Shown one piece after another: positions 1 to 64,000 of a stretch of DNA of 64,000 bases; the first letter of the stretch is position 1, and each line of letters opens with the position of its first letter. The notes under the pieces were generated by a model. The model was not told the origin of the DNA, searched no databases, and saw only the letters and a program-made list of their open reading frames with translations. The stretch comes from Escherichia phage vB_EcoS_Uz-1. The stretch lies in sequence record OP312987.1. One strand, 5' to 3'. A program made the position numbers and the translations under genes.

Positions 1-268
1 CGTTTTCTGAATCTTTGCAGAATTCCTCAATACTTTTCTTACGCAGAGTCTCGTTCATAGCTGTTTCTTCAGCTAATTTGTTTACGAATGTATGCATTTC
101 TAACTTAGTACGGATGGCTTGTTTCTCTGCCATAGTAGATACATATGAGTTAAGCATACCTACTGCTTTAGTAGCTGTGCCAAATGTATCTGCAACAGTA
201 GTAGCAGCTGAGTTAACAGTACCAAGTAAAGTTCCTGCGGTCATACGTACAGTAGCTTGAGTAGTCAT
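1..268 (-). CDS. hypothetical protein, 3' end truncated by window edge
   Basis: Minus-strand frame opens at ATG 268..266 with GGAG about 9 nt upstream and stays open to position 1; Thr/Ala-rich product (MTTQATVRMTAGTLLGTVNSAATT...). The plus ORF 15..260 is its antisense. Confidence 0.45.
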   Translation of the reverse strand, partial: MTTQATVRMTAGTLLGTVNSAATTVADTFGTATKAVGMLNSYVSTMAEKQAIRTKLEMHTFVNKLAEETAMNETLRKKSIEEFCKDSEN

Positions 269-469
269 GATGATAGCTCCAATAGTTGATGATAGGACGA
301 CATGTCCATAACATGCGGAGCATGTGTAACGTGTAAGGTGGGGTAGGGTAGTGGCTACAGGGTCAACATACCGGGGGGGCTAGTTGAGTGTAAGGGTGTA
401 GCCCCTGCCACACCACTACAGCCATACATAGCTATCACAATTTTGGTATGCAAAAATAATATAGCTATC

Positions 470-796
470 TCACTTATAAGCAGTTAAATAGGAGGAAATA
501 ACCAGTGAGGGGTTGTAGTCATGGTAATACCAATATGCGTCACTATGGGTAGTGTTTATAGGCATACCAATGTAATCAAATACCCATAAGCAGAAGTGGT
601 TTACTTCATGGATAAGTGTTGGTAAGGGTTCCTGAAAGATACCCATAAGAACCTTATTACCGGAGTAAGAAGTAAACCCTTTACAACCTTCTATGTCTGG
701 TTCATACCCTTTAAGTTTCTTGTACTTCTTAACGAAGGTATCCTGATCAAATACTACCTCTAACTGCACTGGGTAGGGAGATGTGTTTAGTTTCAT
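470..796 (-). CDS. small hypothetical protein, possible sixth member of the paralog array (HEVNH motif)
   Basis: ORF track 108 aa; start overlaps the upstream gene stop (ATGA); contains LIHEVNHF, loosely alignable to the HExxG core of neighbouring paralogs. Confidence 0.5.
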   Translation of the reverse strand: MKLNTSPYPVQLEVVFDQDTFVKKYKKLKGYEPDIEGCKGFTSYSGNKVLMGIFQEPLPTLIHEVNHFCLWVFDYIGMPINTTHSDAYWYYHDYNPSLVISSYLTAYK

Positions 797-1076
797 TGTC
801 TTTCCTTATAGATTGGGGTGTTATCCTCGAAGGATAGGATGTACTTGTCTGTATTGAGATGCCATGGACTGAATCTACCCTGCCAGGACATTGGTGTACC
901 TGGTTCAAGTAGATGTACTTCTGCTTTCTTATTGTGTAAGAAAAGCAATCCTTGTAGTTCATGCAAGGACTGTTCGTCTGGAACCAGGATAAGTATATCA
1001 GCATCTAGGTTAGCTACTTTTTATGGTGGGTGTATTCATCCCAAGGTATTTCTGAATAAATTTTACTGATAACCAT
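793..1076 (-). CDS. paralog-family small protein, frame-shifted in this assembly
   Basis: Hand translation: ATG 1076..1074 gives MVISKIYSEIPWDEYTHHKK then a stop; the adjacent frame continues ...LDADILILVPDEQSLHELQGLLFLHN...YKERQ with the family core motif. The frames join if the T5 run near 1018-1023 gains one base. Not in the ORF track. Confidence 0.4.
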
Positions 1077-1306
1077 TAGATGCTCTCGTCGCTAGATAAA
1101 TATGAGGTAGATGGGTAGAGGGTAATGAGTCTACCGGTTAGAGTAGTTACTACCATAGGTTCTGTAGTGGAGTAGATGTACACAACTATGTGCTCCGGTA
1201 TTTCTACGGAATCTTCTATCTTAATGAATTTGATAGGTTGCCCCAGCATTAAGCAAGTACCAATGAACACTTCTGCTTCTTCGCATTGTTCGTAGTACAT
1301 GGTCAT
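1076..1306 (-). CDS. paralog-family small protein
   Basis: ORF track 76 aa; core EQCEEAEVFIGTCLMLG matches the family motif; N-terminus may lie upstream in another frame. Confidence 0.5.
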   Translation of the reverse strand: MTMYYEQCEEAEVFIGTCLMLGQPIKFIKIEDSVEIPEHIVVYIYSTTEPMVVTTLTGRLITLYPSTSYLSSDESI

Positions 1307-1395
1307 AGGCGTGCTTATTCTAATCCAGTGAGATTTACCTACCCCAGATTAAGGGGACTGGTACTACGATAACTCAAACCATAGAAGCGCATAAC

Positions 1396-1710
1396 TTACT
1401 TCCTTACATAGTAGTAACGGTACTCCTCATCATCATGCCTACAATCCCATTGGTAGTCATCGGATACCATCATGAAAGGTAGAGCGTCTACGCACTTAAA
1501 GTTGGTATATACTGATGGAGGAATGATACATACAACTTTACGGTCATTGCCTGCTAAGAAGAGCTGACCCCTTACTTCATGATAATCCTCTAAGGTAGGA
1601 ACCAAGATTACATGCTGGGGGTTGCTATCTATGACTTCCTCTAAAGTAAAGTCTGTTGTGTACAAGGCTCCCCTTCTAACAAAACTAGGGACGGTCAGTA
1701 TGAATTTCAT
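1396..1710 (-). CDS. paralog-family small protein
   Basis: ORF track 1396..1785; likely start at the internal Met (MKFILTV...); core VILVPTLEDYHEVRGQLFLAGN. Confidence 0.5.
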   Translation of the reverse strand: MKFILTVPSFVRRGALYTTDFTLEEVIDSNPQHVILVPTLEDYHEVRGQLFLAGNDRKVVCIIPPSVYTNFKCVDALPFMMVSDDYQWDCRHDDEEYRYYYVRK

Positions 1711-2074
1711 GGTTGATTTTCCTTCCTTTAGGGATAGGTCTGAAGTAAATGGAAAGTGTTTTATTAAAGAGGTTATGTTCAACAATCATTTCCCAGTCAG
1801 GTACTTTATAGAACCTGACTCCTGGGAAGAACTGTTTGAAGTCTGCATAATCAGTAAGGTCATACACAACTGGTTCAGTAAGTATCACAGTATTGATTTG
1901 CAGGTTTGATAAGAAAAGAGAGCCAACTATCTCGTGGGATTCTTCACAGTCTGGTAGGAAGACTACTTGTTTAGGAGCTAGGAACTTACTTACCATCTCT
2001 GGTTCCCCAGGTAGATAGGGTTCCTGCTTACGAAGTACTCCGGTAATATCAATATCAAAAGCGTAGATGCTCAT
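1685..2074 (-). CDS. paralog-family small protein
   Basis: ORF track 129 aa; core VVFLPDCEESHEIVGSLFLSN clearly related to the 1396, 1076, 793 and 2274 genes. Confidence 0.55.
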   Translation of the reverse strand: MSIYAFDIDITGVLRKQEPYLPGEPEMVSKFLAPKQVVFLPDCEESHEIVGSLFLSNLQINTVILTEPVVYDLTDYADFKQFFPGVRFYKVPDWEMIVEHNLFNKTLSIYFRPIPKGRKINHEIHTDRP

Positions 2075-2273
2075 AATTGCATACCTCCAGAAAAAGAAAT
2101 GGGGTAGAGCCTCTCGACTCTACCCTTACCGTTTTCTATCACGGGTCAGTTCATCACCCTAGATACTTGTGTATCGTTAGCCTACCAGGTAGGAAAGGAG
2201 CCGGGTAACCCTGACTGTAGAAGTTATTAACTCTTTACGAGTACCGCCACTGTCTACTAGGCGGTATGACTAA

Positions 2274-2564
2274 TCACATCGTCACCATCATCCGAACACT
2301 GTCTTTACTTCGTTTGATGGAAACACTATGAGGTAATTTTGTGAAGAACACAAGAGCTGAAAGTCTCTTTTCTAAAGAGTAAGTTTCTCTTGGTTCTAAG
2401 ATCTTAATGCCCGGACGATTCTCTAATAGCATCATCCCAGCTAATTCATGGTAGGAATCTTCATCATGTGTAATGATAATATCATCTGAAAGAATACCAG
2501 CCTTGGTGTGGTCTAGCTCTTTGTATTCATCTTTAGAGTCTAGGACTCTCATATAGATTCTCAA
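2274..2564 (-). CDS. paralog-family small protein
   Basis: ORF track 96 aa; core IIITHDEDSYHELAGMMLLEN. Confidence 0.5.
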   Translation of the reverse strand: MRIYMRVLDSKDEYKELDHTKAGILSDDIIITHDEDSYHELAGMMLLENRPGIKILEPRETYSLEKRLSALVFFTKLPHSVSIKRSKDSVRMMVTM

Positions 2565-2733
2565 AGGTTACTCCTTTTGGGAATAGGGTCATCGGAACAT
2601 TACATACTATTTAGTATCATGAACTTTTTCTATATCATGACTAAAGTGTAACTGTATGGTATGGTTTCTTCAAGGGTAACTCACCCCAAGAAAGAATCTT
2701 CTTTAATAGACATAACTTTGTAGAGAGATAAGT

Positions 2734-3423
2734 ATGAGTGAGCTAACTAAGCAGCAGATTGTTAATGCCCTTCCTGCTAACTTCAAGAACAGTGTAACCC
2801 AGGAGTTGGTGGACACAATTAACAACATTACCCAAGACCAACTGGTTGCTGAAGCATTCCGTGAAAACTTCATCTCTTACTCTGGTGTTATGAAGGAAGG
2901 TAAGTTTAAGACACAGGACTACATGAATGCAGTTCAGTATGTGACTTATAAACACATGGGCTACTCAAATAAGGAAGCCTACTTCAAAACATTCCCTAAC
3001 CGACAAGCAGAACTTGTGGCACGAGGAACCAGTGAAAAAGATATTAGTGCTTATGTATCTGCTTATCACAGAGGTAAGTTAGTTAACCTCATCATGGAAC
3101 AAAGTTTGGTTCCAGTGTGGATTGTTAACCAGGACAATTATCAAAAGGCTATCAACGTTCAGGTTGAACTAATGACCACAGCAGCAAGTGAGAAGGTAAG
3201 ATGTGATGCAGCTAACTCTATCCTTACTCACTTGGCTAAACCAAAAGACCAGGTAACGAATATCAATCTGGACTTGAGAGAGAACTCTGGGTTGACTGAC
3301 CTCAAGGCAACACTTGCTGCATTAGCTGAACAGCAAATTAATGCAATCAATAGTGGAGTACCTACTAAAGAGATTGCTGGTTCTAAACTAGTACGTGCAG
3401 ATGAGGACATTACAGATGTCTGA
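2734..3423 (+). CDS. hypothetical protein, candidate small terminase subunit (by position only)
   Basis: 229-aa ORF immediately upstream of and overlapping the large terminase gene; no motif verified. Confidence 0.5.
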   Translation: MSELTKQQIVNALPANFKNSVTQELVDTINNITQDQLVAEAFRENFISYSGVMKEGKFKTQDYMNAVQYVTYKHMGYSNKEAYFKTFPNRQAELVARGTSEKDISAYVSAYHRGKLVNLIMEQSLVPVWIVNQDNYQKAINVQVELMTTAASEKVRCDAANSILTHLAKPKDQVTNINLDLRENSGLTDLKATLAALAEQQINAINSGVPTKEIAGSKLVRADEDITDV

Positions 3424-5005
3424 GTTAATTAAGCAGGAACTAGATGAATGGTTGGACCAGGTGGATTACTCCTACCTTAATTCATCCAACTATGTTCCTA
3501 GTCAGTTTGCCCTTACCTTTGCCAACTTTATTAAGTTGGTTAATGGCAAGGAAGGTGAATCCAACAAAACACCCCCAGTTCACTTAAAGATGCTGGATAA
3601 GATGATTAGTCCGAACCAGTATGTAGTTAACCTGTGCTTCCGTGGTGCAGGTAAGACTGCTGTGTTCATGGAATACTTTACTTTGTTCCTGGCAGTGTTT
3701 GGTCACTTACCCAGTCTTGGTAAAGTAGAAGGAATGATTTACGTATCCGATTCAATGGATAACGGTGCTAAGTCTGCACGTAAGAATATTGAGTTCCGAT
3801 ATAAGAACAGTGAGTTCCTTCAGCAGTGGATACCTGAAGCTACCTTTACGGATAACCTGTTAGAGTTCCGTAATGCAGAGGGACATAGACTGGGGGTTAA
3901 GTTGTTTGGTGCTAAGACAGGTCTTCGTGGTACGAAGATATATGGTAAACGTCCAACACTCTGTGTACTGGATGACTTGATTAGTGACAGTGATGCAAAC
4001 TCCAAGACAAGCATGGAGGCTATTAAAGATACTGTTTATAAAGGTGTGAACCATGCTCTTGACCCAACCCGTCGTAAAGTAATTTTCAATGGTACTCCCT
4101 TTAATAAGGAAGACATTATCATTGAAGCAGTTGAGTCTGGTGCATGGGATGTCAACGTATGGCCTGTATGTGAGAAGTTCCCTTGTAGCAGAGAAGAGTT
4201 TCAAGGTGCATGGGATGACCGTTTCTCATACGACTACATCAAAGCCCAATATGACATGGCAGTTAAGACAGGTAAGCTGGCTGGCTTCTATCAGGAACTT
4301 ATGCTTCGTATTAGTTCTGAAGATGAGAGACTGGTTCAGGATAGTGAAATTAAATGGTACAGCAGGCAGCAACTATTAAGGATGAAGTCCTGCTACAACT
4401 ATTATATTACAACTGACTTTGCTACTTCGGAGAAACAGACCAGTGACTACAGTGTCATATCAGTTTGGGCTTACAGTTCTAATGGAGATTGGTTCTGGGT
4501 TGATGGTGTGGCTAATCGTCAGCTTATGGATAAAAACTTTGATGACTTATTCCGTCTGGTTCAAGAATACCAACCACAAAACGTTGGGGTCGAGATCACG
4601 GGACAGCAGAATGGGTTTATCTCCCTTCTCCAGAAAGAAATGATTAACCGTAACGTCTTCTTTAACTTTGCATCTTCTGAGGGTGGTAAGCCAGGCATAC
4701 GTCCTGTAACCTCTAAGCTGTCACGATTTAACCTGGTAGTTCCATGGTTCAAAGCTGGTAAGATGTACTTTCCAGAAGAGTTGAGAGATACAACTATTAT
4801 GGGTCTGTTCATGGGCCAGCTTAAACTAGCTACCATTAATGGAATTAAAGGTAAGGATGACTGTATTGATACTATCTCCATGCTGGGTTATCTCAATCCT
4901 TGGAAACCACAAGCAGGCATGACTATGGTGGATAACAAGGGTGATCCGATGTGGGATGACGAAGAAGAAGATAGTGTTAACCCTCTACGTTCATACATTG
5001 TGTGA
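3416..5005 (+). CDS. terL: terminase large subunit
   Basis: About 530 aa with P-loop-like FRGAGKT near the N-terminus, upstream of tail and portal genes in N4-like order. Start chosen at ATG 3416 (GAGG 9 nt upstream, overlaps upstream stop); the ORF track begins at GTG 3395. Confidence 0.8.
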   Translation: MSELIKQELDEWLDQVDYSYLNSSNYVPSQFALTFANFIKLVNGKEGESNKTPPVHLKMLDKMISPNQYVVNLCFRGAGKTAVFMEYFTLFLAVFGHLPSLGKVEGMIYVSDSMDNGAKSARKNIEFRYKNSEFLQQWIPEATFTDNLLEFRNAEGHRLGVKLFGAKTGLRGTKIYGKRPTLCVLDDLISDSDANSKTSMEAIKDTVYKGVNHALDPTRRKVIFNGTPFNKEDIIIEAVESGAWDVNVWPVCEKFPCSREEFQGAWDDRFSYDYIKAQYDMAVKTGKLAGFYQELMLRISSEDERLVQDSEIKWYSRQQLLRMKSCYNYYITTDFATSEKQTSDYSVISVWAYSSNGDWFWVDGVANRQLMDKNFDDLFRLVQEYQPQNVGVEITGQQNGFISLLQKEMINRNVFFNFASSEGGKPGIRPVTSKLSRFNLVVPWFKAGKMYFPEELRDTTIMGLFMGQLKLATINGIKGKDDCIDTISMLGYLNPWKPQAGMTMVDNKGDPMWDDEEEDSVNPLRSYIV

Positions 5006-5011
5006 GGAACC

Positions 5012-5722
5012 ATGCAAAAATTATCAGAAGTATACCGTGGCTTGGCACTAAGTACCTTGAAGGGTACTGGTGCAATCACGGATGATAGATTAGGTATTGA
5101 ACCAGATAGTAAGCCTGAAATACTGGCAGCTATTAATGAAGGACTGGTTCGACTGCATAGTCGTTTCCCCCTTAGGACTAATAGCTGTATTGTGGAGATG
5201 AAGGAAGGACGTACTGATTATCCTCTTCAATCCAAGTATGCTTACTCCAGGTTTACTAAACCTACTCTTGAGATTCAGTATCCGTATATCATGGATGGGT
5301 TCATGAAGCCTTTCCAGGATGATGTTATTAAAATCTTAAATGTGTTTGATAACTCAGGTAACCGACGTAGATTGAACGATGATTCAGACCCCCGTGCTAT
5401 CTTCACCCCACGGCCTGATACTATTCAGTGTATGCGACCTCGACACTTCGAAGCACTTAACGTAACTTATCAGGCAAAGCACCCAGTACTTACGGGTGAT
5501 GAAGAACAGGAAGTTGATTTAGCTGATACGCTAATGACGGCACTTCATAACTGGGTGGGTTATCGTTACCACACTGGTTTGAATACCCCAGAAGCTAATG
5601 CTAAAGCAGCAGAGTATCTGCAAACGTATGAAAGCATCTGTGGTGAGGTTGTTGATTACGACCTGGCTAATGGAAGTATTTCAATTACCGAAACTAAATT
5701 TGAACAACGAGGATGGCGATGA
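5012..5722 (+). CDS. hypothetical virion protein
   Basis: 236-aa ORF with GAGGA upstream of ATG 5012, inside the late structural block. Confidence 0.6.
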   Translation: MQKLSEVYRGLALSTLKGTGAITDDRLGIEPDSKPEILAAINEGLVRLHSRFPLRTNSCIVEMKEGRTDYPLQSKYAYSRFTKPTLEIQYPYIMDGFMKPFQDDVIKILNVFDNSGNRRRLNDDSDPRAIFTPRPDTIQCMRPRHFEALNVTYQAKHPVLTGDEEQEVDLADTLMTALHNWVGYRYHTGLNTPEANAKAAEYLQTYESICGEVVDYDLANGSISITETKFEQRGWR

Positions 5723-7515
5723 ACTCACATACCCCCTTTGATGCAAATCAGGATTGGACCAATCCTTACTGTCATAACAGTTCCAATGACCCTATGGTAG
5801 ATGCACTGCTTGGTAATGCTTACCATGTGGTACGTACTGTCTACTGTAATTTAGGTAACCTCAAACTCATTTATGATTTCTTGAATAAATATGGAATGGT
5901 GCTTGGTGTACAGTCTGAAGCAGAACTTAAAGCATTAACTACTAAAGCTAAGTATGCACGTATCTACGGCTTCTCTCGTACAGGTGACCGTCAGGTAACT
6001 GACTACTTATACGTAGAGGGTGACCGTACAGGTATTTTACCCGATGACACTACTGCAACCGGTTCATGGATTACTGTTGCTACTTCTGGCTCTACTGGTG
6101 GTGGTGGTACTTCTTCCAGTGAAGGTGCTTATATTCCTTGGGTATACAGCAATGGTTCCGCTACTGGTGGTGAAACCACAATTAACGTACCTGACGGTAC
6201 TGTGGGTGTACCTTTTATCATTATTAATGGTGACATGCAGTATGTAGGGCGAGGCTTTGAGTTTAACGCAGATAACCTGTCCGTAACTCTGGCTCAGCCT
6301 CTGGAAGAGGGTGATGAAGTAGTATTCCTTCTGACTGGGGTTCCTGCTGTACCAGATAATCCTAACGTTAACGACTGGGTTCAGATTAATTGGTTATACA
6401 ACAATGGTGCTGCTGTAGGAGGTGAGCAGGTTATTGCTATCCCTTATACCTTCCAGTCTATTCCTGCCGTGTATAAGAATGGACTTCGTTTGTATAAAGG
6501 ATTAACTACTGAGTCCTATACTGCTGACCCGGATAGCCAACGTATACTTCTTACTGAACCACTGACAACCAATGACCGGTTGATTGTGCAAATTGGTGGG
6601 GAAGCACAGGTACTGGAAGCATCAGACCATACTCTTCAGGAAGTTGCTCGTGCTGCTAATGTTAAAGATAGTGAAGTAATCCTTAGTACTGATACTTCTC
6701 AGATACTTAATGGTAAAAAGGTAATTTTTGATGTAGCTACCCAACACTGCTATGCCTTACCTACTTTGCCCAGTAATGTTTATATTACGTCTGTTAATGA
6801 AGGTCAGTTAACATTTTCCCCGGGTAATATAACAGTTGATTTGTTACCACTGGTTGACTCAAAGGAAAACATTGTTGCTGTGGTTAAGGATATCTATTCA
6901 CAGTCAACTGGTTCGGTATCCGTTGGGCATGGTTCAAGAACTGTTGCTGACAATCTAGATGATATCAAGCATTCAGCTAACTACCCTGATTTACAAGCTG
7001 CAATTGACGCTACAAATCCACGTGATGATCTGCTCATTACAGCAGGTACATACCCAGGTGGGTATACTTCAGGTAATGCAAACCTAATCGGTGTAGGTTA
7101 TGGTGTCAATTTTACCCCGGGTATTGGTAAAACTTCTCTTACACTTTCCGAGTCTTCTCGTTTATGGCAATACCGCCATGCGGAAAACTTTCTAATAACT
7201 GGGTCAGTAGATGTACCACAGGGCATCGGCATTACTTTTGGTGGTTCGCCTACACCGAACCTGGATGGGCGTTGGAATTTTAAACACATTGCATTTGACG
7301 GGCTTGACATTGGTGTATTTAAACCTAAAGGGAATATTGGTAATACATACCAACACTGCAGCTATTTAGGGTGTAATTACGGGCATAAAACTGAGTCAGA
7401 TCCAAATATGCACGTGGGGCTGATACATGGAGGGATTGCCATTTTGCAGGCATCAATACTTATGGTATTTACCTTAACGGTTCTGTTGGTGGCCCTGCTC
7501 CAGGTGGTGGTCTAG
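5713..7515 (+). CDS. tail fiber / tailspike-like protein (N-terminal part)
   Basis: 600-aa ORF, Gly/Thr/Ser-rich with an internal tandem repeat of an NG..GGE module; the last ~25 residues are hydrophobic and look out of frame. Confidence 0.65.
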   Translation: MAMNSHTPFDANQDWTNPYCHNSSNDPMVDALLGNAYHVVRTVYCNLGNLKLIYDFLNKYGMVLGVQSEAELKALTTKAKYARIYGFSRTGDRQVTDYLYVEGDRTGILPDDTTATGSWITVATSGSTGGGGTSSSEGAYIPWVYSNGSATGGETTINVPDGTVGVPFIIINGDMQYVGRGFEFNADNLSVTLAQPLEEGDEVVFLLTGVPAVPDNPNVNDWVQINWLYNNGAAVGGEQVIAIPYTFQSIPAVYKNGLRLYKGLTTESYTADPDSQRILLTEPLTTNDRLIVQIGGEAQVLEASDHTLQEVARAANVKDSEVILSTDTSQILNGKKVIFDVATQHCYALPTLPSNVYITSVNEGQLTFSPGNITVDLLPLVDSKENIVAVVKDIYSQSTGSVSVGHGSRTVADNLDDIKHSANYPDLQAAIDATNPRDDLLITAGTYPGGYTSGNANLIGVGYGVNFTPGIGKTSLTLSESSRLWQYRHAENFLITGSVDVPQGIGITFGGSPTPNLDGRWNFKHIAFDGLDIGVFKPKGNIGNTYQHCSYLGCNYGHKTESDPNMHVGLIHGGIAILQASILMVFTLTVLLVALLQVVV

Positions 7516-7520
7516 ATGGA

Positions 7521-8435
7521 TTGGCAATTCGTGATTGCATCATGGAGGCAAGCCCAGGTGGTGGCATTTATTTTAAAGGCAATGGATTAGCTCCTGTAGT
7601 ACCACCTACCATCAGCAATGTATGGTTCGAATTGGTAGCCACTGCAGACACAGTAACTGTTGACGGAGTTCCGCAAGCACCTAGACAGTTGAAACTAGAA
7701 AACGTTCCGGTAACTGTTGCAGAGGGATGCTATTTTAACAATATTGAGTTAATAAACTCTACTCTAGTGGCGAAAAACTGCAGGTTTGATAATGCGTCCG
7801 GTGTGTATGACATTAATGTCAATTCCGGTAGTCAAATCATTGCACATGACCTGATTGTTGGTGGCTCTGTTGGGCCAAAGGTTTTTGTAGAATCTGTATC
7901 GGATGTGTCATTCCCTGTTGCTAATAGTCTGGATTTATCCTTAAGAGGAACCTGTCTGAAAGGACGAATTAAGAGGCTTTCCAATGGTCAGGCAATGCTA
8001 TCTGAATCTTTCGCTGGTGCAGGTCCATGGCAGTTCCTGGGTACTTCTACTGTTGATGCAACTTCCGTAACGGATGGTGTATTGTCAGACACTTGCGGTC
8101 AAATAGTAGTACCAGCAGGAGCTACAGTAATGCTAAATGTACCCGCTAGTTTGGCTCAGTACTACACCCTAGTTTGGGGAGCAAGCCTGAAATTGGTATC
8201 CGGCGATGTAACAGCAACTCTATCGGATAGTATTAATATAGGTAGCTTGTATACCAGTACTGGTGAATGGGTGCACACCTTTGGGGTTGGGCAGTTAGGT
8301 ACTGCTGGTACAGTTAAACTAACCTTTTCCTCCGTGGCAGGTTGCGTTTTACGTATGAGTGATGTGTTTGTTGCTCAGTTTGCTAACAAGTATGATGCAT
8401 ATAATTTTGCTAACTCTCGTATGTCTATTGGCTAA
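7521..8435 (+). CDS. tail fiber / tailspike-like protein (probable C-terminal continuation of 5713 gene)
   Basis: ORF track start is TTG with no SD; this frame is open back to 7395 and reads protein-like sequence (GINTYGIYLNGSVGGPAPGGG...). Confidence 0.5.
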   Translation: MAIRDCIMEASPGGGIYFKGNGLAPVVPPTISNVWFELVATADTVTVDGVPQAPRQLKLENVPVTVAEGCYFNNIELINSTLVAKNCRFDNASGVYDINVNSGSQIIAHDLIVGGSVGPKVFVESVSDVSFPVANSLDLSLRGTCLKGRIKRLSNGQAMLSESFAGAGPWQFLGTSTVDATSVTDGVLSDTCGQIVVPAGATVMLNVPASLAQYYTLVWGASLKLVSGDVTATLSDSINIGSLYTSTGEWVHTFGVGQLGTAGTVKLTFSSVAGCVLRMSDVFVAQFANKYDAYNFANSRMSIG

Positions 8436-8483
8436 ACAGACTGCCTTCGGGGCAGTTCCTTATAGAAAAACAATGAGGTTTAT

Positions 8484-10598
8484 ATGAACGAAATGTTCTC
8501 ACAAGGCGGTAAAGGCTCTACTGGTATTCTTACCAATAAGCAAGCCATTGCCCGTAAGTTTGGTGTTAAGCAGAATGAAGTAGTCTATTTTTCTGTAGGT
8601 GTAGACTTGGGTGGATACAAAGTCATTTATGATAAGACTACTCAACGCGCTTACTCATTGCCCGTACTTCCAGTAGGAACCACTGCTGTAAGTCTTAGTG
8701 AACATGCAGTCTTGGTTCATTCGGCAGGTACAGTTGATTTGGGTGAACTGGCTGCTGCACGTAGAGAGTTTGTATGCTTATCTGATTCATTTACTACGGG
8801 CTTAGTAGTAAATACTCGAAATGAGCTTTTGATGCATAATGGTATTGGTTATACCTACTTAGGTTCTCTACCCGTAACTATTGTTGAAGGGGCCAACCCT
8901 GTTGGCAACACGGATTGGAAGTCCCAAACGGATCCTAATTTGCGTGCTCAGTTGGCATCTCAGGATGGTATGACTTTAATTGGTAGTGTACCCGACGTAA
9001 CTGCCCTGGCTTCTGTTGGAGCAACAGTAGGGTCTAGTATAATGCTAGATTCGTACTCAGGCTCTTCCGTTGGTGGGGGTATTATGATTGCGGTTCCTAA
9101 TACTACTCCTGTAGATGAAGTTGTAACTTTCACCGGTGCAGGAGTGGTCTGGAAGCGTAAGTTCTTTGATGGCACTGCTACGGTATACGATGCAGGTTAT
9201 ACTGGTACGGGGGATATTGCCCCATTCATTAACAAGGTAAACTCTGCCGGTTACGATTGTCTTGTACCTACATCAGGGACTATTAGTACACCTATCTTAC
9301 TGGATGTAGCTAAGGGGGCTTTAGTAGGAGCCAATAAGTGTACCCTTACGGAAATGGAAGGTGTAACAGGAGAGTATTATTTAACCGTAATCAATTCTAA
9401 TACAGATTACACAGCCCGTGATGCCATTAATGCTACTGCCCTATTAACAGGTATTTCCTTTGTAGGTAAAGGTACTCGAAAGATGTGCTTGGGCAGTAGT
9501 ACTGGAGGGGAGATAGCAGAATTACGTATATCTAACTGCGGGTTTATATCTACCGCAGGTATTGAGTTTAAAGATAATGCATACCGTATCCTGTTTGATA
9601 AGTGCACCATTTCTCGCAGTTTTACTAACTCTGTAATCTTTAATTCCCCGGTTAATGCTGGTGAGGTTATAAAATTCAACCACTGCTGGATGGTTGATAA
9701 TGGGGGTCCATTTACATTTGAGAATGGGCAGTTCATCTTTGATTCATGCTCATTACCAGCAGGTAAAAAGGCAGGCTACTTCGATCCAGTAGTGGCATTA
9801 AGTGATAATGCTACCTTAGTATTTGCTAACGGTAATATTGAGTATCAACCCGGGCAGAGTTTTGTAGGCTTTACTGTGAGTGGAAGCTCACGCCTCAGTA
9901 TTAAAGATTCTACTATTCTGCTTCCAGAAGGCTACAGTACAGTGCCTATTGTTAGTAATGGTGATGGGGTAGTTAGTTTAAATAACTGCTCATTGCCCCT
10001 CTACGGTAACACAACGATTGCTACTGGATTTGCTACAAGACAGTTGATAGGCGGTGCAAGTAAAAAAGTAATGTCCAGAGGGTGCTTCCCTCGTGCAGGA
10101 TTTATTACAACTAACTGGAATCTAGGGAGCATTGTAAGCCCATATATTAATAGTATTAGCAATGGCTCAGGACAGTTTGGAAATACATCTAACTGGACAC
10201 TCTCGCAAACTGGAACAGGTGCTGTCACTGCTACTACAGCAAATGATGTTCCTAACGATTTAATGTTTACAACTTCTTTTGTTTTATCTGTACCATCAGC
10301 AGATGCAGCAGCTAACTTCACTCAAACAATCATTGATTGTGAACCGGGTCGTTATTTTCAGTTTGGTTTTTGGGCTAAAAATACAACAACCACCTTGGCG
10401 TCAATTAGATTCCTGGACCAGCAAGGAAATGCTGTTGCGGATTCCATAGGATATATCATTCCAGTAGTAAACACGTTCAACTTTTACGCTTTGGTGGATT
10501 GCGTTCCTCCAGGAGCTTACAAAGCTGAAATTAATTTTAATGTTTCTTCAGTTGTTGGAGGCGTCGTAATACACAATGCAGTTTATGGATTGATTTAA
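8484..10598 (+). CDS. tailspike / receptor-binding-like protein
   Basis: 704-aa ORF, ATG 8484 with GAGG upstream; N-terminal ~45 aa share a motif (..TQ..Y.LP.LP) with an internal segment of the 5713 gene; beta-rich, Gly/Thr/Asn-rich. Confidence 0.7.
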   Translation: MNEMFSQGGKGSTGILTNKQAIARKFGVKQNEVVYFSVGVDLGGYKVIYDKTTQRAYSLPVLPVGTTAVSLSEHAVLVHSAGTVDLGELAAARREFVCLSDSFTTGLVVNTRNELLMHNGIGYTYLGSLPVTIVEGANPVGNTDWKSQTDPNLRAQLASQDGMTLIGSVPDVTALASVGATVGSSIMLDSYSGSSVGGGIMIAVPNTTPVDEVVTFTGAGVVWKRKFFDGTATVYDAGYTGTGDIAPFINKVNSAGYDCLVPTSGTISTPILLDVAKGALVGANKCTLTEMEGVTGEYYLTVINSNTDYTARDAINATALLTGISFVGKGTRKMCLGSSTGGEIAELRISNCGFISTAGIEFKDNAYRILFDKCTISRSFTNSVIFNSPVNAGEVIKFNHCWMVDNGGPFTFENGQFIFDSCSLPAGKKAGYFDPVVALSDNATLVFANGNIEYQPGQSFVGFTVSGSSRLSIKDSTILLPEGYSTVPIVSNGDGVVSLNNCSLPLYGNTTIATGFATRQLIGGASKKVMSRGCFPRAGFITTNWNLGSIVSPYINSISNGSGQFGNTSNWTLSQTGTGAVTATTANDVPNDLMFTTSFVLSVPSADAAANFTQTIIDCEPGRYFQFGFWAKNTTTTLASIRFLDQQGNAVADSIGYIIPVVNTFNFYALVDCVPPGAYKAEINFNVSSVVGGVVIHNAVYGLI

Positions 10599-10603
10599 TT
10601 AAA

Positions 10604-10628
10604 ACTAAGGCCCAAACTGGGCCTTTTC
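10604..10628. terminator. bidirectional intrinsic terminator between convergent genes
   Basis: Hairpin GGCCCAAACTGGGCC with T-rich flanks on both strands, between the stop of 8484..10598 (+) and the stop of 10629..11282 (-). Confidence 0.6.
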
Positions 10629-11282
10629 TTATATAGAGTTTACTGTTTGCATTACCTCAACCGATACTGCTGTTAGGGTAATTACTTGCCCGGATAAGTT
10701 AAACATACCCAACTGAATACCATCTACCATGAAAGGGTCAGATGAACCAAGTGTGTAAGTAGCTAGTACGTTATCCCTATTAGCTATGTCCGTACCCTGT
10801 ACCTTAACACTAGTGTCTGAACCAACTACTGTAGTTCCATTGGTTCGTCTTGTTTGTGTTCTCCATTCTCTTGCTGTACCAGCACCTCCTGTAATAGTTC
10901 CTGATATACGTACACTGAACATTACCTGGGTATTCCTGGTTCTAATAGGGAATTTAAGATTACCTCCTTCAATTGTTAATGCTGCTGTACCCCCAGGTGA
11001 TTTAGTTATCCATGGTAATGAAAAGTAATTGAGCCAGGACTGGTCATTTACTACCTGGCTCCCGGTCCATGTATACAAGTCCAGAAGGAAAGTATCTTCT
11101 AACTCTGTTGGTGGGATGGGTAGTAGTTCAGGGGGAAGCTCTGAAACGTTATTAGCAGAAACTATTCGTTCCCCATAGCTTCCCACGACCAACAAACCAC
11201 CCTTCATTTTGCACACAACATCCTTACCACTTTGGAAAATATCTTTAATAGACATAGATACCTCGTAGTTGATACCAGACAC
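10629..11282 (-). CDS. hypothetical protein encoded opposite to the late operon
   Basis: 217-aa minus-strand ORF inside the plus-strand late module, bounded by the bidirectional terminator and a ~100 bp AT-rich upstream region. Confidence 0.6.
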   Translation of the reverse strand: MSGINYEVSMSIKDIFQSGKDVVCKMKGGLLVVGSYGERIVSANNVSELPPELLPIPPTELEDTFLLDLYTWTGSQVVNDQSWLNYFSLPWITKSPGGTAALTIEGGNLKFPIRTRNTQVMFSVRISGTITGGAGTAREWRTQTRRTNGTTVVGSDTSVKVQGTDIANRDNVLATYTLGSSDPFMVDGIQLGMFNLSGQVITLTAVSVEVMQTVNSI

Positions 11283-11379
11283 TATGTCTGGATGTACTCC
11301 ATCATACTAAGTATTATCTAAGAGTCATCTTATGATACGACCCTATTGGGGTTTCTAACTTTACAACTACGGTAATATT

Positions 11380-11709
11380 ATGAATGAATCGGGTGAACTG
11401 CTCCTAGTCAGACTGGAGGAACGATTGAAGACTCTGTTTGAGAACCATACAAGGGAAAGGCAGGACCGTGAGAAACTGGAGGAAACTCTGGTGGAACTAC
11501 GGGATTCAATCAATGACATAGGCAATAGACTGAAAAATGTGGAAGAGAGCATCACTAAGTCTGAACCCACCATTGAAGAGTTCATCACCATTAAACATAA
11601 GGTTGCTGGTGCTGGGATTTTTGGTAAGTGGGTATGGGCTGGAGCAGGTGCAATTATTGGTGTATTGGCTGCTGCAAGACGGGAGATATTCGCATGGTTC
11701 GCAGGCTAA
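11380..11709 (+). CDS. membrane protein with coiled-coil N-terminus and C-terminal TM anchor (holin/antiholin candidate)
   Basis: 109 aa; charged coiled-coil-like N-terminal half, C-terminal hydrophobic stretch GIFGKWVWAGAGAIIGVLAAA; sits at the head of the lysis cassette. Confidence 0.5.
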   Translation: MNESGELLLVRLEERLKTLFENHTRERQDREKLEETLVELRDSINDIGNRLKNVEESITKSEPTIEEFITIKHKVAGAGIFGKWVWAGAGAIIGVLAAARREIFAWFAG

Positions 11710-11954
11710 AAAGAAAAGTAGAGTTAGTACCTAACTGGAAAAGATGCTGGAAGTGGGCATCCATTCAGATTAGTACATTTGGGTTAATTATGTTTTCTGC
11801 TATAGATATCATTCAACCAATGCTGACAGGATTACCCCGTCACATCCTAGAAGACATTCCCCATGGTTCAAATATTGCAATCGCACTCTTTGCCTTAAAC
11901 ATCATAGGCAGATTAATACGATTCCGACCAAAGGAAGATTCACATGAAAGCTAA
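11694..11954 (+). CDS. putative holin (two predicted TM segments)
   Basis: In-frame ATG 11694 inside ORF 11628..11954; product MVRRLKRK... has two hydrophobic segments; directly upstream of and overlapping the endolysin gene. Confidence 0.5.
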   Translation: MVRRLKRKVELVPNWKRCWKWASIQISTFGLIMFSAIDIIQPMLTGLPRHILEDIPHGSNIAIALFALNIIGRLIRFRPKEDSHES

Positions 11955-12579
11955 ACAGAAACTTGCTGCTAAAGGTGGTGCAGTGGGAGGAGTTGTCGCT
12001 GCTATCCTGGGGGCAGTGTTCTATATGGAAGGGGGATATGTAAATAATCCCCGTGACCCAGGTGGGGAAACTAATCATGGTATTACCCAATCGGTAGCTA
12101 AGACTCATAAAGAAGTTCTGGCTACTGAGTACGGTTGGGATGGTTCTATGAAGGGTTTATCTAAAGAGATGGCTGCTGAGATATACATTGATGACTACGT
12201 ACTCAAACCTAACTTCGTAGCCTTCGCTGATATATCCCCTGCTGTAACACATAAGCTGGTAGATGCTGGTGTTAACACTGGTGTAACCCGTCCGGCTAAG
12301 TGGTTACAGTTATCTCTTAATGAAATGTCCCGTGATGGCAAAGACTACCCTAAAATACAGGTTGATGGTAAAGTCGGTACAAGTACTGTTAATGCATATA
12401 AAGCATTACAGAAAAAACGAGGCAAAGTTGCAGCATGTCAGGTAATGATTAAGCTGCTTGATGCTAAACAACTGAACCACTATACCTCATTAAACATGCC
12501 AGACTTTACGTATGGTTGGGTAGCTAACCGAATTGGCAATGTGCCACTGGAGGCATGTAATGAAGATGCTAATCTCTAA
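11944..12579 (+). CDS. endolysin, GH108-type N-acetylmuramidase with N-terminal signal-anchor
   Basis: N-terminal hydrophobic GGAVGGVVAAILGAVF followed by the GH108 signature EGGYVNNPRDPGGETNHGIT and a C-terminal peptidoglycan-binding-like region; GGAAG SD before ATG. Confidence 0.85.
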   Translation: MKAKQKLAAKGGAVGGVVAAILGAVFYMEGGYVNNPRDPGGETNHGITQSVAKTHKEVLATEYGWDGSMKGLSKEMAAEIYIDDYVLKPNFVAFADISPAVTHKLVDAGVNTGVTRPAKWLQLSLNEMSRDGKDYPKIQVDGKVGTSTVNAYKALQKKRGKVAACQVMIKLLDAKQLNHYTSLNMPDFTYGWVANRIGNVPLEACNEDANL

Positions 12580-13066
12580 AGGTTGGCCTTATCTTCTGGT
12601 GGTGGTCCTTGGGGCCACCATTTACTTTTGGGGTAATTCCAATGGACAGTCTACTGTTCAAAAGAAGTGGGATGCCCAAAAGGTTGAAGACCAGAAGGCA
12701 ACGCAAAAACTACAGGATAAATACAATGCTCTCCAAAGAAACCATAGTTATGAAGTCGGGTTACTTACTTCCCGGTTGCAGACGGCTGAGAGTAATTACG
12801 CAAGTGAGCTTGCTCGCGTTAGCAGTGATTACGACAGCCGGATGCAACAGTCTGAAAGACGAGCATCGGTATATAAACGTCAAGCCGAAGCCGGAACCCT
12901 TGAGTGCAGAAGTCTTGCAAGCCATGCAGCCAGACTCGACAACAGTCTTGAAGAAGGCAGACGTTTGGTTGAAGAACTCCGGGCAACTGTTAGACTCCGT
13001 GACAACCAACTAATTGAGTTGGGTAAACAAATTCAGGCTGACCGTAAACTTTTTGAACAGGAATAA
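12560..13066 (+). CDS. i-spanin (Rz-like)
   Basis: Start at ATG 12560 (GGAGG 6 nt upstream; ORF track begins 12533); N-terminal [27 protein letters not shown] then long coiled-coil-like region; overlaps the endolysin 3' end. Confidence 0.7.
12750..13013 (+). CDS. o-spanin (Rz1-like lipoprotein) embedded in the i-spanin gene
   Basis: Alternate frame wholly inside 12560..13066; ATG 12750 gives [32 protein letters not shown] with a lipobox (TAGC) and Pro-rich mature part. Confidence 0.65.
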   Translation: MKSGYLLPGCRRLRVITQVSLLALAVITTAGCNSLKDEHRYINVKPKPEPLSAEVLQAMQPDSTTVLKKADVWLKNSGQLLDSVTTN

Positions 13067-13068
13067 CT

Positions 13069-15339
13069 ATGGAACACCAAGACACTTTTAAGCCTTTACC
13101 AGACCCGGCTCAATCAGATAAGTTAACGGACTGGAAGAAGGAACCAAGTATCCAATTACTGAAGGGTGATTTGGAATCTGCTAAACCTGCTCACGATGCA
13201 ATCATGGCACAGATTCGTGAGTGGAATGACTTAATGGAAGTTAAGGGTAAGGCTAAACCCCCAAAGGTTAAAGGACGCTCACAAGTCCAACCCAGACTGG
13301 TTCGCCGTCAGGCAGAGTGGCGATATGCTCCATTGTCTGAGCCGTTCCTCTCATCTAATAAACTCTTTAAGGTAACTCCGGTTACTTTTGAAGATGAGTT
13401 AGCTGCTCGTCAGAATGAACTAGTCCTTAACTACCAATTCCGTACTCAGCTTAATAAAGTAAAACTGGTAGATGATTACGTGCATAGTGTCGTAGATGAC
13501 GGTACTGGTATTGCTCGTATTGGTTGGGAACGTAAGACTGTTAAGATTAAAACGGAAACTCCAGTCTTCCAGTTGTATCCTATTGAGAACCAGGAACAAG
13601 CAGATGTTCTTCAGCAGGCTTTGCAGCTTCAGGCAGAGAATCCTCGTGAGTATGACGAAACAATGCCAGAAGATATTAAGGAAGCTGTTAACTACTTCAA
13701 TGAAACTGGGGAAGCTACTTACGCAATCCAGACAGGAGTTACTGAAGTAGAAGTAGAGAAAGCACTGGTTAACAGACCTACCGTTGAGATGCTTAACCCT
13801 AATAATGTAGTTATTGACCCAAGCTGTAATGGTGATTTGGATAAGGCTCTGTATGCAGTTATCTCCTTTGAAACTTGCAAAGCAGACCTTATGAAAAACA
13901 AAGACCGTTATCACAATCTGGATAAGATTGACTGGGAGAGTTCCAGTCCCATTACTGACCCAGACCATGAAAGTAAAACTCCTAGCGACTTCCAGTTTAA
14001 GGATGCTCTGCGTAAGAAAGTAGTTGCTTATGAGTACTGGGGATTCTACGACATTAATGATGACGGTTCCCTGGAACCAATTGTTGCTACCTGGATTGGT
14101 TCTACTCTTATTCGTATGGAGAAGAACCCATTCCCGGATGGCAAGTTACCATTGGTAGTTGTTCCTTACATGCCACGTAAACGTGAACTTTACGGTGAAG
14201 CTGATGCTGAACTCTTGGGTGATAACCAAGCAATCCTTGGTGCAACTATACGTGGGATGATTGACTTGTTGGGCCGAAGTGCAAATGGGCAACGTGGTTA
14301 CCCTAAAGGGATGTTAGATACTCTGAACCGACGTCGATATGATGATGGACAAGACTATGAATATAACCCAATGCAGGGTAATCCTAGTCAGTCCATTATG
14401 GAACACAAGTTTCCTGAGTTACCACAGTCGGCAATAGTGATGACTCAGATGCAAAACCAGGAAGCAGAAGCATTAACTGGGGTTAAGGCATTCTCCGGTG
14501 GTGTAACTGGTTCAGCTTACGGTGATGTTGCTGCTGGTATTCGTGGTGCACTTGATGCAGCATCCAAACGTGAGATGGCAATCCTTCGTCGATTAGCTAA
14601 GGGTATGGCAGACATTGGTACTAAAATTTGTGCAATGAATGCTGTGTTCTTATCTGAGAAAGAAGTAGTACGTATTACTAACGAGCAGTATGTAGAGATT
14701 AACCGTGAAGATCTTAAAGGTAATTTCGACATTGAGGTTGATATTAATACTGCTGAAATTGATAACCAGAAATCCCAGGACTTAAGCTTCATGGTTCAAA
14801 CGTTAGGTAATACAGTTGACCAGACTATTACGTTATCCCTTGTAGCTAAGATTGCAGAACTTAAACGTATGCCAGACCTTGCACATGAGTTACGTACATG
14901 GCAACCACAACCAGACCCTATGGAAGAACAGCTTAAGCAATTGGCAATTCAGAAAGCACAGCTTGAGAATGAAGAGTTGCAAAGTAAGATTGCACTCAAT
15001 ATGGCTAAGGCTAAAGAGGCTGCTTCTAGTGGTGACCTTAAAGACCTGGATTATCTGGAGCAAGAATCTGGTACTAAACATGCTCGTGATATGGAGAAAC
15101 AAAAAGCACAATCCCAAGGAAACCAGAACCTTCAGATAACTAAGGCGTTGACAACACCTACTAAAGAAGGTGAAACTACCCCCAACATATCTGCTGCTGT
15201 TGGATATAACGCTTTGACTAATGGGAACTCTATACCAGAACGTGATTTAGCTGCTCAGCAAGACCCAGCTTATTCGCTTAGTTCCCAATACTATGACCCT
15301 AGCCAAGACCCAGCATCGGCTCTTGGCATGAACTTGTAA
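13069..15339 (+). CDS. portal protein
   Basis: 756-aa ORF with AGGA SD, positioned between lysis genes and scaffold/capsid genes as in N4-like phages; assigned by size and synteny. Confidence 0.75.
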
Positions 15340-15352
15340 GGCAGACCTTCAT

Positions 15353-15697
15353 ATGAGTAAAGAATCAACAATCGCTGGACTGGAACATCGACTGGAAGCT
15401 GCTAAAGGTGCAGTTGCACATGCAGAAGATGTACGTAAACTTCTGGAGAATCCACTGTTCCGTAAAGTAATTCTTCGCCAGTTCTGTGTGGAAGATTGTG
15501 CACGTTACGTGCAAGAGTCTGGTGACCCACTGCTTGAACCAAATAACCGTGCAGATGCATTGAACATGGCTCAAGCTGCTGGTCACTTACGTCGTTGGCT
15601 CGACCTCGCCATTCGTATGGGCGAAAACGAAGCTGACGTTATTCTACAGGTAGAAGAAGAACTCGACGCAGTTCGTGCTGAACCTGAAGACGAATAA
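15353..15697 (+). CDS. hypothetical protein
   Basis: 114-aa ORF between portal and scaffold-like gene. Confidence 0.55.
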   Translation: MSKESTIAGLEHRLEAAKGAVAHAEDVRKLLENPLFRKVILRQFCVEDCARYVQESGDPLLEPNNRADALNMAQAAGHLRRWLDLAIRMGENEADVILQVEEELDAVRAEPEDE

Positions 15698-15716
15698 TTA
15701 ACCGGAGATATTTCCT

Positions 15717-16937
15717 ATGACTACGGAAGCTGCAACCACAGCTTCCGACATTCTCGCAATGTCGGATGATGAGATTCTGAATATGGAAGCCCCAGCAATT
15801 ATTGCTGAGGAAGATACTTCCACTCAGAACAACCCAGAAACCAACGGCGTACAGGCTCCTGAAGAAGAAGTTGACACCCCTGCTGTTGAAGACCTACCAA
15901 CCGAAGAAACCTCCCCCGAAGCCGAACCAGATGAAGAAGATTCAGCAAATCCTTTAACTTCTGATAAAGTTGATGATAAAGTTGTTGACACAGAAGTTGA
16001 TAGTAACGGCGAGCCGATTACTAAAGCTGAACCTTCTACTACTGAACCAGGCCAGGAACAGGAAGAAGAAGGCAAACAGTCTGAAGGTCTGCCTGCTGAC
16101 TTCAACTATAAGGAAGGTTACGAGAAGTTGATGGCTCCTTTTAAAGCTAACGGCAAAGTGATTACTCCCCGTTCACCGGAGGAGGCCATTAGCCTGATGC
16201 AGATGGGTGCTAACTATACTCGTAAGATGCAAGAACTAAAGCCTTACCGTAAGGTAATGCTGATGTTACAGAACAACGGTTTAATGGATGAGGATAAACT
16301 TTCTTTCCTGATTGATCTGGATAAAAAGAATCCTGAAGCTATTAAGAAGTTGCTCAAAGACTCTGGTACAGACCCTCTGGATTTTAACCCAGATGAGGAA
16401 ATTAACTACCAGGGTGGCAATCACCGTGTTACCGACACCGAAGCAGATTTTGCAACCGAAATTGACGACTTAAAGTCTACTCAAGAAGGACAAGCTACAT
16501 TAGGTGTTATCGGCTCGACATGGGATGCTGCCAGTAAAGATGCTCTTTACCAGAATCGTGGCCTACTTCAGACTATTCACGAACAACGTGAGAATGGTAT
16601 TTATGACACCATTGCAAACGAAGTGAACCGTCTTCAGATGTTAGGCCAGATTCCGGTAGGTACTCCGTTCATTCAGGCTTATAACCACGTCGGTAACCTC
16701 CTTGCACAGCAAGGGGCATTTAACCGAGTGACTAAGCCTGAACCGGTACAAGCAGTTAAACCAGTAGTTCAGCCGGTAGTGCGTGTAGCACAACCTAAGC
16801 AGACTCTGGCTAACAGTGAGCAAGCTAAAGCAGCTTCCCTTAATCGGGCTGCTACACGTAAAGCTACACCTATTGTAAACCCACTCGCTATGAGTGATGA
16901 AGATTTCGCTAAACTCCCAGTACCGGGTAGTCTTTAA
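15717..16937 (+). CDS. scaffold-like protein (acidic, low-complexity N-terminus)
   Basis: 406 aa, highly acidic Glu/Asp/Pro/Thr-rich N-terminal third, immediately upstream of the major capsid gene. Confidence 0.5.
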   Translation: MTTEAATTASDILAMSDDEILNMEAPAIIAEEDTSTQNNPETNGVQAPEEEVDTPAVEDLPTEETSPEAEPDEEDSANPLTSDKVDDKVVDTEVDSNGEPITKAEPSTTEPGQEQEEEGKQSEGLPADFNYKEGYEKLMAPFKANGKVITPRSPEEAISLMQMGANYTRKMQELKPYRKVMLMLQNNGLMDEDKLSFLIDLDKKNPEAIKKLLKDSGTDPLDFNPDEEINYQGGNHRVTDTEADFATEIDDLKSTQEGQATLGVIGSTWDAASKDALYQNRGLLQTIHEQRENGIYDTIANEVNRLQMLGQIPVGTPFIQAYNHVGNLLAQQGAFNRVTKPEPVQAVKPVVQPVVRVAQPKQTLANSEQAKAASLNRAATRKATPIVNPLAMSDEDFAKLPVPGSL

Positions 16938-16953
16938 ACAGGAATAAGATGAT

Positions 16954-18156
16954 ATGTTAAACTATAACGCCCCAATTGACGGCCAGAAATCTAGCATTGA
17001 TGGTGCTGGTTCCGACCAGATGAATACCTATTACTGGCTGAAGAAAGCTATTATTCAGTCTCGTAAAGATCAGTACTTCATGCCACTGGCTAACACCATT
17101 AACATGCCGAAGAACTATGGCAAGACTGTTAAGGTGTATGAGTACGTTCCGCTGCTTGACGATAAGAACATTAACGACCAGGGTATTGATGCCAACGGTG
17201 CTACCATTGTTAATGGTAACCTGTACGGTTCTTCCAGAGACGTTGGTAACATCACCTCTAAACTGCCTCTGCTGACAGAGAATGGTGGTCGTGTTAACCG
17301 TGTAGGCTTTACTCGTCTGTCTCGTGAAGGTTCCATCCATAAGTTTGGTTTCTTCTACGAATTTACTCAAGAGTCCCTGGACTTTGATTCTGATGACCAA
17401 CTGAAAGAACACCTGTCTCGTGAGCTGATGAACGGTGCTGTACAGTTGACTGAAGCTGTTCTCCAGAAAGACCTGTTGGCTGCTGCTGGTACTGTACTGT
17501 ATGCAGGTGCTGCTACCTCTGATGCTACCATCACTGGTGAAGGTGCTACCCCGTCTGTAGTTTCTTATAAGAACCTGATGCGTCTTGACCAGATTCTTAC
17601 TGAGAACCGTACTCCGACTCAGACTACTATCATCACTGGTTCTAAACTTACTGATACCAAAGTACTCGGTGGTACTCGTGTAATGTACGTTGGTTCTGAA
17701 CTGGTTCCAGAACTGAAAGCGATGAAAGACCTGTTCGGTAACAAAGCATTCATCGAGGTTCAGCACTATGCTGATGCTGGTACTCTGATGAATGGTGAGA
17801 TTGGTTGTATCGACAAGTTCCGTATTATCCAGGTTCCTGAGATGCTGCATTGGGCAGGTGCTGGTGCTCAGGTTACTACTAACCCGGGTTATCGTTCTTC
17901 TATGGTTAGTGGTCAAGAACACTACGACGTATTCCCAATGTTGGTAGTTGGTGATGACTCCTTCTCTACTATTGGCTTCCAGACTGATGGTAAGTCTGTT
18001 AAGTTCTCCATCATGACTAAGATGCCTGGTCGAGAAACTGCTGACCGTAATGACCCGTATGGTGAGACTGGCTTCAGTTCCATCAAGTGGTACTACGGTA
18101 TCCTGGTTAAACGTCCGGAACGTCTGGCTCTGATTAAGACTGTTGCTCCTCTGTAA
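16954..18156 (+). CDS. major capsid protein
   Basis: 400-aa ORF with AGGA SD, strongly expressed-gene codon usage (antisense strand stays open for 472 codons), followed by a strong hairpin; N4-like position. Confidence 0.8.
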
Positions 18157-18172
18157 TAGTCCTAAATAAAAC

Positions 18173-18194
18173 GAGGGGGACTTATGTCCCCCTC
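18173..18194. other. stable GC hairpin downstream of capsid gene
   Basis: GAGGGGGAC-TTAT-GTCCCCCTC, 9-bp stem; a T-tract follows only on the minus-strand reading. Confidence 0.4.
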
Positions 18195-18223
18195 TTAACA
18201 AAACTAATTGAACCACAGGAAAT

Positions 18224-18865
18224 ATGAACATGAGCATTAACGATAAACCGACCACTGACGTAGAACTGGGCGTACAGGGCAACGAAGATACCGTTAACGA
18301 TATTGCAATGCCTAGCGAACTTGAAGTTCTTAAGCAACGTGCAACGTTGATGAATATTAAGTTCTCTAACAACATCTCCGTTGAGAAACTCCGTGAGAAG
18401 ATTGAAGCTGCACAAGCAAAAGATGAACCAGAAGTAAAAGAAGCTGCTGTTAACCCTTTAGGCGAAAAACAAGAAGCTGGTGTTAAGAAAATGACTCTGG
18501 GTCAGAAGATTCGTGCAGAGCAGACTCGACTGATTCGTGTACGTATTCAGAACCTTGACCCTAAGAAGAAAGATCTGCCAGGTGAGATTATCACCGTAGC
18601 TAACGAATATATGGGTACTGTACGTAAGTTTGTTCCATTCGGTGAAGTCACCGACAATGGTTATCATATTCCGTACTGTATCTACGAGTTCCTTAAAGAA
18701 CGTAAGTTCATCAACATTACGACTCGTAAAGGTAAGAATGGCTTACCGGATATCCGTGCAACAGAAGCACGAGAGTTCTCCATTGAAGTATTGCCTCCGC
18801 TGACTGAAGCAGAATTGGCTCAACTGGCTCAAGCACAGATTGCTGCTGGTAGCCTGAACGATTAA
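18224..18865 (+). CDS. hypothetical virion protein
   Basis: 213-aa ORF, AGGAA SD, followed by an intrinsic terminator. Confidence 0.6.
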   Translation: MNMSINDKPTTDVELGVQGNEDTVNDIAMPSELEVLKQRATLMNIKFSNNISVEKLREKIEAAQAKDEPEVKEAAVNPLGEKQEAGVKKMTLGQKIRAEQTRLIRVRIQNLDPKKKDLPGEIITVANEYMGTVRKFVPFGEVTDNGYHIPYCIYEFLKERKFINITTRKGKNGLPDIRATEAREFSIEVLPPLTEAELAQLAQAQIAAGSLND

Positions 18866-18886
18866 CGTATAAGCTACAGTTCAACA

Positions 18887-18924
18887 CGGCTCACTGGGGT
18901 AACTCCGTGGGCCGTTTCTTTTTG
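18887..18924 (+). terminator. intrinsic terminator
   Basis: CGGCTCAC...GTGGGCCG stem followed by TTTCTTTTTG. Confidence 0.7.
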
Positions 18925-18935
18925 AACCAAGAGGA

Positions 18936-19778
18936 ATGATTATGTCTTGTTCTGCTGAGGTAGAAGCTAACCGACTCCTAGAAGAGTTGACTAAGGGTGA
19001 TGACTTTACCCTTCCCGATGTTGATATGACTGGTCCCGAATGGGATATCCCTGGTGGGGATGATTCTCCAATCTTTGGTGCTATTGATAAAATATCCAAC
19101 GAATCTCTTACTACTCGAGAAGTGGGTGGTAGTGGTACGTTTGATGCATTAATGGAATCTGCTCACAATCATCTTAAAGCTGAGTTTAAAGCTAACCGTA
19201 TTACTGGTGGTGAATATACCAAAGCATACATTGCTATGATGGAATCTTGCATGAGCAATGCTGTTCAGTTCTTACTTGGTCGTGACCAGGCATACTGGGC
19301 TGCTGCTATGGCACAGATTCAAGCAGTTACTGCTCGTGTTCAACTGGCAACGTCTAAAGCACAGTTTGTGCTGGCTAAGATTCAGGCACTGTCTGCTAAG
19401 AGTGAGTATGCTCTTACTAAGATGAAGATTGCTACTGAGTCTGAAACGTACTGTGCTGCACTGTTTAACGCTAACCAGATGTTACCTCAACAGCTTAAAT
19501 TGCTTACTGAGCAGACTGAAGCACAACGTGCACAGACACTTGATACCCGTAGTGATGGAGCTACTGTTACTGGTTCTGTAGGTAAACAGAAAGAGTTGTA
19601 CTCACAACAGATTACTTCTTACCAACGTGATGCAGAAGTTAAAGCATCCAAGCTGTTTACTGATGCATGGATTACTCAGAAGACTATTGATGAAGGCTTG
19701 AATCCACCTAATGGTTTCACTAATGCAAGTATTGATACCATTCTGACCAAGCTGAAGTCTAACAACGGGCTGAACTAA
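18936..19778 (+). CDS. hypothetical virion protein
   Basis: 280-aa ORF with AGAGGA SD (ATG 18936 or 18942). Confidence 0.6.
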
Positions 19779-19779
19779 T

Positions 19780-20916
19780 ATGGGCTTATTCAGTGGGAAG
19801 ACCAAAGTATACGTAGCATCCTCTGTCTATAACATGGCAGGGGATATACATAAGCGTCCAAACTATATGAAGACTGTAGTCATCGGTAAGATTGTTGCTG
19901 ATACAGGATTCACTATGGCAGATACTATCTCTGATAGTTATCTGAATGGACCGGGTATTCGTATGCGACTGTTCTCCAGCTGGAGTAAGAACCACTATGA
20001 CTCAGAAGTTGGTATGGCAGGAGCTTCATTAGGTGTGCTGGCAAAGATTGACCCTACTGTTATAGAGGGTCAAATTACCCCACCTGCTGGAGAATCAGTC
20101 TATGTTCAGGCAGCAGAGATTGGCTTTGCTGACTTTGAGCAATGGTGTGACCAGTATCTTTATGAGAATGCTCCAAGTCGAATCATGGAACGATTCGACA
20201 TAGACATTGATGAAGATACCAATGAAATTACTATGACCTCCCTTGATGGAGGTTCTACCATTACATTCACACCTACTAACTTTGAACCAGGTGCTTTATA
20301 TCTCTATGCTGATTACTCATTCTATAAGTCCCCGGCTACCAATCCACCGGTAGTAGGACCGACTACTGTCTATGATGATGAAGATGACTTACCGTCTACT
20401 TTGTTGTGGACTACCATCTCAAGTGATACGACAGCTAATACAACCAATCTTACTAAGACTATACAGACCCATTCTGTTTACTCTGATGGTAGGCCGGATG
20501 AAGACAGTACTGTTACTGAACCAAGTGTGGATAACTGGAACTCTTATGTTAAGGTTTACCGTAGAGGATTCACTGAAAAGCCTGATGACGTAACTGTAGT
20601 TGTATCTGACAGAGTAATGACTCATACAAAGTTTGGTGAGGTTCAATCCAGTACTACTGTAACTACCAATGTTGTTAATTTAGGTGGTGGTGTTACTCGC
20701 ACTGACACAATCACCACAACTACAGAGACACTGGTTCGTAAGTACTCATCCCAGACTACTCGTACTGATACTGAGATGACTGCTGTTGGTACACCTAAGA
20801 TGCTTATCTATAAGCAGAACTCTGGCAACGTTGCACTTGATTCCCTGTTTGAGACTGAAGCTACTGATAATCGATTCTACCATTTATTCCAATCAGGAAT
20901 GATAAACAATGGGTAG
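19780..20916 (+). CDS. hypothetical virion protein
   Basis: 378-aa ORF, Thr-rich C-terminal half; the next ORF frame is open across its 3' end. Confidence 0.6.
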   Translation: MGLFSGKTKVYVASSVYNMAGDIHKRPNYMKTVVIGKIVADTGFTMADTISDSYLNGPGIRMRLFSSWSKNHYDSEVGMAGASLGVLAKIDPTVIEGQITPPAGESVYVQAAEIGFADFEQWCDQYLYENAPSRIMERFDIDIDEDTNEITMTSLDGGSTITFTPTNFEPGALYLYADYSFYKSPATNPPVVGPTTVYDDEDDLPSTLLWTTISSDTTANTTNLTKTIQTHSVYSDGRPDEDSTVTEPSVDNWNSYVKVYRRGFTEKPDDVTVVVSDRVMTHTKFGEVQSSTTVTTNVVNLGGGVTRTDTITTTTETLVRKYSSQTTRTDTEMTAVGTPKMLIYKQNSGNVALDSLFETEATDNRFYHLFQSGMINNG

Positions 20917-20987
20917 AGAATGACCCAATCTATCCTCACTGTAAGAAGGCACTCTATAAAGCTACTGGTGGTAAGCTCAATAAAGTA

Positions 20988-22433
20988 GTGACGGAGCTTA
21001 AGAAGAATGACGACATAGGTGATATTCAATACATCTATGGTACATTTGGTGTATCTCTTAATACTCCAGAAGATACGGCTAAGGAATACATCTACCGTTT
21101 CTTTCAGATGGCTACTGAAGCATTCCCACCTGACCCAACTTACCCTACATTGGAAGCAGTGATTGCAGGTTATCAGGCAGCAAATGATGCAGTCGATGCA
21201 TACGTAGAATGGTGGAACAGGCAGGAAGGTCAGATTGTTGGAACACCTCCATCTCTTCCAGAATACCCTGTTATACCTAAGCGAGAGTTTAGGATACATA
21301 GTAATAAGCAGTATAAGTACGACATGACCATTGGTTGGAACTACGTGTCTGAAACTACCCATTCCGGTGAAGCATGGGCTGGTGCTAAGCAAGGACAACT
21401 TCGAGCCAGATATGCAGGAGATATAACTCTTACCCGTAAGAACATACGTACTGCTAGTACCTACTGCTATGCTAACAAACTAGAAGTTACCACTACGTTT
21501 TATTCTATGCAGGAATACGAGTTACTTTGGCAGGATGGTAATGACACTTACCGTAAACTTAGAGTACTGGGTCTAAATCACAACAATAGGGTATATAAGA
21601 ATAAATCAGTAAGTATTGATGTTGCCGAAGCAATGGGAGATGCAGAGGAGAGTGGGTTCATTATCCCACTACACACTAATATTTACCGTTCAATGTCACT
21701 GGTTCGTAGTACACAACTGTCTACTGCCTGTTCCTACTTAGTGATGAACTCATACAAGAAAGTTAAGCAGAAATGGTATCAAACCTCTGCTTTTAAGATT
21801 GTGGTCGTTGTAGTTGCTGTCGTTGTATCTGTATTCACTATGGGTACGGGTGGTGCAGGTATACTTGGGGCATATGGTGCAGTTGGTGCATCTCTGGGTT
21901 TTGTTGGATTAGCTGCTGTAATAGTTGGTGCTGTAGCAAACGCCATAGCTGCAATGATTCTGGTATCCATTATTACTAAAGTATCTACTTCACTGTTCGG
22001 TGATAAGCTAGGTTTTATCATTGCTGCTATTGCCTCAATGGTAGCCATGAACGTTGGTACTGCTTTGTCTACTGGTACATCCTTATCCTCCCTAGCTGGT
22101 GAAATGATGAATGCTCAAAACATCATGCAACTTACCAGTTCGGTAGGTAATGGTATTAGTCAGTATATTAATGCATCCACGGCTGCTACTATTCAGAAAG
22201 CAGAGAATGTAATGCAGCAGTACAATACTGATATGATGGCAATCAATAAGCAGTATGAAGAAATGTTTGGTACTGCTGGGCAGGGTGTAATTGACCCTAT
22301 GCAATTTGTGTCAATGGAGTCGTTGGATTCTTTCCTCTCACGTACTCTTATGACTGGTTCGGATATAGCTGACATGTCTTTAAACATGGTTGGCAGCTAC
22401 TCTGATATGACTCTTAATACAGACCTTGTTTAA
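20988..22433 (+). CDS. virion protein with Gly/Ala-rich multi-TM segment
   Basis: 481 aa; ORF track start is GTG and the frame is open upstream to 20871 with no ATG; central ~110 aa hydrophobic Gly/Ala/Val-rich region. Confidence 0.55.
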   Translation: MTELKKNDDIGDIQYIYGTFGVSLNTPEDTAKEYIYRFFQMATEAFPPDPTYPTLEAVIAGYQAANDAVDAYVEWWNRQEGQIVGTPPSLPEYPVIPKREFRIHSNKQYKYDMTIGWNYVSETTHSGEAWAGAKQGQLRARYAGDITLTRKNIRTASTYCYANKLEVTTTFYSMQEYELLWQDGNDTYRKLRVLGLNHNNRVYKNKSVSIDVAEAMGDAEESGFIIPLHTNIYRSMSLVRSTQLSTACSYLVMNSYKKVKQKWYQTSAFKIVVVVVAVVVSVFTMGTGGAGILGAYGAVGASLGFVGLAAVIVGAVANAIAAMILVSIITKVSTSLFGDKLGFIIAAIASMVAMNVGTALSTGTSLSSLAGEMMNAQNIMQLTSSVGNGISQYINASTAATIQKAENVMQQYNTDMMAINKQYEEMFGTAGQGVIDPMQFVSMESLDSFLSRTLMTGSDIADMSLNMVGSYSDMTLNTDLV

Positions 22434-22890
22434 CAGGAGAATCCCCATGGATTTGTCATTCTTAACAGGCAACCAAACCCCACAGCCAGCTGCTATGTCT
22501 TGGATGTCTAATAACAATCAGAACTTTAATACCCCAGCTATGAACTACAATCCGGGTGCAGCTATTGGTATGAATGCAGGTACAGGATTAACTACCCCTA
22601 CCTCTTTCTTATCTGGTTCAGCTAATCAGTTGGGTATGAACGTACCTACCTTCCAGCTAGGACTTGGTGCACTTGGTTCATTAGCCAATATCTATAGTGG
22701 TTTCCAAGCTAATAAGTTAGCCAAAGACCAGTTGAACTTTACTAAGAGTGTTACTAACACTAACCTGAATAACCAGATTAAGTCTTATAACACTGCACTG
22801 GAAGATCGTGCTCGTAGCCGTGCTACAGCAGAGAACCGTGACCAGTCTACTGCTGATGCTTATATTGCAGCTAATAAACTAACTCGTTAA
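22426..22890 (+). CDS. hypothetical virion protein
   Basis: 154-aa ORF overlapping the upstream gene end. Confidence 0.5.
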   Translation: MFNRRIPMDLSFLTGNQTPQPAAMSWMSNNNQNFNTPAMNYNPGAAIGMNAGTGLTTPTSFLSGSANQLGMNVPTFQLGLGALGSLANIYSGFQANKLAKDQLNFTKSVTNTNLNNQIKSYNTALEDRARSRATAENRDQSTADAYIAANKLTR

Positions 22891-22902
22891 TAGGAAACTA
22901 TC

Positions 22903-23769
22903 ATGGCTCAGATAACCTGGCGTAATGTTGATGCACCTAACTTCTCTGGAGTTGGTGACAGCATTCGCACATTTGGCAACATGATTGGTAACGCCACCTC
23001 CGGCTTAAGTGATGCACTGGGTAATTTCCAGAACGCTGCCAAGCAGGAGGCTGGTAATGCCGTCATGATGAATGCTATGCAGTACCAAGACCCAACTGAG
23101 TATCGTAATGCATTAGCATCTGGTGCACTGTTTCAGGGGGTTGACCCTTCATTGGTAAACCAGCGTACTCTCCAGAATCTGGATGAGCGAGCAGGTACTC
23201 TTCTGTCTCAGCAAGGTCAGCAGGGGATCAATGACTACAATGCTTATCGTTTTGGTCGTTTACAGAATACTGACTCTGCATTAGATAATGCTTCCCCAGC
23301 TATTCGTTTACTGTCTGAGGCTTATCAGTCTGGTGACCAGAATCGTATTAATGCTGCATTAGGTCAGACCCGTGAGGCATTATCTGCATTACCTGCTGAC
23401 CAACAACTGGATATGTTGAGTCGTCTACAAGGACAAGGTGGTCAGGCTATTAACCAAGCACAGAATCGTTTTGATTTGGGTGTGGCTCAACGTAATGATG
23501 CGGATAGTCAGGCAGCTATGGGTGTAATGTCACAGATTACCCGTGGTTCTGAGAACCTAATGATGCTCGTTTGTTGGCAGAGGCGTATAGTAAAAACCTG
23601 TCCCCTGTTGCACAGGCACGTTTACAGGAAATGCTTGCTCGTGCATACCGGTGTTTATGGTAATAATGTTGGTGCTACGTCTGCTCCGGGTACTGCTGGT
23701 ACTCGTCAGGGTTCCCCTTATGATGTTACTTACCAATTTGCTGGTACATCTACCCTATTACTCAAATGA
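22903..23769 (+). CDS. hypothetical virion protein
   Basis: 288-aa ORF with AGGAAA SD; Gln/Asn/Ala-rich; the 3' part has an alternative protein-like frame between 23570 and 23660. Confidence 0.55.
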   Translation: MAQITWRNVDAPNFSGVGDSIRTFGNMIGNATSGLSDALGNFQNAAKQEAGNAVMMNAMQYQDPTEYRNALASGALFQGVDPSLVNQRTLQNLDERAGTLLSQQGQQGINDYNAYRFGRLQNTDSALDNASPAIRLLSEAYQSGDQNRINAALGQTREALSALPADQQLDMLSRLQGQGGQAINQAQNRFDLGVAQRNDADSQAAMGVMSQITRGSENLMMLVCWQRRIVKTCPLLHRHVYRKCLLVHTGVYGNNVGATSAPGTAGTRQGSPYDVTYQFAGTSTLLLK

Positions 23770-24029
23770 GTATTGGTGATGTAATTAAACACCAGGATGG
23801 TATGAAGACGAACCAAGGTGCTTCACCTGTTGGTGCATTCCAAATTAACCAAGCTACTCTGAAAGACTTCGCTCCTAAAGTTCTTGGTTCAGATTGGCAA
23901 AGCCAGCCTCTTTCTCCTGAGAACCAGGATAAGATTGGTAAGGCTATCTTTGAGGCCCGTAAGAATGGCAACCTTAAAGATACCTGGGCTGCACTTCCTA
24001 ACTCTACCCAGGTGCTTATAAGGATATGA
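23766..24029 (+). CDS. hypothetical protein
   Basis: 87-aa ORF, ATGA start-stop overlap with neighbours on both sides. Confidence 0.45.
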   Translation: MSIGDVIKHQDGMKTNQGASPVGAFQINQATLKDFAPKVLGSDWQSQPLSPENQDKIGKAIFEARKNGNLKDTWAALPNSTQVLIRI

Positions 24030-24862
24030 CTTGGGAACAGATTAAACCTGTTATTGCTCAAGCCGAGGTGGGAGCTGACCCACTCGCTATGGTTCAGAAT
24101 AATCAAGGTAATCAGGCAGTATCTACTCTGGCTCAGGGTATGATTGGTACACGTTCTATGCAGGATAACACCGGTAGTCTTAACACTGACTTCCTTGGTA
24201 CTGTCACTGATAATACCCCAGTAGGTGAGATTGCTAACCGTTTGTTGGAAGGTGACTTTAAAGGTGCTGACCGTAACTGGGTACTGAACCGACTGAATGA
24301 TATTTCTCAACGTGGGAATATGTCACCAGCTATGGCTGCTGCTGTTATGCAACGTGCACAGACCGGTGTTCCAGAAGGTTATATTAGTCGTGCTATTGAT
24401 GCAGTTAACCCATTCATTACCAATGAAGCTGGTAATGGTATGCGTCTTAATGACCGTCTGGTAGATCAGTTAATTGAGGGTGTACAACGTGGTGAACCAC
24501 TGGAAGGTAGTGTGCGTAATCTTGGACGTGCTCAAGCTATGCAGAATATTCAGGCAGCACAGACTGCTTATGATGCTGCTGTAGCTGCACTGACAAATAC
24601 CCAGAACAAGATTAACACTGGACAAACTGGACTTACTGCACTGTTACCTGCACGTCAGGAAGCTGTTACTAAAGCTGCTGCAATGCTTCAAGCTGCCCAA
24701 GCTCAAGTACAGGCTGACCCAGCTAACCTGGCTCCAAGAGGTTTTCAGTCTCAGGCTAGTGTGGACAGGGCACGAGCCAAGGAAGATGAAGAACGTGCTG
24801 CACGATACTTACGTCAGGCACAAGGTTTGCCTGAGTATATGCAACCAAGACAAAATCGGTAA
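24026..24862 (+). CDS. hypothetical virion protein
   Basis: 278-aa ORF, ATGA overlap with upstream gene, followed by a strong terminator. Confidence 0.55.
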   Translation: MTWEQIKPVIAQAEVGADPLAMVQNNQGNQAVSTLAQGMIGTRSMQDNTGSLNTDFLGTVTDNTPVGEIANRLLEGDFKGADRNWVLNRLNDISQRGNMSPAMAAAVMQRAQTGVPEGYISRAIDAVNPFITNEAGNGMRLNDRLVDQLIEGVQRGEPLEGSVRNLGRAQAMQNIQAAQTAYDAAVAALTNTQNKINTGQTGLTALLPARQEAVTKAAAMLQAAQAQVQADPANLAPRGFQSQASVDRARAKEDEERAARYLRQAQGLPEYMQPRQNR

Positions 24863-24871
24863 TACTAATAA

Positions 24872-24894
24872 AAGCCCTTCGGGGCTTTTTTCTT
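24872..24894 (+). terminator. intrinsic terminator
   Basis: AAGCCC-TTCG-GGGCTT hairpin followed by TTTTTT. Confidence 0.8.
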
Positions 24895-24955
24895 AACAGG
24901 CTTACTGTAGAGTAAGCTTCCTATATACGATATAAGTTTGAACAGGAAACATGCT

Positions 24956-27900
24956 ATGTCAACATTTGACCGTCTGGCAGGTTTCGCAGACAGCATCACT
25001 AATGCTAAGCAAGTCGATGTCTCTACTGCAACCTCCCAGAAGCAAGCTGCACAAGGGCAAAGCCCTTTCCAATTAACCCCAGAGAATGCTTACAATCTCC
25101 AAACAGGTCGTGTAGGTAATCTTGGAATCGGTGCATTCGAACCAGGTTCACTTCAGGCAGATTTCACTCAAGCCTCCCCATTAGAAATTCTTAATAAATA
25201 CGGTAATGAGCAAGGTCTACAGATTCTTAATAGCCGAGCTAATGCTGCTGATGCTGTACGTCAGGACTTATCTAAACAACGTACTAACGCAGAAGCATTT
25301 GGCGATACTCTTTCTGGTGTTGGTCTTGGTGTTGCTAATACCCTTGGGGGCATTGCTGCTCTTGGTACAGGTCTGGTCAATGATAATGCCGGGGCATCCA
25401 TTGCTTCTGGGATGGATTGGCTGAATGAAGGTGTACATAATCTACAGTCTGATGCACTGAATGCTACCCGTAAGGTTGTTCAGAATCAGAACCAGATTTC
25501 TGCACAAAAGAACCAGAAGCTCTATAAGCAAGACATTAAAAATGGGGAGAGCAATTTAGTTGCCTCCTTGTCTCGTATTGGTCGTGACGCTTTTGATTCT
25601 GTTGCTAATACACTCGATAATGGTATGTCTGCTACTGACGGGTTAAGTGAGGGTGTTGGTTCCCTCTTTACTGGTGGTCCACTCATCCGTGGTGTATCTG
25701 CACTTGGTAAAGTAATGGTAGGTGGTAATAAAGCTGTTAAAGGCATTACCCTAGCTGCTGAGTTAGGTTCACGTCCTGCACAGGTTGCATTGTCTGCTGG
25801 TCGTGTTGCTGCACCTGCTATTGCAATTGGTGGTATGGAAGCAGGTGGTGCATACCAACAGACTGCTTCTGAAATCATGAAGATGCCCATCAATGAATTG
25901 GCAAGTAAGTCTCCTGTTTATCAACAACATATTGCTGATGGTTTATCTCCTGATGAAGCACGTCGTCAGACTGCATCTGAGACAGGTATCACTGCTGCTG
26001 GCTTAACTGCTCCAGTTGCTGCTGCTACCGGTCCACTGGTATCTCGCTTTGAACTTAACCCACTTAAGGTAGGTTCACTGGCTGGTGCTGGCTCTAATAT
26101 GCTGCGTGAAACTGTAGAAGAAGGTATTCAGTCTGGTACAAGTCAGTTTGCACAGAACAAGGCAATTCAGGGTAATGTAGATGCTAAGCGTGATTTGCTT
26201 AAAGGTGTCGGTGAGCAAGCAGGTCTTGGTGCACTTTATGGCTTCGGTAGTGCTGGTGTTGCTCAGGCTCCAGGTGCAACTGTTAAAGCTGTTGGTGCTT
26301 CTGCTGGGCCTGCTTTACGTACTACTCTGGCAGGTGCTTCTCTGGTTGGTAAGGCATTAGCAAAAGTAGCCTCTCCTCTTACTAACATCCTGGTTCAACG
26401 TGGGGAAGAAGTTGCTAAGCGCAATGAGCAAGCATCCCCTGTAGCTGATGCTACGGTTAATGCTGCTGCACAGGAAGCTGCTTCTCAGGCAGAACAAGCA
26501 CAGGCAACTGTACAGGAAGCAGTAGATGCAATGGACATCTCTCCAGAAGAGAAGGCTGCTGCTACCCAGTATGCTGCTGACTTAACTCAGGCAATGAAGT
26601 TTGACCCTGTAGAATTGGAACAAGCTAACCCAGTAATCCGTGAAGCTGTTTCTGGTTCCACTAACCGTGTAGAAGCTATTCAGAAAATGGCTGACTTGGT
26701 TAATACTGCTGAAGACCCTAACGTTCAAATGGAAGCTGCAATCCAGATGTATGACAATATCATGTCTATGGATAGCTTCATTAATCGTGACCCGGGTGCT
26801 CTGGCTAATCTGGAACAGGGATCTCCTGCTGCTACAATCGTAGACCAGTTCTCCGGCCTGATGGCTAACGTACAGAATACCCCTAAAGTACTTCGTGCAT
26901 TCCGTGCCATCCATTCCATGATTCAGGAACAGGCTGAAGCAGGTAAGCTGAAGGCTACTGAAGAAGCTAATCAAGCCCAAGCAAACAACATTGCTATGGC
27001 TGCCGATGTATCTCCAGAAGTACTGGATGCAGATTCAGTGAACATGGTTCTGAAACATGCAAGTGAAGGTAAGATTACACTGGGGAATCGTCAACGTGCT
27101 GCCCTGCAATCTGCTGCTGCCTTGTTACAGGGTGCACGAGAGTTCGACGCTAAAGCAGAAGAACTAGGCTTACGTCCTCAGGACATTGTTAGTAAACAGA
27201 TTAAAACCGACGAGTCTCGTTCTAATGAAGGACAGTACTCTGCGTTGCAACATGCGAAACGCATTCGTTCTGCGTATAACTCTGGTAACTTCGATTTGGC
27301 CTCCGCTTATCTGAGCGACTTTATGAAGTTCGCCCAGCACATGCAGAATAAGGTCGGAGCGTTGAATGAGCATCTGATTTCGGGGAATGCGGATAAGAAT
27401 AAGTCTGTCCATTATCAGGCTCTCTCGCCTTCCCGTGAATGGGTACGTAGTCGTACTGGTCTTGGTGTCAATCCGTATGATACCAAGTCGGTTAAGTTTG
27501 CCCAGCAAGTAGGACTGGAGGCCAAGACCGTAGCTGATATTGCTAACGCACTTGCTACGGCTTACCCGGAGCTTAATGTTTCTCATGTGAAAGTTACCCC
27601 ATTGGATTCACGTCTGGACAAGCCTGCTGCCCAGGTAGTTAAAGAGTTCCGTCAAGGTGGTCTTGATGCCACTCAGTCTCAACAGACTAATGAACCAGTG
27701 AATCAGGTTGATGAAACTCCTGCACCTGTGCAAGAGGCCACTACTACTGTACAGCCTAAAGCTAAACCAGTGGTAGAAAATAAGACTGTTCCTGTTAAGG
27801 AGACTAGTTCAAAAGCAGAAGAAGTCTCTACTACCGAATCCGAAAGGGATGCTTATGTGAAAGAAAATACTATTTCACAGGACATCCTCAATAAGAGTGG

Positions 27901-30900
27901 TGATCGTAGAGAGAGTCCTTGGCTCTTTGCTGATGGTACTGTTGTTGGTTCTAACGGTGATCACATTAGCCTGTCCGATGTATTTGGTCACGATGGTTAT
28001 CGTGATATGTCTCTGGACACTGGTGCTGTACGCTCCACTTTCTACAAAGGTAGTGAGCAACCATTTGTATCTCTGCAATTGTTTGATAATCAGAAGTTGA
28101 CTGCTAAACAGTTTGATACTGTTAAGTCCTTTGTTGATGCTAACAATGCACTGATTCAAGTAGGTGTAGATACTTCTGGTCGTAATACCAATAACGTTGA
28201 GAAGGTAGAGGTATCACTGGCTCAACTGAAAGCAGACTATACTGTTGGTGGTAAACCTTTGTCTGAGATGGAAACAGTGTTCCCTGTTTATAACAATGAC
28301 AAGACACCGAACCAGTTCCTTAAAGCATTTACCCTACCAGAAGAACCTAAGTCTCGTACCATTGGCTCTGAATCTCCTTTGACTGATGTTAAGAAAGCAC
28401 TGTCTTCTGCTGCTCGCTTTGAAGCATTCACTCAAAAAGAAAATAACGCTCTCACAAGTGATGTGATTAAGCGTTATCAGGACTTAATGGACTTTGGTGA
28501 AACCCTGAAGACTACCCTGTCTGACCGTCTGACTAAGTTCCTTGCTAACAAGAATGTCGGTAAACGCTTTGCAGAAGGTACTGAGGCTAACCGTTGGGTA
28601 GGTGGTAAGTTACTTAACATCGTAGAGAAAGATGGGGATACCTTTAAGTTTAATGACCAGTTGTTAGAGACTGCTGTACTTGCTGGTCTGCAATGGCGAT
28701 TGACTGCTACACAGAATGCTGCCGTTAAAGATATGAAAGACGTAGCTGCTATTACTGGTGTAGAAGCATCTCTGTTACCTGAAGGTATTCTGGCTGACTT
28801 CGAGAATGCTCAGACCCTGGTTGAAGCTACTAACTCACTGGCTCAAAAGATTGAATCTTATTGGGGTCTGAATCGTAATCCTAATGCACCACTGGGTTAT
28901 ACCAAAGGTATCCCAATGGCAATGGCTACGGAGATTCTGTCTTCTCTCATTGAGATGGGTGAAGTTAAAGAATCTATGCTTGATGTGTCTGAGATTGACC
29001 CAGATTCCAATAAGACTGTTGGTCTGTATACCATTGAGAAGCTGGATGACAATGATGCCATTAATAAATTCCCTACTGCTATTGAGGAAGCTGTCCTCTT
29101 AGAACCAGAAGAGAAAATGTACTTCGGTGACGACATTCCTTCCGTGGCTCAAACTCAGTTACGTAACCCGGCTGTTAAGAATACCCCTGAGCAGAAAGCT
29201 GCACTGAAAGCCGAACAGGCTACCGAGTTCCGTGTACACATGCCGATGGTTAACTTCTATGAAGCATTGGGACGTGACAACATTCTGGAACTGATGGGTG
29301 CTGGTACTCTTAACCCAGAACTACTGAACGTGAACACTGCTAAATCTCTGGAAGGTAAAAACCTGTCCGTATCCATGGCATATGATTCTCTGTTTGGTGT
29401 AATCAGCCAGATACGGGAACAAGAGAATGGACTGGATACACCTATCCATTACGGTTACAACATGACCCGTGTAGGTCGTATGCAGATGCTTGGTAAGAAC
29501 AACCCACAATCCAGTAAACTGGTTCGTGAAGCAATCTTACCGACTTTCTCTACTATCGACTTGAGTAATGAAAACAGCCAAGCGTTCTCTGACTTCCAGT
29601 TAGGACTGGCTCAGGCATTAGGCATCAAGGTACATAACATGTCCCGTGAAGCTATGTCTGAAAAGTTGACCAAGGCTCTGGAAGGTAATCTGAAACCTGC
29701 TGTTGATATGATGGTTGAGTTTGATAAGTCTGGGCACTTACCTGCTGATGCAGTAGATATTCTGAAGACCTCCTGGGTGGATGATAAATCCTTCGTAGCT
29801 CTCATGGCTCTGATGGAATATGCCCGTTACCTGAACAGTGATGACCGTGCCAACTTTACTACTCCACTTTACGTTGAAGCTGATGGAGTAACCAACGGCC
29901 CGATTAACGCAATGGTATTAATGACTGGTGGTAAGTTCACCCCAGACTGGATTAAGAATACTGCCAAAGGTGGCTTGTTCTTCGGCAAAGCTGGTAAGAC
30001 TATGAACGAACATCGTTCACAGGATGACAGTGTTGACCTGTATGAAGCATCTACCAATGGTCTGCAACAAGCCCTGAATGAGTTACGTACTACTTACCGT
30101 AACAACGTTCCGGTTATGAGCCAGATGAATCATCTCCAGAAGTTAATGGACCTGTTCATCAAAGACTTTAACCTGAACGAAGACGGTACTCTGGACCTGA
30201 AACGTGGTATCGCTAAAAACCCACTGACCATTACCATCTATGGCTCTGGTGCACGTGGTATTGCTGGCAAGATGGTTAGTGCAATTACTGACACCATCTA
30301 TGAACGCTTCAGTGACGTTCTGCAAGCACGGGCTGCTGACCCTAGCATTTCCCCGGCTATGGCAATGTTTGGTAAGGAGGCTGCGTCTGAGGCTGATGCT
30401 CAGGCTATGCTGGATACTTTCCTTACTTCTATGGAAGCACTGACTGGTAATGTTCCAGTTATGCGTAAAGGTGAATTGTCTATTCAGCAAGTAGAGGGTG
30501 CTCTGACTGGTAAGTTAGACCCTCAGAAATTTACCGTATCCGGTAACGCCCTGAAGAACTTACAGGAGAACATGCTCCATCTGTTCGTTGAACCAATGCG
30601 TACTGGTATCCGTAATACTGTTGGTGAAGGTCTGATGCACTCTACCGAGAACTTGCAGAAGGCTACCCAGATTCAGTCTCTGGTATTGCAGGATATGTTC
30701 CAACAAGCAGTACAGGCTAAGCTGGCAGAAAAAGAAAAAGACCCAACCTGGAAGAAGGGTGATTTCTTAACCCAGAAAGAACTGAATGAAATCCAGGAAT
30801 CATTGTCTCCATTGGCTCCAATGATTGAGACTGGTTCGCAGACTTTCTACATTGCTGGTAGTGAGAATACTGATGTTGCTAACCAAGTGCTGGCTACCAA

Positions 30901-39045: not shown

Positions 39046-39486
39046 TTAACTACGTTTAAGGCCAGCGAACAGTGAAGGCTTAGTAGCAGGTTTCTCTGCT
39101 GGTTCTTCAGCCTTAACTACTTCCTGCACAATTTCTTCTTGTGCTTCTGGTTCAGCTACAGCTTCTTCGTTAGGCTCCGACGTAGAACTCCCGTTCGGAC
39201 CACCAGTAGAGGTCTGGGTTTCTTCTTCCTTTACCTCTTCAACCACTTCTTCCGGTTCCGGTTCTACCGGACGGTGTTTGGCTTCCTGTGGGTTCTTACG
39301 AGAACGACGTGTCTTCTTCTCTACTCCCACGGGTGGAGCATCATGACTTACCTCTTCGTTGATACCAACGGAGGCTGTACCATCTGCATTGATGACAATA
39401 CTAATGTCACCTGCAAGATTGATTTGATCATCGACATAAGCCTGTACAGCAGCTTCTACTTCGGACTGGTTCAAAATGATTTGCAT
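39046..39486 (-). CDS. acidic hypothetical protein
   Basis: 146-aa ORF with Glu/Pro-rich C-terminal half, ahead of the resolvase gene in the minus-strand operon. Confidence 0.55.
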   Translation of the reverse strand: MQIILNQSEVEAAVQAYVDDQINLAGDISIVINADGTASVGINEEVSHDAPPVGVEKKTRRSRKNPQEAKHRPVEPEPEEVVEEVKEEETQTSTGGPNGSSTSEPNEEAVAEPEAQEEIVQEVVKAEEPAEKPATKPSLFAGLKRS

Positions 39487-39487
39487 G

Positions 39488-40042
39488 TTACGCCTTTAAT
39501 AATTTAATGAGGTTCTGGAAAGCTGGGAGATTTACACCAGCGTGGATTGCACCGATTGCATCTGCTAAGTGCTCATTCTTATTCAGAAGTTTGCCTTTCT
39601 TATCAGTGAGCCAGTTGGCTTCTGGATAGATGGCATGAGCAGCACGAATCATCGTGTCCTTAGATGCAGTTTTATCACCGACCAGTGCAAGTTTGTTTTC
39701 AATTGGGGATACTTCAAAGATTGGACAACCCAATGCACGAAATGCACCAATTAATCCTACGCATACACCATAGGATTTCATACCGTTAGCAGACTGGGAG
39801 CCTACTGGTACTTCTACGAATACTGCTTTAGCAGACCGTAACCATTCCTCGCAACCGAGAAACAAATCATGAGCGGCTTGTATATCTTTGGAGTTGGTTC
39901 GAACTTGTTTGTTGTGGTCAACTTCAGTTTGAACCAGTTTAAGTTCGACCTGCTCGAAAACGCCGGACTCAATGTCCAGCATCCCACGAGCTAAACCCCA
40001 ATTGCGGAGACTAATGTCTGCACCAACAATTGGGATTTTCAT
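39488..40042 (-). CDS. RuvC-like Holliday junction resolvase
   Basis: N-terminal MKIPIVGADISLRNWGLA and C-terminal NEHLADAIGAIHAGV resemble RuvC-family catalytic regions; 184 aa. Confidence 0.55.
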   Translation of the reverse strand: MKIPIVGADISLRNWGLARGMLDIESGVFEQVELKLVQTEVDHNKQVRTNSKDIQAAHDLFLGCEEWLRSAKAVFVEVPVGSQSANGMKSYGVCVGLIGAFRALGCPIFEVSPIENKLALVGDKTASKDTMIRAAHAIYPEANWLTDKKGKLLNKNEHLADAIGAIHAGVNLPAFQNLIKLLKA

Positions 40043-40845
40043 TAACGCTTACCGAACAGTGATTTACCACCAGCAGGAGCAGTACCCGTGCCAGCACCTG
40101 GTTTAGGTTTAGGAGGCAAGCCACCTTTGCCATTACCACCAGCAGAACCCTTGGTCTTATCACGGGTTTTGCCTTTGTTTTTCTCCAGCCATGCTGCATA
40201 GAATACAGCCAGTTCTGGGGTCAGTTCTTTTTCAGCCTTCTCTGCTTCCTGAGCCTCGACGACTGTGACCAGCAGTTCCGGATGAAATACTTTCTGAATC
40301 TCGTTTACTTCACGAGTTTCACCGGAATCAACGTAACCGTTGTCACCCTTAACCTGCTTGGATTCCAGAACTTTTTCCAGAGCGAAGGTAACAGTCTGAC
40401 CAACCAGGTCAACTGGAACCATGACAGATTTATTAACTTCTGCTTTGGCATCGAAGTCATAGACTTTAACAATCTTCTCTTCGAAGTCAGCTTCAGGCAG
40501 TTCCGTACCGGTAGCCATCAGCATCATGTCATTGATGACGGTATAACCTGGCAGGAAGTATTCTTTACCGTTCTTCTCGTAAGTAGGCTTATTACCTTTA
40601 GAATTACCAGAAGTGAAGTACACCTGTGCACGGAACTCACCAGCATGCATGCCAGCGGAACCTTTCAGGTTTTCAATGATTAACTGCATCCAGTCTGCAC
40701 CAGAGTCAGCTTTACCAACGTAAGCTACTTTGACCTCTCCGGTGTAGATATCAGTCTCTTTTGCACCGAATCCACCACCACCAAGGGTGTCTTTTACAGC
40801 TTCAACGTTTTTGGTTTTTTCTTTCAAGTTACTGAACAGGGACAT
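40042..40845 (-). CDS. single-stranded DNA-binding protein candidate (N4 SSB-like by position)
   Basis: 267-aa ORF next to ATPase and primase genes, the position of the SSB gene in N4-like genomes as I recall; Gly/Pro/Lys-rich C-terminal tail. Confidence 0.45.
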   Translation of the reverse strand: MSLFSNLKEKTKNVEAVKDTLGGGGFGAKETDIYTGEVKVAYVGKADSGADWMQLIIENLKGSAGMHAGEFRAQVYFTSGNSKGNKPTYEKNGKEYFLPGYTVINDMMLMATGTELPEADFEEKIVKVYDFDAKAEVNKSVMVPVDLVGQTVTFALEKVLESKQVKGDNGYVDSGETREVNEIQKVFHPELLVTVVEAQEAEKAEKELTPELAVFYAAWLEKNKGKTRDKTKGSAGGNGKGGLPPKPKPGAGTGTAPAGGKSLFGKR

Positions 40846-40884
40846 AATATTTTCCTAATAAGTGATTAACAACCAGGCAAACGC

Positions 40885-41637
40885 TTAAGCGTAGTATTCA
40901 GCCAGATGGTCTAAGAGTTTCTGGGCATCGTTATCAATATAAGTCTCGGACTTATCGAACATACCCATTGGGGAACGAAGTCGTTTACCAACCGACTTCT
41001 TAGTTGGACGGGTCTGGAATACGTGCTTATACCCTAAGTCACGTTCTTCTTCCGTAATTTCAAGCATCTTGTTGCCATACTTCTCCAGTTCCTTAATGTC
41101 TACACGCTCTGCGTAAACCACTGTAGAGAAGTAAGCCTCAAGGCCATTGTTCTTCAGAGAGCCTTTCACTGGGATGAACGTTTTAATCACACCAGCAGCT
41201 TCGTCGAGTTCATCTTTGGCATGGGCAGTAATAATTACCGGCTTACCAAACTTAACAACTTTCTGTTGCAGCAGTATTTTAAAGAACTGTGCAAAGTCAC
41301 CCCATGCTTTCTGGGTATTAGCAGATGGCAGTACATACTGGGATTCCAGCATATCCATCATGAAGGTAGCAGAGTCGATAATGATACCGTCAACATCGTC
41401 TGCCATTTCTCCACCCGGGGATGCAACATCAAACGCTTCCCAAATCTGGTATGGGTCTTCAATGTTGTAGGTATTGAACTTGTTACGGAAAGGCAGACGT
41501 TTACCTGCTTCTGTATTCAGGTAGAGCCAGCGTTCCTGGTTCCTGATGTTACGCAGTGATGCTGATTTACCACTCGCTGAGAATCCTGCAATCAGGATTA
41601 GCTGAGTGTTCATATCATTGGAGATTTCTTCGGACAT
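40885..41637 (-). CDS. P-loop ATPase (replication/recombination associated)
   Basis: Walker A GFSASGKS near the N-terminus; 250 aa. Confidence 0.65.
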   Translation of the reverse strand: MSEEISNDMNTQLILIAGFSASGKSASLRNIRNQERWLYLNTEAGKRLPFRNKFNTYNIEDPYQIWEAFDVASPGGEMADDVDGIIIDSATFMMDMLESQYVLPSANTQKAWGDFAQFFKILLQQKVVKFGKPVIITAHAKDELDEAAGVIKTFIPVKGSLKNNGLEAYFSTVVYAERVDIKELEKYGNKMLEITEEERDLGYKHVFQTRPTKKSVGKRLRSPMGMFDKSETYIDNDAQKLLDHLAEYYA

Positions 41638-41693
41638 TATTTTTCCTCGTTTAATTTAGGAGTCCTTCAAACCAAAGAAAGACTCCTGTTTAC

Positions 41694-43586
41694 TTATTTG
41701 CCAGCGTAGCGTTTAGCCACGGTGACCATTACGGTTGCATTCAATTCATCATCAGGTAATGGATTAGCCAGCTTCTTATTGAATGAGTGGACGGCTTGCT
41801 GTACTTGAGCAAAGTCCCAACCACTGTCAACCAATGCCAGTGCGTACTTAATCATTTGATTATTACGATTACCGGAGGCAATACGACTAGCGAACCAACG
41901 CTCCAGATTATCCAACGACTGTACTTCCTTCATCTGGTTCTGGAACTGCTCGTTCTTACTAGTACGAGGAATAAAGTCACGCACATCTAACAGATTTGCA
42001 TCAAGGTTGTAATGATAAGAACCAGTCTCACAGGACATCCACTTCTTGGCTCGTTGGTTAGCTGACTCATCTGTTTCGAATGGTAGCCAAGCCATAACGT
42101 TATTCATGAACTCTTTGTATTCCTCTGTATCGAGGTGTAACTCATAGTTCATTGGAATAATCAGACGGAAGCGGTTCTCTTCATCAGTATGACGCTTGGT
42201 GGTATAGGTCATGAACTTATATTCCTTCATCAGTTCATGGCACGTATGCAGTGGTACTCCACCATCACAGTCAATAACAATCATGTTAAATCCTGGGATA
42301 ACGTTCTCTTCAGAACGATGCCCATTCTTCATGTGATGGTTTACCCAGTGCATACCGGGAGCTTGGGTTAATACATGCAACTGGTCGAACGGTACGCGTT
42401 CACCAATGTAGTCATAAGCAAAGCTATCACTATATGCCACTATCATCTCATTGATGTCAGTCTCTTTAAGAGTTTCACCACGGAAGAACTCAATACCCTC
42501 ATTGAAGGTCTTCTTAATGATGATGTGCTGTTTGTAACCCCATGCAGTAGCAAGAGTCATCATTTCATTACGAGCTGCATTACCACTCTTATAGAATGGT
42601 AAAGACTCCAGCAAGTCAGCATGAGTTACTTCTTTACCTACGGAGGCAATGTACTTAGCCAGCTTCACATAGGCTTTTTCACGATTAAGGATTGTCTGGA
42701 ATGCTGCCCCAGATTCCTCTACAAGCAGAATTGCTTGTTTAAGGTGAGCCATCTCAATAAATGAACTCTGGTCAACAAATGCCAGTGCACCTGCCAGCTT
42801 AAGAGCTTTGAAGTAACGGTGGGAGATTTCAGCTTTACGAATCTCTTCGTGGTCAGCCATAGCTTCTGCTTGTTTCTCACAATCAATTTTGTAAGTAATC
42901 AGGGCAATACCTACAGCATCTTCCACAATCATCTTAAAGCCAAACAAGTTTGGGTCAGCCAGACTATGGAAGTGGTTAGCCCATTTACCAAGAGACTGTA
43001 CGTTATCCTGTTTAATCAGGTTACGGTAGATTTCTTCTGGGGTTAGTGTTGCATGTGCTCGTTTGTCTAAATGCCCGATGGCAAACAAACAACGACGTGC
43101 ATAACCTGTATCAAGGAAGTCATAGAACTGGTCCTCAGTCTGACCACCATCCAGCAGTTTACTCGGAGTACCAAACAACAGCAGGTTAGTTGGAGTCTTA
43201 CCGTCCAGTTCTTCACCACGAACGCTTTCAGCAGTATTCTTGGTCAGCTTCTGCTTAACCTTACCCTGGTCATATAGCTCCAGAAACAGAGTTAATACAT
43301 CAGAGTTAGCCAACAGATTTGAACCAATTTCATCAATTTGAAGATTGATTGAACCACATCCAGCCATTAACAGTTTATGACGTAGCTGTTTAACTGCTGG
43401 TGGAGTACCTGAGTCAAACGTAAACGGATATGCTCCGGCACGTTTATATTCTGCTTCAACTTTATCAAACTCTTCCTGCTGGTCAGTACCTTGACGTGCA
43501 GAGCGTTCGTTAGCAATCTTCCATAGACGGTCATTTGCAATGACGGGCATGGTGTCTTCCATAAAACGTTTACGGAAGCCAGTCAT
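41694..43586 (-). CDS. DNA primase-like protein (AEP-type motif in C-terminal half)
   Basis: 630 aa; Walker B-like LQIDEIGS in the N-terminal part, hhhDxD-like NMIVIDCDGG in the C-terminal part; start overlaps upstream ORF stop (ATGA). Confidence 0.5.
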   Translation of the reverse strand: MTGFRKRFMEDTMPVIANDRLWKIANERSARQGTDQQEEFDKVEAEYKRAGAYPFTFDSGTPPAVKQLRHKLLMAGCGSINLQIDEIGSNLLANSDVLTLFLELYDQGKVKQKLTKNTAESVRGEELDGKTPTNLLLFGTPSKLLDGGQTEDQFYDFLDTGYARRCLFAIGHLDKRAHATLTPEEIYRNLIKQDNVQSLGKWANHFHSLADPNLFGFKMIVEDAVGIALITYKIDCEKQAEAMADHEEIRKAEISHRYFKALKLAGALAFVDQSSFIEMAHLKQAILLVEESGAAFQTILNREKAYVKLAKYIASVGKEVTHADLLESLPFYKSGNAARNEMMTLATAWGYKQHIIIKKTFNEGIEFFRGETLKETDINEMIVAYSDSFAYDYIGERVPFDQLHVLTQAPGMHWVNHHMKNGHRSEENVIPGFNMIVIDCDGGVPLHTCHELMKEYKFMTYTTKRHTDEENRFRLIIPMNYELHLDTEEYKEFMNNVMAWLPFETDESANQRAKKWMSCETGSYHYNLDANLLDVRDFIPRTSKNEQFQNQMKEVQSLDNLERWFASRIASGNRNNQMIKYALALVDSGWDFAQVQQAVHSFNKKLANPLPDDELNATVMVTVAKRYAGK

Positions 43587-43903
43587 GAACCCGTCTTCGA
43601 TGATATTACTGAGTGACCTTTACCGAAACCAGATGTAGCCAACGCTATAGCGTAGATGTTTACCGGCAGGTCACCACGGTCTTTAGTTACGATGGTTGCA
43701 CCCATGCAGGATGCCATTTTAGCCAAGAAGTAGGCTACTTCGACACGGAAGAATCCCCGGTCATTGTTCTGGGTTTTATTGCAGAGCACATCTACGATTT
43801 CTTCAATCGCTGGATGGTGCACTACTCCGGTAAGGTCAATACTCATGATGGAAAATATCTCTCTCTTTGTTTGCAAATGGTCGCGACAGGGCAGTATAAA
43901 CAA
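43583..43903 (-). CDS. small hypothetical protein, possibly the N-terminal segment of the primase gene
   Basis: 106-aa ORF ending ATSGFGKGHS..., ATGA overlap with the primase ORF. Confidence 0.4.
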   Translation of the reverse strand: MFILPCRDHLQTKREIFSIMSIDLTGVVHHPAIEEIVDVLCNKTQNNDRGFFRVEVAYFLAKMASCMGATIVTKDRGDLPVNIYAIALATSGFGKGHSVISSKTGS

Positions 43904-44823
43904 CGCTTAACCTGCCCCTCCACGACCTTGATAGCACCCTTGCCACCTTTTTCAGCCATGAAGATACGGGCAGATGCCATATCGTCAAAGTTTTTGGTAC
44001 TTCTGGCTCCAGGCACATCTACCTTAGAAGCATCAGAGAAGTATTTGAATTGTGGCTCTGTTCGCCACAACTCCTCGTCAGTACATTCAGGAATTTCCTC
44101 TTCAGGAGCATCCCAGTACTTTTCGATGAGGTGAATCTTCTCTTCCACCCAACGTTCAGTCTTCTCGACAGATAGCAGCGGAATATCCTTATGCATAATA
44201 CGATTAGCAGGATAGTTCGGGTTGCTATTAGCCATGTGTTTCATGAAGTCAGTGAAGATGTAGTTAATACGGATTACATCCTCCGTAATGATGTCGTTAT
44301 GAATCCAACGGTACAAGCTGCCTTGCATCTTGTGTTCATCATCACGGGAACCGGCAACCCAGGAATAGGTTGAGGTAGACTTAAAGTCTTGCAACAGACC
44401 TTCCGTTACGATGTCGAACTTACCACCGATAGTCCAACCCTTAACTACCCTGGTTCCACGTTGTTCAATGTAGATTGGGATAAGGTCTGGGTTAGCATCA
44501 AAGTCTGCTTTGGTTGGGTTAATGACTACTGCATCAATGACTCGCTGAGGATAGCCTAGTTTCTTCAATGCAGTCTTATGCCCCAGCTTCCAGGCTTTCT
44601 CAATAGAATCATGCAAGCCAGTACCCATTGATGTGGAGACGAAATCCATAACATCAATGGATTGTTCACTGAGATCTACGCGATGCTTCATGACGATTTG
44701 CTTAATGGGTTTAAGCAATGTAGTAGCAGACAAGTACTTAGGATTGTCTACATAATCATACTCGTCATGTAATAGCCATACAGCTAGTGCAAGACTAACG
44801 TCGTGTTTGTTGGTAAGTTTCAT
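43843..44823 (-). CDS. PD-(D/E)XK nuclease, Cas4-like exonuclease with C-terminal Cys cluster
   Basis: GKFDIVTEG...QDFK nuclease-like motifs and C-terminal C-x2-C-x5-C (KRCLYCPVATICK); 326 aa. Confidence 0.5.
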   Translation of the reverse strand: MKLTNKHDVSLALAVWLLHDEYDYVDNPKYLSATTLLKPIKQIVMKHRVDLSEQSIDVMDFVSTSMGTGLHDSIEKAWKLGHKTALKKLGYPQRVIDAVVINPTKADFDANPDLIPIYIEQRGTRVVKGWTIGGKFDIVTEGLLQDFKSTSTYSWVAGSRDDEHKMQGSLYRWIHNDIITEDVIRINYIFTDFMKHMANSNPNYPANRIMHKDIPLLSVEKTERWVEEKIHLIEKYWDAPEEEIPECTDEELWRTEPQFKYFSDASKVDVPGARSTKNFDDMASARIFMAEKGGKGAIKVVEGQVKRCLYCPVATICKQRERYFPS

Positions 44824-45317
44824 AACAGTCCCAATTGCTTATTAGTTTTAGCAAACTCACCATAATGAGTTATAGCAGCTTCATCATAGAGAACAGCAGC
44901 TTCTCTTGGGTCATCTGTAAAACCTAATGTAATTGGTTTACTGTTAACCCAAATAGTTGCTCTGTATTTACCTAAATTCTTTGAAAAGGATACCCCCTTA
45001 AATCCAGATGTGTTTGTTTTAGATAAAACAGCACTCTGGTTATTCTGCTTGTGGGTCGCTTCTCTGAGGTTATCTATCCAGTTGTGATGGCGAATATTGT
45101 CCTTATGGTCAATCCTATCCGTAGGCCATACACCGTGCACATAGAACCATGCAAGGATATGCCCATAGTACAACACACTATCTACACGGAGTTGAACGTA
45201 ACCACTCTTCATTAGGTAACCAGATACCTTTCCGGTATTCCTACGAGTAAAAATCCCGGAAATAGGGTCATAACTAACAAGCTGTAAAAGCCTGTCATGG
45301 GCAATCCTCTGTTTCAT
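44820..45317 (-). CDS. HNH homing endonuclease with AP2-like DNA-binding domain
   Basis: HNH motif IDHKDNIRHHNWIDNLREATHKQN followed by GFKGVSF...YRATIW...LGFTDDPREAAVLYDEAA; 165 aa; flanked by a duplicated fragment of the downstream gene. Confidence 0.85.
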   Translation of the reverse strand: MKQRIAHDRLLQLVSYDPISGIFTRRNTGKVSGYLMKSGYVQLRVDSVLYYGHILAWFYVHGVWPTDRIDHKDNIRHHNWIDNLREATHKQNNQSAVLSKTNTSGFKGVSFSKNLGKYRATIWVNSKPITLGFTDDPREAAVLYDEAAITHYGEFAKTNKQLGLL

Positions 45318-45324
45318 AATTAGT

Positions 45325-45392
45325 TACTCGTCATGCAATAGCCATACAGCCAGGGCCAGTGATACATCATGGTTGTTGGTTATCTTCATTAG
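45325..45392 (-). repeat. duplicated 5' fragment of the exonuclease gene (direct repeat with 44757..44823)
   Basis: About 77% identical over 64 nt to the first 64 nt of the exonuclease gene, first 34 nt nearly identical; encodes MKITNNHDVSLALAVWLLHDE-stop versus MKLTNKHDVSLALAVWLLHDEYDY... Confidence 0.7.
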
Positions 45393-45865
45393 TAAGTAAT
45401 CCTGTATCTGTGAACCCAGTTCCACTTAATTTCACTTAGCTGATTGAAGTTATACGAGTAAATTTCATCTCGTTCATCTTTATAAACAATCTCAATGAAT
45501 GAAAATTCTTTAGTGAAGTGAGGTTTACCATTGTTTGTATGGTGCCAATAACTACCAACGGTATTTACATTCGTAGCAGGATCCGGAAATAACTCACTAG
45601 CTAACTTCTCTTTAGCGAGAATACGATTAGCGTAATGAACCAGCTTCTCAGCATCATACACCGAAGAGTTTCCTGGTTTACCATTACCCATACGGGCAGC
45701 AGCATTTCGCCATAGAGCCTTAAAGGCACAACCTTCATCGAAGGTCATGCCCAGTGCCTGGATAATATCCTCACACTCTGCTTGGTATGGCTCTTGCTCT
45801 TTCCGTTGGGGGTTCTTAACTGGTACTACATACCAGTTATTCAATCCACCGGAGAGCTTAGTCAT
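45389..45865 (-). CDS. hypothetical protein
   Basis: 158-aa ORF; its stop overlaps the ATG of the duplicated exonuclease fragment (TAATG). Confidence 0.55.
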   Translation of the reverse strand: MTKLSGGLNNWYVVPVKNPQRKEQEPYQAECEDIIQALGMTFDEGCAFKALWRNAAARMGNGKPGNSSVYDAEKLVHYANRILAKEKLASELFPDPATNVNTVGSYWHHTNNGKPHFTKEFSFIEIVYKDERDEIYSYNFNQLSEIKWNWVHRYRITY

Positions 45866-46170
45866 TATTCCCCCTTGGGAATCATGTTTGCCTGGAACTC
45901 TGGTTCAGACATCAGACCCAGGTTGTTAATGGACAGATAAACAATGTCTTTCAAATCAACCGAAGTGTCGAAACGCTGGTCCAGACTAATTTTAAGAGAG
46001 TGATTGGCACGGGCCAAATCTTTATAGGTCACATGAGGCTCGTCAGTGAGCAGCATTGTGTTCATAGTAAGCAGGGAGCCATCATCAGCTTTGGGAAGCT
46101 GGAAGATTACCTGTGCTGCTACCATCCAATGATATTTTCTGACAACGGTTTCTTTAGTACTTTTAGTCAT
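45865..46170 (-). CDS. hypothetical protein
   Basis: 101-aa ORF directly downstream of the DNA polymerase gene. Confidence 0.5.
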   Translation of the reverse strand: MTKSTKETVVRKYHWMVAAQVIFQLPKADDGSLLTMNTMLLTDEPHVTYKDLARANHSLKISLDQRFDTSVDLKDIVYLSINNLGLMSEPEFQANMIPKGE

Positions 46171-46661
46171 GCGAATGCCTTTTGAATTATTTGATGAACT
46201 TCATCTGGGGTAGCGTGATTTGGAATTTCAATCTCGTTAGCCCACGTTGGATAAAACAAGGATAGTTCCCCACCCAAACCAACTTCTGGATGAGCAATAT
46301 CAGGATGGTCTTGCCAGTTAACGGCTTCAACCAAGTGCTTGTTCGTATACTGTAAGGTATCCATGTTGTCACGGATCATGAAGTATTGGGCATCATGAAT
46401 GTGAATACAAGGACGGATATCTAACCTGAACTCACTGGTTCTGACTTTACGCATAAACTCTGAGCCAGCACGGTTATTAAGTAGACACCAGCTTTGACCT
46501 AATGCATTACCAGCAGTTCTGCCTTCAGCTTCTGCTTCATACGGAGTCTTACATGTCCCACGTAATACCTGAGCCAGTAAAGGAGTACGCACTCTTAAAC
46601 CAAATGCAGCAGTTACATAACCAGTCTTAGCAGCTTCGTCTAGCTTAGCCTGAACCCACAA
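46167..46661 (-). CDS. DNA polymerase family A, C-terminal fragment
   Basis: ...GYVTAAFGLRVRTP ... AEGRTAGNALGQS ... IHIHDAQYF resemble the Pol I C-terminal region and motif C; frame is open upstream to about 46739. Confidence 0.8.
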   Translation of the reverse strand: MWVQAKLDEAAKTGYVTAAFGLRVRTPLLAQVLRGTCKTPYEAEAEGRTAGNALGQSWCLLNNRAGSEFMRKVRTSEFRLDIRPCIHIHDAQYFMIRDNMDTLQYTNKHLVEAVNWQDHPDIAHPEVGLGGELSLFYPTWANEIEIPNHATPDEVHQIIQKAFA

Positions 46662-46669
46662 ATCACTAA

Positions 46670-47122
46670 CTACATAGAGATCGTGATAACGTTTCTCCGT
46701 AGTTTTAGCCTTCTCTTCGGAGAAGCCACAGTTTTCATTAAGCCCATGTAAGTACCACCATAGGTAAGCAGGAAGGTTGGAGCCTTCGAGTCACTACGTA
46801 ATGATTTGTACTTATGCTGAATGGAATTAATGGATTCTACTGTGTCTTCTATGTCTGGCATCTGCTCACCAAAATAAGCATATGCACGGAGACTGTGACC
46901 ATCATAGCCATCGGTATATACCTTAAGCTTCTGCGGGTCTTTAGTAGTTAAAGCTGAGATACGGTCTTCAAGGCTTGCAAAGTCCAGTCCACAAAATATC
47001 CAACCTGGTGGTGCTTCGAAGCATTTCTTAATCTTCTTGGCGTATTTGGAACCACTGGGGATGGTCTGTAGATTAGGCTCGGACGCTGAGAGACGTCCTG
47101 ATACTGTGCCTCCAAATTGAGG
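46670..47122 (-). CDS. DNA polymerase family A, middle fragment (motifs A and B)
   Basis: Hand translation of a second frame: PQFGGTVSGRLSASEPNLQTIPS ... CGLDFASLEDRISA ... KAPTFLLTYGGTYMGL; the ORF track shows only its last 63 codons (46670..46861). Confidence 0.7.
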   Translation of the reverse strand, partial: PQFGGTVSGRLSASEPNLQTIPSGSKYAKKIKKCFEAPPGWIFCGLDFASLEDRISALTTKDPQKLKVYTDGYDGHSLRAYAYFGEQMPDIEDTVESINSIQHKYKSLRSDSKAPTFLLTYGGTYMGLMKTVASPKRRLKLRRNVITISM

Positions 47123-48633
47123 TTACCGAACAGGTAGTGCCATCCATCTGGTCCAGGTTGTGCATTACGGAAAGCTGGGATGAATGAAGTGATGATCTTA
47201 TCCACCAGCTTATAGTCGATAAGTGCATTGAGCAGTTCCTTAACATCTTCACTCTGCGTATGTGTACGCAGTGCTTTAATAGTGTCACCGTCAGTAGCAG
47301 GTTGCTTGCTCTTAGTAAGACCAAGAACCGGTAAGCCGATGTAGTCAAATAACAATTTCTGTAATTGTGGACCAGAGTTAGGATTAAACTCTATGTCACA
47401 ATCAGCCAACGTTACCTGCTTCTTCTTAAGCTTGGCATTCTTATCGTCTACCCATTCCTGACGAAGCATCAGGGTGAAGTTCTTCATGAGCTTAGACTCA
47501 CGAATAGTTTTCAGAGCCTGGTTCCTGTCAGTTTCCATTTCTTCAGCTACTTGGTTAACGGTTTCCATATTCATGGGCATACCGGTTAACTGCATCTGAA
47601 TAATGTCTTCGCAGGCTGGTTTAAAGATGTTGTTATAAACATCTAGTTGGTTATCAGCTACCAGGGTATCCCAGTGTTTCTCGTAGGTGTACCAGGTACA
47701 CAAACCATCAATAAGGTTGTATCGTAACAGTTGCTCATTAGGAATGAGACGAATGTCTTTAATATCATCCTGAGCATAGTTACCAGCATACTCCTGAGCC
47801 TGCTCTTTTAGACTAAGGTGATTACCAGCACAACTGTTAGTAGCTAAATAAGTAATTAATTTAGTACAGTCCCAGTTACGCAGCATGATGTCCATGCCAT
47901 GCAGTAAGCCTCCAGTATCAATCAGGTTATCCATGAATAACTGATAAATAAGTATGTACACATCATAACTAATGTTGTGATACATCTGCCGTTGGGTGTA
48001 CTTAATGAAGAACTCACGGAGAAGATTTCGAACAATATCATTACGATTGATTCTCCCATAAGGTGCTTCAGTAGCTCCCCTAATTGGCTCGTAATCCACA
48101 TTAAAGGCTATGCCCTGTGTCTTACTCCAACAGAACGTAATTGTTCCTATACCTGCGTTATAGTGCTTTAAACCGAATGCCTCGATGTCTATAGCCAGAG
48201 GCTTATTCATCTCAAGCAACTGGTCTAGCCAGGCTTTAATCTTTTCTGGAGTATCTGGATAGGCTTCAAACTCAATGATTCCCTGACCTGGTTCAGCATA
48301 CTGCCCACGTATGTGGTTTAGTAATGCATCCATACCCTGAGCAATTTTGGCTCTCACTACAGGTGGGTCATAAAAGACCTGTCTGTAACTAGGCGTATAG
48401 ATAACTTTCTGTTTACCCCATACTGAATCACAAACATAGCCGAGATTAGCCTCTGCTTTAGCCTCTTTAGTCAGTATTTTGAAGTAATCAGAATCGGTGC
48501 AGATAATGTACTGGGTCTCTGCATCATCCAGTACTTGCTGCAATTCCTGCTTTATGAACTCCTTAATCTCTCTTGCTGGGGTCTTCTTCTTGCCCGGAGC
48601 AGAGTGAAGTTCAATAAAGATGAAGTCTTCCAT
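46948..48633 (-). CDS. DNA polymerase family A, N-terminal fragment with 3'-5' exonuclease motifs
   Basis: LAIDIEAFGL (Exo I-like) and HNISYDVY (Exo II-like) in a 561-aa ORF; authentic sequence ends near 47100; a strong SD plus ATG at 48670 joins this frame if the T3 run at 48658-48660 is one base longer. Confidence 0.8.
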   Translation of the reverse strand: MEDFIFIELHSAPGKKKTPAREIKEFIKQELQQVLDDAETQYIICTDSDYFKILTKEAKAEANLGYVCDSVWGKQKVIYTPSYRQVFYDPPVVRAKIAQGMDALLNHIRGQYAEPGQGIIEFEAYPDTPEKIKAWLDQLLEMNKPLAIDIEAFGLKHYNAGIGTITFCWSKTQGIAFNVDYEPIRGATEAPYGRINRNDIVRNLLREFFIKYTQRQMYHNISYDVYILIYQLFMDNLIDTGGLLHGMDIMLRNWDCTKLITYLATNSCAGNHLSLKEQAQEYAGNYAQDDIKDIRLIPNEQLLRYNLIDGLCTWYTYEKHWDTLVADNQLDVYNNIFKPACEDIIQMQLTGMPMNMETVNQVAEEMETDRNQALKTIRESKLMKNFTLMLRQEWVDDKNAKLKKKQVTLADCDIEFNPNSGPQLQKLLFDYIGLPVLGLTKSKQPATDGDTIKALRTHTQSEDVKELLNALIDYKLVDKIITSFIPAFRNAQPGPDGWHYLFGNLNLEAQYQDVSQRPSLIYRPSPVVPNTPRRLRNASKHHQVGYFVDWTLQALKTVSQL

Positions 48634-48752
48634 GCTTAGGTCATAAGGCAGCAGGTAGGTTTAATCATCTCCTCCCTTCGGATTTGATGACCGAGGATAG
48701 CAATAGGATACTTACCAGTATCCTGAGAGGTGATGTAACGCATAGCTTTACC

Positions 48753-49283
48753 TTAAAAGATCAGATGGGAAGCTGCATAATACTCAATAGAGGGCAGAAT
48801 CTTCTCATACTGCTTGATTGCCATAGCATCACCAGCAAGTGTCCAGGCTGCTTCACGAGTACGTGGCAGACCTTTGTACTGACCAGTCTGATCTTGTGCT
48901 ACCAGACATTCAGGCAGGGCATCTCGTACATCCTGATAAGACATACAACCACGAACCAGGCGATATACAGTCTGGTTCACAAGGTGTACTTCCATAATCA
49001 GACGACTGGAGGCTTTCAGATACTTGTCCATTGCAGGCCATAGTTCTGGATTAAGCGTTAATCGTTCACCATAGGTTGGGGGTCTGGTAGCATTAGAACG
49101 CTGATAGAACTCCCCTTGGTGAAGGAATCCAGCCGATACATCTACACCATTGATGCGATCATTCTTATCAATGATACCGTTTAACACACCATCAAGACGA
49201 ACCAGTTCTGCTAAGAACAGGTGTTTGACTATCTCGCTGCTATTGGCAACTTGACCAATAGTCGCTGAACCAATCTGAGGCAT
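48753..49283 (-). CDS. hypothetical protein
   Basis: 176-aa ORF between helicase and polymerase genes. Confidence 0.55.
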   Translation of the reverse strand: MPQIGSATIGQVANSSEIVKHLFLAELVRLDGVLNGIIDKNDRINGVDVSAGFLHQGEFYQRSNATRPPTYGERLTLNPELWPAMDKYLKASSRLIMEVHLVNQTVYRLVRGCMSYQDVRDALPECLVAQDQTGQYKGLPRTREAAWTLAGDAMAIKQYEKILPSIEYYAASHLIF

Positions 49284-49293
49284 ATATCCTCCC

Positions 49294-50604
49294 TTAGAAA
49301 GTTAGACCACCATACTTACTGGCAAGATTGCCATAGAACACTACACGCTTACGGGCACGAGACACAGCTACGTAAAGCAGACGAGCAACCATATCCGGTT
49401 GGCGACAACTTGAGAGGTCATTTGCATCAATGAAGATTGTGTCGTAAGTAGAGCCTTGTGATTTATGGACAGTACATGCATGGGTAGCACGTAGGTCTGG
49501 AATGGTTTCTTTAAGACGGAAGTAAGGTTCCCAGTTTTTCTCTTTACCTAACCATTTAACCAAACGGTTGAAGTAGTCTGGATCAGTAGGAACTGGAACT
49601 TCACTTACGATACCACCGTAACCAAGGTCAAGAGTACTATCACGAACTTCCAGTTCCAGGTCACCTGTAACCTTAATCATGCGAGTACTACTATCCTGGT
49701 CGATGAGTTTTACGTCTTGCTCGATAGACAGACGATTATCCACACCTAAGCGAACAGCAGAGTTAGATACTAGTTGCTCGCCGATGGAGTACTCACCTAC
49801 GTAACCATTAGCTTCACGGATGTAGTTATTGTAATTAATAACCTGGTCATTCGTATAAGCAACAATACGGCTGTTGGTAGGTTGAGTGAAGTGACTGAGA
49901 ACCAGTCTCTCCATCTCTTCTTCCTGTACCCAGTCAATGATACCCGGAATACATTTAATAGGCAGGAAGCCTGTCTTACCCTCCACCGTATCACGCAATT
50001 GCTGGTGCAATGCTTTAAGTTCCGGTGCATCAGTACGCATCTGTTCAGTCAGATAGTGTGTTGGGATATTACCTGCATACACTGGAGACTTATTCTCTTT
50101 AACAGGTAAAAGCTGAGAAGCATCGCCTACGAATACCAGTTTGCACTGGTGAGTACCTTCACGAGCATACTTAAGTAACTGGCGGTCAATCATGGATGCT
50201 TCATCTACGAAGATGATTTTGTTCTTCTTAATATTGAATGATTTAGATGGTACGACATTAGCCTCACCAGTCTTAAAGTCATTCTTAACAATCAGACCCT
50301 GGAAGGAGTGATAGGTAGATGTTGGACGTCCTGTAGCTTGAGCCAGTACTTCAGCAGCTTTGTTCGTGGTCGCAGTCATGACAACTTCGTTATACAGAGG
50401 CTTGGTTCCCATTAGAGAACAAGTTTCTATATATGCAGGCATAGTGTCATCAATGAGGTGCGACATCAGGAATGTCTTACCAGTTCCCCCAGGTCCACTA
50501 ATATTGAATTCTGAGGCATTAGGGTCGAGCAGGAAGTCGAAGAACTCCTTCGCAACCGCTTCTTGCCCCTGGTTCAGTGGGGCTTTGGTAGGTTTGGAAA
50601 ACAT
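49294..50604 (-). CDS. SF1 DNA helicase (Dda/RecD-like)
   Basis: Walker A GPGGTGKT, Walker B IFVDEASMI, LVFVGDASQLLPV motif; 436 aa. Confidence 0.8.
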   Translation of the reverse strand: MFSKPTKAPLNQGQEAVAKEFFDFLLDPNASEFNISGPGGTGKTFLMSHLIDDTMPAYIETCSLMGTKPLYNEVVMTATTNKAAEVLAQATGRPTSTYHSFQGLIVKNDFKTGEANVVPSKSFNIKKNKIIFVDEASMIDRQLLKYAREGTHQCKLVFVGDASQLLPVKENKSPVYAGNIPTHYLTEQMRTDAPELKALHQQLRDTVEGKTGFLPIKCIPGIIDWVQEEEMERLVLSHFTQPTNSRIVAYTNDQVINYNNYIREANGYVGEYSIGEQLVSNSAVRLGVDNRLSIEQDVKLIDQDSSTRMIKVTGDLELEVRDSTLDLGYGGIVSEVPVPTDPDYFNRLVKWLGKEKNWEPYFRLKETIPDLRATHACTVHKSQGSTYDTIFIDANDLSSCRQPDMVARLLYVAVSRARKRVVFYGNLASKYGGLTF

Positions 50605-50637
50605 TAAAATCTCCAGTAAAAAACCCTCCGTAGAGGG

Positions 50638-51105
50638 TTAGATGTATGGGGTTAAATCCGGGGGAGTGTAGTCTTTCCCCTTCATGACTTTCTTGTTCTC
50701 ATTGAAGACAGGTTCCCCATCCTCAAACTTAGAGTAGTTAGAGCGATTGACCTCACTCAATGCTCCCGGGACATTCATCCCAAGGAAAGTACCGACGCCA
50801 GTTGCTGTAACAATCTGGTCTGCCAGTGAATCCAGCAAAGCCAAGCGATTGCTATTTGCTGGGAAGATAGCCATGTGGTCTGCTTTCATCAGCAGAGATA
50901 ATTTACCCAAAGCAGCCTGTGCATCGGCTAACACTTGCATACTATCCTCGCAGGATGGGGTCAACTCATCTAACATTTCTGCTACTTCTTCCAGATGACA
51001 ACCAATCTGGGTACTAATGTTCTTACTCGTCGGATTTGGTACTGCTTTCCGGAACCAGGCTTCCGTATTTACCAGCGTACAAACGGATGAACTTGTCATG
51101 CTCAC
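50638..51105 (-). CDS. hypothetical protein (acidic helical; weak MazG-like resemblance)
   Basis: 155-aa ORF; HLEEVAEMLDE segment loosely resembles an EExxE pyrophosphohydrolase motif; true start may be internal since it overlaps the upstream gene by ~80 nt. Confidence 0.4.
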   Translation of the reverse strand: MSMTSSSVCTLVNTEAWFRKAVPNPTSKNISTQIGCHLEEVAEMLDELTPSCEDSMQVLADAQAALGKLSLLMKADHMAIFPANSNRLALLDSLADQIVTATGVGTFLGMNVPGALSEVNRSNYSKFEDGEPVFNENKKVMKGKDYTPPDLTPYI

Positions 51106-51418
51106 TCTCTTGGTTAAGGTGGCGATTATTATATGCTTCCAGAATCAAGTCTCTTACATATGAGCGAATCTCATAAGCAGGACCAACTTGTTCTGACAGC
51201 CAATCTGCCACATGGGTTGGTAATGGACGGAGTACATTCTCCATGAACGTCCGACGTGTGTCGGCTGGTTCAATGTTTAAAGAACGCAATCGCAGAGTAA
51301 CCGTAGTGGGGTGAACCCCCAACGTCTTAGCGATAGTTGCGAGGGACAGACCAACAGCATTCATACGAATGATGTCTTCATCAGTTGCTTTGCGATTACT
51401 TCTGAATACTTTAGACAT
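51023..51418 (-). CDS. helix-turn-helix DNA-binding protein
   Basis: N-terminal MNAVGLSLATIAKTLGVHPTTVTLRL resembles an HTH; 131 aa. Confidence 0.55.
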   Translation of the reverse strand: MSKVFRSNRKATDEDIIRMNAVGLSLATIAKTLGVHPTTVTLRLRSLNIEPADTRRTFMENVLRPLPTHVADWLSEQVGPAYEIRSYVRDLILEAYNNRHLNQESEHDKFIRLYAGKYGSLVPESSTKSDE

Positions 51419-51480
51419 AGCTTATTTCCTCTTCAAAGATAGCCTCACTTTATTACAAGTGAGGGCATTTGAACAGGCTA

Positions 51481-53529
51481 TTACTTAACGTGCTTTGACA
51501 GCTTAGTAGCCAATTTGCTCTCTTCTTCAGTCAGACCCATTGCAGCTGAAGACTTCTTAGCTGCACGCTTATAGTCTTGTAGGGCATGACCTTTCTGATA
51601 GTCAGAGATAGGACTATCTTCAGGATGTACGCAGATTATCATGGCATGTTTACCAGTAATGGCAGGCTTATATTTAGTGGGTAGAACGGTCTTAGCTTGC
51701 TTCACTGGTTTTGGTTTGCCGATGGGTTTAGCTGTGTAAGTTGTACGTACATCAGCAATCTTAGCCACTACATCGGAACCAACTCCTAAAGCAGCCCATG
51801 GCTTACGGGCCTTGCCTCGCATTTCCACAAGCAAATCAGCAGCAGCTAATTTATCTTCTGGGGTTGTTGCATTGAGGAACTCTTTGACCAGTTCCTGGAT
51901 TTGTTCTTTCACAGTAGGAGCCTTCTTAATAACGGGTTTAAGGTCAGTAGCCTTCACTGGTTCAGAAGCTACAGTTTCATTCAGTGACTCTTCCATATTC
52001 AGTGCTTCTTTATTAGCAACTGTACGGAATTGTTCTACAGAACCAGATGTGAGATTAGTATATTTGAGGTTAGTACCACGATGTCCACCAACCATAACAA
52101 GTGTGGTAGGTGAACTATGGTTCCCAACGATGGCATCATTAAGCAACTTCTTACCTACTTCTGTCTTAGACAGATAGATACCGTTGTTAACGTTGCAACG
52201 TTCCTCTTCCGGCAGTTCAGCAATAATGTGATATGCAGATACACGCATCTTATTAGTGCTGTACTGAGGAACAGCAAATACATCTTCTGGTGCTACTTTA
52301 CCAAGGATAGTTACGTTACCACCGAAGCTACGAATGTAGCTCATGGATGCTACATGCAGACCATTAGAACAGTCCTGGCGACGGTCAGGGTCTACCAGGT
52401 CTTCGCGTACCTGCACTTTACATCCTACCCATTGACGAATGTTGCCTGAGTGACAATCAACGAATACACGTTTACCATTCTCTAGACTTCTATACTTCAG
52501 ACGTTTCAGGAACAGGATTGAACCATCATCAGCAATAGGTAGCTCAGCAGTTTCCATGAACTTCATCAGGTCTTCAACTGAGTGTAGACGGTCTTTAATT
52601 ACTGGAGCCAGACGCTCAAGGAACTTAGTAAAGCCCTTGTAGTCTTTCAGTTGGGCAGACTGACGCAAGTGACGTTGCAGGTTCTCAACTCCAGGGATAA
52701 CCCCATCGTTGGTAACAGCAACAACCACTTCATCTTCCTTCACATCAGTGTGGAAGTTAGCGTCATCAGTACTAATAGCACCCAATGCAGCCAGTTTCTC
52801 AGAAGCAGCAGCCAGCTTATCCTGATTCGTAACTTTAACCTCTTCTACATAAGGCAGTGGAGTTTCATCGCGACTGGTAAATACAATGTGTACTCCTTTG
52901 ATATGTTTGGCTTGTTTAGCAAACTCACTCATTTCATCATCGGATACTGCACGAATTGCAATAGGCCATTCTTGCTTAAGAATGCTGTCAGTATGCTTAT
53001 AACTCCAACACAGTACATCATTAATAAAACGAACCAGTGCAGGATGGTTATGGTCCTTGTCCCAACCAGTAACCCACATCAGATTGTCACGTTTATCGTA
53101 ACAACCGTCTGCTACTGTTACTTCTGGTTCATTAGCCTGGACAGCCAGGAAGGTATCCATAGCTCTAGACACCAGCGTCTTAGTGGGATTTCCCAGCTTA
53201 ATATCTGAGACGATTCGGGCTGGTTGAGTACTTGTACCATCTTCGAAGAACTCTTTGAGTTTAGCCTTAGCTACCTTGAAGAAACGGACGAATCCGTTAG
53301 TGTTCTTCTCTGCTTCCAGATATTCAGTACGCAGGTTTACTTCTGGTGCAATGTTTACTTCTATCTGGTCTTTGGTAGTTCCCAGACCTTTGGTTTGTGC
53401 TTCAGATACAATACGAGCAACCCGTGGGTCGCTCTGAGGATATACAATCGTGGAGCCATCAGGCTTCCACAGTGTAAGGTTACGACTGTCAACTGCCAGT
53501 GCGATGATAGAAATCAGTTCGATTTTCAT
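51481..53529 (-). CDS. large hypothetical protein, rIIB-like candidate by position
   Basis: 682-aa ORF downstream of the rIIA-like gene; no motif verified. Confidence 0.4.
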   Translation of the reverse strand: MKIELISIIALAVDSRNLTLWKPDGSTIVYPQSDPRVARIVSEAQTKGLGTTKDQIEVNIAPEVNLRTEYLEAEKNTNGFVRFFKVAKAKLKEFFEDGTSTQPARIVSDIKLGNPTKTLVSRAMDTFLAVQANEPEVTVADGCYDKRDNLMWVTGWDKDHNHPALVRFINDVLCWSYKHTDSILKQEWPIAIRAVSDDEMSEFAKQAKHIKGVHIVFTSRDETPLPYVEEVKVTNQDKLAAASEKLAALGAISTDDANFHTDVKEDEVVVAVTNDGVIPGVENLQRHLRQSAQLKDYKGFTKFLERLAPVIKDRLHSVEDLMKFMETAELPIADDGSILFLKRLKYRSLENGKRVFVDCHSGNIRQWVGCKVQVREDLVDPDRRQDCSNGLHVASMSYIRSFGGNVTILGKVAPEDVFAVPQYSTNKMRVSAYHIIAELPEEERCNVNNGIYLSKTEVGKKLLNDAIVGNHSSPTTLVMVGGHRGTNLKYTNLTSGSVEQFRTVANKEALNMEESLNETVASEPVKATDLKPVIKKAPTVKEQIQELVKEFLNATTPEDKLAAADLLVEMRGKARKPWAALGVGSDVVAKIADVRTTYTAKPIGKPKPVKQAKTVLPTKYKPAITGKHAMIICVHPEDSPISDYQKGHALQDYKRAAKKSSAAMGLTEEESKLATKLSKHVK

Positions 53530-53533
53530 CAGA

Positions 53534-53779
53534 TTAGTTACCTTTCAGTTTATTTAGACGATTACGGTAGAGGGACTTAAACCCAGGAATATCCTCTGGA
53601 TTCTTCTTAAGGTGTTTGACCAAACTACCTAAGTCCAGCGTCTGTAGGATGTCATTTTTATTCCAGCTATAACTGAATAATTCTTTGTAATCATTAAGTA
53701 TTTTAAAGTACTTATGATTACGCGGATTAGTCATTATTGCATATGGCTCTAAGTCATCCACTGACTTAATACAACCCAT
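53534..53779 (-). CDS. hypothetical protein
   Basis: 81-aa ORF between the rIIA-like and 682-aa genes. Confidence 0.45.
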   Translation of the reverse strand: MGCIKSVDDLEPYAIMTNPRNHKYFKILNDYKELFSYSWNKNDILQTLDLGSLVKHLKKNPEDIPGFKSLYRNRLNKLKGN

Positions 53780-53880
53780 TTCAACAAGTTTTTCTTTGTT
53801 GTCGTGTGGTCGATTCCGTAGAAAGTCATATGCCCATTCATATTCTGGTTTAAAAATCAGATTCTGTAATGGTTTGAAGG

Positions 53881-55263
53881 TTAGACCAGTATGTCTAGGA
53901 TTTCCCAGTATTCCCTGTCATCCAGTCCTACGTATTCCAGAATACCAATACGGTGTTCAGTAACATATTTCTTGAAGCCTTTACTGGTAATAACTGGCAT
54001 CAGCTCCATAAAGCGAACATCATCAATGTGGATAGCACCTCTCCGTTTGGCCTTGTTAGCTTCGATTTGATTACGGCAGACAACAGTCTCTGCTCTCATC
54101 TCATCAGATAACTCATACCATTTCCACATGGTTCCAATTCGAGCAGTTACTGGGCTACCTGAACCAACCTGATTGGCTAGTACGTAGTACTTAGGTTGCT
54201 CTACTTCAACGAAACCAGACTTATCATGGCGACTTGGGTCTGCAAATTCCTTCTGAATATAAGGCTTTGGTTCCCAATCCCCATTTTTATTCCGTATTTG
54301 GGTAGCACCAAGAACTGCATTCAATGAAATCAGAGAATTAGTTTTACCTCCTGCCTTGGTTTTATTGGCAGCGATTGTCTTAGACCGTTTCTCAGCAGCT
54401 ATCTTAGCTTTCTCTCTACGGAAGTTAGTTGGTTTGTCCCACTCATTATATTGAGTAAGGTCGATTACCCGATAACCCATAGCAGTGAACTTAGCCACAG
54501 CTTCTTCTGCTGCACCCTTCTTAGGTCCAACGACGTGAACAAAAGCTGTACGCTCCAGGTCACCTCGATCGTACTCAGGGAAGTACGAGAAAGAGTCTGC
54601 ACAGTCAGACAAACGTCGGGTAACTACAACGTTTTTGGTAGTGAATATGCCAATACTTTGGTGGGAGTTATTGTATATCCTAAAGTAGTCAGTAAGTTTA
54701 CCTTTTACCAAGTCAACACGGTTACCTTGATTCATTATGTAACCAGACCACTTAATACCAGAGGTTTTCAAAGCAGCCAGCTGAGGTAAGTGCAGATGGC
54801 GATATACTAATTCCGAGAATGGGGAGTATGTACTTTCTTCACGAGTATCCTTAAGAGCACGCATAGCCTTACCATACAGTTTCTTAAGACCTGCGTATTC
54901 AGGACGAGCTAATAATGCCTTATTGGATAAATTACGCCAGTGCTTGATGTAATGCTTACGTTGCTTAGCCCACAAACTAGAGGACATATAGCGTTGAACA
55001 GTTCTGTCTGTAACAGCACCCAGGAATGATGGATACTCCCAGAAGCGAGTAGAGGATTTAGAAGCATATTCTTCAACCTGCTTAATGGCTTCAGGAATCT
55101 TAGCCTTAATCTCTTTCTCCATACGGTCTACTAAATCTACACATAGAGTAGTAATACCATCGTCGGTTAACTTCTGGTTAGACAGCGTTTCTCGACTAGG
55201 AGCAATAGCTAAAGTGTCTGGTGCAGCCTGAACTACTAGATTAGAAGCACCAATAATATTCAT
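53881..55263 (-). CDS. rIIA: rIIA-like protein, C-terminal fragment
   Basis: 460-aa ORF starting 17 nt after the GHKL-ATPase ORF in another frame with no SD; its frame is open ~20 codons upstream into the other ORF's end. Confidence 0.55.
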   Translation of the reverse strand: MNIIGASNLVVQAAPDTLAIAPSRETLSNQKLTDDGITTLCVDLVDRMEKEIKAKIPEAIKQVEEYASKSSTRFWEYPSFLGAVTDRTVQRYMSSSLWAKQRKHYIKHWRNLSNKALLARPEYAGLKKLYGKAMRALKDTREESTYSPFSELVYRHLHLPQLAALKTSGIKWSGYIMNQGNRVDLVKGKLTDYFRIYNNSHQSIGIFTTKNVVVTRRLSDCADSFSYFPEYDRGDLERTAFVHVVGPKKGAAEEAVAKFTAMGYRVIDLTQYNEWDKPTNFRREKAKIAAEKRSKTIAANKTKAGGKTNSLISLNAVLGATQIRNKNGDWEPKPYIQKEFADPSRHDKSGFVEVEQPKYYVLANQVGSGSPVTARIGTMWKWYELSDEMRAETVVCRNQIEANKAKRRGAIHIDDVRFMELMPVITSKGFKKYVTEHRIGILEYVGLDDREYWEILDILV

Positions 55264-55280
55264 GAAGTTGAGGATAAGGC

Positions 55281-56099
55281 CTACAGCTTCTTCACTAGCT
55301 GGGCTGGATACAATTGGTACATTACATTACCGTAGCGAACGTATATGTTACTGCTACCCATATAGCCTTGATACCATCTATCAGACATATCATATGAACC
55401 AGGTTCAAATGGCATGCCTAGTGTATCCAGTAGAGTGTAGTCGCCTTGTTGAATACTATTACTCTCGTCTGTTCTAATGAGTTTGGGAGTACTTAGCTCA
55501 GCTTTAATTTCACCGTTAAACACAATTGATTTGATGTAATGAATAAAGGTATTTAAATCATGTTTGCCTAACTGGAATTTAACTTCCAGACCAGATTCCT
55601 CAGTAGGAATACCAGTAATAATAGGAACAATACCAGGCTTACCATCATTCTCAATTGCAGCCTTAGCTACGTTATATACAGACATCTTCCCTTGGTTCCA
55701 TGATGTAACCTGGAAGCTATCTGTATAAGCGAATGGGGATTTACATCCCAGACCAAAGCCACCAGTAACACTACTGTTGGACTTCTTGGTAGATGCACCA
55801 TAGACACCATAAATGGAGCCAATGAGTTCATCTTGGATACCGTTACCGAAGTCACGGAAGGTAATAAAGTTGTCAGTATCAATGGTAATACGGATAGGAG
55901 TATCAGTCTTACCTGCTTCAATATGGGCATCCCAACTGTTACAGATAGTTTCACGGACTACTGCCAGAGTAGGGTTGTTATACAAGGAAGTACTTAATAC
56001 ATGAAAGAATGCCGGGTCATCAGAGATGCCAAAGGCGATTGCTTCTTTGCCACCCAGTGTCGCTGAAGTGGCTGATTGATTGGTATCTGCAACTAACAT
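55281..56099 (-). CDS. rIIA: rIIA-like protein, N-terminal GHKL (Bergerat-fold) ATPase fragment
   Basis: ExxxNxxDA-type VRETICNSWDAH, DxGxG-type FRDFGNGI and Gly-rich VTGGFGLGCKSPF motifs, as in GyrB/Hsp90/MutL-type ATPase domains found at rIIA N-termini. Confidence 0.65.
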   Translation of the reverse strand: MLVADTNQSATSATLGGKEAIAFGISDDPAFFHVLSTSLYNNPTLAVVRETICNSWDAHIEAGKTDTPIRITIDTDNFITFRDFGNGIQDELIGSIYGVYGASTKKSNSSVTGGFGLGCKSPFAYTDSFQVTSWNQGKMSVYNVAKAAIENDGKPGIVPIITGIPTEESGLEVKFQLGKHDLNTFIHYIKSIVFNGEIKAELSTPKLIRTDESNSIQQGDYTLLDTLGMPFEPGSYDMSDRWYQGYMGSSNIYVRYGNVMYQLYPAQLVKKL

Positions 56100-56126
56100 T
56101 TATTTACTCTCCAGTTTAAATGTTGC

Positions 56127-56375
56127 TTACATTAGAACTTGTTTACACTTATCAAAAATAGCTTTACGAAGTTCAGCTTCTTCCCGTGGTTCATCATTAG
56201 GATGGTGACCTACAGGACTATTTTGAAAAGCATTCATTAGGAATAAGACCTGATACTCGGTTAAACCATTAATCTGAATGCTATACGTTTTCTCTGAGGC
56301 GATATTTACATTAGCCATTGCGTTTACCTGCCATTGCTTGTAATACAAACACAGCCATATCTGATGCCATGTCAT
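56127..56375 (-). CDS. small hypothetical protein
   Basis: ORF track 82 aa; probable start at internal Met (MANVNIAS...) near 56318 because of overlap with the upstream ORF. Confidence 0.4.
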   Translation of the reverse strand: MTWHQIWLCLYYKQWQVNAMANVNIASEKTYSIQINGLTEYQVLFLMNAFQNSPVGHHPNDEPREEAELRKAIFDKCKQVLM

Positions 56376-56685
56376 CTGTTATATCGTTGACCGTTCCATA
56401 TGGTAGTGGGCCGTTCTCTTCCCAGTTATCTAACGTGTTTTGTACTTCAGCTAAACCAGCCTGAATCATTTCCTTGCTTGGTTCCAGCCATAACTTACGT
56501 TCCTCTGCTAGTGCAGCGATGCATATGCATAGAGAGGCAATGTTAGCTGGACAAGCAGCAATATCACCAGTTACTGCAATCTCACTGAGTGGGACAGCCT
56601 TACCGGTTTTACTATGAATTACTTCAGGGTTAATCATGAATTTGCTCCAGGTTATGGGCAGGAATAGGGAAGCATGGATAGTCAC
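56311..56685 (-). CDS. hypothetical protein
   Basis: 124-aa ORF. Confidence 0.45.
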   Translation of the reverse strand: MTIHASLFLPITWSKFMINPEVIHSKTGKAVPLSEIAVTGDIAACPANIASLCICIAALAEERKLWLEPSKEMIQAGLAEVQNTLDNWEENGPLPYGTVNDITDDMASDMAVFVLQAMAGKRNG

Positions 56686-56842
56686 CGGTAGGGTCCAGTG
56701 TTACTGACACATGCAGTGTATTTGTCATTTGGGTTAGCATCTGAGCAGCATTGAAATCATCCTGGATACAGGCATATACAATGTCGCCCTTCTCACCCTC
56801 ACACATTACGGGTGTGTCTTTGATACGGTATTTAGCAGGCAT
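56630..56842 (-). CDS. small hypothetical protein
   Basis: 70-aa ORF immediately downstream of a minus-strand terminator. Confidence 0.4.
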   Translation of the reverse strand: MPAKYRIKDTPVMCEGEKGDIVYACIQDDFNAAQMLTQMTNTLHVSVTLDPTGDYPCFPIPAHNLEQIHD

Positions 56843-56867
56843 ATGCCCTCCTGAAAGAGTTAATTGA

Positions 56868-56897
56868 AACCAAAAAAGACCTCCCGGAGGAGGTCTT
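56868..56897 (-). terminator. intrinsic terminator
   Basis: AGACCTCC-CGGA-GGAGGTCT hairpin followed on the minus strand by TTTTTTGG. Confidence 0.7.
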
Positions 56898-56901
56898 AGG
56901 T

Positions 56902-57117
56902 TTACTTACGATTTTGTTCTACAAATCGTATCATTTGTTTTTTCACTTCTTCTTGCTCACGAATTGCTTCGTAGTCACGAGCAAAGTAGTAAACACACCA
57001 TAAACCAATCTCGCTTACAAAGAACAGAATACTAGCTCGAATGAACTGCATATCTGTTTCTACGACAAAGGCAACTTTGTATGCGTAGGTCAGTGTTAGT
57101 AGGGTACTAATTAGCAT
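56902..57117 (-). CDS. small membrane protein
   Basis: 71 aa with two hydrophobic segments. Confidence 0.5.
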   Translation of the reverse strand: MLISTLLTLTYAYKVAFVVETDMQFIRASILFFVSEIGLWCVYYFARDYEAIREQEEVKKQMIRFVEQNRK

Positions 57118-57136
57118 TGCGTATAGAGCTAGTTTT

Positions 57137-58081
57137 TCATTCTGTAATTGTTTCTCCGGGGATTAGTTTACGGAATTGGATGAAATCCAGTAAGTTGCCA
57201 GAATACAGCTTACCTTCACGGTCCATAGATGTAACACCCTGTTCCCATGTTAATGGGTTCTGGTTGTTCACATACTTATCACCAACAGTCATAGGAGTTG
57301 CCTGGTGTTCGGTAGGGGATGCATGAATAGGTTGGTTTTCAACTAACTTAGCAAACAATCCTAAGTCCTCTTCAATAGTAGATGGACGGCCTTCGAAATT
57401 GTTGTAAGAAGCACGAGCACAACGAGCAGCACTTACTTTAAGAAGTAAGCCATACACTTCTTCACGACTTGGCTCATCACGAGTAATTCGCTGATGTTTG
57501 CAGTAATTATAAGCCCCGACACGATCAATATGAGCAATATACGGTAAATGCCATTCCCCTTGTGGGAGTGCTCTCGTAGTGCTTTCATTGTGTGCCTTAC
57601 GCATTGCTTGAGCCAGTTCACGAATCTCTGGTTGAGCGTCCTCATGGTCACGCAATCCATAGAAGTTAGTCCAGCTAGTTGAAGTTACCACTACACGGAT
57701 ATGTGTGAATGGTTCCAGAATACGGTTAACAATCTGCTTATGTACTTGACCACGACGAAGCATTTCTGCATAGGTAGCAGCACTGGACGCAGCCTGATTC
57801 CAGATAAAGATTGCATCTACGTTGGTCTTCGGACTGAGTTCCTCAAATGCCTGCATACCCTTCTGGTTCTTACCCCAGTGACTTGGCATCACTGGTTCAT
57901 TACGAACCTGTTCGATGAACTTAGAAGTAGGGATAGCACGACTACTTGAAGCATTTCGGTTGAATACACGGTGAGTCATAAACTCACTGTGGATGAATCG
58001 GGGGTAAACCAATTCAAAGGTAGTAATACGAGTTCCTGTTTCTGGGTGAACGGAATCTGCAATGACAGTTGCCTTAATCAT
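57137..58081 (-). CDS. thyX: ThyX-like (flavin-dependent thymidylate synthase family) protein, tentative
   Basis: Segment TTFELVYPRFIHSEFMTHRVFNRNASSSR resembles the ThyX core around the RHR...S.R signature as recalled, with T in place of the first R; 314 aa. ThyA motifs absent. Confidence 0.45.
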   Translation of the reverse strand: MIKATVIADSVHPETGTRITTFELVYPRFIHSEFMTHRVFNRNASSSRAIPTSKFIEQVRNEPVMPSHWGKNQKGMQAFEELSPKTNVDAIFIWNQAASSAATYAEMLRRGQVHKQIVNRILEPFTHIRVVVTSTSWTNFYGLRDHEDAQPEIRELAQAMRKAHNESTTRALPQGEWHLPYIAHIDRVGAYNYCKHQRITRDEPSREEVYGLLLKVSAARCARASYNNFEGRPSTIEEDLGLFAKLVENQPIHASPTEHQATPMTVGDKYVNNQNPLTWEQGVTSMDREGKLYSGNLLDFIQFRKLIPGETITE

Positions 58082-58524
58082 TAGAATGACCTTAGATAGT
58101 TGGTGATACCACTTCTCGTCTCTGTAATCCTCTTAACCTGAACATATACCAGCTTAAACTCACTACGAGGTAGTTCTTGTAATACTGCTATACCTTCGGT
58201 AAGGGCCACAGAACACGCTACAGCGGTTTCTTTTTTAAAGGAGTACAAGTCTTCATACATGAGGGCTTCATACTCCCTACGGAGCATACAGAGAGCATCT
58301 CTTGCTTTATCACTTACTTCTTGTGAACCAGCAGACATAGCTAAGCTGTATATGATAAAGACTTGTTCAAAAACAAAGTCCAGTAATCTATCAGGATTGT
58401 TAGTCCCCATAAATAATTTTGTTGTGTAGGAACGAGCTTTACGGTTGAGTTCATACTCATCCTCTATGCCTTTATTGTAAAGAACAGGATTTCGTTCCCT
58501 TTTCCGTAGGAATGGGATACGCAT
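58081..58524 (-). CDS. hypothetical protein
   Basis: 147-aa ORF. Confidence 0.5.
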   Translation of the reverse strand: MRIPFLRKRERNPVLYNKGIEDEYELNRKARSYTTKLFMGTNNPDRLLDFVFEQVFIIYSLAMSAGSQEVSDKARDALCMLRREYEALMYEDLYSFKKETAVACSVALTEGIAVLQELPRSEFKLVYVQVKRITETRSGITNYLRSF

Positions 58525-58904
58525 TAGTATTTACTGCCTCTTCTATACCAAGGATAGTGATGGGTAGTACTTTTACCTTTGAACACATCCTTAGTACGCG
58601 GATTCTTTTGTATTTGAGCCAGGTAAAGAGGTATTTCGTCATAACACGGGTTAAGCCAAAACAAATCTATGATTCGGTCTACCTTAGTTTTCAGATTAGG
58701 TTCTAGGGGAATGTATGAATTAAAAGGTCTGCTAGTAGTCCATCCTCTCTGAACAAGAACCTGCATTGTTGTATAAAGATCTAATTCATTTCCATTCTCT
58801 ACTTGATCATGAATAGTTTTACCTAAAGTAAGCATTGCAGTTTGTTCCAGCTTACTTAAGTCCAATCCTTGCAGGATAGACTTACCATTTTGTCTACTTG
58901 ACAT
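58524..58904 (-). CDS. hypothetical protein
   Basis: 126-aa ORF. Confidence 0.5.
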   Translation of the reverse strand: MSSRQNGKSILQGLDLSKLEQTAMLTLGKTIHDQVENGNELDLYTTMQVLVQRGWTTSRPFNSYIPLEPNLKTKVDRIIDLFWLNPCYDEIPLYLAQIQKNPRTKDVFKGKSTTHHYPWYRRGSKY

Positions 58905-58912
58905 AAGAGTAC

Positions 58913-58945
58913 CTGTAAATAAAAAAGCCCACTGGTTAGGTGGGC
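58913..58945 (-). terminator. intrinsic terminator
   Basis: AGCCCAC...GTGGGCT hairpin followed on the minus strand by TTTTTTATTTAC. Confidence 0.7.
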
Positions 58946-59059
58946 TTGGGTTAGGAGATGGATAAGCAATGAGCTGGAAGTAACTTCCGCAAGCACCACT
59001 ATGTAATGATGCTTAGATTAGTTACTCTGCTTTGCTACTACCGTTTGAGACTACAACAG

Positions 59060-59299
59060 TTACGATTGTAGTCTGAGACTGCCTTTATTAGACAGTGCCC
59101 AAATTAGTGCTACTACCCAGAAGACTAAAGACCAGCCTAATACGATATTGAGCACACCAATGCCCCACTTGGAGGCATGGCCTCGTGCAAAAGCAATGAT
59201 AGTAGGGATGAGGTATACAGCTATTATGAATAAGAAAACAAGGATTGCTGCTAAAGATTCCATGATGGTTCCTATGTGGGGTTGAGTTAGTTTCTTCAC
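59060..59299 (-). CDS. superinfection immunity (Imm-like) membrane protein
   Basis: 79-aa two-TM protein with YLIPTIIAFARGHASKWGIGVLNIVLGWSLVFWVVALIWAL, matching the recalled signature of the T4 Imm-like family. Confidence 0.65.
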   Translation of the reverse strand: MKKLTQPHIGTIMESLAAILVFLFIIAVYLIPTIIAFARGHASKWGIGVLNIVLGWSLVFWVVALIWALSNKGSLRLQS

Positions 59300-59336
59300 A
59301 AATAGCCCAACTATGCTGGGCTATTTAGGCAGCTAC

Positions 59337-59546
59337 TTACTCAGCATCTTTGCTTGCAGAAGCAAGAGCTTTCTTCAGGTAATTACGTACTGAACGATAG
59401 GTTTCTTTAGTATCCATAGCATTATCATTTACGAAAGTGATACGTGCACAATCAGACAGCGGAATCTGCTCCACTGCAATTACATTTGCAGCATTAATGG
59501 TTACACGTACATCTGAGGTTGCATGAGTTACTTGAAATACTGACAT
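59337..59546 (-). CDS. small hypothetical protein
   Basis: 69-aa ORF. Confidence 0.45.
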   Translation of the reverse strand: MSVFQVTHATSDVRVTINAANVIAVEQIPLSDCARITFVNDNAMDTKETYRSVRNYLKKALASASKDAE

Positions 59547-59555
59547 GTTGTTTCC

Positions 59556-60062
59556 TTAATTAAGCCGTCTAGCAGCTACTGGTTTATCTTCCTGGTTCTG
59601 ATACTTGCCATTGTAATTAGCAGGTTCTTGAACCAGATGAAATAATACTTGAGCTATCCCAGCACCAGCCGGGATATGCAATTTCTTACGACCATGATAG
59701 ACCAGTTCGAGGGTAAGATACCCTTTCCATCCTGGTTCTATTACGGTATTGAACACTGATAATGCACGTCTTGCCCACGTAGACTTATCGTGAACGATGG
59801 CTACACAGGACGGGGACATATTAAACTTCTCAATTGCTGAGGCCAAGGCGAACTTACCGAGATGGCGTGATACTTGATTTCCATCAACGACTTTCACCAT
59901 TGGAATCAACCCAAATAAGCGATAGAAGGTAATATCCTGTTTGATACGAATATCATAACCAGCTTCACCTAATCCGTAGCTTACACCATGCTTAGATACC
60001 TTACGGTCTGGGACATCCAGCAGCTGAGATGAACGGTATAGAGAATTACCATTAACAACCAT
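59556..60062 (-). CDS. dCTP deaminase-like protein (dUTPase superfamily)
   Basis: AGYDIRI and VIEPGWKGYLTLELVYHG resemble dCTP deaminase/dUTPase motifs; 168 aa. Confidence 0.55.
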   Translation of the reverse strand: MVVNGNSLYRSSQLLDVPDRKVSKHGVSYGLGEAGYDIRIKQDITFYRLFGLIPMVKVVDGNQVSRHLGKFALASAIEKFNMSPSCVAIVHDKSTWARRALSVFNTVIEPGWKGYLTLELVYHGRKKLHIPAGAGIAQVLFHLVQEPANYNGKYQNQEDKPVAARRLN

Positions 60063-60580
60063 TATTTCATTCCTTTAGGGATATGAACTACCTCCCCAAA
60101 AGGTACGGTAGCATTGGGATTATTCAGAACACACCAGATGATAGGAATATCAAATGGCAATTCTTCCATTGGACGAACATACATATCGGAGAATATGATT
60201 GCAGCGGTTGGCTTATTCTTAATAATCCAATCACGTACTGGTTCCAGGTTTGTACCACCACGACCTGTAATCTTAATCTCTTCAAATGTATCTTCTTCAG
60301 TGATGTCTATCTCTTCTTGGATAATATCGTCGAAGGTAATTAGGGACATCTTCTTAGGATTGAACTGGCTTTTAACGTAGGCAACCTCTGAGTTAAATCG
60401 CAGAGAGTCTGCACTACTAATAGAACCAGATACATCTTCAAAGTAGGCCAGGTGTCGTAAACGTCCTTCATCATCTTCCATAGAAGGTAGATAGATATCA
60501 GTAAAACGACGGTTAGGTCTGGCCCATGTATAACGTGATTCATCAATGTCGGTAAAAAGTTCATCAGAACTTCTTGCCAT
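60062..60580 (-). CDS. VWA-like domain fragment (C-terminal part of a metallopeptidase-VWA protein)
   Basis: MIDAS-like EDVSGSIS and ITGRGGT motifs; upstream region continues in other frames toward the metallopeptidase ORF. Confidence 0.55.
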   Translation of the reverse strand: MARSSDELFTDIDESRYTWARPNRRFTDIYLPSMEDDEGRLRHLAYFEDVSGSISSADSLRFNSEVAYVKSQFNPKKMSLITFDDIIQEEIDITEEDTFEEIKITGRGGTNLEPVRDWIIKNKPTAAIIFSDMYVRPMEELPFDIPIIWCVLNNPNATVPFGEVVHIPKGMK

Positions 60581-60634
60581 GGAACCACTGGTTTAAGAAA
60601 TTGGGTAATAACCTCTTCCATACGACCAGCACCC

Positions 60635-61234
60635 TTACCTGGCATCTGTCCACCAGCCATTTTCTGGCTTTGCATTGCACGTACTACGTTGTTGACAACA
60701 GCACCCTGGGACTGCCCGGAGTGGGGATTTCATGTCGCCAGCAAGACCTGCTCCAGCACCCCCTGACGGCTTCTGCCTTTTCTGAGGGTTCTTCATCAAG
60801 TCATCGTAGATATCTTCTTCGACCCATCCTTTATATTGAGGGTCTTTGCAAATACCTTTGTCGATACCAGTGAATTTGTAACCATCTTCTTCTAACTGAA
60901 GGTTAATGAAGTGGTCACATGCCTGGTTCCAGACTTCTGGGTCACGGCTTCCACGACGGATGTCATGTAGATATGCCACATGCCAGAGTTCGTGCATTAA
61001 CACTGTTTCTCTTGCGTCTGGACACATCCAGATAAAGAAATCTGGATTGAAATGGAGTTCTATCCCATCGGTACATGCAGTGGGACAATCCTCGCGTTTC
61101 CACGAGAACTTAAGACTACATAGTAATGAACCAAAGAACGCAGCGCTTCGACCTAGGAAAGCCTGAGCTTGAATACGATCATATTCACGCATGAGTTGTT
61201 CATCTGTGAGACTATGCGTAGGTATACTGTTCAT
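60635..61234 (-). CDS. zinc metallopeptidase-like fragment (HExxH), N-terminal part of metallopeptidase-VWA protein
   Basis: HELWHVAYLH motif; C-terminal ~40 aa of the ORF look out of frame (Cys/Gln-rich). Confidence 0.55.
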   Translation of the reverse strand: MNSIPTHSLTDEQLMREYDRIQAQAFLGRSAAFFGSLLCSLKFSWKREDCPTACTDGIELHFNPDFFIWMCPDARETVLMHELWHVAYLHDIRRGSRDPEVWNQACDHFINLQLEEDGYKFTGIDKGICKDPQYKGWVEEDIYDDLMKNPQKRQKPSGGAGAGLAGDMKSPLRAVPGCCCQQRSTCNAKPENGWWTDAR

Positions 61235-61712
61235 TAGGGTGCTCCATGATTGGGGTGATAGCCATACAGTTTTTCAGCCGCTTTTCTGGCGTCTATGGCA
61301 TCTTGCTTGTCTGCAAAAGTGCCCAAACTTACCAGACGTGTTCCATCAGATATAGCTGCATACCAGATGGAATCACGCTTGTGCCAGTACACACCAGTAA
61401 CACCACTGGAATTAGTTACCCGTTTCTTTTGGTTTCTGGTGTTAGTTCTGCTGTCTACTAATCTAAAGTTACTTAGAAGGTTATTAACCCTATTGTGGTC
61501 TAGGTGATCAATCTGCATACCTTTCGGGATAGGTCCATTGTGCATTTCCCATATGACACGGTGCACTTTGTAACTTTTGCCCTTATAGTTGAAGCATAAA
61601 TAACCATCGCTATTTAGATTACCTACCTTTTTCCAGCAATGCCTCTGGAGGCTACTGTAACTTTCCAGAATAGCTCCCCATTTATGTAAACGAGTATGTC
61701 ATTCCAGTTCAT
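61234..61712 (-). CDS. HNH homing endonuclease with AP2-like domain, frame-shifted in this assembly
   Basis: ORF track 61234..61566 has HNH motif IDHLDHNRVNNLLSNFRLVDSRTN and AP2-like tail; the N-terminal ~50 aa (MNWNDILVYINGELFWKV...) lie upstream in another frame from ATG 61712, joined if an A5 run gains one base. Confidence 0.75.
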
Positions 61713-61719
61713 GTTGTGA

Positions 61720-62220
61720 TTATCCGTGAATGTAGCGGGAGATGTTAGCAGCAGCCTTACGCCATTCAGGGGTAGCCTGAAGTTCTGGCAATGCTCTGCC
61801 TACTGTACGAAAGTACAGAATCTTATGAGTGAACGTTTTAAAGCGTTCAATGTACTGAAGAACATCAGCGAAGTTTTCCTCAGTAGTTTTGTTAGCCAGA
61901 TGGTTAACGGTAGCCCAACACAGGTTATTATCTTCCGGTAGTGTACAGCCCATAGGGTCTTTGACTACCTTATCAATCGTAATGATACGATTGTACACCT
62001 GTGTAAATTGAACAAACTCTGTAGCCTTACCAGCAGTAACGTGTCCTGCATAGTAGATAGAATCTTCATCAGGCAGAGCACCTTCAGGACGGTTCTTGAG
62101 GTCTTTGTTAACAAAGTCCCAGGTACGAGGGCAACAGAACGTTTTGTTCTTATGTGCTGGGTCGAAGTCATGCAGATAACCGGGGTTAGCATGTAAGAAT
62201 GCAACCAGACGTTCATCCAT
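61720..62220 (-). CDS. MoxR-like AAA+ ATPase, C-terminal fragment
   Basis: 166-aa ORF overlapping the 3' part of the ATPase ORF in another frame; protein-like sequence. Confidence 0.5.
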   Translation of the reverse strand: MDERLVAFLHANPGYLHDFDPAHKNKTFCCPRTWDFVNKDLKNRPEGALPDEDSIYYAGHVTAGKATEFVQFTQVYNRIITIDKVVKDPMGCTLPEDNNLCWATVNHLANKTTEENFADVLQYIERFKTFTHKILYFRTVGRALPELQATPEWRKAAANISRYIHG

Positions 62221-62771
62221 TGTTGTGGAATCATTACGTCTTCAACAAAGATGTCGAAGTTAAGTTCCATTTCGAAGTGGACAACACGGGACTGCATTGC
62301 AGTACCCAGTGGGTTAACGATGGCACGGTCAGTAGCTTTGTTACCAGCACAGATAATCATCACATTAGGATGAAGTTTTTTCTGACCAGTCATACGGTCT
62401 AGAATCAGTTTATATGCAGCAGCTATTACTTCTTTGCGAGCAGATGGGAACTCATCAAGGAATAAGAGCCAGCCATTATATCCTTCCGGTATTTTATCCC
62501 CTTCAATTGGGAATAAGTCAGCGAATGGAATAAACTCTGCACGGTCACCATTACGGAATGGTAAGCCAGAAAGGTCTTCCGGGGCAGAAGTTGACAGACG
62601 ATGGTCTATCAACTTCATACCAAATTCTTCTGCAATAGAACGAATGATTGCAGATTTACCCATGCCAGGTGATGAAGTCAGGAACGGTACGTTACCTGCT
62701 TTCAAAGCACGGATAATAAAGTTACGAGCTTGACGTGAATTACATACGGTCAAGGAGTCAATGCTTGCCAT
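61965..62771 (-). CDS. MoxR-like AAA+ ATPase, N-terminal part
   Basis: Walker A SSPGMGKSA, Walker B LLFLDEFPSA, ICAGN sensor-like motif; last ~60 aa look out of frame. Confidence 0.7.
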   Translation of the reverse strand: MASIDSLTVCNSRQARNFIIRALKAGNVPFLTSSPGMGKSAIIRSIAEEFGMKLIDHRLSTSAPEDLSGLPFRNGDRAEFIPFADLFPIEGDKIPEGYNGWLLFLDEFPSARKEVIAAAYKLILDRMTGQKKLHPNVMIICAGNKATDRAIVNPLGTAMQSRVVHFEMELNFDIFVEDVMIPQQWMNVWLHSYMLTPVICMTSTQHIRTKRSVALVPGTLLTKTSRTVLKVLCLMKILSTMQDTLLLVRLQSLFNLHRCTIVSLRLIR

Positions 62772-62805
62772 TTACTTACTCTCCTAAAGCTAATGGAATT
62801 ACTGA

Positions 62806-63135
62806 TTAAGATTTAGTGCAGGGATAGGCCTTGTGTACTGAGTACACAACAATTTGAGATGTATTCTTCATCTTGAGGATTGCAGAGTCATAAATAACCA
62901 CTTTGGCAATCTTAGGCAGAATGACCGAATATTTAATACCTTCTGGAACACAGTTATCTGTGCTCTCGATGTAAGAGATCATACTGCCCATGAAGAAACC
63001 TTGTCCGAACGCATCACGAGTGTCATCCAGGTAAGCCTGAGCACCTTCCAGAATTGGTTCTGGTTCAATTGCTTGTGCACTTGGGGCTAAAGCTATCAGT
63101 GCAGCTACTGCAATACCTTTAAGTAAAGTTTTCAT
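62806..63135 (-). CDS. secreted/periplasmic hypothetical protein
   Basis: N-terminal signal-peptide-like MKTLLKGIAVAALIALAPSAQA; 109 aa. Confidence 0.55.
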   Translation of the reverse strand: MKTLLKGIAVAALIALAPSAQAIEPEPILEGAQAYLDDTRDAFGQGFFMGSMISYIESTDNCVPEGIKYSVILPKIAKVVIYDSAILKMKNTSQIVVYSVHKAYPCTKS

Positions 63136-63321
63136 TTAGTTACCTTTCATTTCATTGAGTTTAAGTACACCGATAGGGGTTAATGACCACCCAAGACCAG
63201 CATTGAACTGAACTAAGCCCAGCTTCTTAAGAGACTGTGCGGTTTTGTTATTACGGTTGCTGGTGGCAGAACCACCTTGAACCATACGAAGGAAGATTGC
63301 TTGGGACTGAGTTAATTTCAA
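63136..63321 (-). CDS. small hypothetical protein
   Basis: 61-aa ORF abutting neighbours in a compact operon. Confidence 0.4.
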   Translation of the reverse strand: MKLTQSQAIFLRMVQGGSATSNRNNKTAQSLKKLGLVQFNAGLGWSLTPIGVLKLNEMKGN

Positions 63322-63527
63322 AGGTAATATCCTTCCAGGTTTATTGGTGTTACAAATGTATTTGCTGATAGATAGAATGATTTACCAGTTTCTACAGCAA
63401 CAGCAGCAGGTTTGCCTTCAGGTAGGTGAATCTTTAAACACACTGTCTGGTTATAAATAAAACCATTAGCAGGCTCTACATCACCGAAAGTTACTTCATT
63501 GTTCTCAGAACGATTTGTTACTTTCAC
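63318..63527 (-). CDS. small hypothetical protein
   Basis: 69-aa ORF, 4-nt overlap with neighbours. Confidence 0.45.
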   Translation of the reverse strand: MKVTNRSENNEVTFGDVEPANGFIYNQTVCLKIHLPEGKPAAVAVETGKSFYLSANTFVTPINLEGYYL

Positions 63528-63784
63528 TCATCTTCTCCTTCATCCGGTAGCGGTGATAAATCTACACCTAAATGCTTCAGGCGTTTCTCTAAGTCATCTA
63601 CCTTATTTTGATAAAATGACAGTAGCTCAGGTAGTATTCTTGTACGAGCTTGCGGTCCTAAATCCTTATCGTAAAAGGATACTTTCACCATATGTGGAGC
63701 TTTCTTCAAACTAGCTAATTGCTGTCGGTTGTCGTTGTATTCTTCATACAATTTCTCAACCAAATGTAGATTGTGGATATTCAT
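63524..63784 (-). CDS. hypothetical protein
   Basis: 86-aa ORF, 4-nt overlap with neighbours. Confidence 0.5.
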   Translation of the reverse strand: MNIHNLHLVEKLYEEYNDNRQQLASLKKAPHMVKVSFYDKDLGPQARTRILPELLSFYQNKVDDLEKRLKHLGVDLSPLPDEGEDE

Positions 63785-63969
63785 TTCTTCTCCGGTACGA
63801 ACTGCATTACACAGCTTTGATTACGAGGGATATTAAGTTCACATTCATGCTTGAGGGTTTGTGTTACAGAGTTTGGAGTAGAACCAAAATAGGTATTGGA
63901 GATAGCTACGAATCCTGCACCTATTAAACCACCTAGTAAGAATGAGAAGAATGCAATCTCTTTATACAT
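63781..63969 (-). CDS. small membrane protein
   Basis: 62 aa with N-terminal hydrophobic segment IAFFSFLLGGLIGAGFVAI. Confidence 0.45.
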   Translation of the reverse strand: MYKEIAFFSFLLGGLIGAGFVAISNTYFGSTPNSVTQTLKHECELNIPRNQSCVMQFVPEKK

Positions 63970-64000
63970 TTCCTGGCTCCAGATGTAGAAAACCCAGTCA

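What the first reader, a model, noticed from the sequence alone, without database searches (positions are those of the whole stretch)
59060..59299. Imm-like superinfection immunity gene in the replication module
The 79-aa two-TM protein has the IIAFARGH ... LGW ... ALIWA pattern I associate with the T4 Imm-like family, which blocks DNA injection by superinfecting phage. It is followed by its own intrinsic terminator.
Basis: partly seen in the sequence, partly recalled or inferred. Interest (0 to 1): 0.4.

Follow-up and report, generated by a model that had tools for sequence, protein, structure and literature searches.

The report
Imm-family superinfection immunity gene, already annotated
This is a real small membrane-protein gene of an N4-like E. 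coli phage that belongs to the same family as phage T4's Imm protein, which stops a second phage from injecting its DNA. It is already annotated as such in this phage and its relatives, so the finding is correct but ordinary.

Summary
The ORF at 59060..59299 (- strand) exists and is a clear member of Pfam PF14373 (Imm_superinfect). It scores 62 bits against a cut-off of 27.9 and covers the whole profile. T4 Imm itself scores 58 bits, and the two proteins align end to end (28% identity, E 3e-10). The two residues whose mutation weakens T4 Imm (R33, W50) are conserved here as R27 and W44.

The exact protein is already in GenBank: UWJ04352.1, "putative membrane immunity protein", Escherichia phage vB_EcoS_Uz-1. 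The homologue has been annotated as Imm-like gp27.1 in phage G7C, Bp4 and about 50 other Gamaleyavirus genomes.

- **Start codon.** The start is ATG 59263 with an AGGAA ribosome-binding site, giving 67 aa, not GTG 59299 giving 79 aa.
- **C-terminus.** A 1-nt deletion shared only with Bp4 cuts off the tail. Relatives are 80 or 86 aa. The genome carries Bp4's indel pattern throughout, so this may be an assembly artefact.
- **Terminator.** The canonical terminator (58947..58925 plus T6) belongs to the N4-like backbone, not to imm. The gene's own 3' element is a hairpin without a T-run.

The function, blocking genome entry at the inner membrane, is inferred by homology. T4 Imm works by binding the tape measure protein, which podoviruses lack, so the target here is unknown.

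The parts
59060..59263 (-). imm (gp27.1 homologue) coding sequence as encoded in this window: 67 aa from ATG 59263 to TAA 59062..59060. The PF14373 domain covers residues 16-57.
59264..59299 (-). This is most likely 5' untranslated leader and contains the ribosome-binding site AGGAA at 59273..59269.
   Evidence: No homologue carries this extension. The stretch is out of frame and contains TAA in Moo19. Bp4 annotates the ATG as start.
59300..59326 (-). Hairpin A (AAATAGCCCAGC-ATA-GTTGGGCTATTT, predicted dG -17.4 kcal/mol). It follows the gp27 homologue and marks the upstream edge of the imm cassette. It has only a weak T-run (TATTTGTG).
   Evidence: Conserved in 9 genomes, with compensatory changes in Moo19. 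Present in phi G17 and, in diverged form, in N4 without imm. Annotated as stem_loop in G7C.
59022..59081 (-). Vestigial C-terminal tail coding region. After the missing base between 59081 and 59080, the +1 frame still reads QSQTTIVTVVVSNGSSKAE and ends at TAA 59024..59022, matching the 80-aa relatives.
58991..59014 (-). Hairpin B (AAGCATCATTACATAGTGGTGCTT). It is the 3' element of the imm cassette itself and has no T-run.
   Evidence: three pairs are kept through changes on both sides in IME11/PGN829.1. Absent from phi G17 and N4.
58919..58947 (-). Canonical intrinsic terminator (AAGCCCAC-CTAACCA-GTGGGCTT, then TTTTTT). It belongs to the N4-like backbone and lies 14 nt upstream of the ATG of the gp28 homologue (58904).
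   Evidence: Conserved in N4 and phi G17, which lack imm. Annotated as a terminator in SP5M.

Best explanation
The gene encodes a small inner-membrane protein of the Imm_superinfect family (PF14373), an orthologue of gp27.1 of G7C-like (Gamaleyavirus) N4-related podoviruses.

It is an accessory cassette made of a ribosome-binding site, the ORF and a 3' hairpin. The cassette is inserted between the hairpin that follows gp27 and the conserved terminator that precedes gp28/gp29, inside the block of nucleotide-metabolism and replication genes. By analogy with N4, this block is transcribed in the middle phase by phage RNAPII.

Inferred mechanism: soon after infection the protein inserts into the cytoplasmic membrane. 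There it prevents the inner-membrane channel of a later-arriving phage from forming, so that phage's DNA does not reach the cytoplasm. This is what T4 Imm does by binding the helical-bundle domain of the tape measure protein.

Shown here: family membership, conservation of the two functionally tested T4 residues, purifying selection and the cassette architecture. Inferred: the exclusion activity itself, and which phages are excluded. N4-like phages have no tape measure protein. The target is therefore either the ejection proteins of phages of its own type (the inner-membrane complex attributed in N4 to the gp51 C-terminus and gp50 N-terminal domain) or the tape measure proteins of competing myo- and siphoviruses.
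For: - Profile matches: PF14373 at 62.1 bits, E 4e-17, covering the full profile. T4 Imm scores 58.2 bits on the same model. PHROG 1039 matches at E 9e-28.
- Direct alignment: BLASTP to T4 Imm gives 28% identity over 72 aa from the first residue, E 3e-10. tblastn hits to T-even-type imm genes give 49-54% identity over residues 17-57.
- Conserved residues: R27 is invariant and W44 nearly invariant across Gamaleyavirus, Chaseviridae, Acinetobacter, Jerseyvirus, Bxb1 and T-even members. They correspond to T4 R33 and W50, whose alanine mutants lose exclusion activity (bioRxiv 10.64898/2026.03.06.709160).
- Structure: the AlphaFold2 model has pLDDT 88.6 and four short helices, 2-17, 19-26, 32-42 and 46-57. 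That fits the four-helix description of T4 Imm in the preprint, and the model superposes on other viral Imm models at TM 0.69-0.74.
- Selection: dN/dS is 0.08-0.21.
- Distribution: present in about 54 Gamaleyavirus-type records but absent at this locus from N4 and phi G17.
- Parallel context: T4 imm also lies among replication and nucleotide-metabolism genes, between gene 42 and gene 43.
- Existing annotation: the same call is made in Uz-1, Bp4, G7C and others.
Against: - No member of the family other than T4 Imm was found to have been tested, in the literature searches run here.
- The family is very large: 7,726 clusters at 50% identity. Many members are longer proteins, so one shared function is not guaranteed.
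- Identity to T4 Imm is only about 28-31%.
- T4 Imm's demonstrated partner, the tape measure protein, does not exist in podoviruses. The N4 ejectosome is built from gp50, gp51 and gp52 (PMC13434306).
- As encoded in this window the protein lacks the conserved hydrophilic C-terminal tail.
- There was no hit in PADLOC, although that library does not target phage-encoded exclusion genes.
Confidence: 0.65

Rival explanations
1. It is an Imm-family gene, but in this genome it is a decaying or inactivated copy. The 1-nt deletion removes the conserved C-terminal tail, so the product is non-functional or weakened.
For: All other relatives encode 80- or 86-aa proteins with a conserved Q-x-Q-T-x-[IV]-V-N-V tail, and T4-type proteins have a similar QVIII tail. 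The window and Bp4 alone lack one base at AAAGG[N]CAG. PGN829.1 also carries a disrupted copy, annotated in two pieces, which shows the gene can be lost. N4 and phi G17 do without it.
Against: The whole PF14373 domain, including R27 and W44, is intact. Jerseyvirus and Bxb1 members naturally lack such a tail. The +1 frame downstream is still open and conserved, so the change is very recent or not real. The genome is exactly colinear with Bp4: same length of 72,583 bp, and ungapped over 25 kb and 8 kb at 94% identity. Meanwhile imm differs from Bp4 at 31% of synonymous sites. That pattern points to a reference-guided assembly that inherited Bp4's indels.
Confidence: 0.15
2. It is a PF14373-fold membrane protein whose role is not exclusion of phage DNA. 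It could be, for example, a lysis-timing or holin-like membrane protein, or a modulator of a host membrane process. On this view the 'immunity' label is only an annotation carried over from T4.
For: It is a small, very hydrophobic helical membrane protein, the general class that holins and antiholins also fall into. Only one family member has been tested. The family is huge and mostly unnamed. A superinfection-exclusion system has not been characterised in N4-type phages (PMC12642591).
Against: The gene is far from the lysis cassette and sits among replication and nucleotide-metabolism genes, as imm does in T4. No holin family was hit in Pfam or PHROGs; the only strong hits are Imm. The residues needed for T4 Imm activity are conserved. 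N4's lysis and lysis-inhibition functions map to gp60-63 and do not need this gene.
Confidence: 0.12
3. It is a chance ORF or a non-coding region.
Against: dN/dS is 0.08-0.21. The ribosome-binding site and ATG are conserved. Profile hits are very strong. There are about 75 close homologues on ~72-kb phage contigs.
Confidence: 0.01

Closest known systems
Phage T4 Imm (NP_049660, 83 aa), the founding and only tested member of PF14373
   Same: Same Pfam domain with full coverage, and an end-to-end alignment starting ME[ST]L. R33/W50 are conserved as R27/W44. Similar size and a helical membrane fold. Both are encoded by a virulent phage among replication and nucleotide-metabolism genes.
   Different: Identity is only about 28%. 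T4's N-terminal hydrophobic helix is 6 residues longer. In the window the tail is cut off by a frameshift. T4 is a myovirus and its Imm binds the tape measure protein gp29, whereas this phage is a podovirus without a tape measure protein. T4 also has a second exclusion protein, Sp; I did not look for a homologue of it here.
gp27.1 of Gamaleyavirus phages (G7C YP_004782154, Bp4 YP_009113230, Uz-1 UWJ04352.1)
   Same: These are orthologues at the same locus, with 84-97% identity over the domain. The Uz-1 entry is identical to the window protein.
   Different: Most are 80 or 86 aa with an intact tail. Only the window protein (identical to Uz-1's) and Bp4's are 67 aa.
Imm homologue of Chaseviridae myovirus Mangalitsa (YP_009850504), and of Acinetobacter phages
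   Same: These are the closest relatives outside Schitoviridae, at 58% and 52% identity, and have the same QxQ..VVNV tail. This fits horizontal exchange of the cassette among enterobacterial phages.
   Different: Their hosts' phages are different virus families with tape measure proteins. Mangalitsa has LGL instead of LGW at the position of T4 W50.
HK97 gp15 and P22 SieA (inner-membrane proteins that block DNA entry)
   Same: They have the same proposed mode of action: a phage-encoded inner-membrane protein that stops genome translocation. The T4 preprint states that HK97 gp15 also acts through the tape measure protein.
   Different: No sequence relationship was detected here. They are analogues, not family members.

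Membership tests
Pfam PF14373 Imm_superinfect / PHROG 1039 | Profile match above the curated gathering score over the whole 42-position domain | tested here: met
   62.1 bits against a cut-off of 27.9, E 4e-17, profile positions 1-42/42. PHROG 1039 at E 8.6e-28.
Pfam PF14373 Imm_superinfect / PHROG 1039 | Direct sequence similarity to the founding member, T4 Imm | tested here: met
   BLASTP gives 28% identity over 72 aa, E 3e-10. T4 Imm scores 58.2 bits on the same model.
Pfam PF14373 Imm_superinfect / PHROG 1039 | Conserved P..IA..RG...... LGW....W....W signature, including the residues needed for T4 Imm activity (R33, W50) | tested here: met
   P20, R27 and W49 are invariant. Y17, G43, W44 and W55 are nearly invariant. 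The mutant data come from bioRxiv 10.64898/2026.03.06.709160.
Pfam PF14373 Imm_superinfect / PHROG 1039 | Small helical integral membrane protein (two hydrophobic stretches; four short helices in models) | tested here: met
   Hydropathy. AlphaFold2 model with pLDDT 88.6 and helices 2-17, 19-26, 32-42, 46-57. Foldseek matches to viral Imm models at TM 0.69-0.74. Membrane orientation was not determined.
T4-type Imm function (superinfection exclusion at the DNA-entry step) | Expression reduces plating or DNA entry of superinfecting phage | not testable with these tools
   This needs a plasmid-expression and efficiency-of-plating assay. No published test of a Gamaleyavirus Imm was found.
T4-type Imm function (superinfection exclusion at the DNA-entry step) | Binds the tape measure protein of the excluded phage | not testable with these tools
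   The carrier phage is an N4-like podovirus whose ejectosome is made of gp50, gp51 and gp52, with no tape measure protein. A self-directed mechanism through a tape measure protein is therefore not possible. A partner was not searched for.
Holin / lysis regulator (considered) | Profile match to a holin family, or a location in the lysis cassette | tested here: not met
   No holin family appears among the Pfam or PHROG hits. The neighbours are dCTP deaminase, ThyX and small N4 gp27/28/29 homologues.

The most novel reading that the evidence does not exclude
A T4-type Imm protein works in a podovirus that has no tape measure protein. It would block the inner-membrane step of the N4-type ejectosome (gp51 C-terminus and gp50 N-terminal domain) and so provide the superinfection-exclusion system that has not yet been identified for N4-like phages. 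This would show that the PF14373 fold recognises a feature common to unrelated phage inner-membrane channel formers. The alternative within the same reading is that it is kept purely to shut out competing T-even-like, Chaseviridae-like or siphoviral phages, that is, cross-family exclusion by a virulent phage.
Probability: 0.3. Interest if true: 0.5.

Novelty: already known. Interest (0 to 1): 0.2.

Why it matters
As a gene call it adds nothing new. The exact protein is already deposited as a "putative membrane immunity protein", and its orthologues have carried the Imm label since phage G7C was annotated.

The open question it points to is who the target is. T4 Imm is now reported to act on the tape measure protein, yet this homologue is conserved under purifying selection in podoviruses that lack one. 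No exclusion system has been characterised for N4-type phages. A simple plasmid-expression assay would therefore be informative about how general the Imm mechanism is. It would also bear on phage-cocktail design, because Gamaleyaviruses are used against pathogenic E. coli and could exclude other phages in a cocktail.

Tried and rejected
- **Rfam scan of 58500-59700.** The only hit was a sub-threshold Trp_leader match (22.6 bits against 41, E 0.075) over the terminator region. I rejected it as generic resemblance to a terminator or attenuator.
- **Promoter scan.** It found no sigma-70-like promoter on the minus strand near the gene. No promoter for imm was identified, and N4-type middle promoters are not covered by the tool.
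- **PADLOC.** No hit.
- **PDB sequence search with the family profile.** Only spurious hits, to a designed repeat protein and to ABCB4. No solved Imm structure is in that copy.
- **Sub-threshold DUF3302 hit.** It scored 20 bits against a cut-off of 32 and was disregarded.
- **Literature searches.** I looked for tests of Imm homologues outside T4, for PF14373, and for N4 or G7C exclusion, and found no experimental data. The original Lu & Henning papers are not held.
- **Hairpin overlapping the stop codon.** It lies on the plus strand at 59068-59082, with the related inverted repeat AGACTACAA...TTGTAGTCT on the coding strand. It sits inside the vestigial tail-coding sequence, is not conserved in Bp4 and has no T-run. 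I rejected it as a terminator.
- **GTG 59299 as start codon.** Rejected; see the observation check.

Full report
**What is at the coordinates.** The minus strand of 59060..59299 carries an open reading frame of 79 codons counted from a GTG. Hydropathy shows two hydrophobic stretches separated by a short basic loop, ARGHASKW.

**What genome this is.** The window is an N4-related podovirus of the genus Gamaleyavirus (Schitoviridae). It is 92-94% identical to Escherichia phages Bp4 and UE-S5a. The gene lies between dCTP deaminase and a small gp27 homologue on one side. On the other side are gp28 and gp29 homologues and the flavin-dependent thymidylate synthase ThyX. "Replication/nucleotide-metabolism module" is therefore a fair description.

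**Family assignment.**
- Pfam PF14373 (Imm_superinfect) matches at 62 bits against a gathering score of 27.9, E 4e-17, over all 42 profile positions.
- PHROG 1039, "immunity to superinfection", matches at E 9e-28.
- I fetched T4 imm itself and translated it. It scores 58 bits on the same Pfam model.
- T4 Imm aligns with the window protein from the first residue: 28% identity over 72 residues, E 3e-10.
- An AlphaFold2 model built on 32 family members is confident (pLDDT 88.6) and consists of four short helices: 2-17, 19-26, 32-42 and 46-57. Its best structural matches are other viral "superinfection immunity" models.
- The breaks fall at the conserved P20 and at G43-W44. The "two-TM" picture is therefore a hydropathy-level approximation of a more compact helical bundle.
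- This agrees with the four-helix description of T4 Imm in a 2026 preprint (bioRxiv 10.64898/2026.03.06.709160).
- The family is very large: 7,726 clusters at 50% identity reach E <= 0.001. No member has a solved structure in the PDB copy searched.

**Is it a real gene?** Yes. About 75 close homologues were found, most of them on ~72-kb phage contigs. dN/dS against seven relatives is 0.08-0.21.

**Already known.** The exact 67-aa sequence is deposited as UWJ04352.1, "putative membrane immunity protein" of Escherichia phage vB_EcoS_Uz-1. Bp4, G7C, IME11, SP5M, Moo19, Bas96 and others annotate the orthologue (gp27.1) as Imm-like.

**Correction 1, the start codon.** No homologue has the 12-residue N-terminal extension; all begin ME. 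The GTG at 59299 lies directly after a conserved hairpin. In Moo19 the GTG-to-ATG stretch is 4 nt shorter (so the GTG is out of frame with the ATG) and contains TAA triplets. The AGGA-N(5-6)-ATG arrangement is conserved. The start is ATG 59263, and the encoded product is 67 aa.

**Correction 2, the C-terminus.**
- Relatives are 80 or 86 aa and share a hydrophilic tail...SNKGQ(N/S)Q(V/T)T.V.V... T-even proteins have a similar QVIII tail.
- The window and Bp4 alone lack one base at AAAGG[N]CAG, between 59081 and 59080, and so end in SLRLQS or RTRLQM.
- The +1 frame downstream is still open. It reads QSQTTIVTVVVSNGSSKAE and stops at 59022.
- The genome has exactly Bp4's length of 72,583 bp. It aligns to Bp4 without a single net indel over 25 kb and over 8 kb at about 94% identity. 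An equally similar phage, PD38, needs 11 extra bases over the same 25 kb.
- The substitutions are biased to third codon positions, as in natural divergence. Within imm the two genomes differ at 31% of synonymous sites.
- Sharing every indel, including several split genes, at that level of divergence is best explained by a consensus called against Bp4 as a reference.
- The truncation may therefore be an inherited artefact. I cannot prove this without the reads.
- The Pfam domain is complete either way, and some family members (Jerseyvirus, Bxb1) naturally lack the tail.

**Correction 3, the terminator.** Alignment with N4 and phi G17, which lack imm, shows the backbone order. It runs gp27 stop, hairpin A, TTTGTG, GGAAGTTACTTCC, CATTGCTTA, a canonical terminator, then the next gene. 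In genomes with imm, a cassette sits directly after hairpin A. The cassette consists of leader, ribosome-binding site, imm and hairpin B.
- Hairpin B (59014..58991) keeps three pairs through changes on both sides in the IME11/PGN829.1 lineage, but it has no T-run.
- The only canonical terminator (58947..58925 plus T6) is the backbone's and lies 112 nt beyond the present stop codon.
- The gene is therefore a moron-like accessory cassette without a recognisable promoter of its own. It is presumably read through from the neighbouring genes, which in N4 are middle genes transcribed by RNAPII (PMC13434306). That timing is an inference from synteny.

**How it probably works.** The only experimental anchor is T4.
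- According to the 2026 preprint, Imm sits in the inner membrane and binds the helical-bundle domain of the tape measure protein gp29. This blocks formation of the inner-membrane conduit. R33A and W50A weaken exclusion.
- Both residues are conserved here as R27 and W44. R27 is invariant and W44 nearly invariant across myoviral, siphoviral and podoviral members.
- My best explanation is therefore that this protein likewise blocks genome entry at the cytoplasmic membrane.
- The carrier phage has no tape measure protein. N4-type phages build their ejectosome from gp52, gp51 and the virion RNA polymerase gp50, and the inner-membrane part is attributed to the gp51 C-terminus and gp50 N-terminal domain (PMC13434306).
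- A recent N4 lysis study states that no exclusion system has been characterised for N4 (PMC12642591). N4 has no imm at this locus.
- Either the Gamaleyavirus protein recognises those unrelated ejection proteins, or it is kept to exclude competing phages that do have tape measure proteins. Its nearest relatives outside Schitoviridae are in Chaseviridae and Acinetobacter phages, at 58% and 52% identity. I found no experiment that addresses this.

**Rivals.**
- A decayed copy. This is possible but weakened by the artefact argument and the intact domain.
- A different membrane function, such as lysis timing. There is no supporting profile hit, the genomic context is wrong, and the functional residues are conserved.
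- A chance ORF. This is excluded.

**Verdict.** The gene is real, ordinary and already annotated. What remains open is its target in a phage without a tape measure protein.

Noticed in passing
whole window; tested on 30001-55000 and 55500-63500: The window aligns to Escherichia phage Bp4 at identical coordinates with no net indel, at 93.7% identity over 25 kb and 94.3% over 8 kb. The source genome (vB_EcoS_Uz-1) has exactly Bp4's length of 72,583 bp. The substitutions look natural (biased to third codon positions, patchy). This suggests a reference-guided consensus that inherited all of Bp4's indel states.
   Followed up: partly
60062-60580 + 60635-61234; 61720-62220 + 61965-62771; 55281-56099: Several genes that are single ORFs in relatives are split or truncated here, exactly as in Bp4. 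The N4 gp25 homologue is separated into its VWA-like DUF2201 and DUF2201_N metallopeptidase parts. The gp24 AAA ATPase homologue is in two pieces. Only a 272-aa rIIA fragment is present. These are probably the same kind of frameshift as in imm.
   Followed up: partly
58991-59014 (-) and 58976-58988 (-): A conserved hairpin B follows the ancestral imm stop; it keeps three pairs through changes on both sides. Next to it is an invariant 5-bp-stem, 3-nt-loop hairpin GGAAG-TTN-CTTCC, also present in phi G17, with GGAAATTCC in N4. An alternative pairing joins AGUAACU (which includes the ancestral stop) with AGUUACU. Their function (RNA stability, processing or pausing) is unknown.
   Followed up: partly
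58524-59546 compared with L004 (N4), L006 (G7C), L007 (phi G17): The interval between gp27 and gp29 is a small plasticity zone. N4 has gp28 but no imm. G7C has imm but no gp28. phi G17 has neither. The window has both.
   Followed up: partly
61234-61566 (-): An HNH_3 plus AP2-domain homing-endonuclease-like ORF sits between the gp25 and gp24 homologues.
   Followed up: no
L009 (PGN829.1) 420-678: In phage PGN829.1 the imm region is annotated as two short CDSs on opposite strands, and the database holds only a 44-aa C-terminal fragment (P0075). This is a disrupted or mis-called copy.
   Followed up: no
L003 (T4) 2374-2625 and the preprint: The T4 preprint notes an upstream alternative start that would give a 94-residue Imm. 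Some metagenomic T-even-type homologues (P0093, P0099) also carry an N-terminal extension, MI.PSTTDYKLEDIK, before the ME start.
   Followed up: no

Follow-up and report, generated by a model that had tools for sequence, protein, structure and literature searches.

Intact N4-like gp24 and gp25 genes very probably underlie a fragmented ATPase and metallopeptidase-VWA region in the record of Escherichia phage vB_EcoS_Uz-1

Results

Fragmentation of the genes in the sequence record

A region that looks broken in the record of Escherichia phage vB_EcoS_Uz-1 (OP312987.1) very probably comprises three unbroken genes from a G7C-like (Gamaleyavirus, N4-like) coliphage, and comparison with related records suggests that its broken look is due to sequence-record errors alone. 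The two outer genes, which encode an ATPase and a metallopeptidase-VWA protein, are orthologues of phage N4 gp24 and gp25, a core middle-gene pair of the Schitoviridae. All positions refer to the window, which is the whole 64,000-nucleotide stretch that was analyzed. Proteins of the window were exact matches to the vB_EcoS_Uz-1 entries UWJ04355.1, UWJ04356.1, and UWJ04360.1 in GenBank. A preliminary description of this DNA had reported a MoxR-type ATPase and a metallopeptidase-VWA partner, both fragmented and separated by an HNH insertion. The ORF pieces and motifs that it described were all recovered on the minus strand. The genes, their ORF pieces, and the breaks are as follows:

61720..62771, minus strand: gp24-like gene for an AAA+ ATPase, MoxR-class by fold, 350 aa after one base is restored
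61965-62771, minus strand: N-terminal ORF piece of the ATPase (ORF listing)
61720-62220, minus strand: C-terminal ORF piece of the ATPase (ORF listing)
62217..62218: frameshift site of the ATPase gene, plus-strand CC; CCC in PD38 and IME11
61234..61712, minus strand: predicted homing endonuclease gene (HNH_3 + AP2), free-standing, repaired product of 159 aa
61234-61566, minus strand: raw ORF of the HNH gene (ORF listing)
61628..61632: frameshift site of the HNH gene, plus-strand T5; T6 in PD38
60062..61234, minus strand: gp25-like gene for one 391-aa protein (three bases restored), predicted zincin-like metallopeptidase domain (DUF2201_N) + VWA domain (DUF2201)
60635-61234, minus strand: metallopeptidase ORF piece, HELWH at 60980-60994
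60340-60675, minus strand: middle ORF piece, real protein in 60556-60675 only
60062-60580, minus strand: VWA ORF piece (ORF listing)
60723..60726: gp25-like frameshift site 1, plus-strand G4; G5 in PD38
60715..60717: gp25-like frameshift site 2, plus-strand C3; C4 in PD38
60554..60558: gp25-like frameshift site 3, plus-strand A5; A6 in PD38

Restoring the five bases gave intact proteins of 350, 159, and 391 aa, sizes that are found in hundreds of relatives. The genes for the 350 aa and 391 aa proteins were unbroken in PD38, IME11, and G7C, and, besides the vB_EcoS_Uz-1 record, only that of phage Bp4 (KJ135004.2) contained the breaks. Clustering at 90% placed the partner protein in a group of 799 members and, among those listed, all except one were 391 aa long. 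The partner had been described as spread over three frames. Its pieces were confirmed, but the gene carries three single-base breaks and, therefore, the first and last pieces share a frame. The HNH gene is itself frameshifted, in the T run at 61628-61632, which the preliminary description had missed.

The vB_EcoS_Uz-1 and Bp4 records are both 72,583 bp long, and alignment of the window with Bp4 gave 3,822 substitutions and 0 indels across 64 kb. Since the two are of equal length and without indels between them, they are not independent. Apparently, the vB_EcoS_Uz-1 record is a consensus made by substitutions alone on a Bp4 template. Between Bp4 and its near-twin PD38, in turn, there were 3 substitutions and 39 indels. 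The base was missing from Bp4 in all 39, and 38 of them were in runs of at least 2 bases. The window contained 34 of the 39 sites, the ATPase-HNH-gp25 region contained 5 of the 39, and some sites were in intergenic DNA. The fragmentation of the ATPase, HNH, and gp25-like genes is, on this comparison of deposited records rather than of raw reads from Uz-1 or Bp4, almost certainly an artifact. The five frameshifts would be single-base under-calls in homopolymer runs that first arose in the Bp4 record and passed into the vB_EcoS_Uz-1 record through the use of Bp4 as a template. The DNA polymerase, primase, rIIA, gp51, and gp53 genes are also split in the Bp4 annotation, and the splits of the first three are, by the same comparison, attributable to this class of error.

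It is very improbable that the frameshifts are genuine and that gp24, gp25, and the HNH gene are pseudogenes in decay in this phage. The breaks do stand in the deposited record and are common to two GenBank records, but those records, as noted above, are not independent. PD38, only 3 substitutions away from Bp4, has none of the 39 deletions, and the same class of deletion hits the DNA polymerase and primase, which are indispensable to a plaque-forming lytic phage. Both gp24 and gp25 are also core genes of the family. Furthermore, there was purifying selection on codons past the breaks in the repaired frame. Differences between this frame and PD38 were mostly at third codon positions, also past the breaks, with synonymous differences in 23 codons and non-synonymous differences in 6 within ATPase codons 186-350, and in 22 and 7, respectively, within VWA codons 227-391.

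Another possible explanation is programmed slippage, either ribosomal or transcriptional, which would yield full-length proteins from a truly frameshifted gene. Every break is in a homopolymer run, the usual type of slippery sequence. Nevertheless, we consider this exceedingly unlikely: relatives at 92-99% identity have in-frame versions, some of the runs are only CC or CCC, one gene would require three close-set shifts, and there are 39 such sites genome-wide, intergenic DNA included. Programmed frameshifting and true pseudogenization were both rejected, given the intact relatives, the non-independent records, and the 39 genome-wide sites. The best explanation of the fragmentation is a set of five homopolymer under-calls that the vB_EcoS_Uz-1 record took over from that of Bp4.

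The proposed families were in agreement with Pfam searches of the raw fragments, which gave AAA (8e-6), DUF2201_N (1.2e-35 and 4.7e-7), the VWA-like DUF2201 (4e-34), and HNH_3 (1e-16). None of the three repaired proteins had a match in NCBIfam. PADLOC gave no match and, thus, no tie to known defense systems.

The gp24-like ATPase

The Walker A, Walker B, and ICAGN motifs of the ATPase were located as expected, and their key residues were invariant in 40 homologues:

62652..62672, minus strand: Walker A/P-loop SPGMGKS; G38, K39, and S40 invariant
62451..62468, minus strand: Walker B LLFLDE; D106 and E107 invariant
62340..62354, minus strand: sensor-1 strand ICAGN; A142, G143, and N144 invariant

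PHROG 1297, "ATPase," covered the full length of the repaired protein at 9e-133. In Pfam, the sole model past threshold was the generic AAA (PF00004), at 26 bits vs 21.2. The cutoffs of the AAA_5 (15.5 bits vs 22) and bpMoxR (13.2 bits vs 27) models were not reached and, therefore, the MoxR assignment rests on fold.

Structure models were built on two orthologues, P0002, which shares 97% identity with the repaired ATPase, and the gp25-like P0138. For the P0002 model (pLDDT 88), the best Foldseek matches in the PDB were NorQ (9qhd, 9qh4) and CbbQ (6l1q, 5c3c), with E values of 3e-8 to 1e-6. The best-superposed chains were 9qhg_E, 9qh4_A, 6l1q_A, and 5c3c_A, with target TM values of 0.6-0.67. 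Dynein AAA modules ranked after NorQ and CbbQ, and the matches to all three were at E ~1e-7. Searching the PDB with a sequence profile of the ATPase found Midasin at 4e-4, and the single-sequence search gave a weak Midasin match alone. The AF2 model had two short strands (72-74 and 77-79) between beta2 and beta3, in an insert of low pLDDT (59), and another short strand (131-133) ahead of the sensor-1 strand. The sequence of this putative helix-2 insert was strongly conserved among the homologues. The modeled fold, with NorQ and CbbQ as best matches, identifies the gp24-like protein as a predicted MoxR-class AAA+ ATPase, as the preliminary description had suggested.

The gp25-like metallopeptidase-VWA protein

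The partner gene lies directly downstream of the ATPase gene, with a gap of 7 nt in IME11. Conservation of its motifs was scored in 38 sequences that were 47-86% identical to the first of them, P0138:

60965..60994, minus strand: predicted zinc-binding motif HELWHVAYLH (HExxH + downstream His); H81, E82, and H85 invariant, H90 at least 90% conserved (38 homologues)
60416..60436, minus strand: MIDAS motif DxSGS (DVSGSIS); D268, S270, G271, and S272 invariant
60251..60265, minus strand: MIDAS threonine loop GRGGT; G328 and T329 invariant
60182..60199, minus strand: MIDAS aspartate strand IIFSDM; D351 invariant

Two Pfam models passed threshold with the repaired protein, DUF2201_N at residues 17-253 (192.5 bits) followed by DUF2201 at residues 263-386 (116.3 bits). 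The protein has a VWA fold and a complete MIDAS motif (DxSxS...T...D). Foldseek of the gp25 model returned VWA matches only. A single-sequence search of the PDB with gp25 found no match, and the profile search found one marginal integrin I-domain match alone. The claim of a metallopeptidase-VWA partner held: by its domain matches and motifs, the gp25-like product is predicted to be one protein in which a zincin-like HExxH domain (DUF2201_N) is fused to a MIDAS-bearing VWA domain. We also observed that this protein is widely mislabeled "HNH endonuclease" in PHROGs and RefSeq.

The HNH-AP2 gene in the spacer

The repaired HNH protein matched HNH_3 in Pfam at 1.4e-17 (63.5 bits vs a cutoff of 24.8) and PHROG 99 at 4.5e-56. 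Its AP2 match (7.8e-5, 23.3 bits) was under the cutoff of 33.3. The gene starts at the ATG at 61712-61710, 7 nt past the ATPase stop codon, and its own stop codon shares 1 nt with the ATG of the gp25-like gene. An HNH gene does lie between the two genes, as had been proposed, but it fills the intergenic spacer and interrupts neither neighbor. It is probably a selfish element, with a putative homing endonuclease as its product, lodged in a 7-nt spacer.

At this site the HNH gene was present in Bp4, PD38, and G7C and absent from IME11, where the genes are 7 nt apart. The G7C gene, gp24.1, is homologous (58% aa identity) and occupies the same intergenic site. At the DNA level the allele was rare: beyond Bp4 and PD38, it matched only Moonfish (84% identity). 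Free-standing phage HNH genes such as the TLS phage gene EndZ, to which the G7C annotation refers, are alike in their predicted HNH_3 and AP2-type module, their intergenic site, and their patchy presence among close relatives. Eight blocks of the window had zero divergence from Bp4, among them 5902-11543, 61200-61722, which is the HNH segment, and a block from 62503 onward. Natural recombination, instead of reference fill-in, could in part account for these blocks. Because the HNH segment of the record matches the Bp4 template at every base (100% identity), the presence of the gene in the actual Uz-1 phage, as opposed to its record, is unproven.

Distribution and gene order

Related genomes were checked for the gene pair, which was found in IME11, PD38, G7C, and a 55%-identical contig, all with the order gp24-gp25-gp26. 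At 55% identity, the synteny of ATPase, DUF2201 protein, deaminase, and ThyX was maintained. The conserved downstream neighbor in the window is as follows:

59556..60062, minus strand: dCTP deaminase (gp26-like), by Pfam DCD (4.6e-16) and annotation in relatives

The RefSeq notes on Bp4 read "similar to YP_950502.1 gp24 / YP_950503.1 gp25." N4 gp24 (AAA+ ATPase) and gp25 (vWFA-superfamily protein), and gp24, gp24.1, and gp25 of G7C, are orthologous, in unchanged order and beside the same neighbors (dCTP deaminase gp26, ThyX gp30). Only the record differs from these, through its five single-base deletions, and its HNH allele is an uncommon one. Relatives of the partner protein were found in 736 phage records. 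Distant relatives were found by tblastn in phages of 137-440 kb, and relatives also occur in jumbo and rV5-like phages. The pair is, therefore, recurrent in phages, as the preliminary description had it, but it is not obscure, since the core gene list of N4-like viruses includes gp24 and gp25 (PMC7650795). Both are middle-gene transcripts in N4 (PMC4193335). A literature search found no experimental work on what gp24 or gp25 does.

Discussion

The pair resembles NorQ-NorD and CbbQ-CbbO, in which a MoxR AAA+ protein and a VWA protein act as a remodeling chaperone, although sequence identity is just 15-19%. Compared to NorQ and CbbQ, the phage ATPase has an additional C-terminal helical domain of ~160 aa without a Pfam match, and in the phage partner a predicted zincin-like peptidase domain replaces the N-terminal domains of NorD and CbbO. 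The phage pair, unlike those systems, has no known metalloenzyme client. The T4-like (group 2.2) jumbo phages have the same two-gene architecture, in which a MoxR ATPase is paired with a vWA protein that has a metallopeptidase at its N terminus (Iyer et al. 2021, PMC7824862). That pair is distant (22-32% identity) and has another genomic context, and its role in assembly is a proposal.

By analogy with MoxR-VWA systems, gp24-gp25 is most likely an ATP-driven remodeling and protease machine that would choose its target through the MIDAS site. Synthesis of the two proteins would fall in the middle phase of infection, that of DNA metabolism. A gp24 hexamer would grip the gp25 VWA domain with pore loops formed by the conserved helix-2 insert, and the gp25 MIDAS metal site would catch an acidic residue of the target protein. 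The target would be remodeled by ATP-driven twisting or pulling, and the fused metallopeptidase domain of gp25 would then cleave it. A "finger-in-pore" twisting model has been described for NorQ-NorD (PMC13036017). That the phage pair remodels and cleaves one particular protein, of the host or of the phage, in the middle (replication) phase is a possibility that we put forward tentatively.

A second reading, which we regard as rather doubtful, is that the pair serves virion assembly as a chaperone and protease instead of acting in mid-infection remodeling or takeover. Iyer et al. propose such a role for the jumbo phage pair and, according to a citation within that paper, tail assembly of Acidianus two-tailed virus reportedly needs a MoxR-vWA pair (PMC7824862). 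The relatives of gp25 in jumbo and rV5-like phages also fit this role. However, the N4-like pair is on the early/middle strand amid nucleotide-metabolism genes (dCTP deaminase, ThyX), outside the late structural block, and N4 gp24 and gp25 have middle transcripts (PMC4193335), strand and timing with which an assembly role is still compatible.

Metal-cofactor insertion, as by NorQD, CbbQO, or CobST, with an HExxH domain that binds metal without cleavage, seems improbable. Many MoxR-VWA systems do insert metals (PMC13036017), and the nearest solved structures are NorQ-NorD and CbbQ. On the other hand, no metalloenzyme client was apparent among the nearby genes. In zincins the glutamate of HExxH serves as the catalytic base, and its invariance throughout the family points to hydrolysis.

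The gene pair was already known, and what is described here is a database problem and not new biology. The Bp4 record has 39 homopolymer deletions, which were apparently copied into the Uz-1 record along with the template sequence. Therefore, neither record is a reliable basis for gene counts, "split gene" calls, or claims of pseudogenes. The "HNH endonuclease" label on the metallopeptidase-VWA protein can likewise mislead annotation pipelines. As already known, gp24-gp25 is an uncharacterized core module of the Schitoviridae. If the tentative reading of the pair as a MIDAS-targeted protease is true, this module would be a host-takeover or replication-licensing device and not a virion-assembly chaperone.

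Identity of the ATPase and its partner

All the ORF pieces named in the preliminary description were found on the minus strand at 60062-62771, and the motifs it reported were all at the expected positions, as listed below.

Motifs of the ATPase gene and the gp25-like partner gene
62652-62672, minus strand, Walker A, ATPase gene
62451-62468, minus strand, Walker B, ATPase gene
62340-62354, minus strand, ICAGN, ATPase gene
60980-60994, minus strand, HELWH, gp25-like gene
60416-60436, minus strand, DVSGSIS, gp25-like gene

Pfam assigned the raw N-terminal piece of the ATPase to AAA, two raw partner fragments to DUF2201_N and one to DUF2201 (VWA-like), and the raw HNH ORF to HNH_3 and AP2. The genes had been correctly identified. 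The region has its matches in G7C-like coliphages (Gamaleyavirus, Schitoviridae), with phage Bp4 as the top match at identical coordinates. RefSeq notes on Bp4 describe the pieces as homologues of N4 gp24 and gp25. The core panproteome table for N4-like viruses (PMC7650795) lists both gp24, an AAA+ ATPase, and gp25, which are reported as middle-gene transcripts without a known function (PMC4193335, PMC2784036). Relatives of the partner were found in 736 phage records, covering N4-like phages from many hosts as well as jumbo and rV5-like phages, and the gene order ATPase, DUF2201 protein, deaminase, ThyX is kept at 55% identity. The pairing is thus recurrent, as first proposed, and the gp24-gp25 module is an already known core gene pair.

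The assignment of the ATPase to the MoxR type is supported by fold. The structure model of an intact, 97% identical orthologue (pLDDT 88) had the MoxR-class proteins NorQ and CbbQ as its top PDB matches, followed by dynein AAA modules, and the sequence profile matched Midasin (E 4e-4), but the repaired protein did not reach the Pfam AAA_5 and bpMoxR models. Membership of the MoxR class therefore rests on the modelled fold, the conserved motifs and the adjoining VWA partner. The C-terminal helical domain (about 160 aa, residues about 186-350, 61720-62220) has no counterpart in the NorQ/CbbQ core and gave no Pfam match at E values up to 10. It is conserved and modelled at a pLDDT of about 90, with an invariant F..CCPRTW motif.

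PHROG 1314 and the RefSeq entries of many N4-like phages, Bp4 orf66 included, call the metallopeptidase-VWA protein (60062-61234) an 'HNH endonuclease'. By Pfam it lacks an HNH domain, its motifs being HExxH and MIDAS, and this label appears to be a propagated misannotation. Separately, a 153-kb Mesorhizobium MAG contig (SAJN01000019.1) holds an N4-like block of ATPase, 84-aa ORF, DUF2201 protein, dCMP deaminase and ThyX next to bacterial-looking genes (LysR regulator, NmrA, glycosyltransferase). The contig could be chimeric or could carry an N4-like element within a bacterial genome.

The frameshifts as a probable artefact of the record

The genes had been described as fragmented. Bp4 and its near-twin PD38, members of one species, are separated by 3 substitutions only, against 39 indels. 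The base was absent from Bp4 in all 39, of which 38 lie in runs of at least two identical bases (34 of them in runs of at least three). One-directional homopolymer losses of this kind are typical of sequencing under-calls, not of evolution. Five of the indel sites fall within the target region.

Under-call sites relative to PD38
60554-60558, plus strand, A5 for A6, gp25-like gene
60715-60717, plus strand, C3 for C4, gp25-like gene
60723-60726, plus strand, G4 for G5, gp25-like gene
61628-61632, plus strand, T5 for T6, HNH gene
62217-62218, plus strand, CC for CCC, ATPase gene

The corresponding ORFs are unbroken in PD38 (350, 159-187 and 391 aa), as are the ATPase and VWA genes in the relatives IME11 and G7C. 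The 90%-identity cluster of the 199-aa partner fragment has 799 members; of those listed, all are 391 aa long except one. Restoring the five bases gave continuous proteins, and the DUF2201_N match of the repaired partner spans the former breaks (model positions 3-270 of 271, E 1.5e-56). Differences from PD38 at first, second and third codon positions numbered 9/4/42 in the repaired ATPase and 13/4/61 in the repaired partner. Downstream of the breaks, differing codons were 23 synonymous and 6 non-synonymous in the ATPase, and 22 and 7 in the partner. The excess at third positions in the repaired frames indicates that selection acted on intact reading frames. The Bp4 annotation has its DNA polymerase, primase, rIIA, gp51 and gp53 split by the same type of error, and the window has the same genes in pieces.

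Other genes split into two or three ORFs
46167-48633, DNA polymerase
41694-43726, primase
53534-56099, rIIA
19780-22433, gp53-like
22903-24862, gp51-like

Single-base homopolymer deletions relative to PD38 account for these splits, with 46736, 47114, 43608, 53888, 55318, 20882 and 23558-24010 among the sites. Splits in genes such as these would be intolerable for a lytic phage that forms plaques, which argues for artefact. Together, the under-calls in Bp4, the intact relatives and the selection on the repaired frames indicate that the fragmentation almost certainly belongs to the record and not to the biology.

Probable dependence of the Uz-1 record on Bp4

The accession OP312987.1 is given for vB_EcoS_Uz-1 in PMC11927229, and the fragment proteins of the window exactly match GenBank entries of this phage. 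The Uz-1 and Bp4 records are equal in length (72,583 bp). A per-position comparison of the window with Bp4 (NC_024142.2) found 3,822 differing bases in 64,000 and no indels, with collinearity throughout. The differences form a mosaic in which divergence of about 2-15% per kb alternates with eight zero-divergence blocks.

Zero-divergence blocks between the window and Bp4
5902-11543 (tail-fibre region)
35698-36318
37465-38250
44774-45610
53267-55679
56116-57142
61200-61722 (exactly the HNH segment)
62503-64000

Despite a divergence of about 6% between Uz-1 and Bp4, every one of the Bp4 deletions recurs in Uz-1, which adds no indels. This is most simply explained by a substitution-only consensus on the Bp4 template, and the record resembles a reference-guided consensus filled in from its template. 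Therefore, it gives no independent support for the frameshifts. At the 5' end of the gp25-like gene, 61101-61200 has 19 mismatches to Bp4 in its 100 nt, a density three- to fourfold the local average, and adjoins the zero-divergence HNH block. This stretch could mark the edge of the fill-in, or it could be a variable homing-site and co-conversion tract. Although the name vB_EcoS_Uz-1 points to siphovirus morphology, the genome is that of an N4-like podovirus (Schitoviridae, Gamaleyavirus).

HNH elements at the locus

The HNH gene was said to interrupt the pair. Its ATG (61712-61710) lies 7 nt past the ATPase stop codon, and its stop codon shares one base with the ATG of the gp25-like gene, so it fills the intergenic spacer and cuts neither gene. 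IME11 lacks it, with its two genes 7 nt apart, and in G7C the same position is occupied by gp24.1, an HNH gene with 58% identity. These features mark it as a free-standing homing endonuclease gene; intergenic selfish elements of this type are already known. At the DNA level the allele was found only in Bp4 and PD38, plus Moonfish at 84% identity. The segment in the window is 100% identical to Bp4, homopolymer error included, and may be template sequence rather than the real Uz-1 genome.

In phage PW8 (2883-3750 of the compared locus), the ATPase gene is itself cut after residue 67 (…SAPEDL / SGLPFRNGD…), within the conserved helix-2 insert, by an insertion of about 870 nt with a different HNH ORF. 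The insertion matched the group I intron model RF00028 on the gene strand over its full length but below threshold (25.6 bits, E 3.5e-4). A similar split in phage U1G (2714-3652 of its locus) is annotated 'phage intron'. The PW8 insertion is probably an HNH-bearing group I intron, so the locus would host two kinds of HNH elements.

Possible function of the pair

In solved MoxR-VWA systems, the VWA domain inserts a finger into the pore of the ATPase hexamer, where helix-2-insert residues grip it. The partner is twisted and stretched as ATP is hydrolysed, which remodels a client bound near the MIDAS site (PMC13036017). The insert between beta2 and beta3 of the phage ATPase is strongly conserved, and the MIDAS site of the gp25-like partner is complete, as is an invariant, putatively catalytic HExxH motif. 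By analogy, these features make a remodelling and protease machine driven by ATP our preferred reading, with a target that would be chosen through the MIDAS site of the partner. Another proposal is that the pair serves virion assembly, the role put forward by Iyer et al. for an analogous jumbo-phage pair (PMC7824862). However, the position of gp24-gp25 among middle and nucleotide-metabolism genes weakly favours an earlier role. No experiments on the function of the pair were found in the literature.

Both the gene pair and the type of HNH element are already known. The main use of the finding beyond this known biology is as a warning about the Uz-1 and Bp4 database records.

Follow-up and report, generated by a model that had tools for sequence, protein, structure and literature searches.

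We analysed a 64,000-nt stretch of the Escherichia phage vB_EcoS_Uz-1 sequence (the window) and found a gene for a putative HNH endonuclease between the genes of gp24, an AAA+ ATPase, and gp25, a protein with metallopeptidase-like and VWA-like domains. All genes in the 58-64 kb part of the window lie on the minus strand. Read in that direction, the locus is made up as follows:

61720-62771, minus strand: gp24 AAA+ ATPase gene, the upstream neighbour, frame-broken in the window at 62217-62218, a C2 run that is C3 in relatives
61713-61722, minus strand: gp24 stop codon and 7-nt spacer
61234-61712, minus strand: free-standing HNH-AP2 gene, a putative homing endonuclease gene (orf67 of phage Bp4, orthologue of G7C gp24.1)
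61232-61245, minus strand: 3' end of the HNH gene with GGAG (61245-61242) and the TAATG stop/start overlap
60062-61234, minus strand: gp25 gene, the downstream neighbour (DUF2201_N metallopeptidase-like and DUF2201 VWA-like domains), split at 60715-60717, 60723-60726 and 60554-60558

The gp24 gene ends with TAA at 61722-61720, and a spacer of 7 nt (61719-61713) separates it from the ATG of the HNH gene at 61712. At the other end, the stop codon of the HNH gene (TAA, 61236-61234) shares one base with the gp25 ATG (61234-61232), giving TAATG and a spacer of -1 nt. A first-pass annotation had described an HNH plus AP2-like gene wedged between these two neighbours with spacers of 0-7 nt. The position was borne out, the neighbours being adjacent in most relatives, and the measured spacers are close to those described.

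Comparison with relatives lacking the gene showed how the junction is built. Empty sites read ...CACGGATAA-TCACAAC-ATGAAC|CAGATACCTCAGCAC..., and the empty junction includes ...TAATCACAACATGAACCAGATACCTCAGCACACACTTAGTGATGAACAACTC... In carriers, the leader and the ATGAAC that start gp25 at empty sites now start the endonuclease gene, and the endonuclease 3' end, ...GGAGCACCCTAATGAAC|AGTATACCTACGCAT..., supplies gp25 with the Shine-Dalgarno-like GGAG and the overlapping start. The TAATG overlap probably allows gp25 to be re-initiated by translational coupling.

The HNH gene has its own start and stop codons and is intergenic. No Rfam match was found in 60000-63000 of the window, and an intron-borne endonuclease was rejected for the gp24/gp25 junction on this ground. 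We also looked for a promoter or terminator belonging to the gene; the sigma-70-type scan returned fewer sites than shuffled sequence, which says nothing either way, N4-like phages having RNA polymerases of their own.

The neighbours had been described as a MoxR ATPase and its VWA partner. For gp24 the name MoxR is only approximate: the AAA profile (PF00004) matched with 27.4 bits (cut-off 21.2) and AAA_5 with 16.4 bits (cut-off 22), and the best solved relative was the AAA ring of midasin (E 2.6e-4). The VWA-like domain of gp25 was found (DUF2201 VWA-like domain, 116 bits; DUF2201_N, 185 bits), and the label 'HNH endonuclease' that gp25 carries in RefSeq and PHROG 1314 appears to be a misnomer. 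NCBIfam gave no matches for the endonuclease, gp24 or gp25. Both gp24 and gp25 are themselves frame-broken in the window, a point on which the first-pass annotation was silent. They are full length in the carriers G7C and UE-S5a (gp24 also in PD38), and in IME11, G7C and others each is a single gene, of 1176 nt for gp25 and 1053 nt for gp24.

The protein combines an HNH_3 domain with an AP2-like domain

The HNH gene encodes 159 amino acids if one A run is restored from A5 to A6 (see below). Two domains were placed on this restored protein:

61435-61572, minus strand: HNH_3 catalytic domain, restored residues 48-93 (Pfam HNH_3 and alignment with I-HmuI)
61261-61407, minus strand: AP2-like DNA-binding domain, residues 103-151 (sub-cut-off Pfam AP2 match and profile search against the PDB)

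HNH_3 (PF13392) scored 63.5 bits with the restored protein and 60.6 bits with the open reading frame as it stands in the window, against a gathering cut-off of 24.8. The best solved relative was I-HmuI (PDB 1u3e, E 7.4e-7). D69-H70 (61509-61504), N82 (61470-61468) and N91 (61443-61441) of the restored protein align with I-HmuI D74-H75, N87 and N96 and are kept in all intact homologues. We take these positions to be the catalytic beta-beta-alpha-metal set, comprising the Asp-His pair, a structural Asn and a metal-binding Asn.

Of the two domains named in the first-pass annotation, HNH_3 was thus well above its cut-off while AP2 (PF00847) was below it, at 23.3 bits against 33.3 (E 7.8e-5), with profile positions 1-53 of 54 covered. 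A profile built from the C-terminal domains of five homologues was searched against solved structures in the PDB. AP2 domains made up eight of the nine best matches and nine of all ten, including WRI1 (7wq5, E 1.1e-10), ERF096 (4.6e-4), TEM1 (5.2e-4), AtERF1 (1.6e-3) and apicomplexan AP2 proteins; the AP2/ERF entries matched include 7wq5, 5wx9, 7et4 and 1gcc. A single-sequence AlphaFold2 model of the 110-aa open reading frame, whose confidence was too low for a fold search (mean pLDDT 47.9) and in whose place the profile was used, put strands at 57-64, 67-73 and 78-84 followed by a helix at 87-101, with pLDDT 58-71 within the AP2-like domain.

The PHROG family phrog_99 ('HNH endonuclease') spans residues 1-157 in one unbroken alignment (E 4.5e-56), and the N-terminal piece is therefore part of the same gene. 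Judged by its sequence, the gene is a free-standing homing endonuclease gene with an HNH_3 domain and a C-terminal AP2 domain, of predicted activity and with a predicted target site. It is already known, being annotated in Bp4 (orf67), G7C (gp24.1) and other phages, and the HNH-AP2 class has been described: such proteins are a recognised class of phage homing endonucleases (PMC10448857).

The frame break at the A5 run is one of 41 missing bases in the Bp4 record

In the window the HNH gene is not readable in one frame. Two features define the break:

61623-61712, minus strand: N-terminal fragment as read in the window, 29 codons followed by TAG
61628-61632, minus strand: A5 homopolymer (T5 on the plus strand) at which the frame breaks; A6 in PD38

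The frame opened by the ATG at 61712 reads MNWNDILVYINGELFWKVTVASRGIAGKR and ends at TAG 61625-61623. The HNH/AP2 frame is open from 61698 to 61234 and reads ...KKVGNLNSDGYLCFNYKGKSYKVHRVIWEMHNGPIPKGMQIDHLDHNRVNN... until TAA 61236-61234. The two join at the A5 run (61632-61628) after codon 28, where one extra A produces a single ORF of 159 aa. In tblastn searches, residues 1-29 and 28-159 of the intact homologue fell in two different frames of the window; together with the ORF reading, this bears out both the coordinates 61234-61712 and the join at A5 proposed earlier. About 50 N-terminal codons had been assigned to the other frame. The separate frame is there, but the break comes after codon 28; a distance of about 50 codons corresponds to the first GTG of the downstream ORF.

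In PD38 (MH669274.1, same species) the run is A6 and the gene is an intact 480-nt ORF of 159 aa; the window gene is 99.8% identical to it and 100% identical to that of Bp4. The N-terminal frame is continuous with the rest in PD38, G7C, UE-S5a, Mimir124 and Moonfish. Its being in frame in these five homologues, as well as the phrog_99 alignment over residues 1-157, confirms that the N-terminal frame belongs to the HNH gene, as had been supposed.

We next compared the whole genomes of Bp4 and PD38. Apart from three substitutions they differ by 41 missing bases, all 41 of them absent from Bp4; 40 lie in runs of at least two identical bases and 36 are inside the window. At all five sites in 60.5-62.3 kb, PD38 has the extra base:

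60554-60558: A6 to A5, in gp25; the homopolymer is absent from relatives other than PD38
60715-60717: C4 to C3, in gp25
60723-60726: G5 to G4, in gp25; pSb-1 is the sole exception among alignable relatives
61628-61632: T6 to T5, in the HNH gene; relatives other than PD38 differ here or are without the gene
62217-62218: C3 to C2, in gp24

Relatives that can be aligned at these sites (60550-62220) also carry the extra base, except pSb-1 at the 60723 G run. As read in the window, the sites leave gp25 in three pieces and gp24 in two, and gp53, gp51, primase, DNA polymerase and rIIA are also split in the Bp4 record.

Homopolymer shortening in one direction is the signature of base-calling error and not of evolution. 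Since all 41 missing bases are on the Bp4 side, 40 of them in homopolymer runs, and since PD38 has A6, we put the A5 frameshift down, with near certainty, to a sequencing error: a homopolymer under-call that stands in the Bp4 record and was passed to the window. The window inherits the errors of Bp4 because it shows no indels relative to it. The earlier view of a gene frame-shifted as a matter of biology was not upheld, the break being one of 41 one-directional losses in that record. Taking location, domains and frame together, we consider it very probable that a free-standing HNH_3-AP2 homing gene occupies the gp24/gp25 junction and that its A5 frameshift is a Bp4-record under-call.

If the A5 were genuine, the gene could be a pseudogene decaying after the loss of 1 nt, as is usual at one stage of the homing life cycle. 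Decay does occur at this site, since a 31-nt deletion in the Moonfish copy removes the AP2 domain, and ICP1 offers a frame-shifted HNH-AP2 gene pair (Barth et al., PMC10448857) that counts for such a reading. Against it, the same record holds 40 further losses of the same type and direction, including in DNA polymerase, primase, gp24 and gp25; with only three substitutions separating Bp4 from PD38, a viable phage cannot bear all 41. We therefore regard true decay of the window gene as very unlikely.

The window is probably a composite on a Bp4 backbone

The window is colinear with Escherichia phage Bp4 (NC_024142.2 / KJ135004.2; Gamaleyavirus, Schitoviridae, N4-like) and has the same coordinates. 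The two differ by 3,822 substitutions in 64,000 positions (6.0%), with a transition to transversion ratio of about 2:1 and zero indels. Most substitutions affect the third base of codons in the true frames, including places where Bp4 is annotated in a wrong frame, and 46 of the 53 window-specific alleles flanking the HNH gene were found in other Gamaleyaviruses. On this sequence evidence the substitutions are natural alleles. An older version of the Bp4 record as their source was rejected, as orf61 differs at 12 second-codon positions and keeps its version-1 protein accession.

Several blocks are free of differences from Bp4, namely 5902-11543 (tail fibre and spike), 44774-45610 (the first endonuclease gene), 53267-55679, 56116-57142 and 62503-64000. 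The block 61200-61722, which is exactly the gp24/gp25 endonuclease gene, is likewise identical to Bp4. It is not credible that a natural genome should diverge by 6% without any indel, intergenic DNA included. What fits the pattern is a consensus built on a Bp4 backbone, guided by that reference and admitting substitutions only; this would explain both the lack of indels and the blocks of 100% identity, and regions missing from the sequenced phage would stay as Bp4 reference in such a consensus.

The gp25 flank of the endonuclease gene is a hybrid in the window, of carrier type up to 61200 and of empty-site type from 61199 on. This combination was seen in none of the natural genomes sampled, and it suggests that the window is a composite in which the part not derived from Bp4 was supplied by a phage lacking the HNH gene. 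Neither the hybrid junction nor the context of the A run had a match in IMG/VR, and the exact gp25 N-terminal fragment and dCTP deaminase of the window were absent from public protein records. No phage record was closer than Bp4 in the HNH region (95.6%), and none exceeded 93.8% in the virion RNA polymerase.

The gene is sporadic and is linked to a haplotype of the gp25 5' end

The gp24/gp25 junction was found to be occupied in 11 of 58 matching phage records. These represent nine distinct phages (Bp4, PD38, Moonfish, G7C, UE-S5a, UE-S5b, UE-M3, UE-M6 and Mimir124), or nine of about 42 Gamaleyavirus genomes. The remaining records have an empty site with gp24 and gp25 3-7 nt apart, as in IME11, U1G, pSb-1, ZQ2, PGN829.1, AN24P2, PhAPEC7 and others. 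The comparison with genomes in which the ATPase and VWA genes are adjacent, proposed with the first-pass annotation, gave the expected picture: where the HNH gene is absent, only this short gap is left. Proteins at the occupied site form two sub-lineages that are 57% identical, and the deletion in the Moonfish copy leads to a stop. In IMG/VR only distant protein relatives (at most 46% identity) were detected, in unrelated phage contigs.

In order to examine the flanks, we compared six carrier genomes with seven empty-site genomes and scored alignment columns in which the two groups have no allele in common. There were 11 such diagnostic columns, all within nt 6-62 of gp25; neither the following 237 nt of gp25 nor the final 300 nt of gp24 had any. 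Among the changes are synonymous replacements of arginine codons that take several steps (CGT to AGG or AGA). The corresponding feature in the window is:

61172-61234, minus strand: first 63 nt of gp25 with the endonuclease-linked haplotype, a putative target or co-conversion tract

The window itself is of carrier type in the gp25 5' end only over 61200-61234. A one-sided and tightly linked flank in gp25 is what would be expected of a free-standing homing endonuclease, as far as can be judged from sequence comparison. The gene-linked haplotype could instead reflect common ancestry of the carrier flanks and not target immunity.

The distribution also bears on whether the HNH protein is selfish at all or a third functional part of a module with the gp24 ATPase and the VWA-like gp25. 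Its tight packing and probable co-translation with both neighbours would suit a module part. Yet the gene is missing in about 80% of close relatives, where gp24 and gp25 are intact and adjacent, and the same protein family is found at an unrelated site (orf42) and in unrelated phages (at most 46% identity). A role in the module is accordingly very unlikely, and the distribution agrees better with a homing gene.

A second gene of this type is present in the window:

44820-45317, minus strand: other HNH_3/AP2 homing endonuclease gene (Bp4 orf42), between the gp42 exonuclease and gp41

Its product and the HNH protein of the gp24/gp25 site are 28% identical over 120 aligned residues (BLASTP). Like the gp24/gp25 gene, orf42 is sporadic: it was found in Bp4, PD38, ECBP1, PW8, EC1-UPM and G7C, with related copies in Mimir124 and 24-32N, and was absent elsewhere. 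The distributions of the two genes are non-congruent. That two HNH genes point to endonuclease traffic, as had been suggested, is a reasonable conclusion supported by these patterns.

U1G and pSb-1 carry a third and longer HNH gene, which lies within gp24 and interrupts it. For the insert in U1G, a group I intron model matched weakly, with 23.7 bits against a cut-off of 50. The split ATPase annotation of PW8 suggests a similar interruption of gp24 there.

Translation across the A5 run

Two further readings take the A5 run as genuine. One is programmed -1 ribosomal frameshifting, or transcriptional slippage, at GGA AAA AGG TAG, which would throttle expression of the endonuclease. If tRNA-Lys slipped by -1 on A_AAA_A, ahead of the rare AGG and the stop codon, the product would have exactly the PD38 protein sequence, and a GAGG lies 9 nt upstream of the A run. 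The zero-frame codons (GGA AAA AGG TAG), on the other hand, do not form an X XXY YYZ heptamer, the stability of the downstream RNA does not exceed that of shuffled sequence (z = 0.06), and a single frame runs across the site in PD38, G7C, UE-S5a, Mimir124 and the truncated Moonfish copy. An A5 run is also too short for efficient transcriptional slippage, and the break belongs to the genome-wide set of under-calls. A programmed frameshift at A5 was rejected on codon context, RNA fold and the one-frame homologues, and we hold it to be highly improbable. The same low probability applies to a full-length endonuclease made from a genuine A5 solely by occasional -1 tRNA-Lys slippage at A_AAA_AGG, with ribosomes stalled by the rare AGG and then TAG. 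If it were true, slippage at A5 would inherently limit the output of a homing endonuclease that could be toxic.

Hardly more can be said for two separate genes, a 29-codon upstream ORF and a shorter HNH protein started at an internal ATG or GTG: Bp4 does annotate orf67 as 61545-61234, and the 110-aa ORF retains HNH_3 and AP2, but the first 47 residues are conserved without a change of frame in five homologues and align in phrog_99, and those from residue 33 onward align with the N-terminal DNA-binding strands of I-HmuI.

Related endonucleases and a proposed model for homing

The closest counterpart of the window gene is G7C gp24.1 (YP_004782150.1, annotated as a putative HNH homing endonuclease), which lies at the same gp24/gp25 site with the same stop/start overlap. 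Equivalents are also present in UE-S5a, UE-S5b, UE-M3, UE-M6 and Mimir124. Copies of the G7C type have the same length (158-159 aa), the same HNH_3 and AP2 domains and the same gp25 flank haplotype. Between G7C gp24.1 and the window gene, identity is 57% at the protein level and about 66% at the DNA level. G7C and UE-S5a have a spacer of 3-4 nt after gp24, and Mimir124 has one of 7 nt, like the window.

In gene arrangement the locus resembles mobE of phage T4. This promoterless gene lies between nrdA and nrdB, and its product makes a strand-specific nick in the 5' part of nrdB of T2, which lacks the endonuclease (PMC2790892); MobE also co-converts flanking markers (PMC2790892; review PMC2988022). 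In both cases a free-standing HNH gene with no evident promoter of its own lies between two cooperating genes, and the polymorphisms or target are in the 5' part of the downstream gene, with a flank that is co-converted in T4 and may be so for the window gene. They differ in that nicking by MobE has been demonstrated whereas the window enzyme is known from its sequence, and in that MobE has not been shown to have an AP2 domain.

I-HmuI, the HNH nicking enzyme of Bacillus phage SPO1, is similar in its N-terminal strands and HNH motif, with the D-H, N and N residues kept. Unlike the free-standing window gene with its AP2-like end, I-HmuI is intron-encoded and is not matched by the C-terminal AP2-like profile. 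The order of an N-terminal HNH and a C-terminal AP2 domain is shared with the IPA-HNH proteins of ICP1 and other phages (Barth et al. 2023, PMC10448857). Genes of that group also adjoin conserved replication or metabolism genes, and a frame-split example exists among them (PMC10448857). N4-like phages are unmentioned in that survey (PMC10448857), and the likeness to the ICP1 proteins is one of domain order.

By analogy with T4 MobE, the HNH gene would be transcribed and co-expressed with gp24. In a mixed infection, its product may nick or cut the allele with the empty site, in the first ~60 nt of gp25 or close by. Repair by recombination with the carrier genome would then give the recipient the gene together with the adjacent flank, and the diverged flank would shield carriers from self-cleavage. 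The placement at the junction is exact: the gene re-uses the ATGAAC start of gp25, and gp25 has a new start through TAATG after GGAG.

Implications

The Bp4 reference record (NC_024142.2) contains about 41 homopolymer under-calls, and sequences derived from it inherit false frameshifts. For the phages themselves, our results suggest that the gp24/gp25 region of Gamaleyaviruses is a small hotspot of homing endonucleases, with the likely target at the junction narrowed to the first ~63 nt of gp25.

Comparison of the window with the Bp4 record

The Bp4 record (NC_024142.2, a Gamaleyavirus) was found to be colinear with window positions 1-64000, with 3,822 substitutions (6.0%) and no indels. All 36 bases missing from Bp4 within this range, mostly in homopolymer runs, were also missing from the window. 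Several blocks were 100% identical to Bp4:

780-1079
5902-11543
35698-36318
37465-38250
44774-45610
53267-55679
56116-57142
61200-61722
62503-64000

On this comparison, the window looks like a Bp4 backbone carrying a substitution-only consensus rather than an independent genome. No source of its non-Bp4 sequence was found in public records. The Bp4 record also contains two oddly labelled tRNA genes, tRNA-Xle 'aat' and tRNA-Cys 'aca' (37010-37083 and 37787-37862).

Frame breaks in gp24, gp25 and other genes

The two neighbours of the endonuclease gene are likewise frame-broken in the window, at short homopolymers, and are single ORFs in relatives (1053 nt for gp24 and 1176 nt for gp25):

61720-62771, gp24 (AAA ATPase), frame break at 62217-62218
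60062-61234, gp25 (metallopeptidase/VWA-like), frame breaks at 60715-60717, 60723-60726 and 60554-60558

In the Bp4 annotation gp53, gp51, primase gp43, DNA polymerase gp39 and rIIA are each given as several ORFs (regions 19780-24862, 41694-43726, 46167-48633 and 53534-56099), and comparison of Bp4 with the near-identical phage PD38 placed under-call sites (bases missing from the Bp4 record) in these genes.

HNH genes at other positions and in relatives

The first HNH-AP2 endonuclease gene of the window lies within one of the blocks identical to Bp4 (44774-45610):

44820-45317, orf42, between the gp42 exonuclease and gp41

Its presence in relatives is sporadic, with a distribution unlike that of the gp24/gp25 endonuclease gene.

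The gp24 ATPase gene of U1G and pSb-1 is broken up by an insert of ~0.9-1.0 kb (L007 2713-3653 and L008 2651-3691, respectively), which encodes a different, longer HNH gene of 570-585 nt; an insert of this kind is absent from the window. The ATPase annotation of PW8 (PQ362703.1) is likewise split. The U1G insert gave a weak match to group I intron RF00028 (23.7 bits vs a cut-off of 50).

In Moonfish, the copy of the endonuclease gene (L006 2501-2949) has lost 31 nt, which generates TGG TAA and eliminates the AP2 domain. This copy is apparently a truly decaying endonuclease gene at the gp24/gp25 site.

Naming of gp25

The label 'HNH endonuclease' is attached to gp25 and its relatives in RefSeq and PHROG 1314. 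In Pfam, gp25 had no HNH match; its only hits were the putative metallopeptidase domain DUF2201_N and the VWA-like domain DUF2201. The label appears to be a mistaken annotation, passed on to many Gamaleyavirus records.
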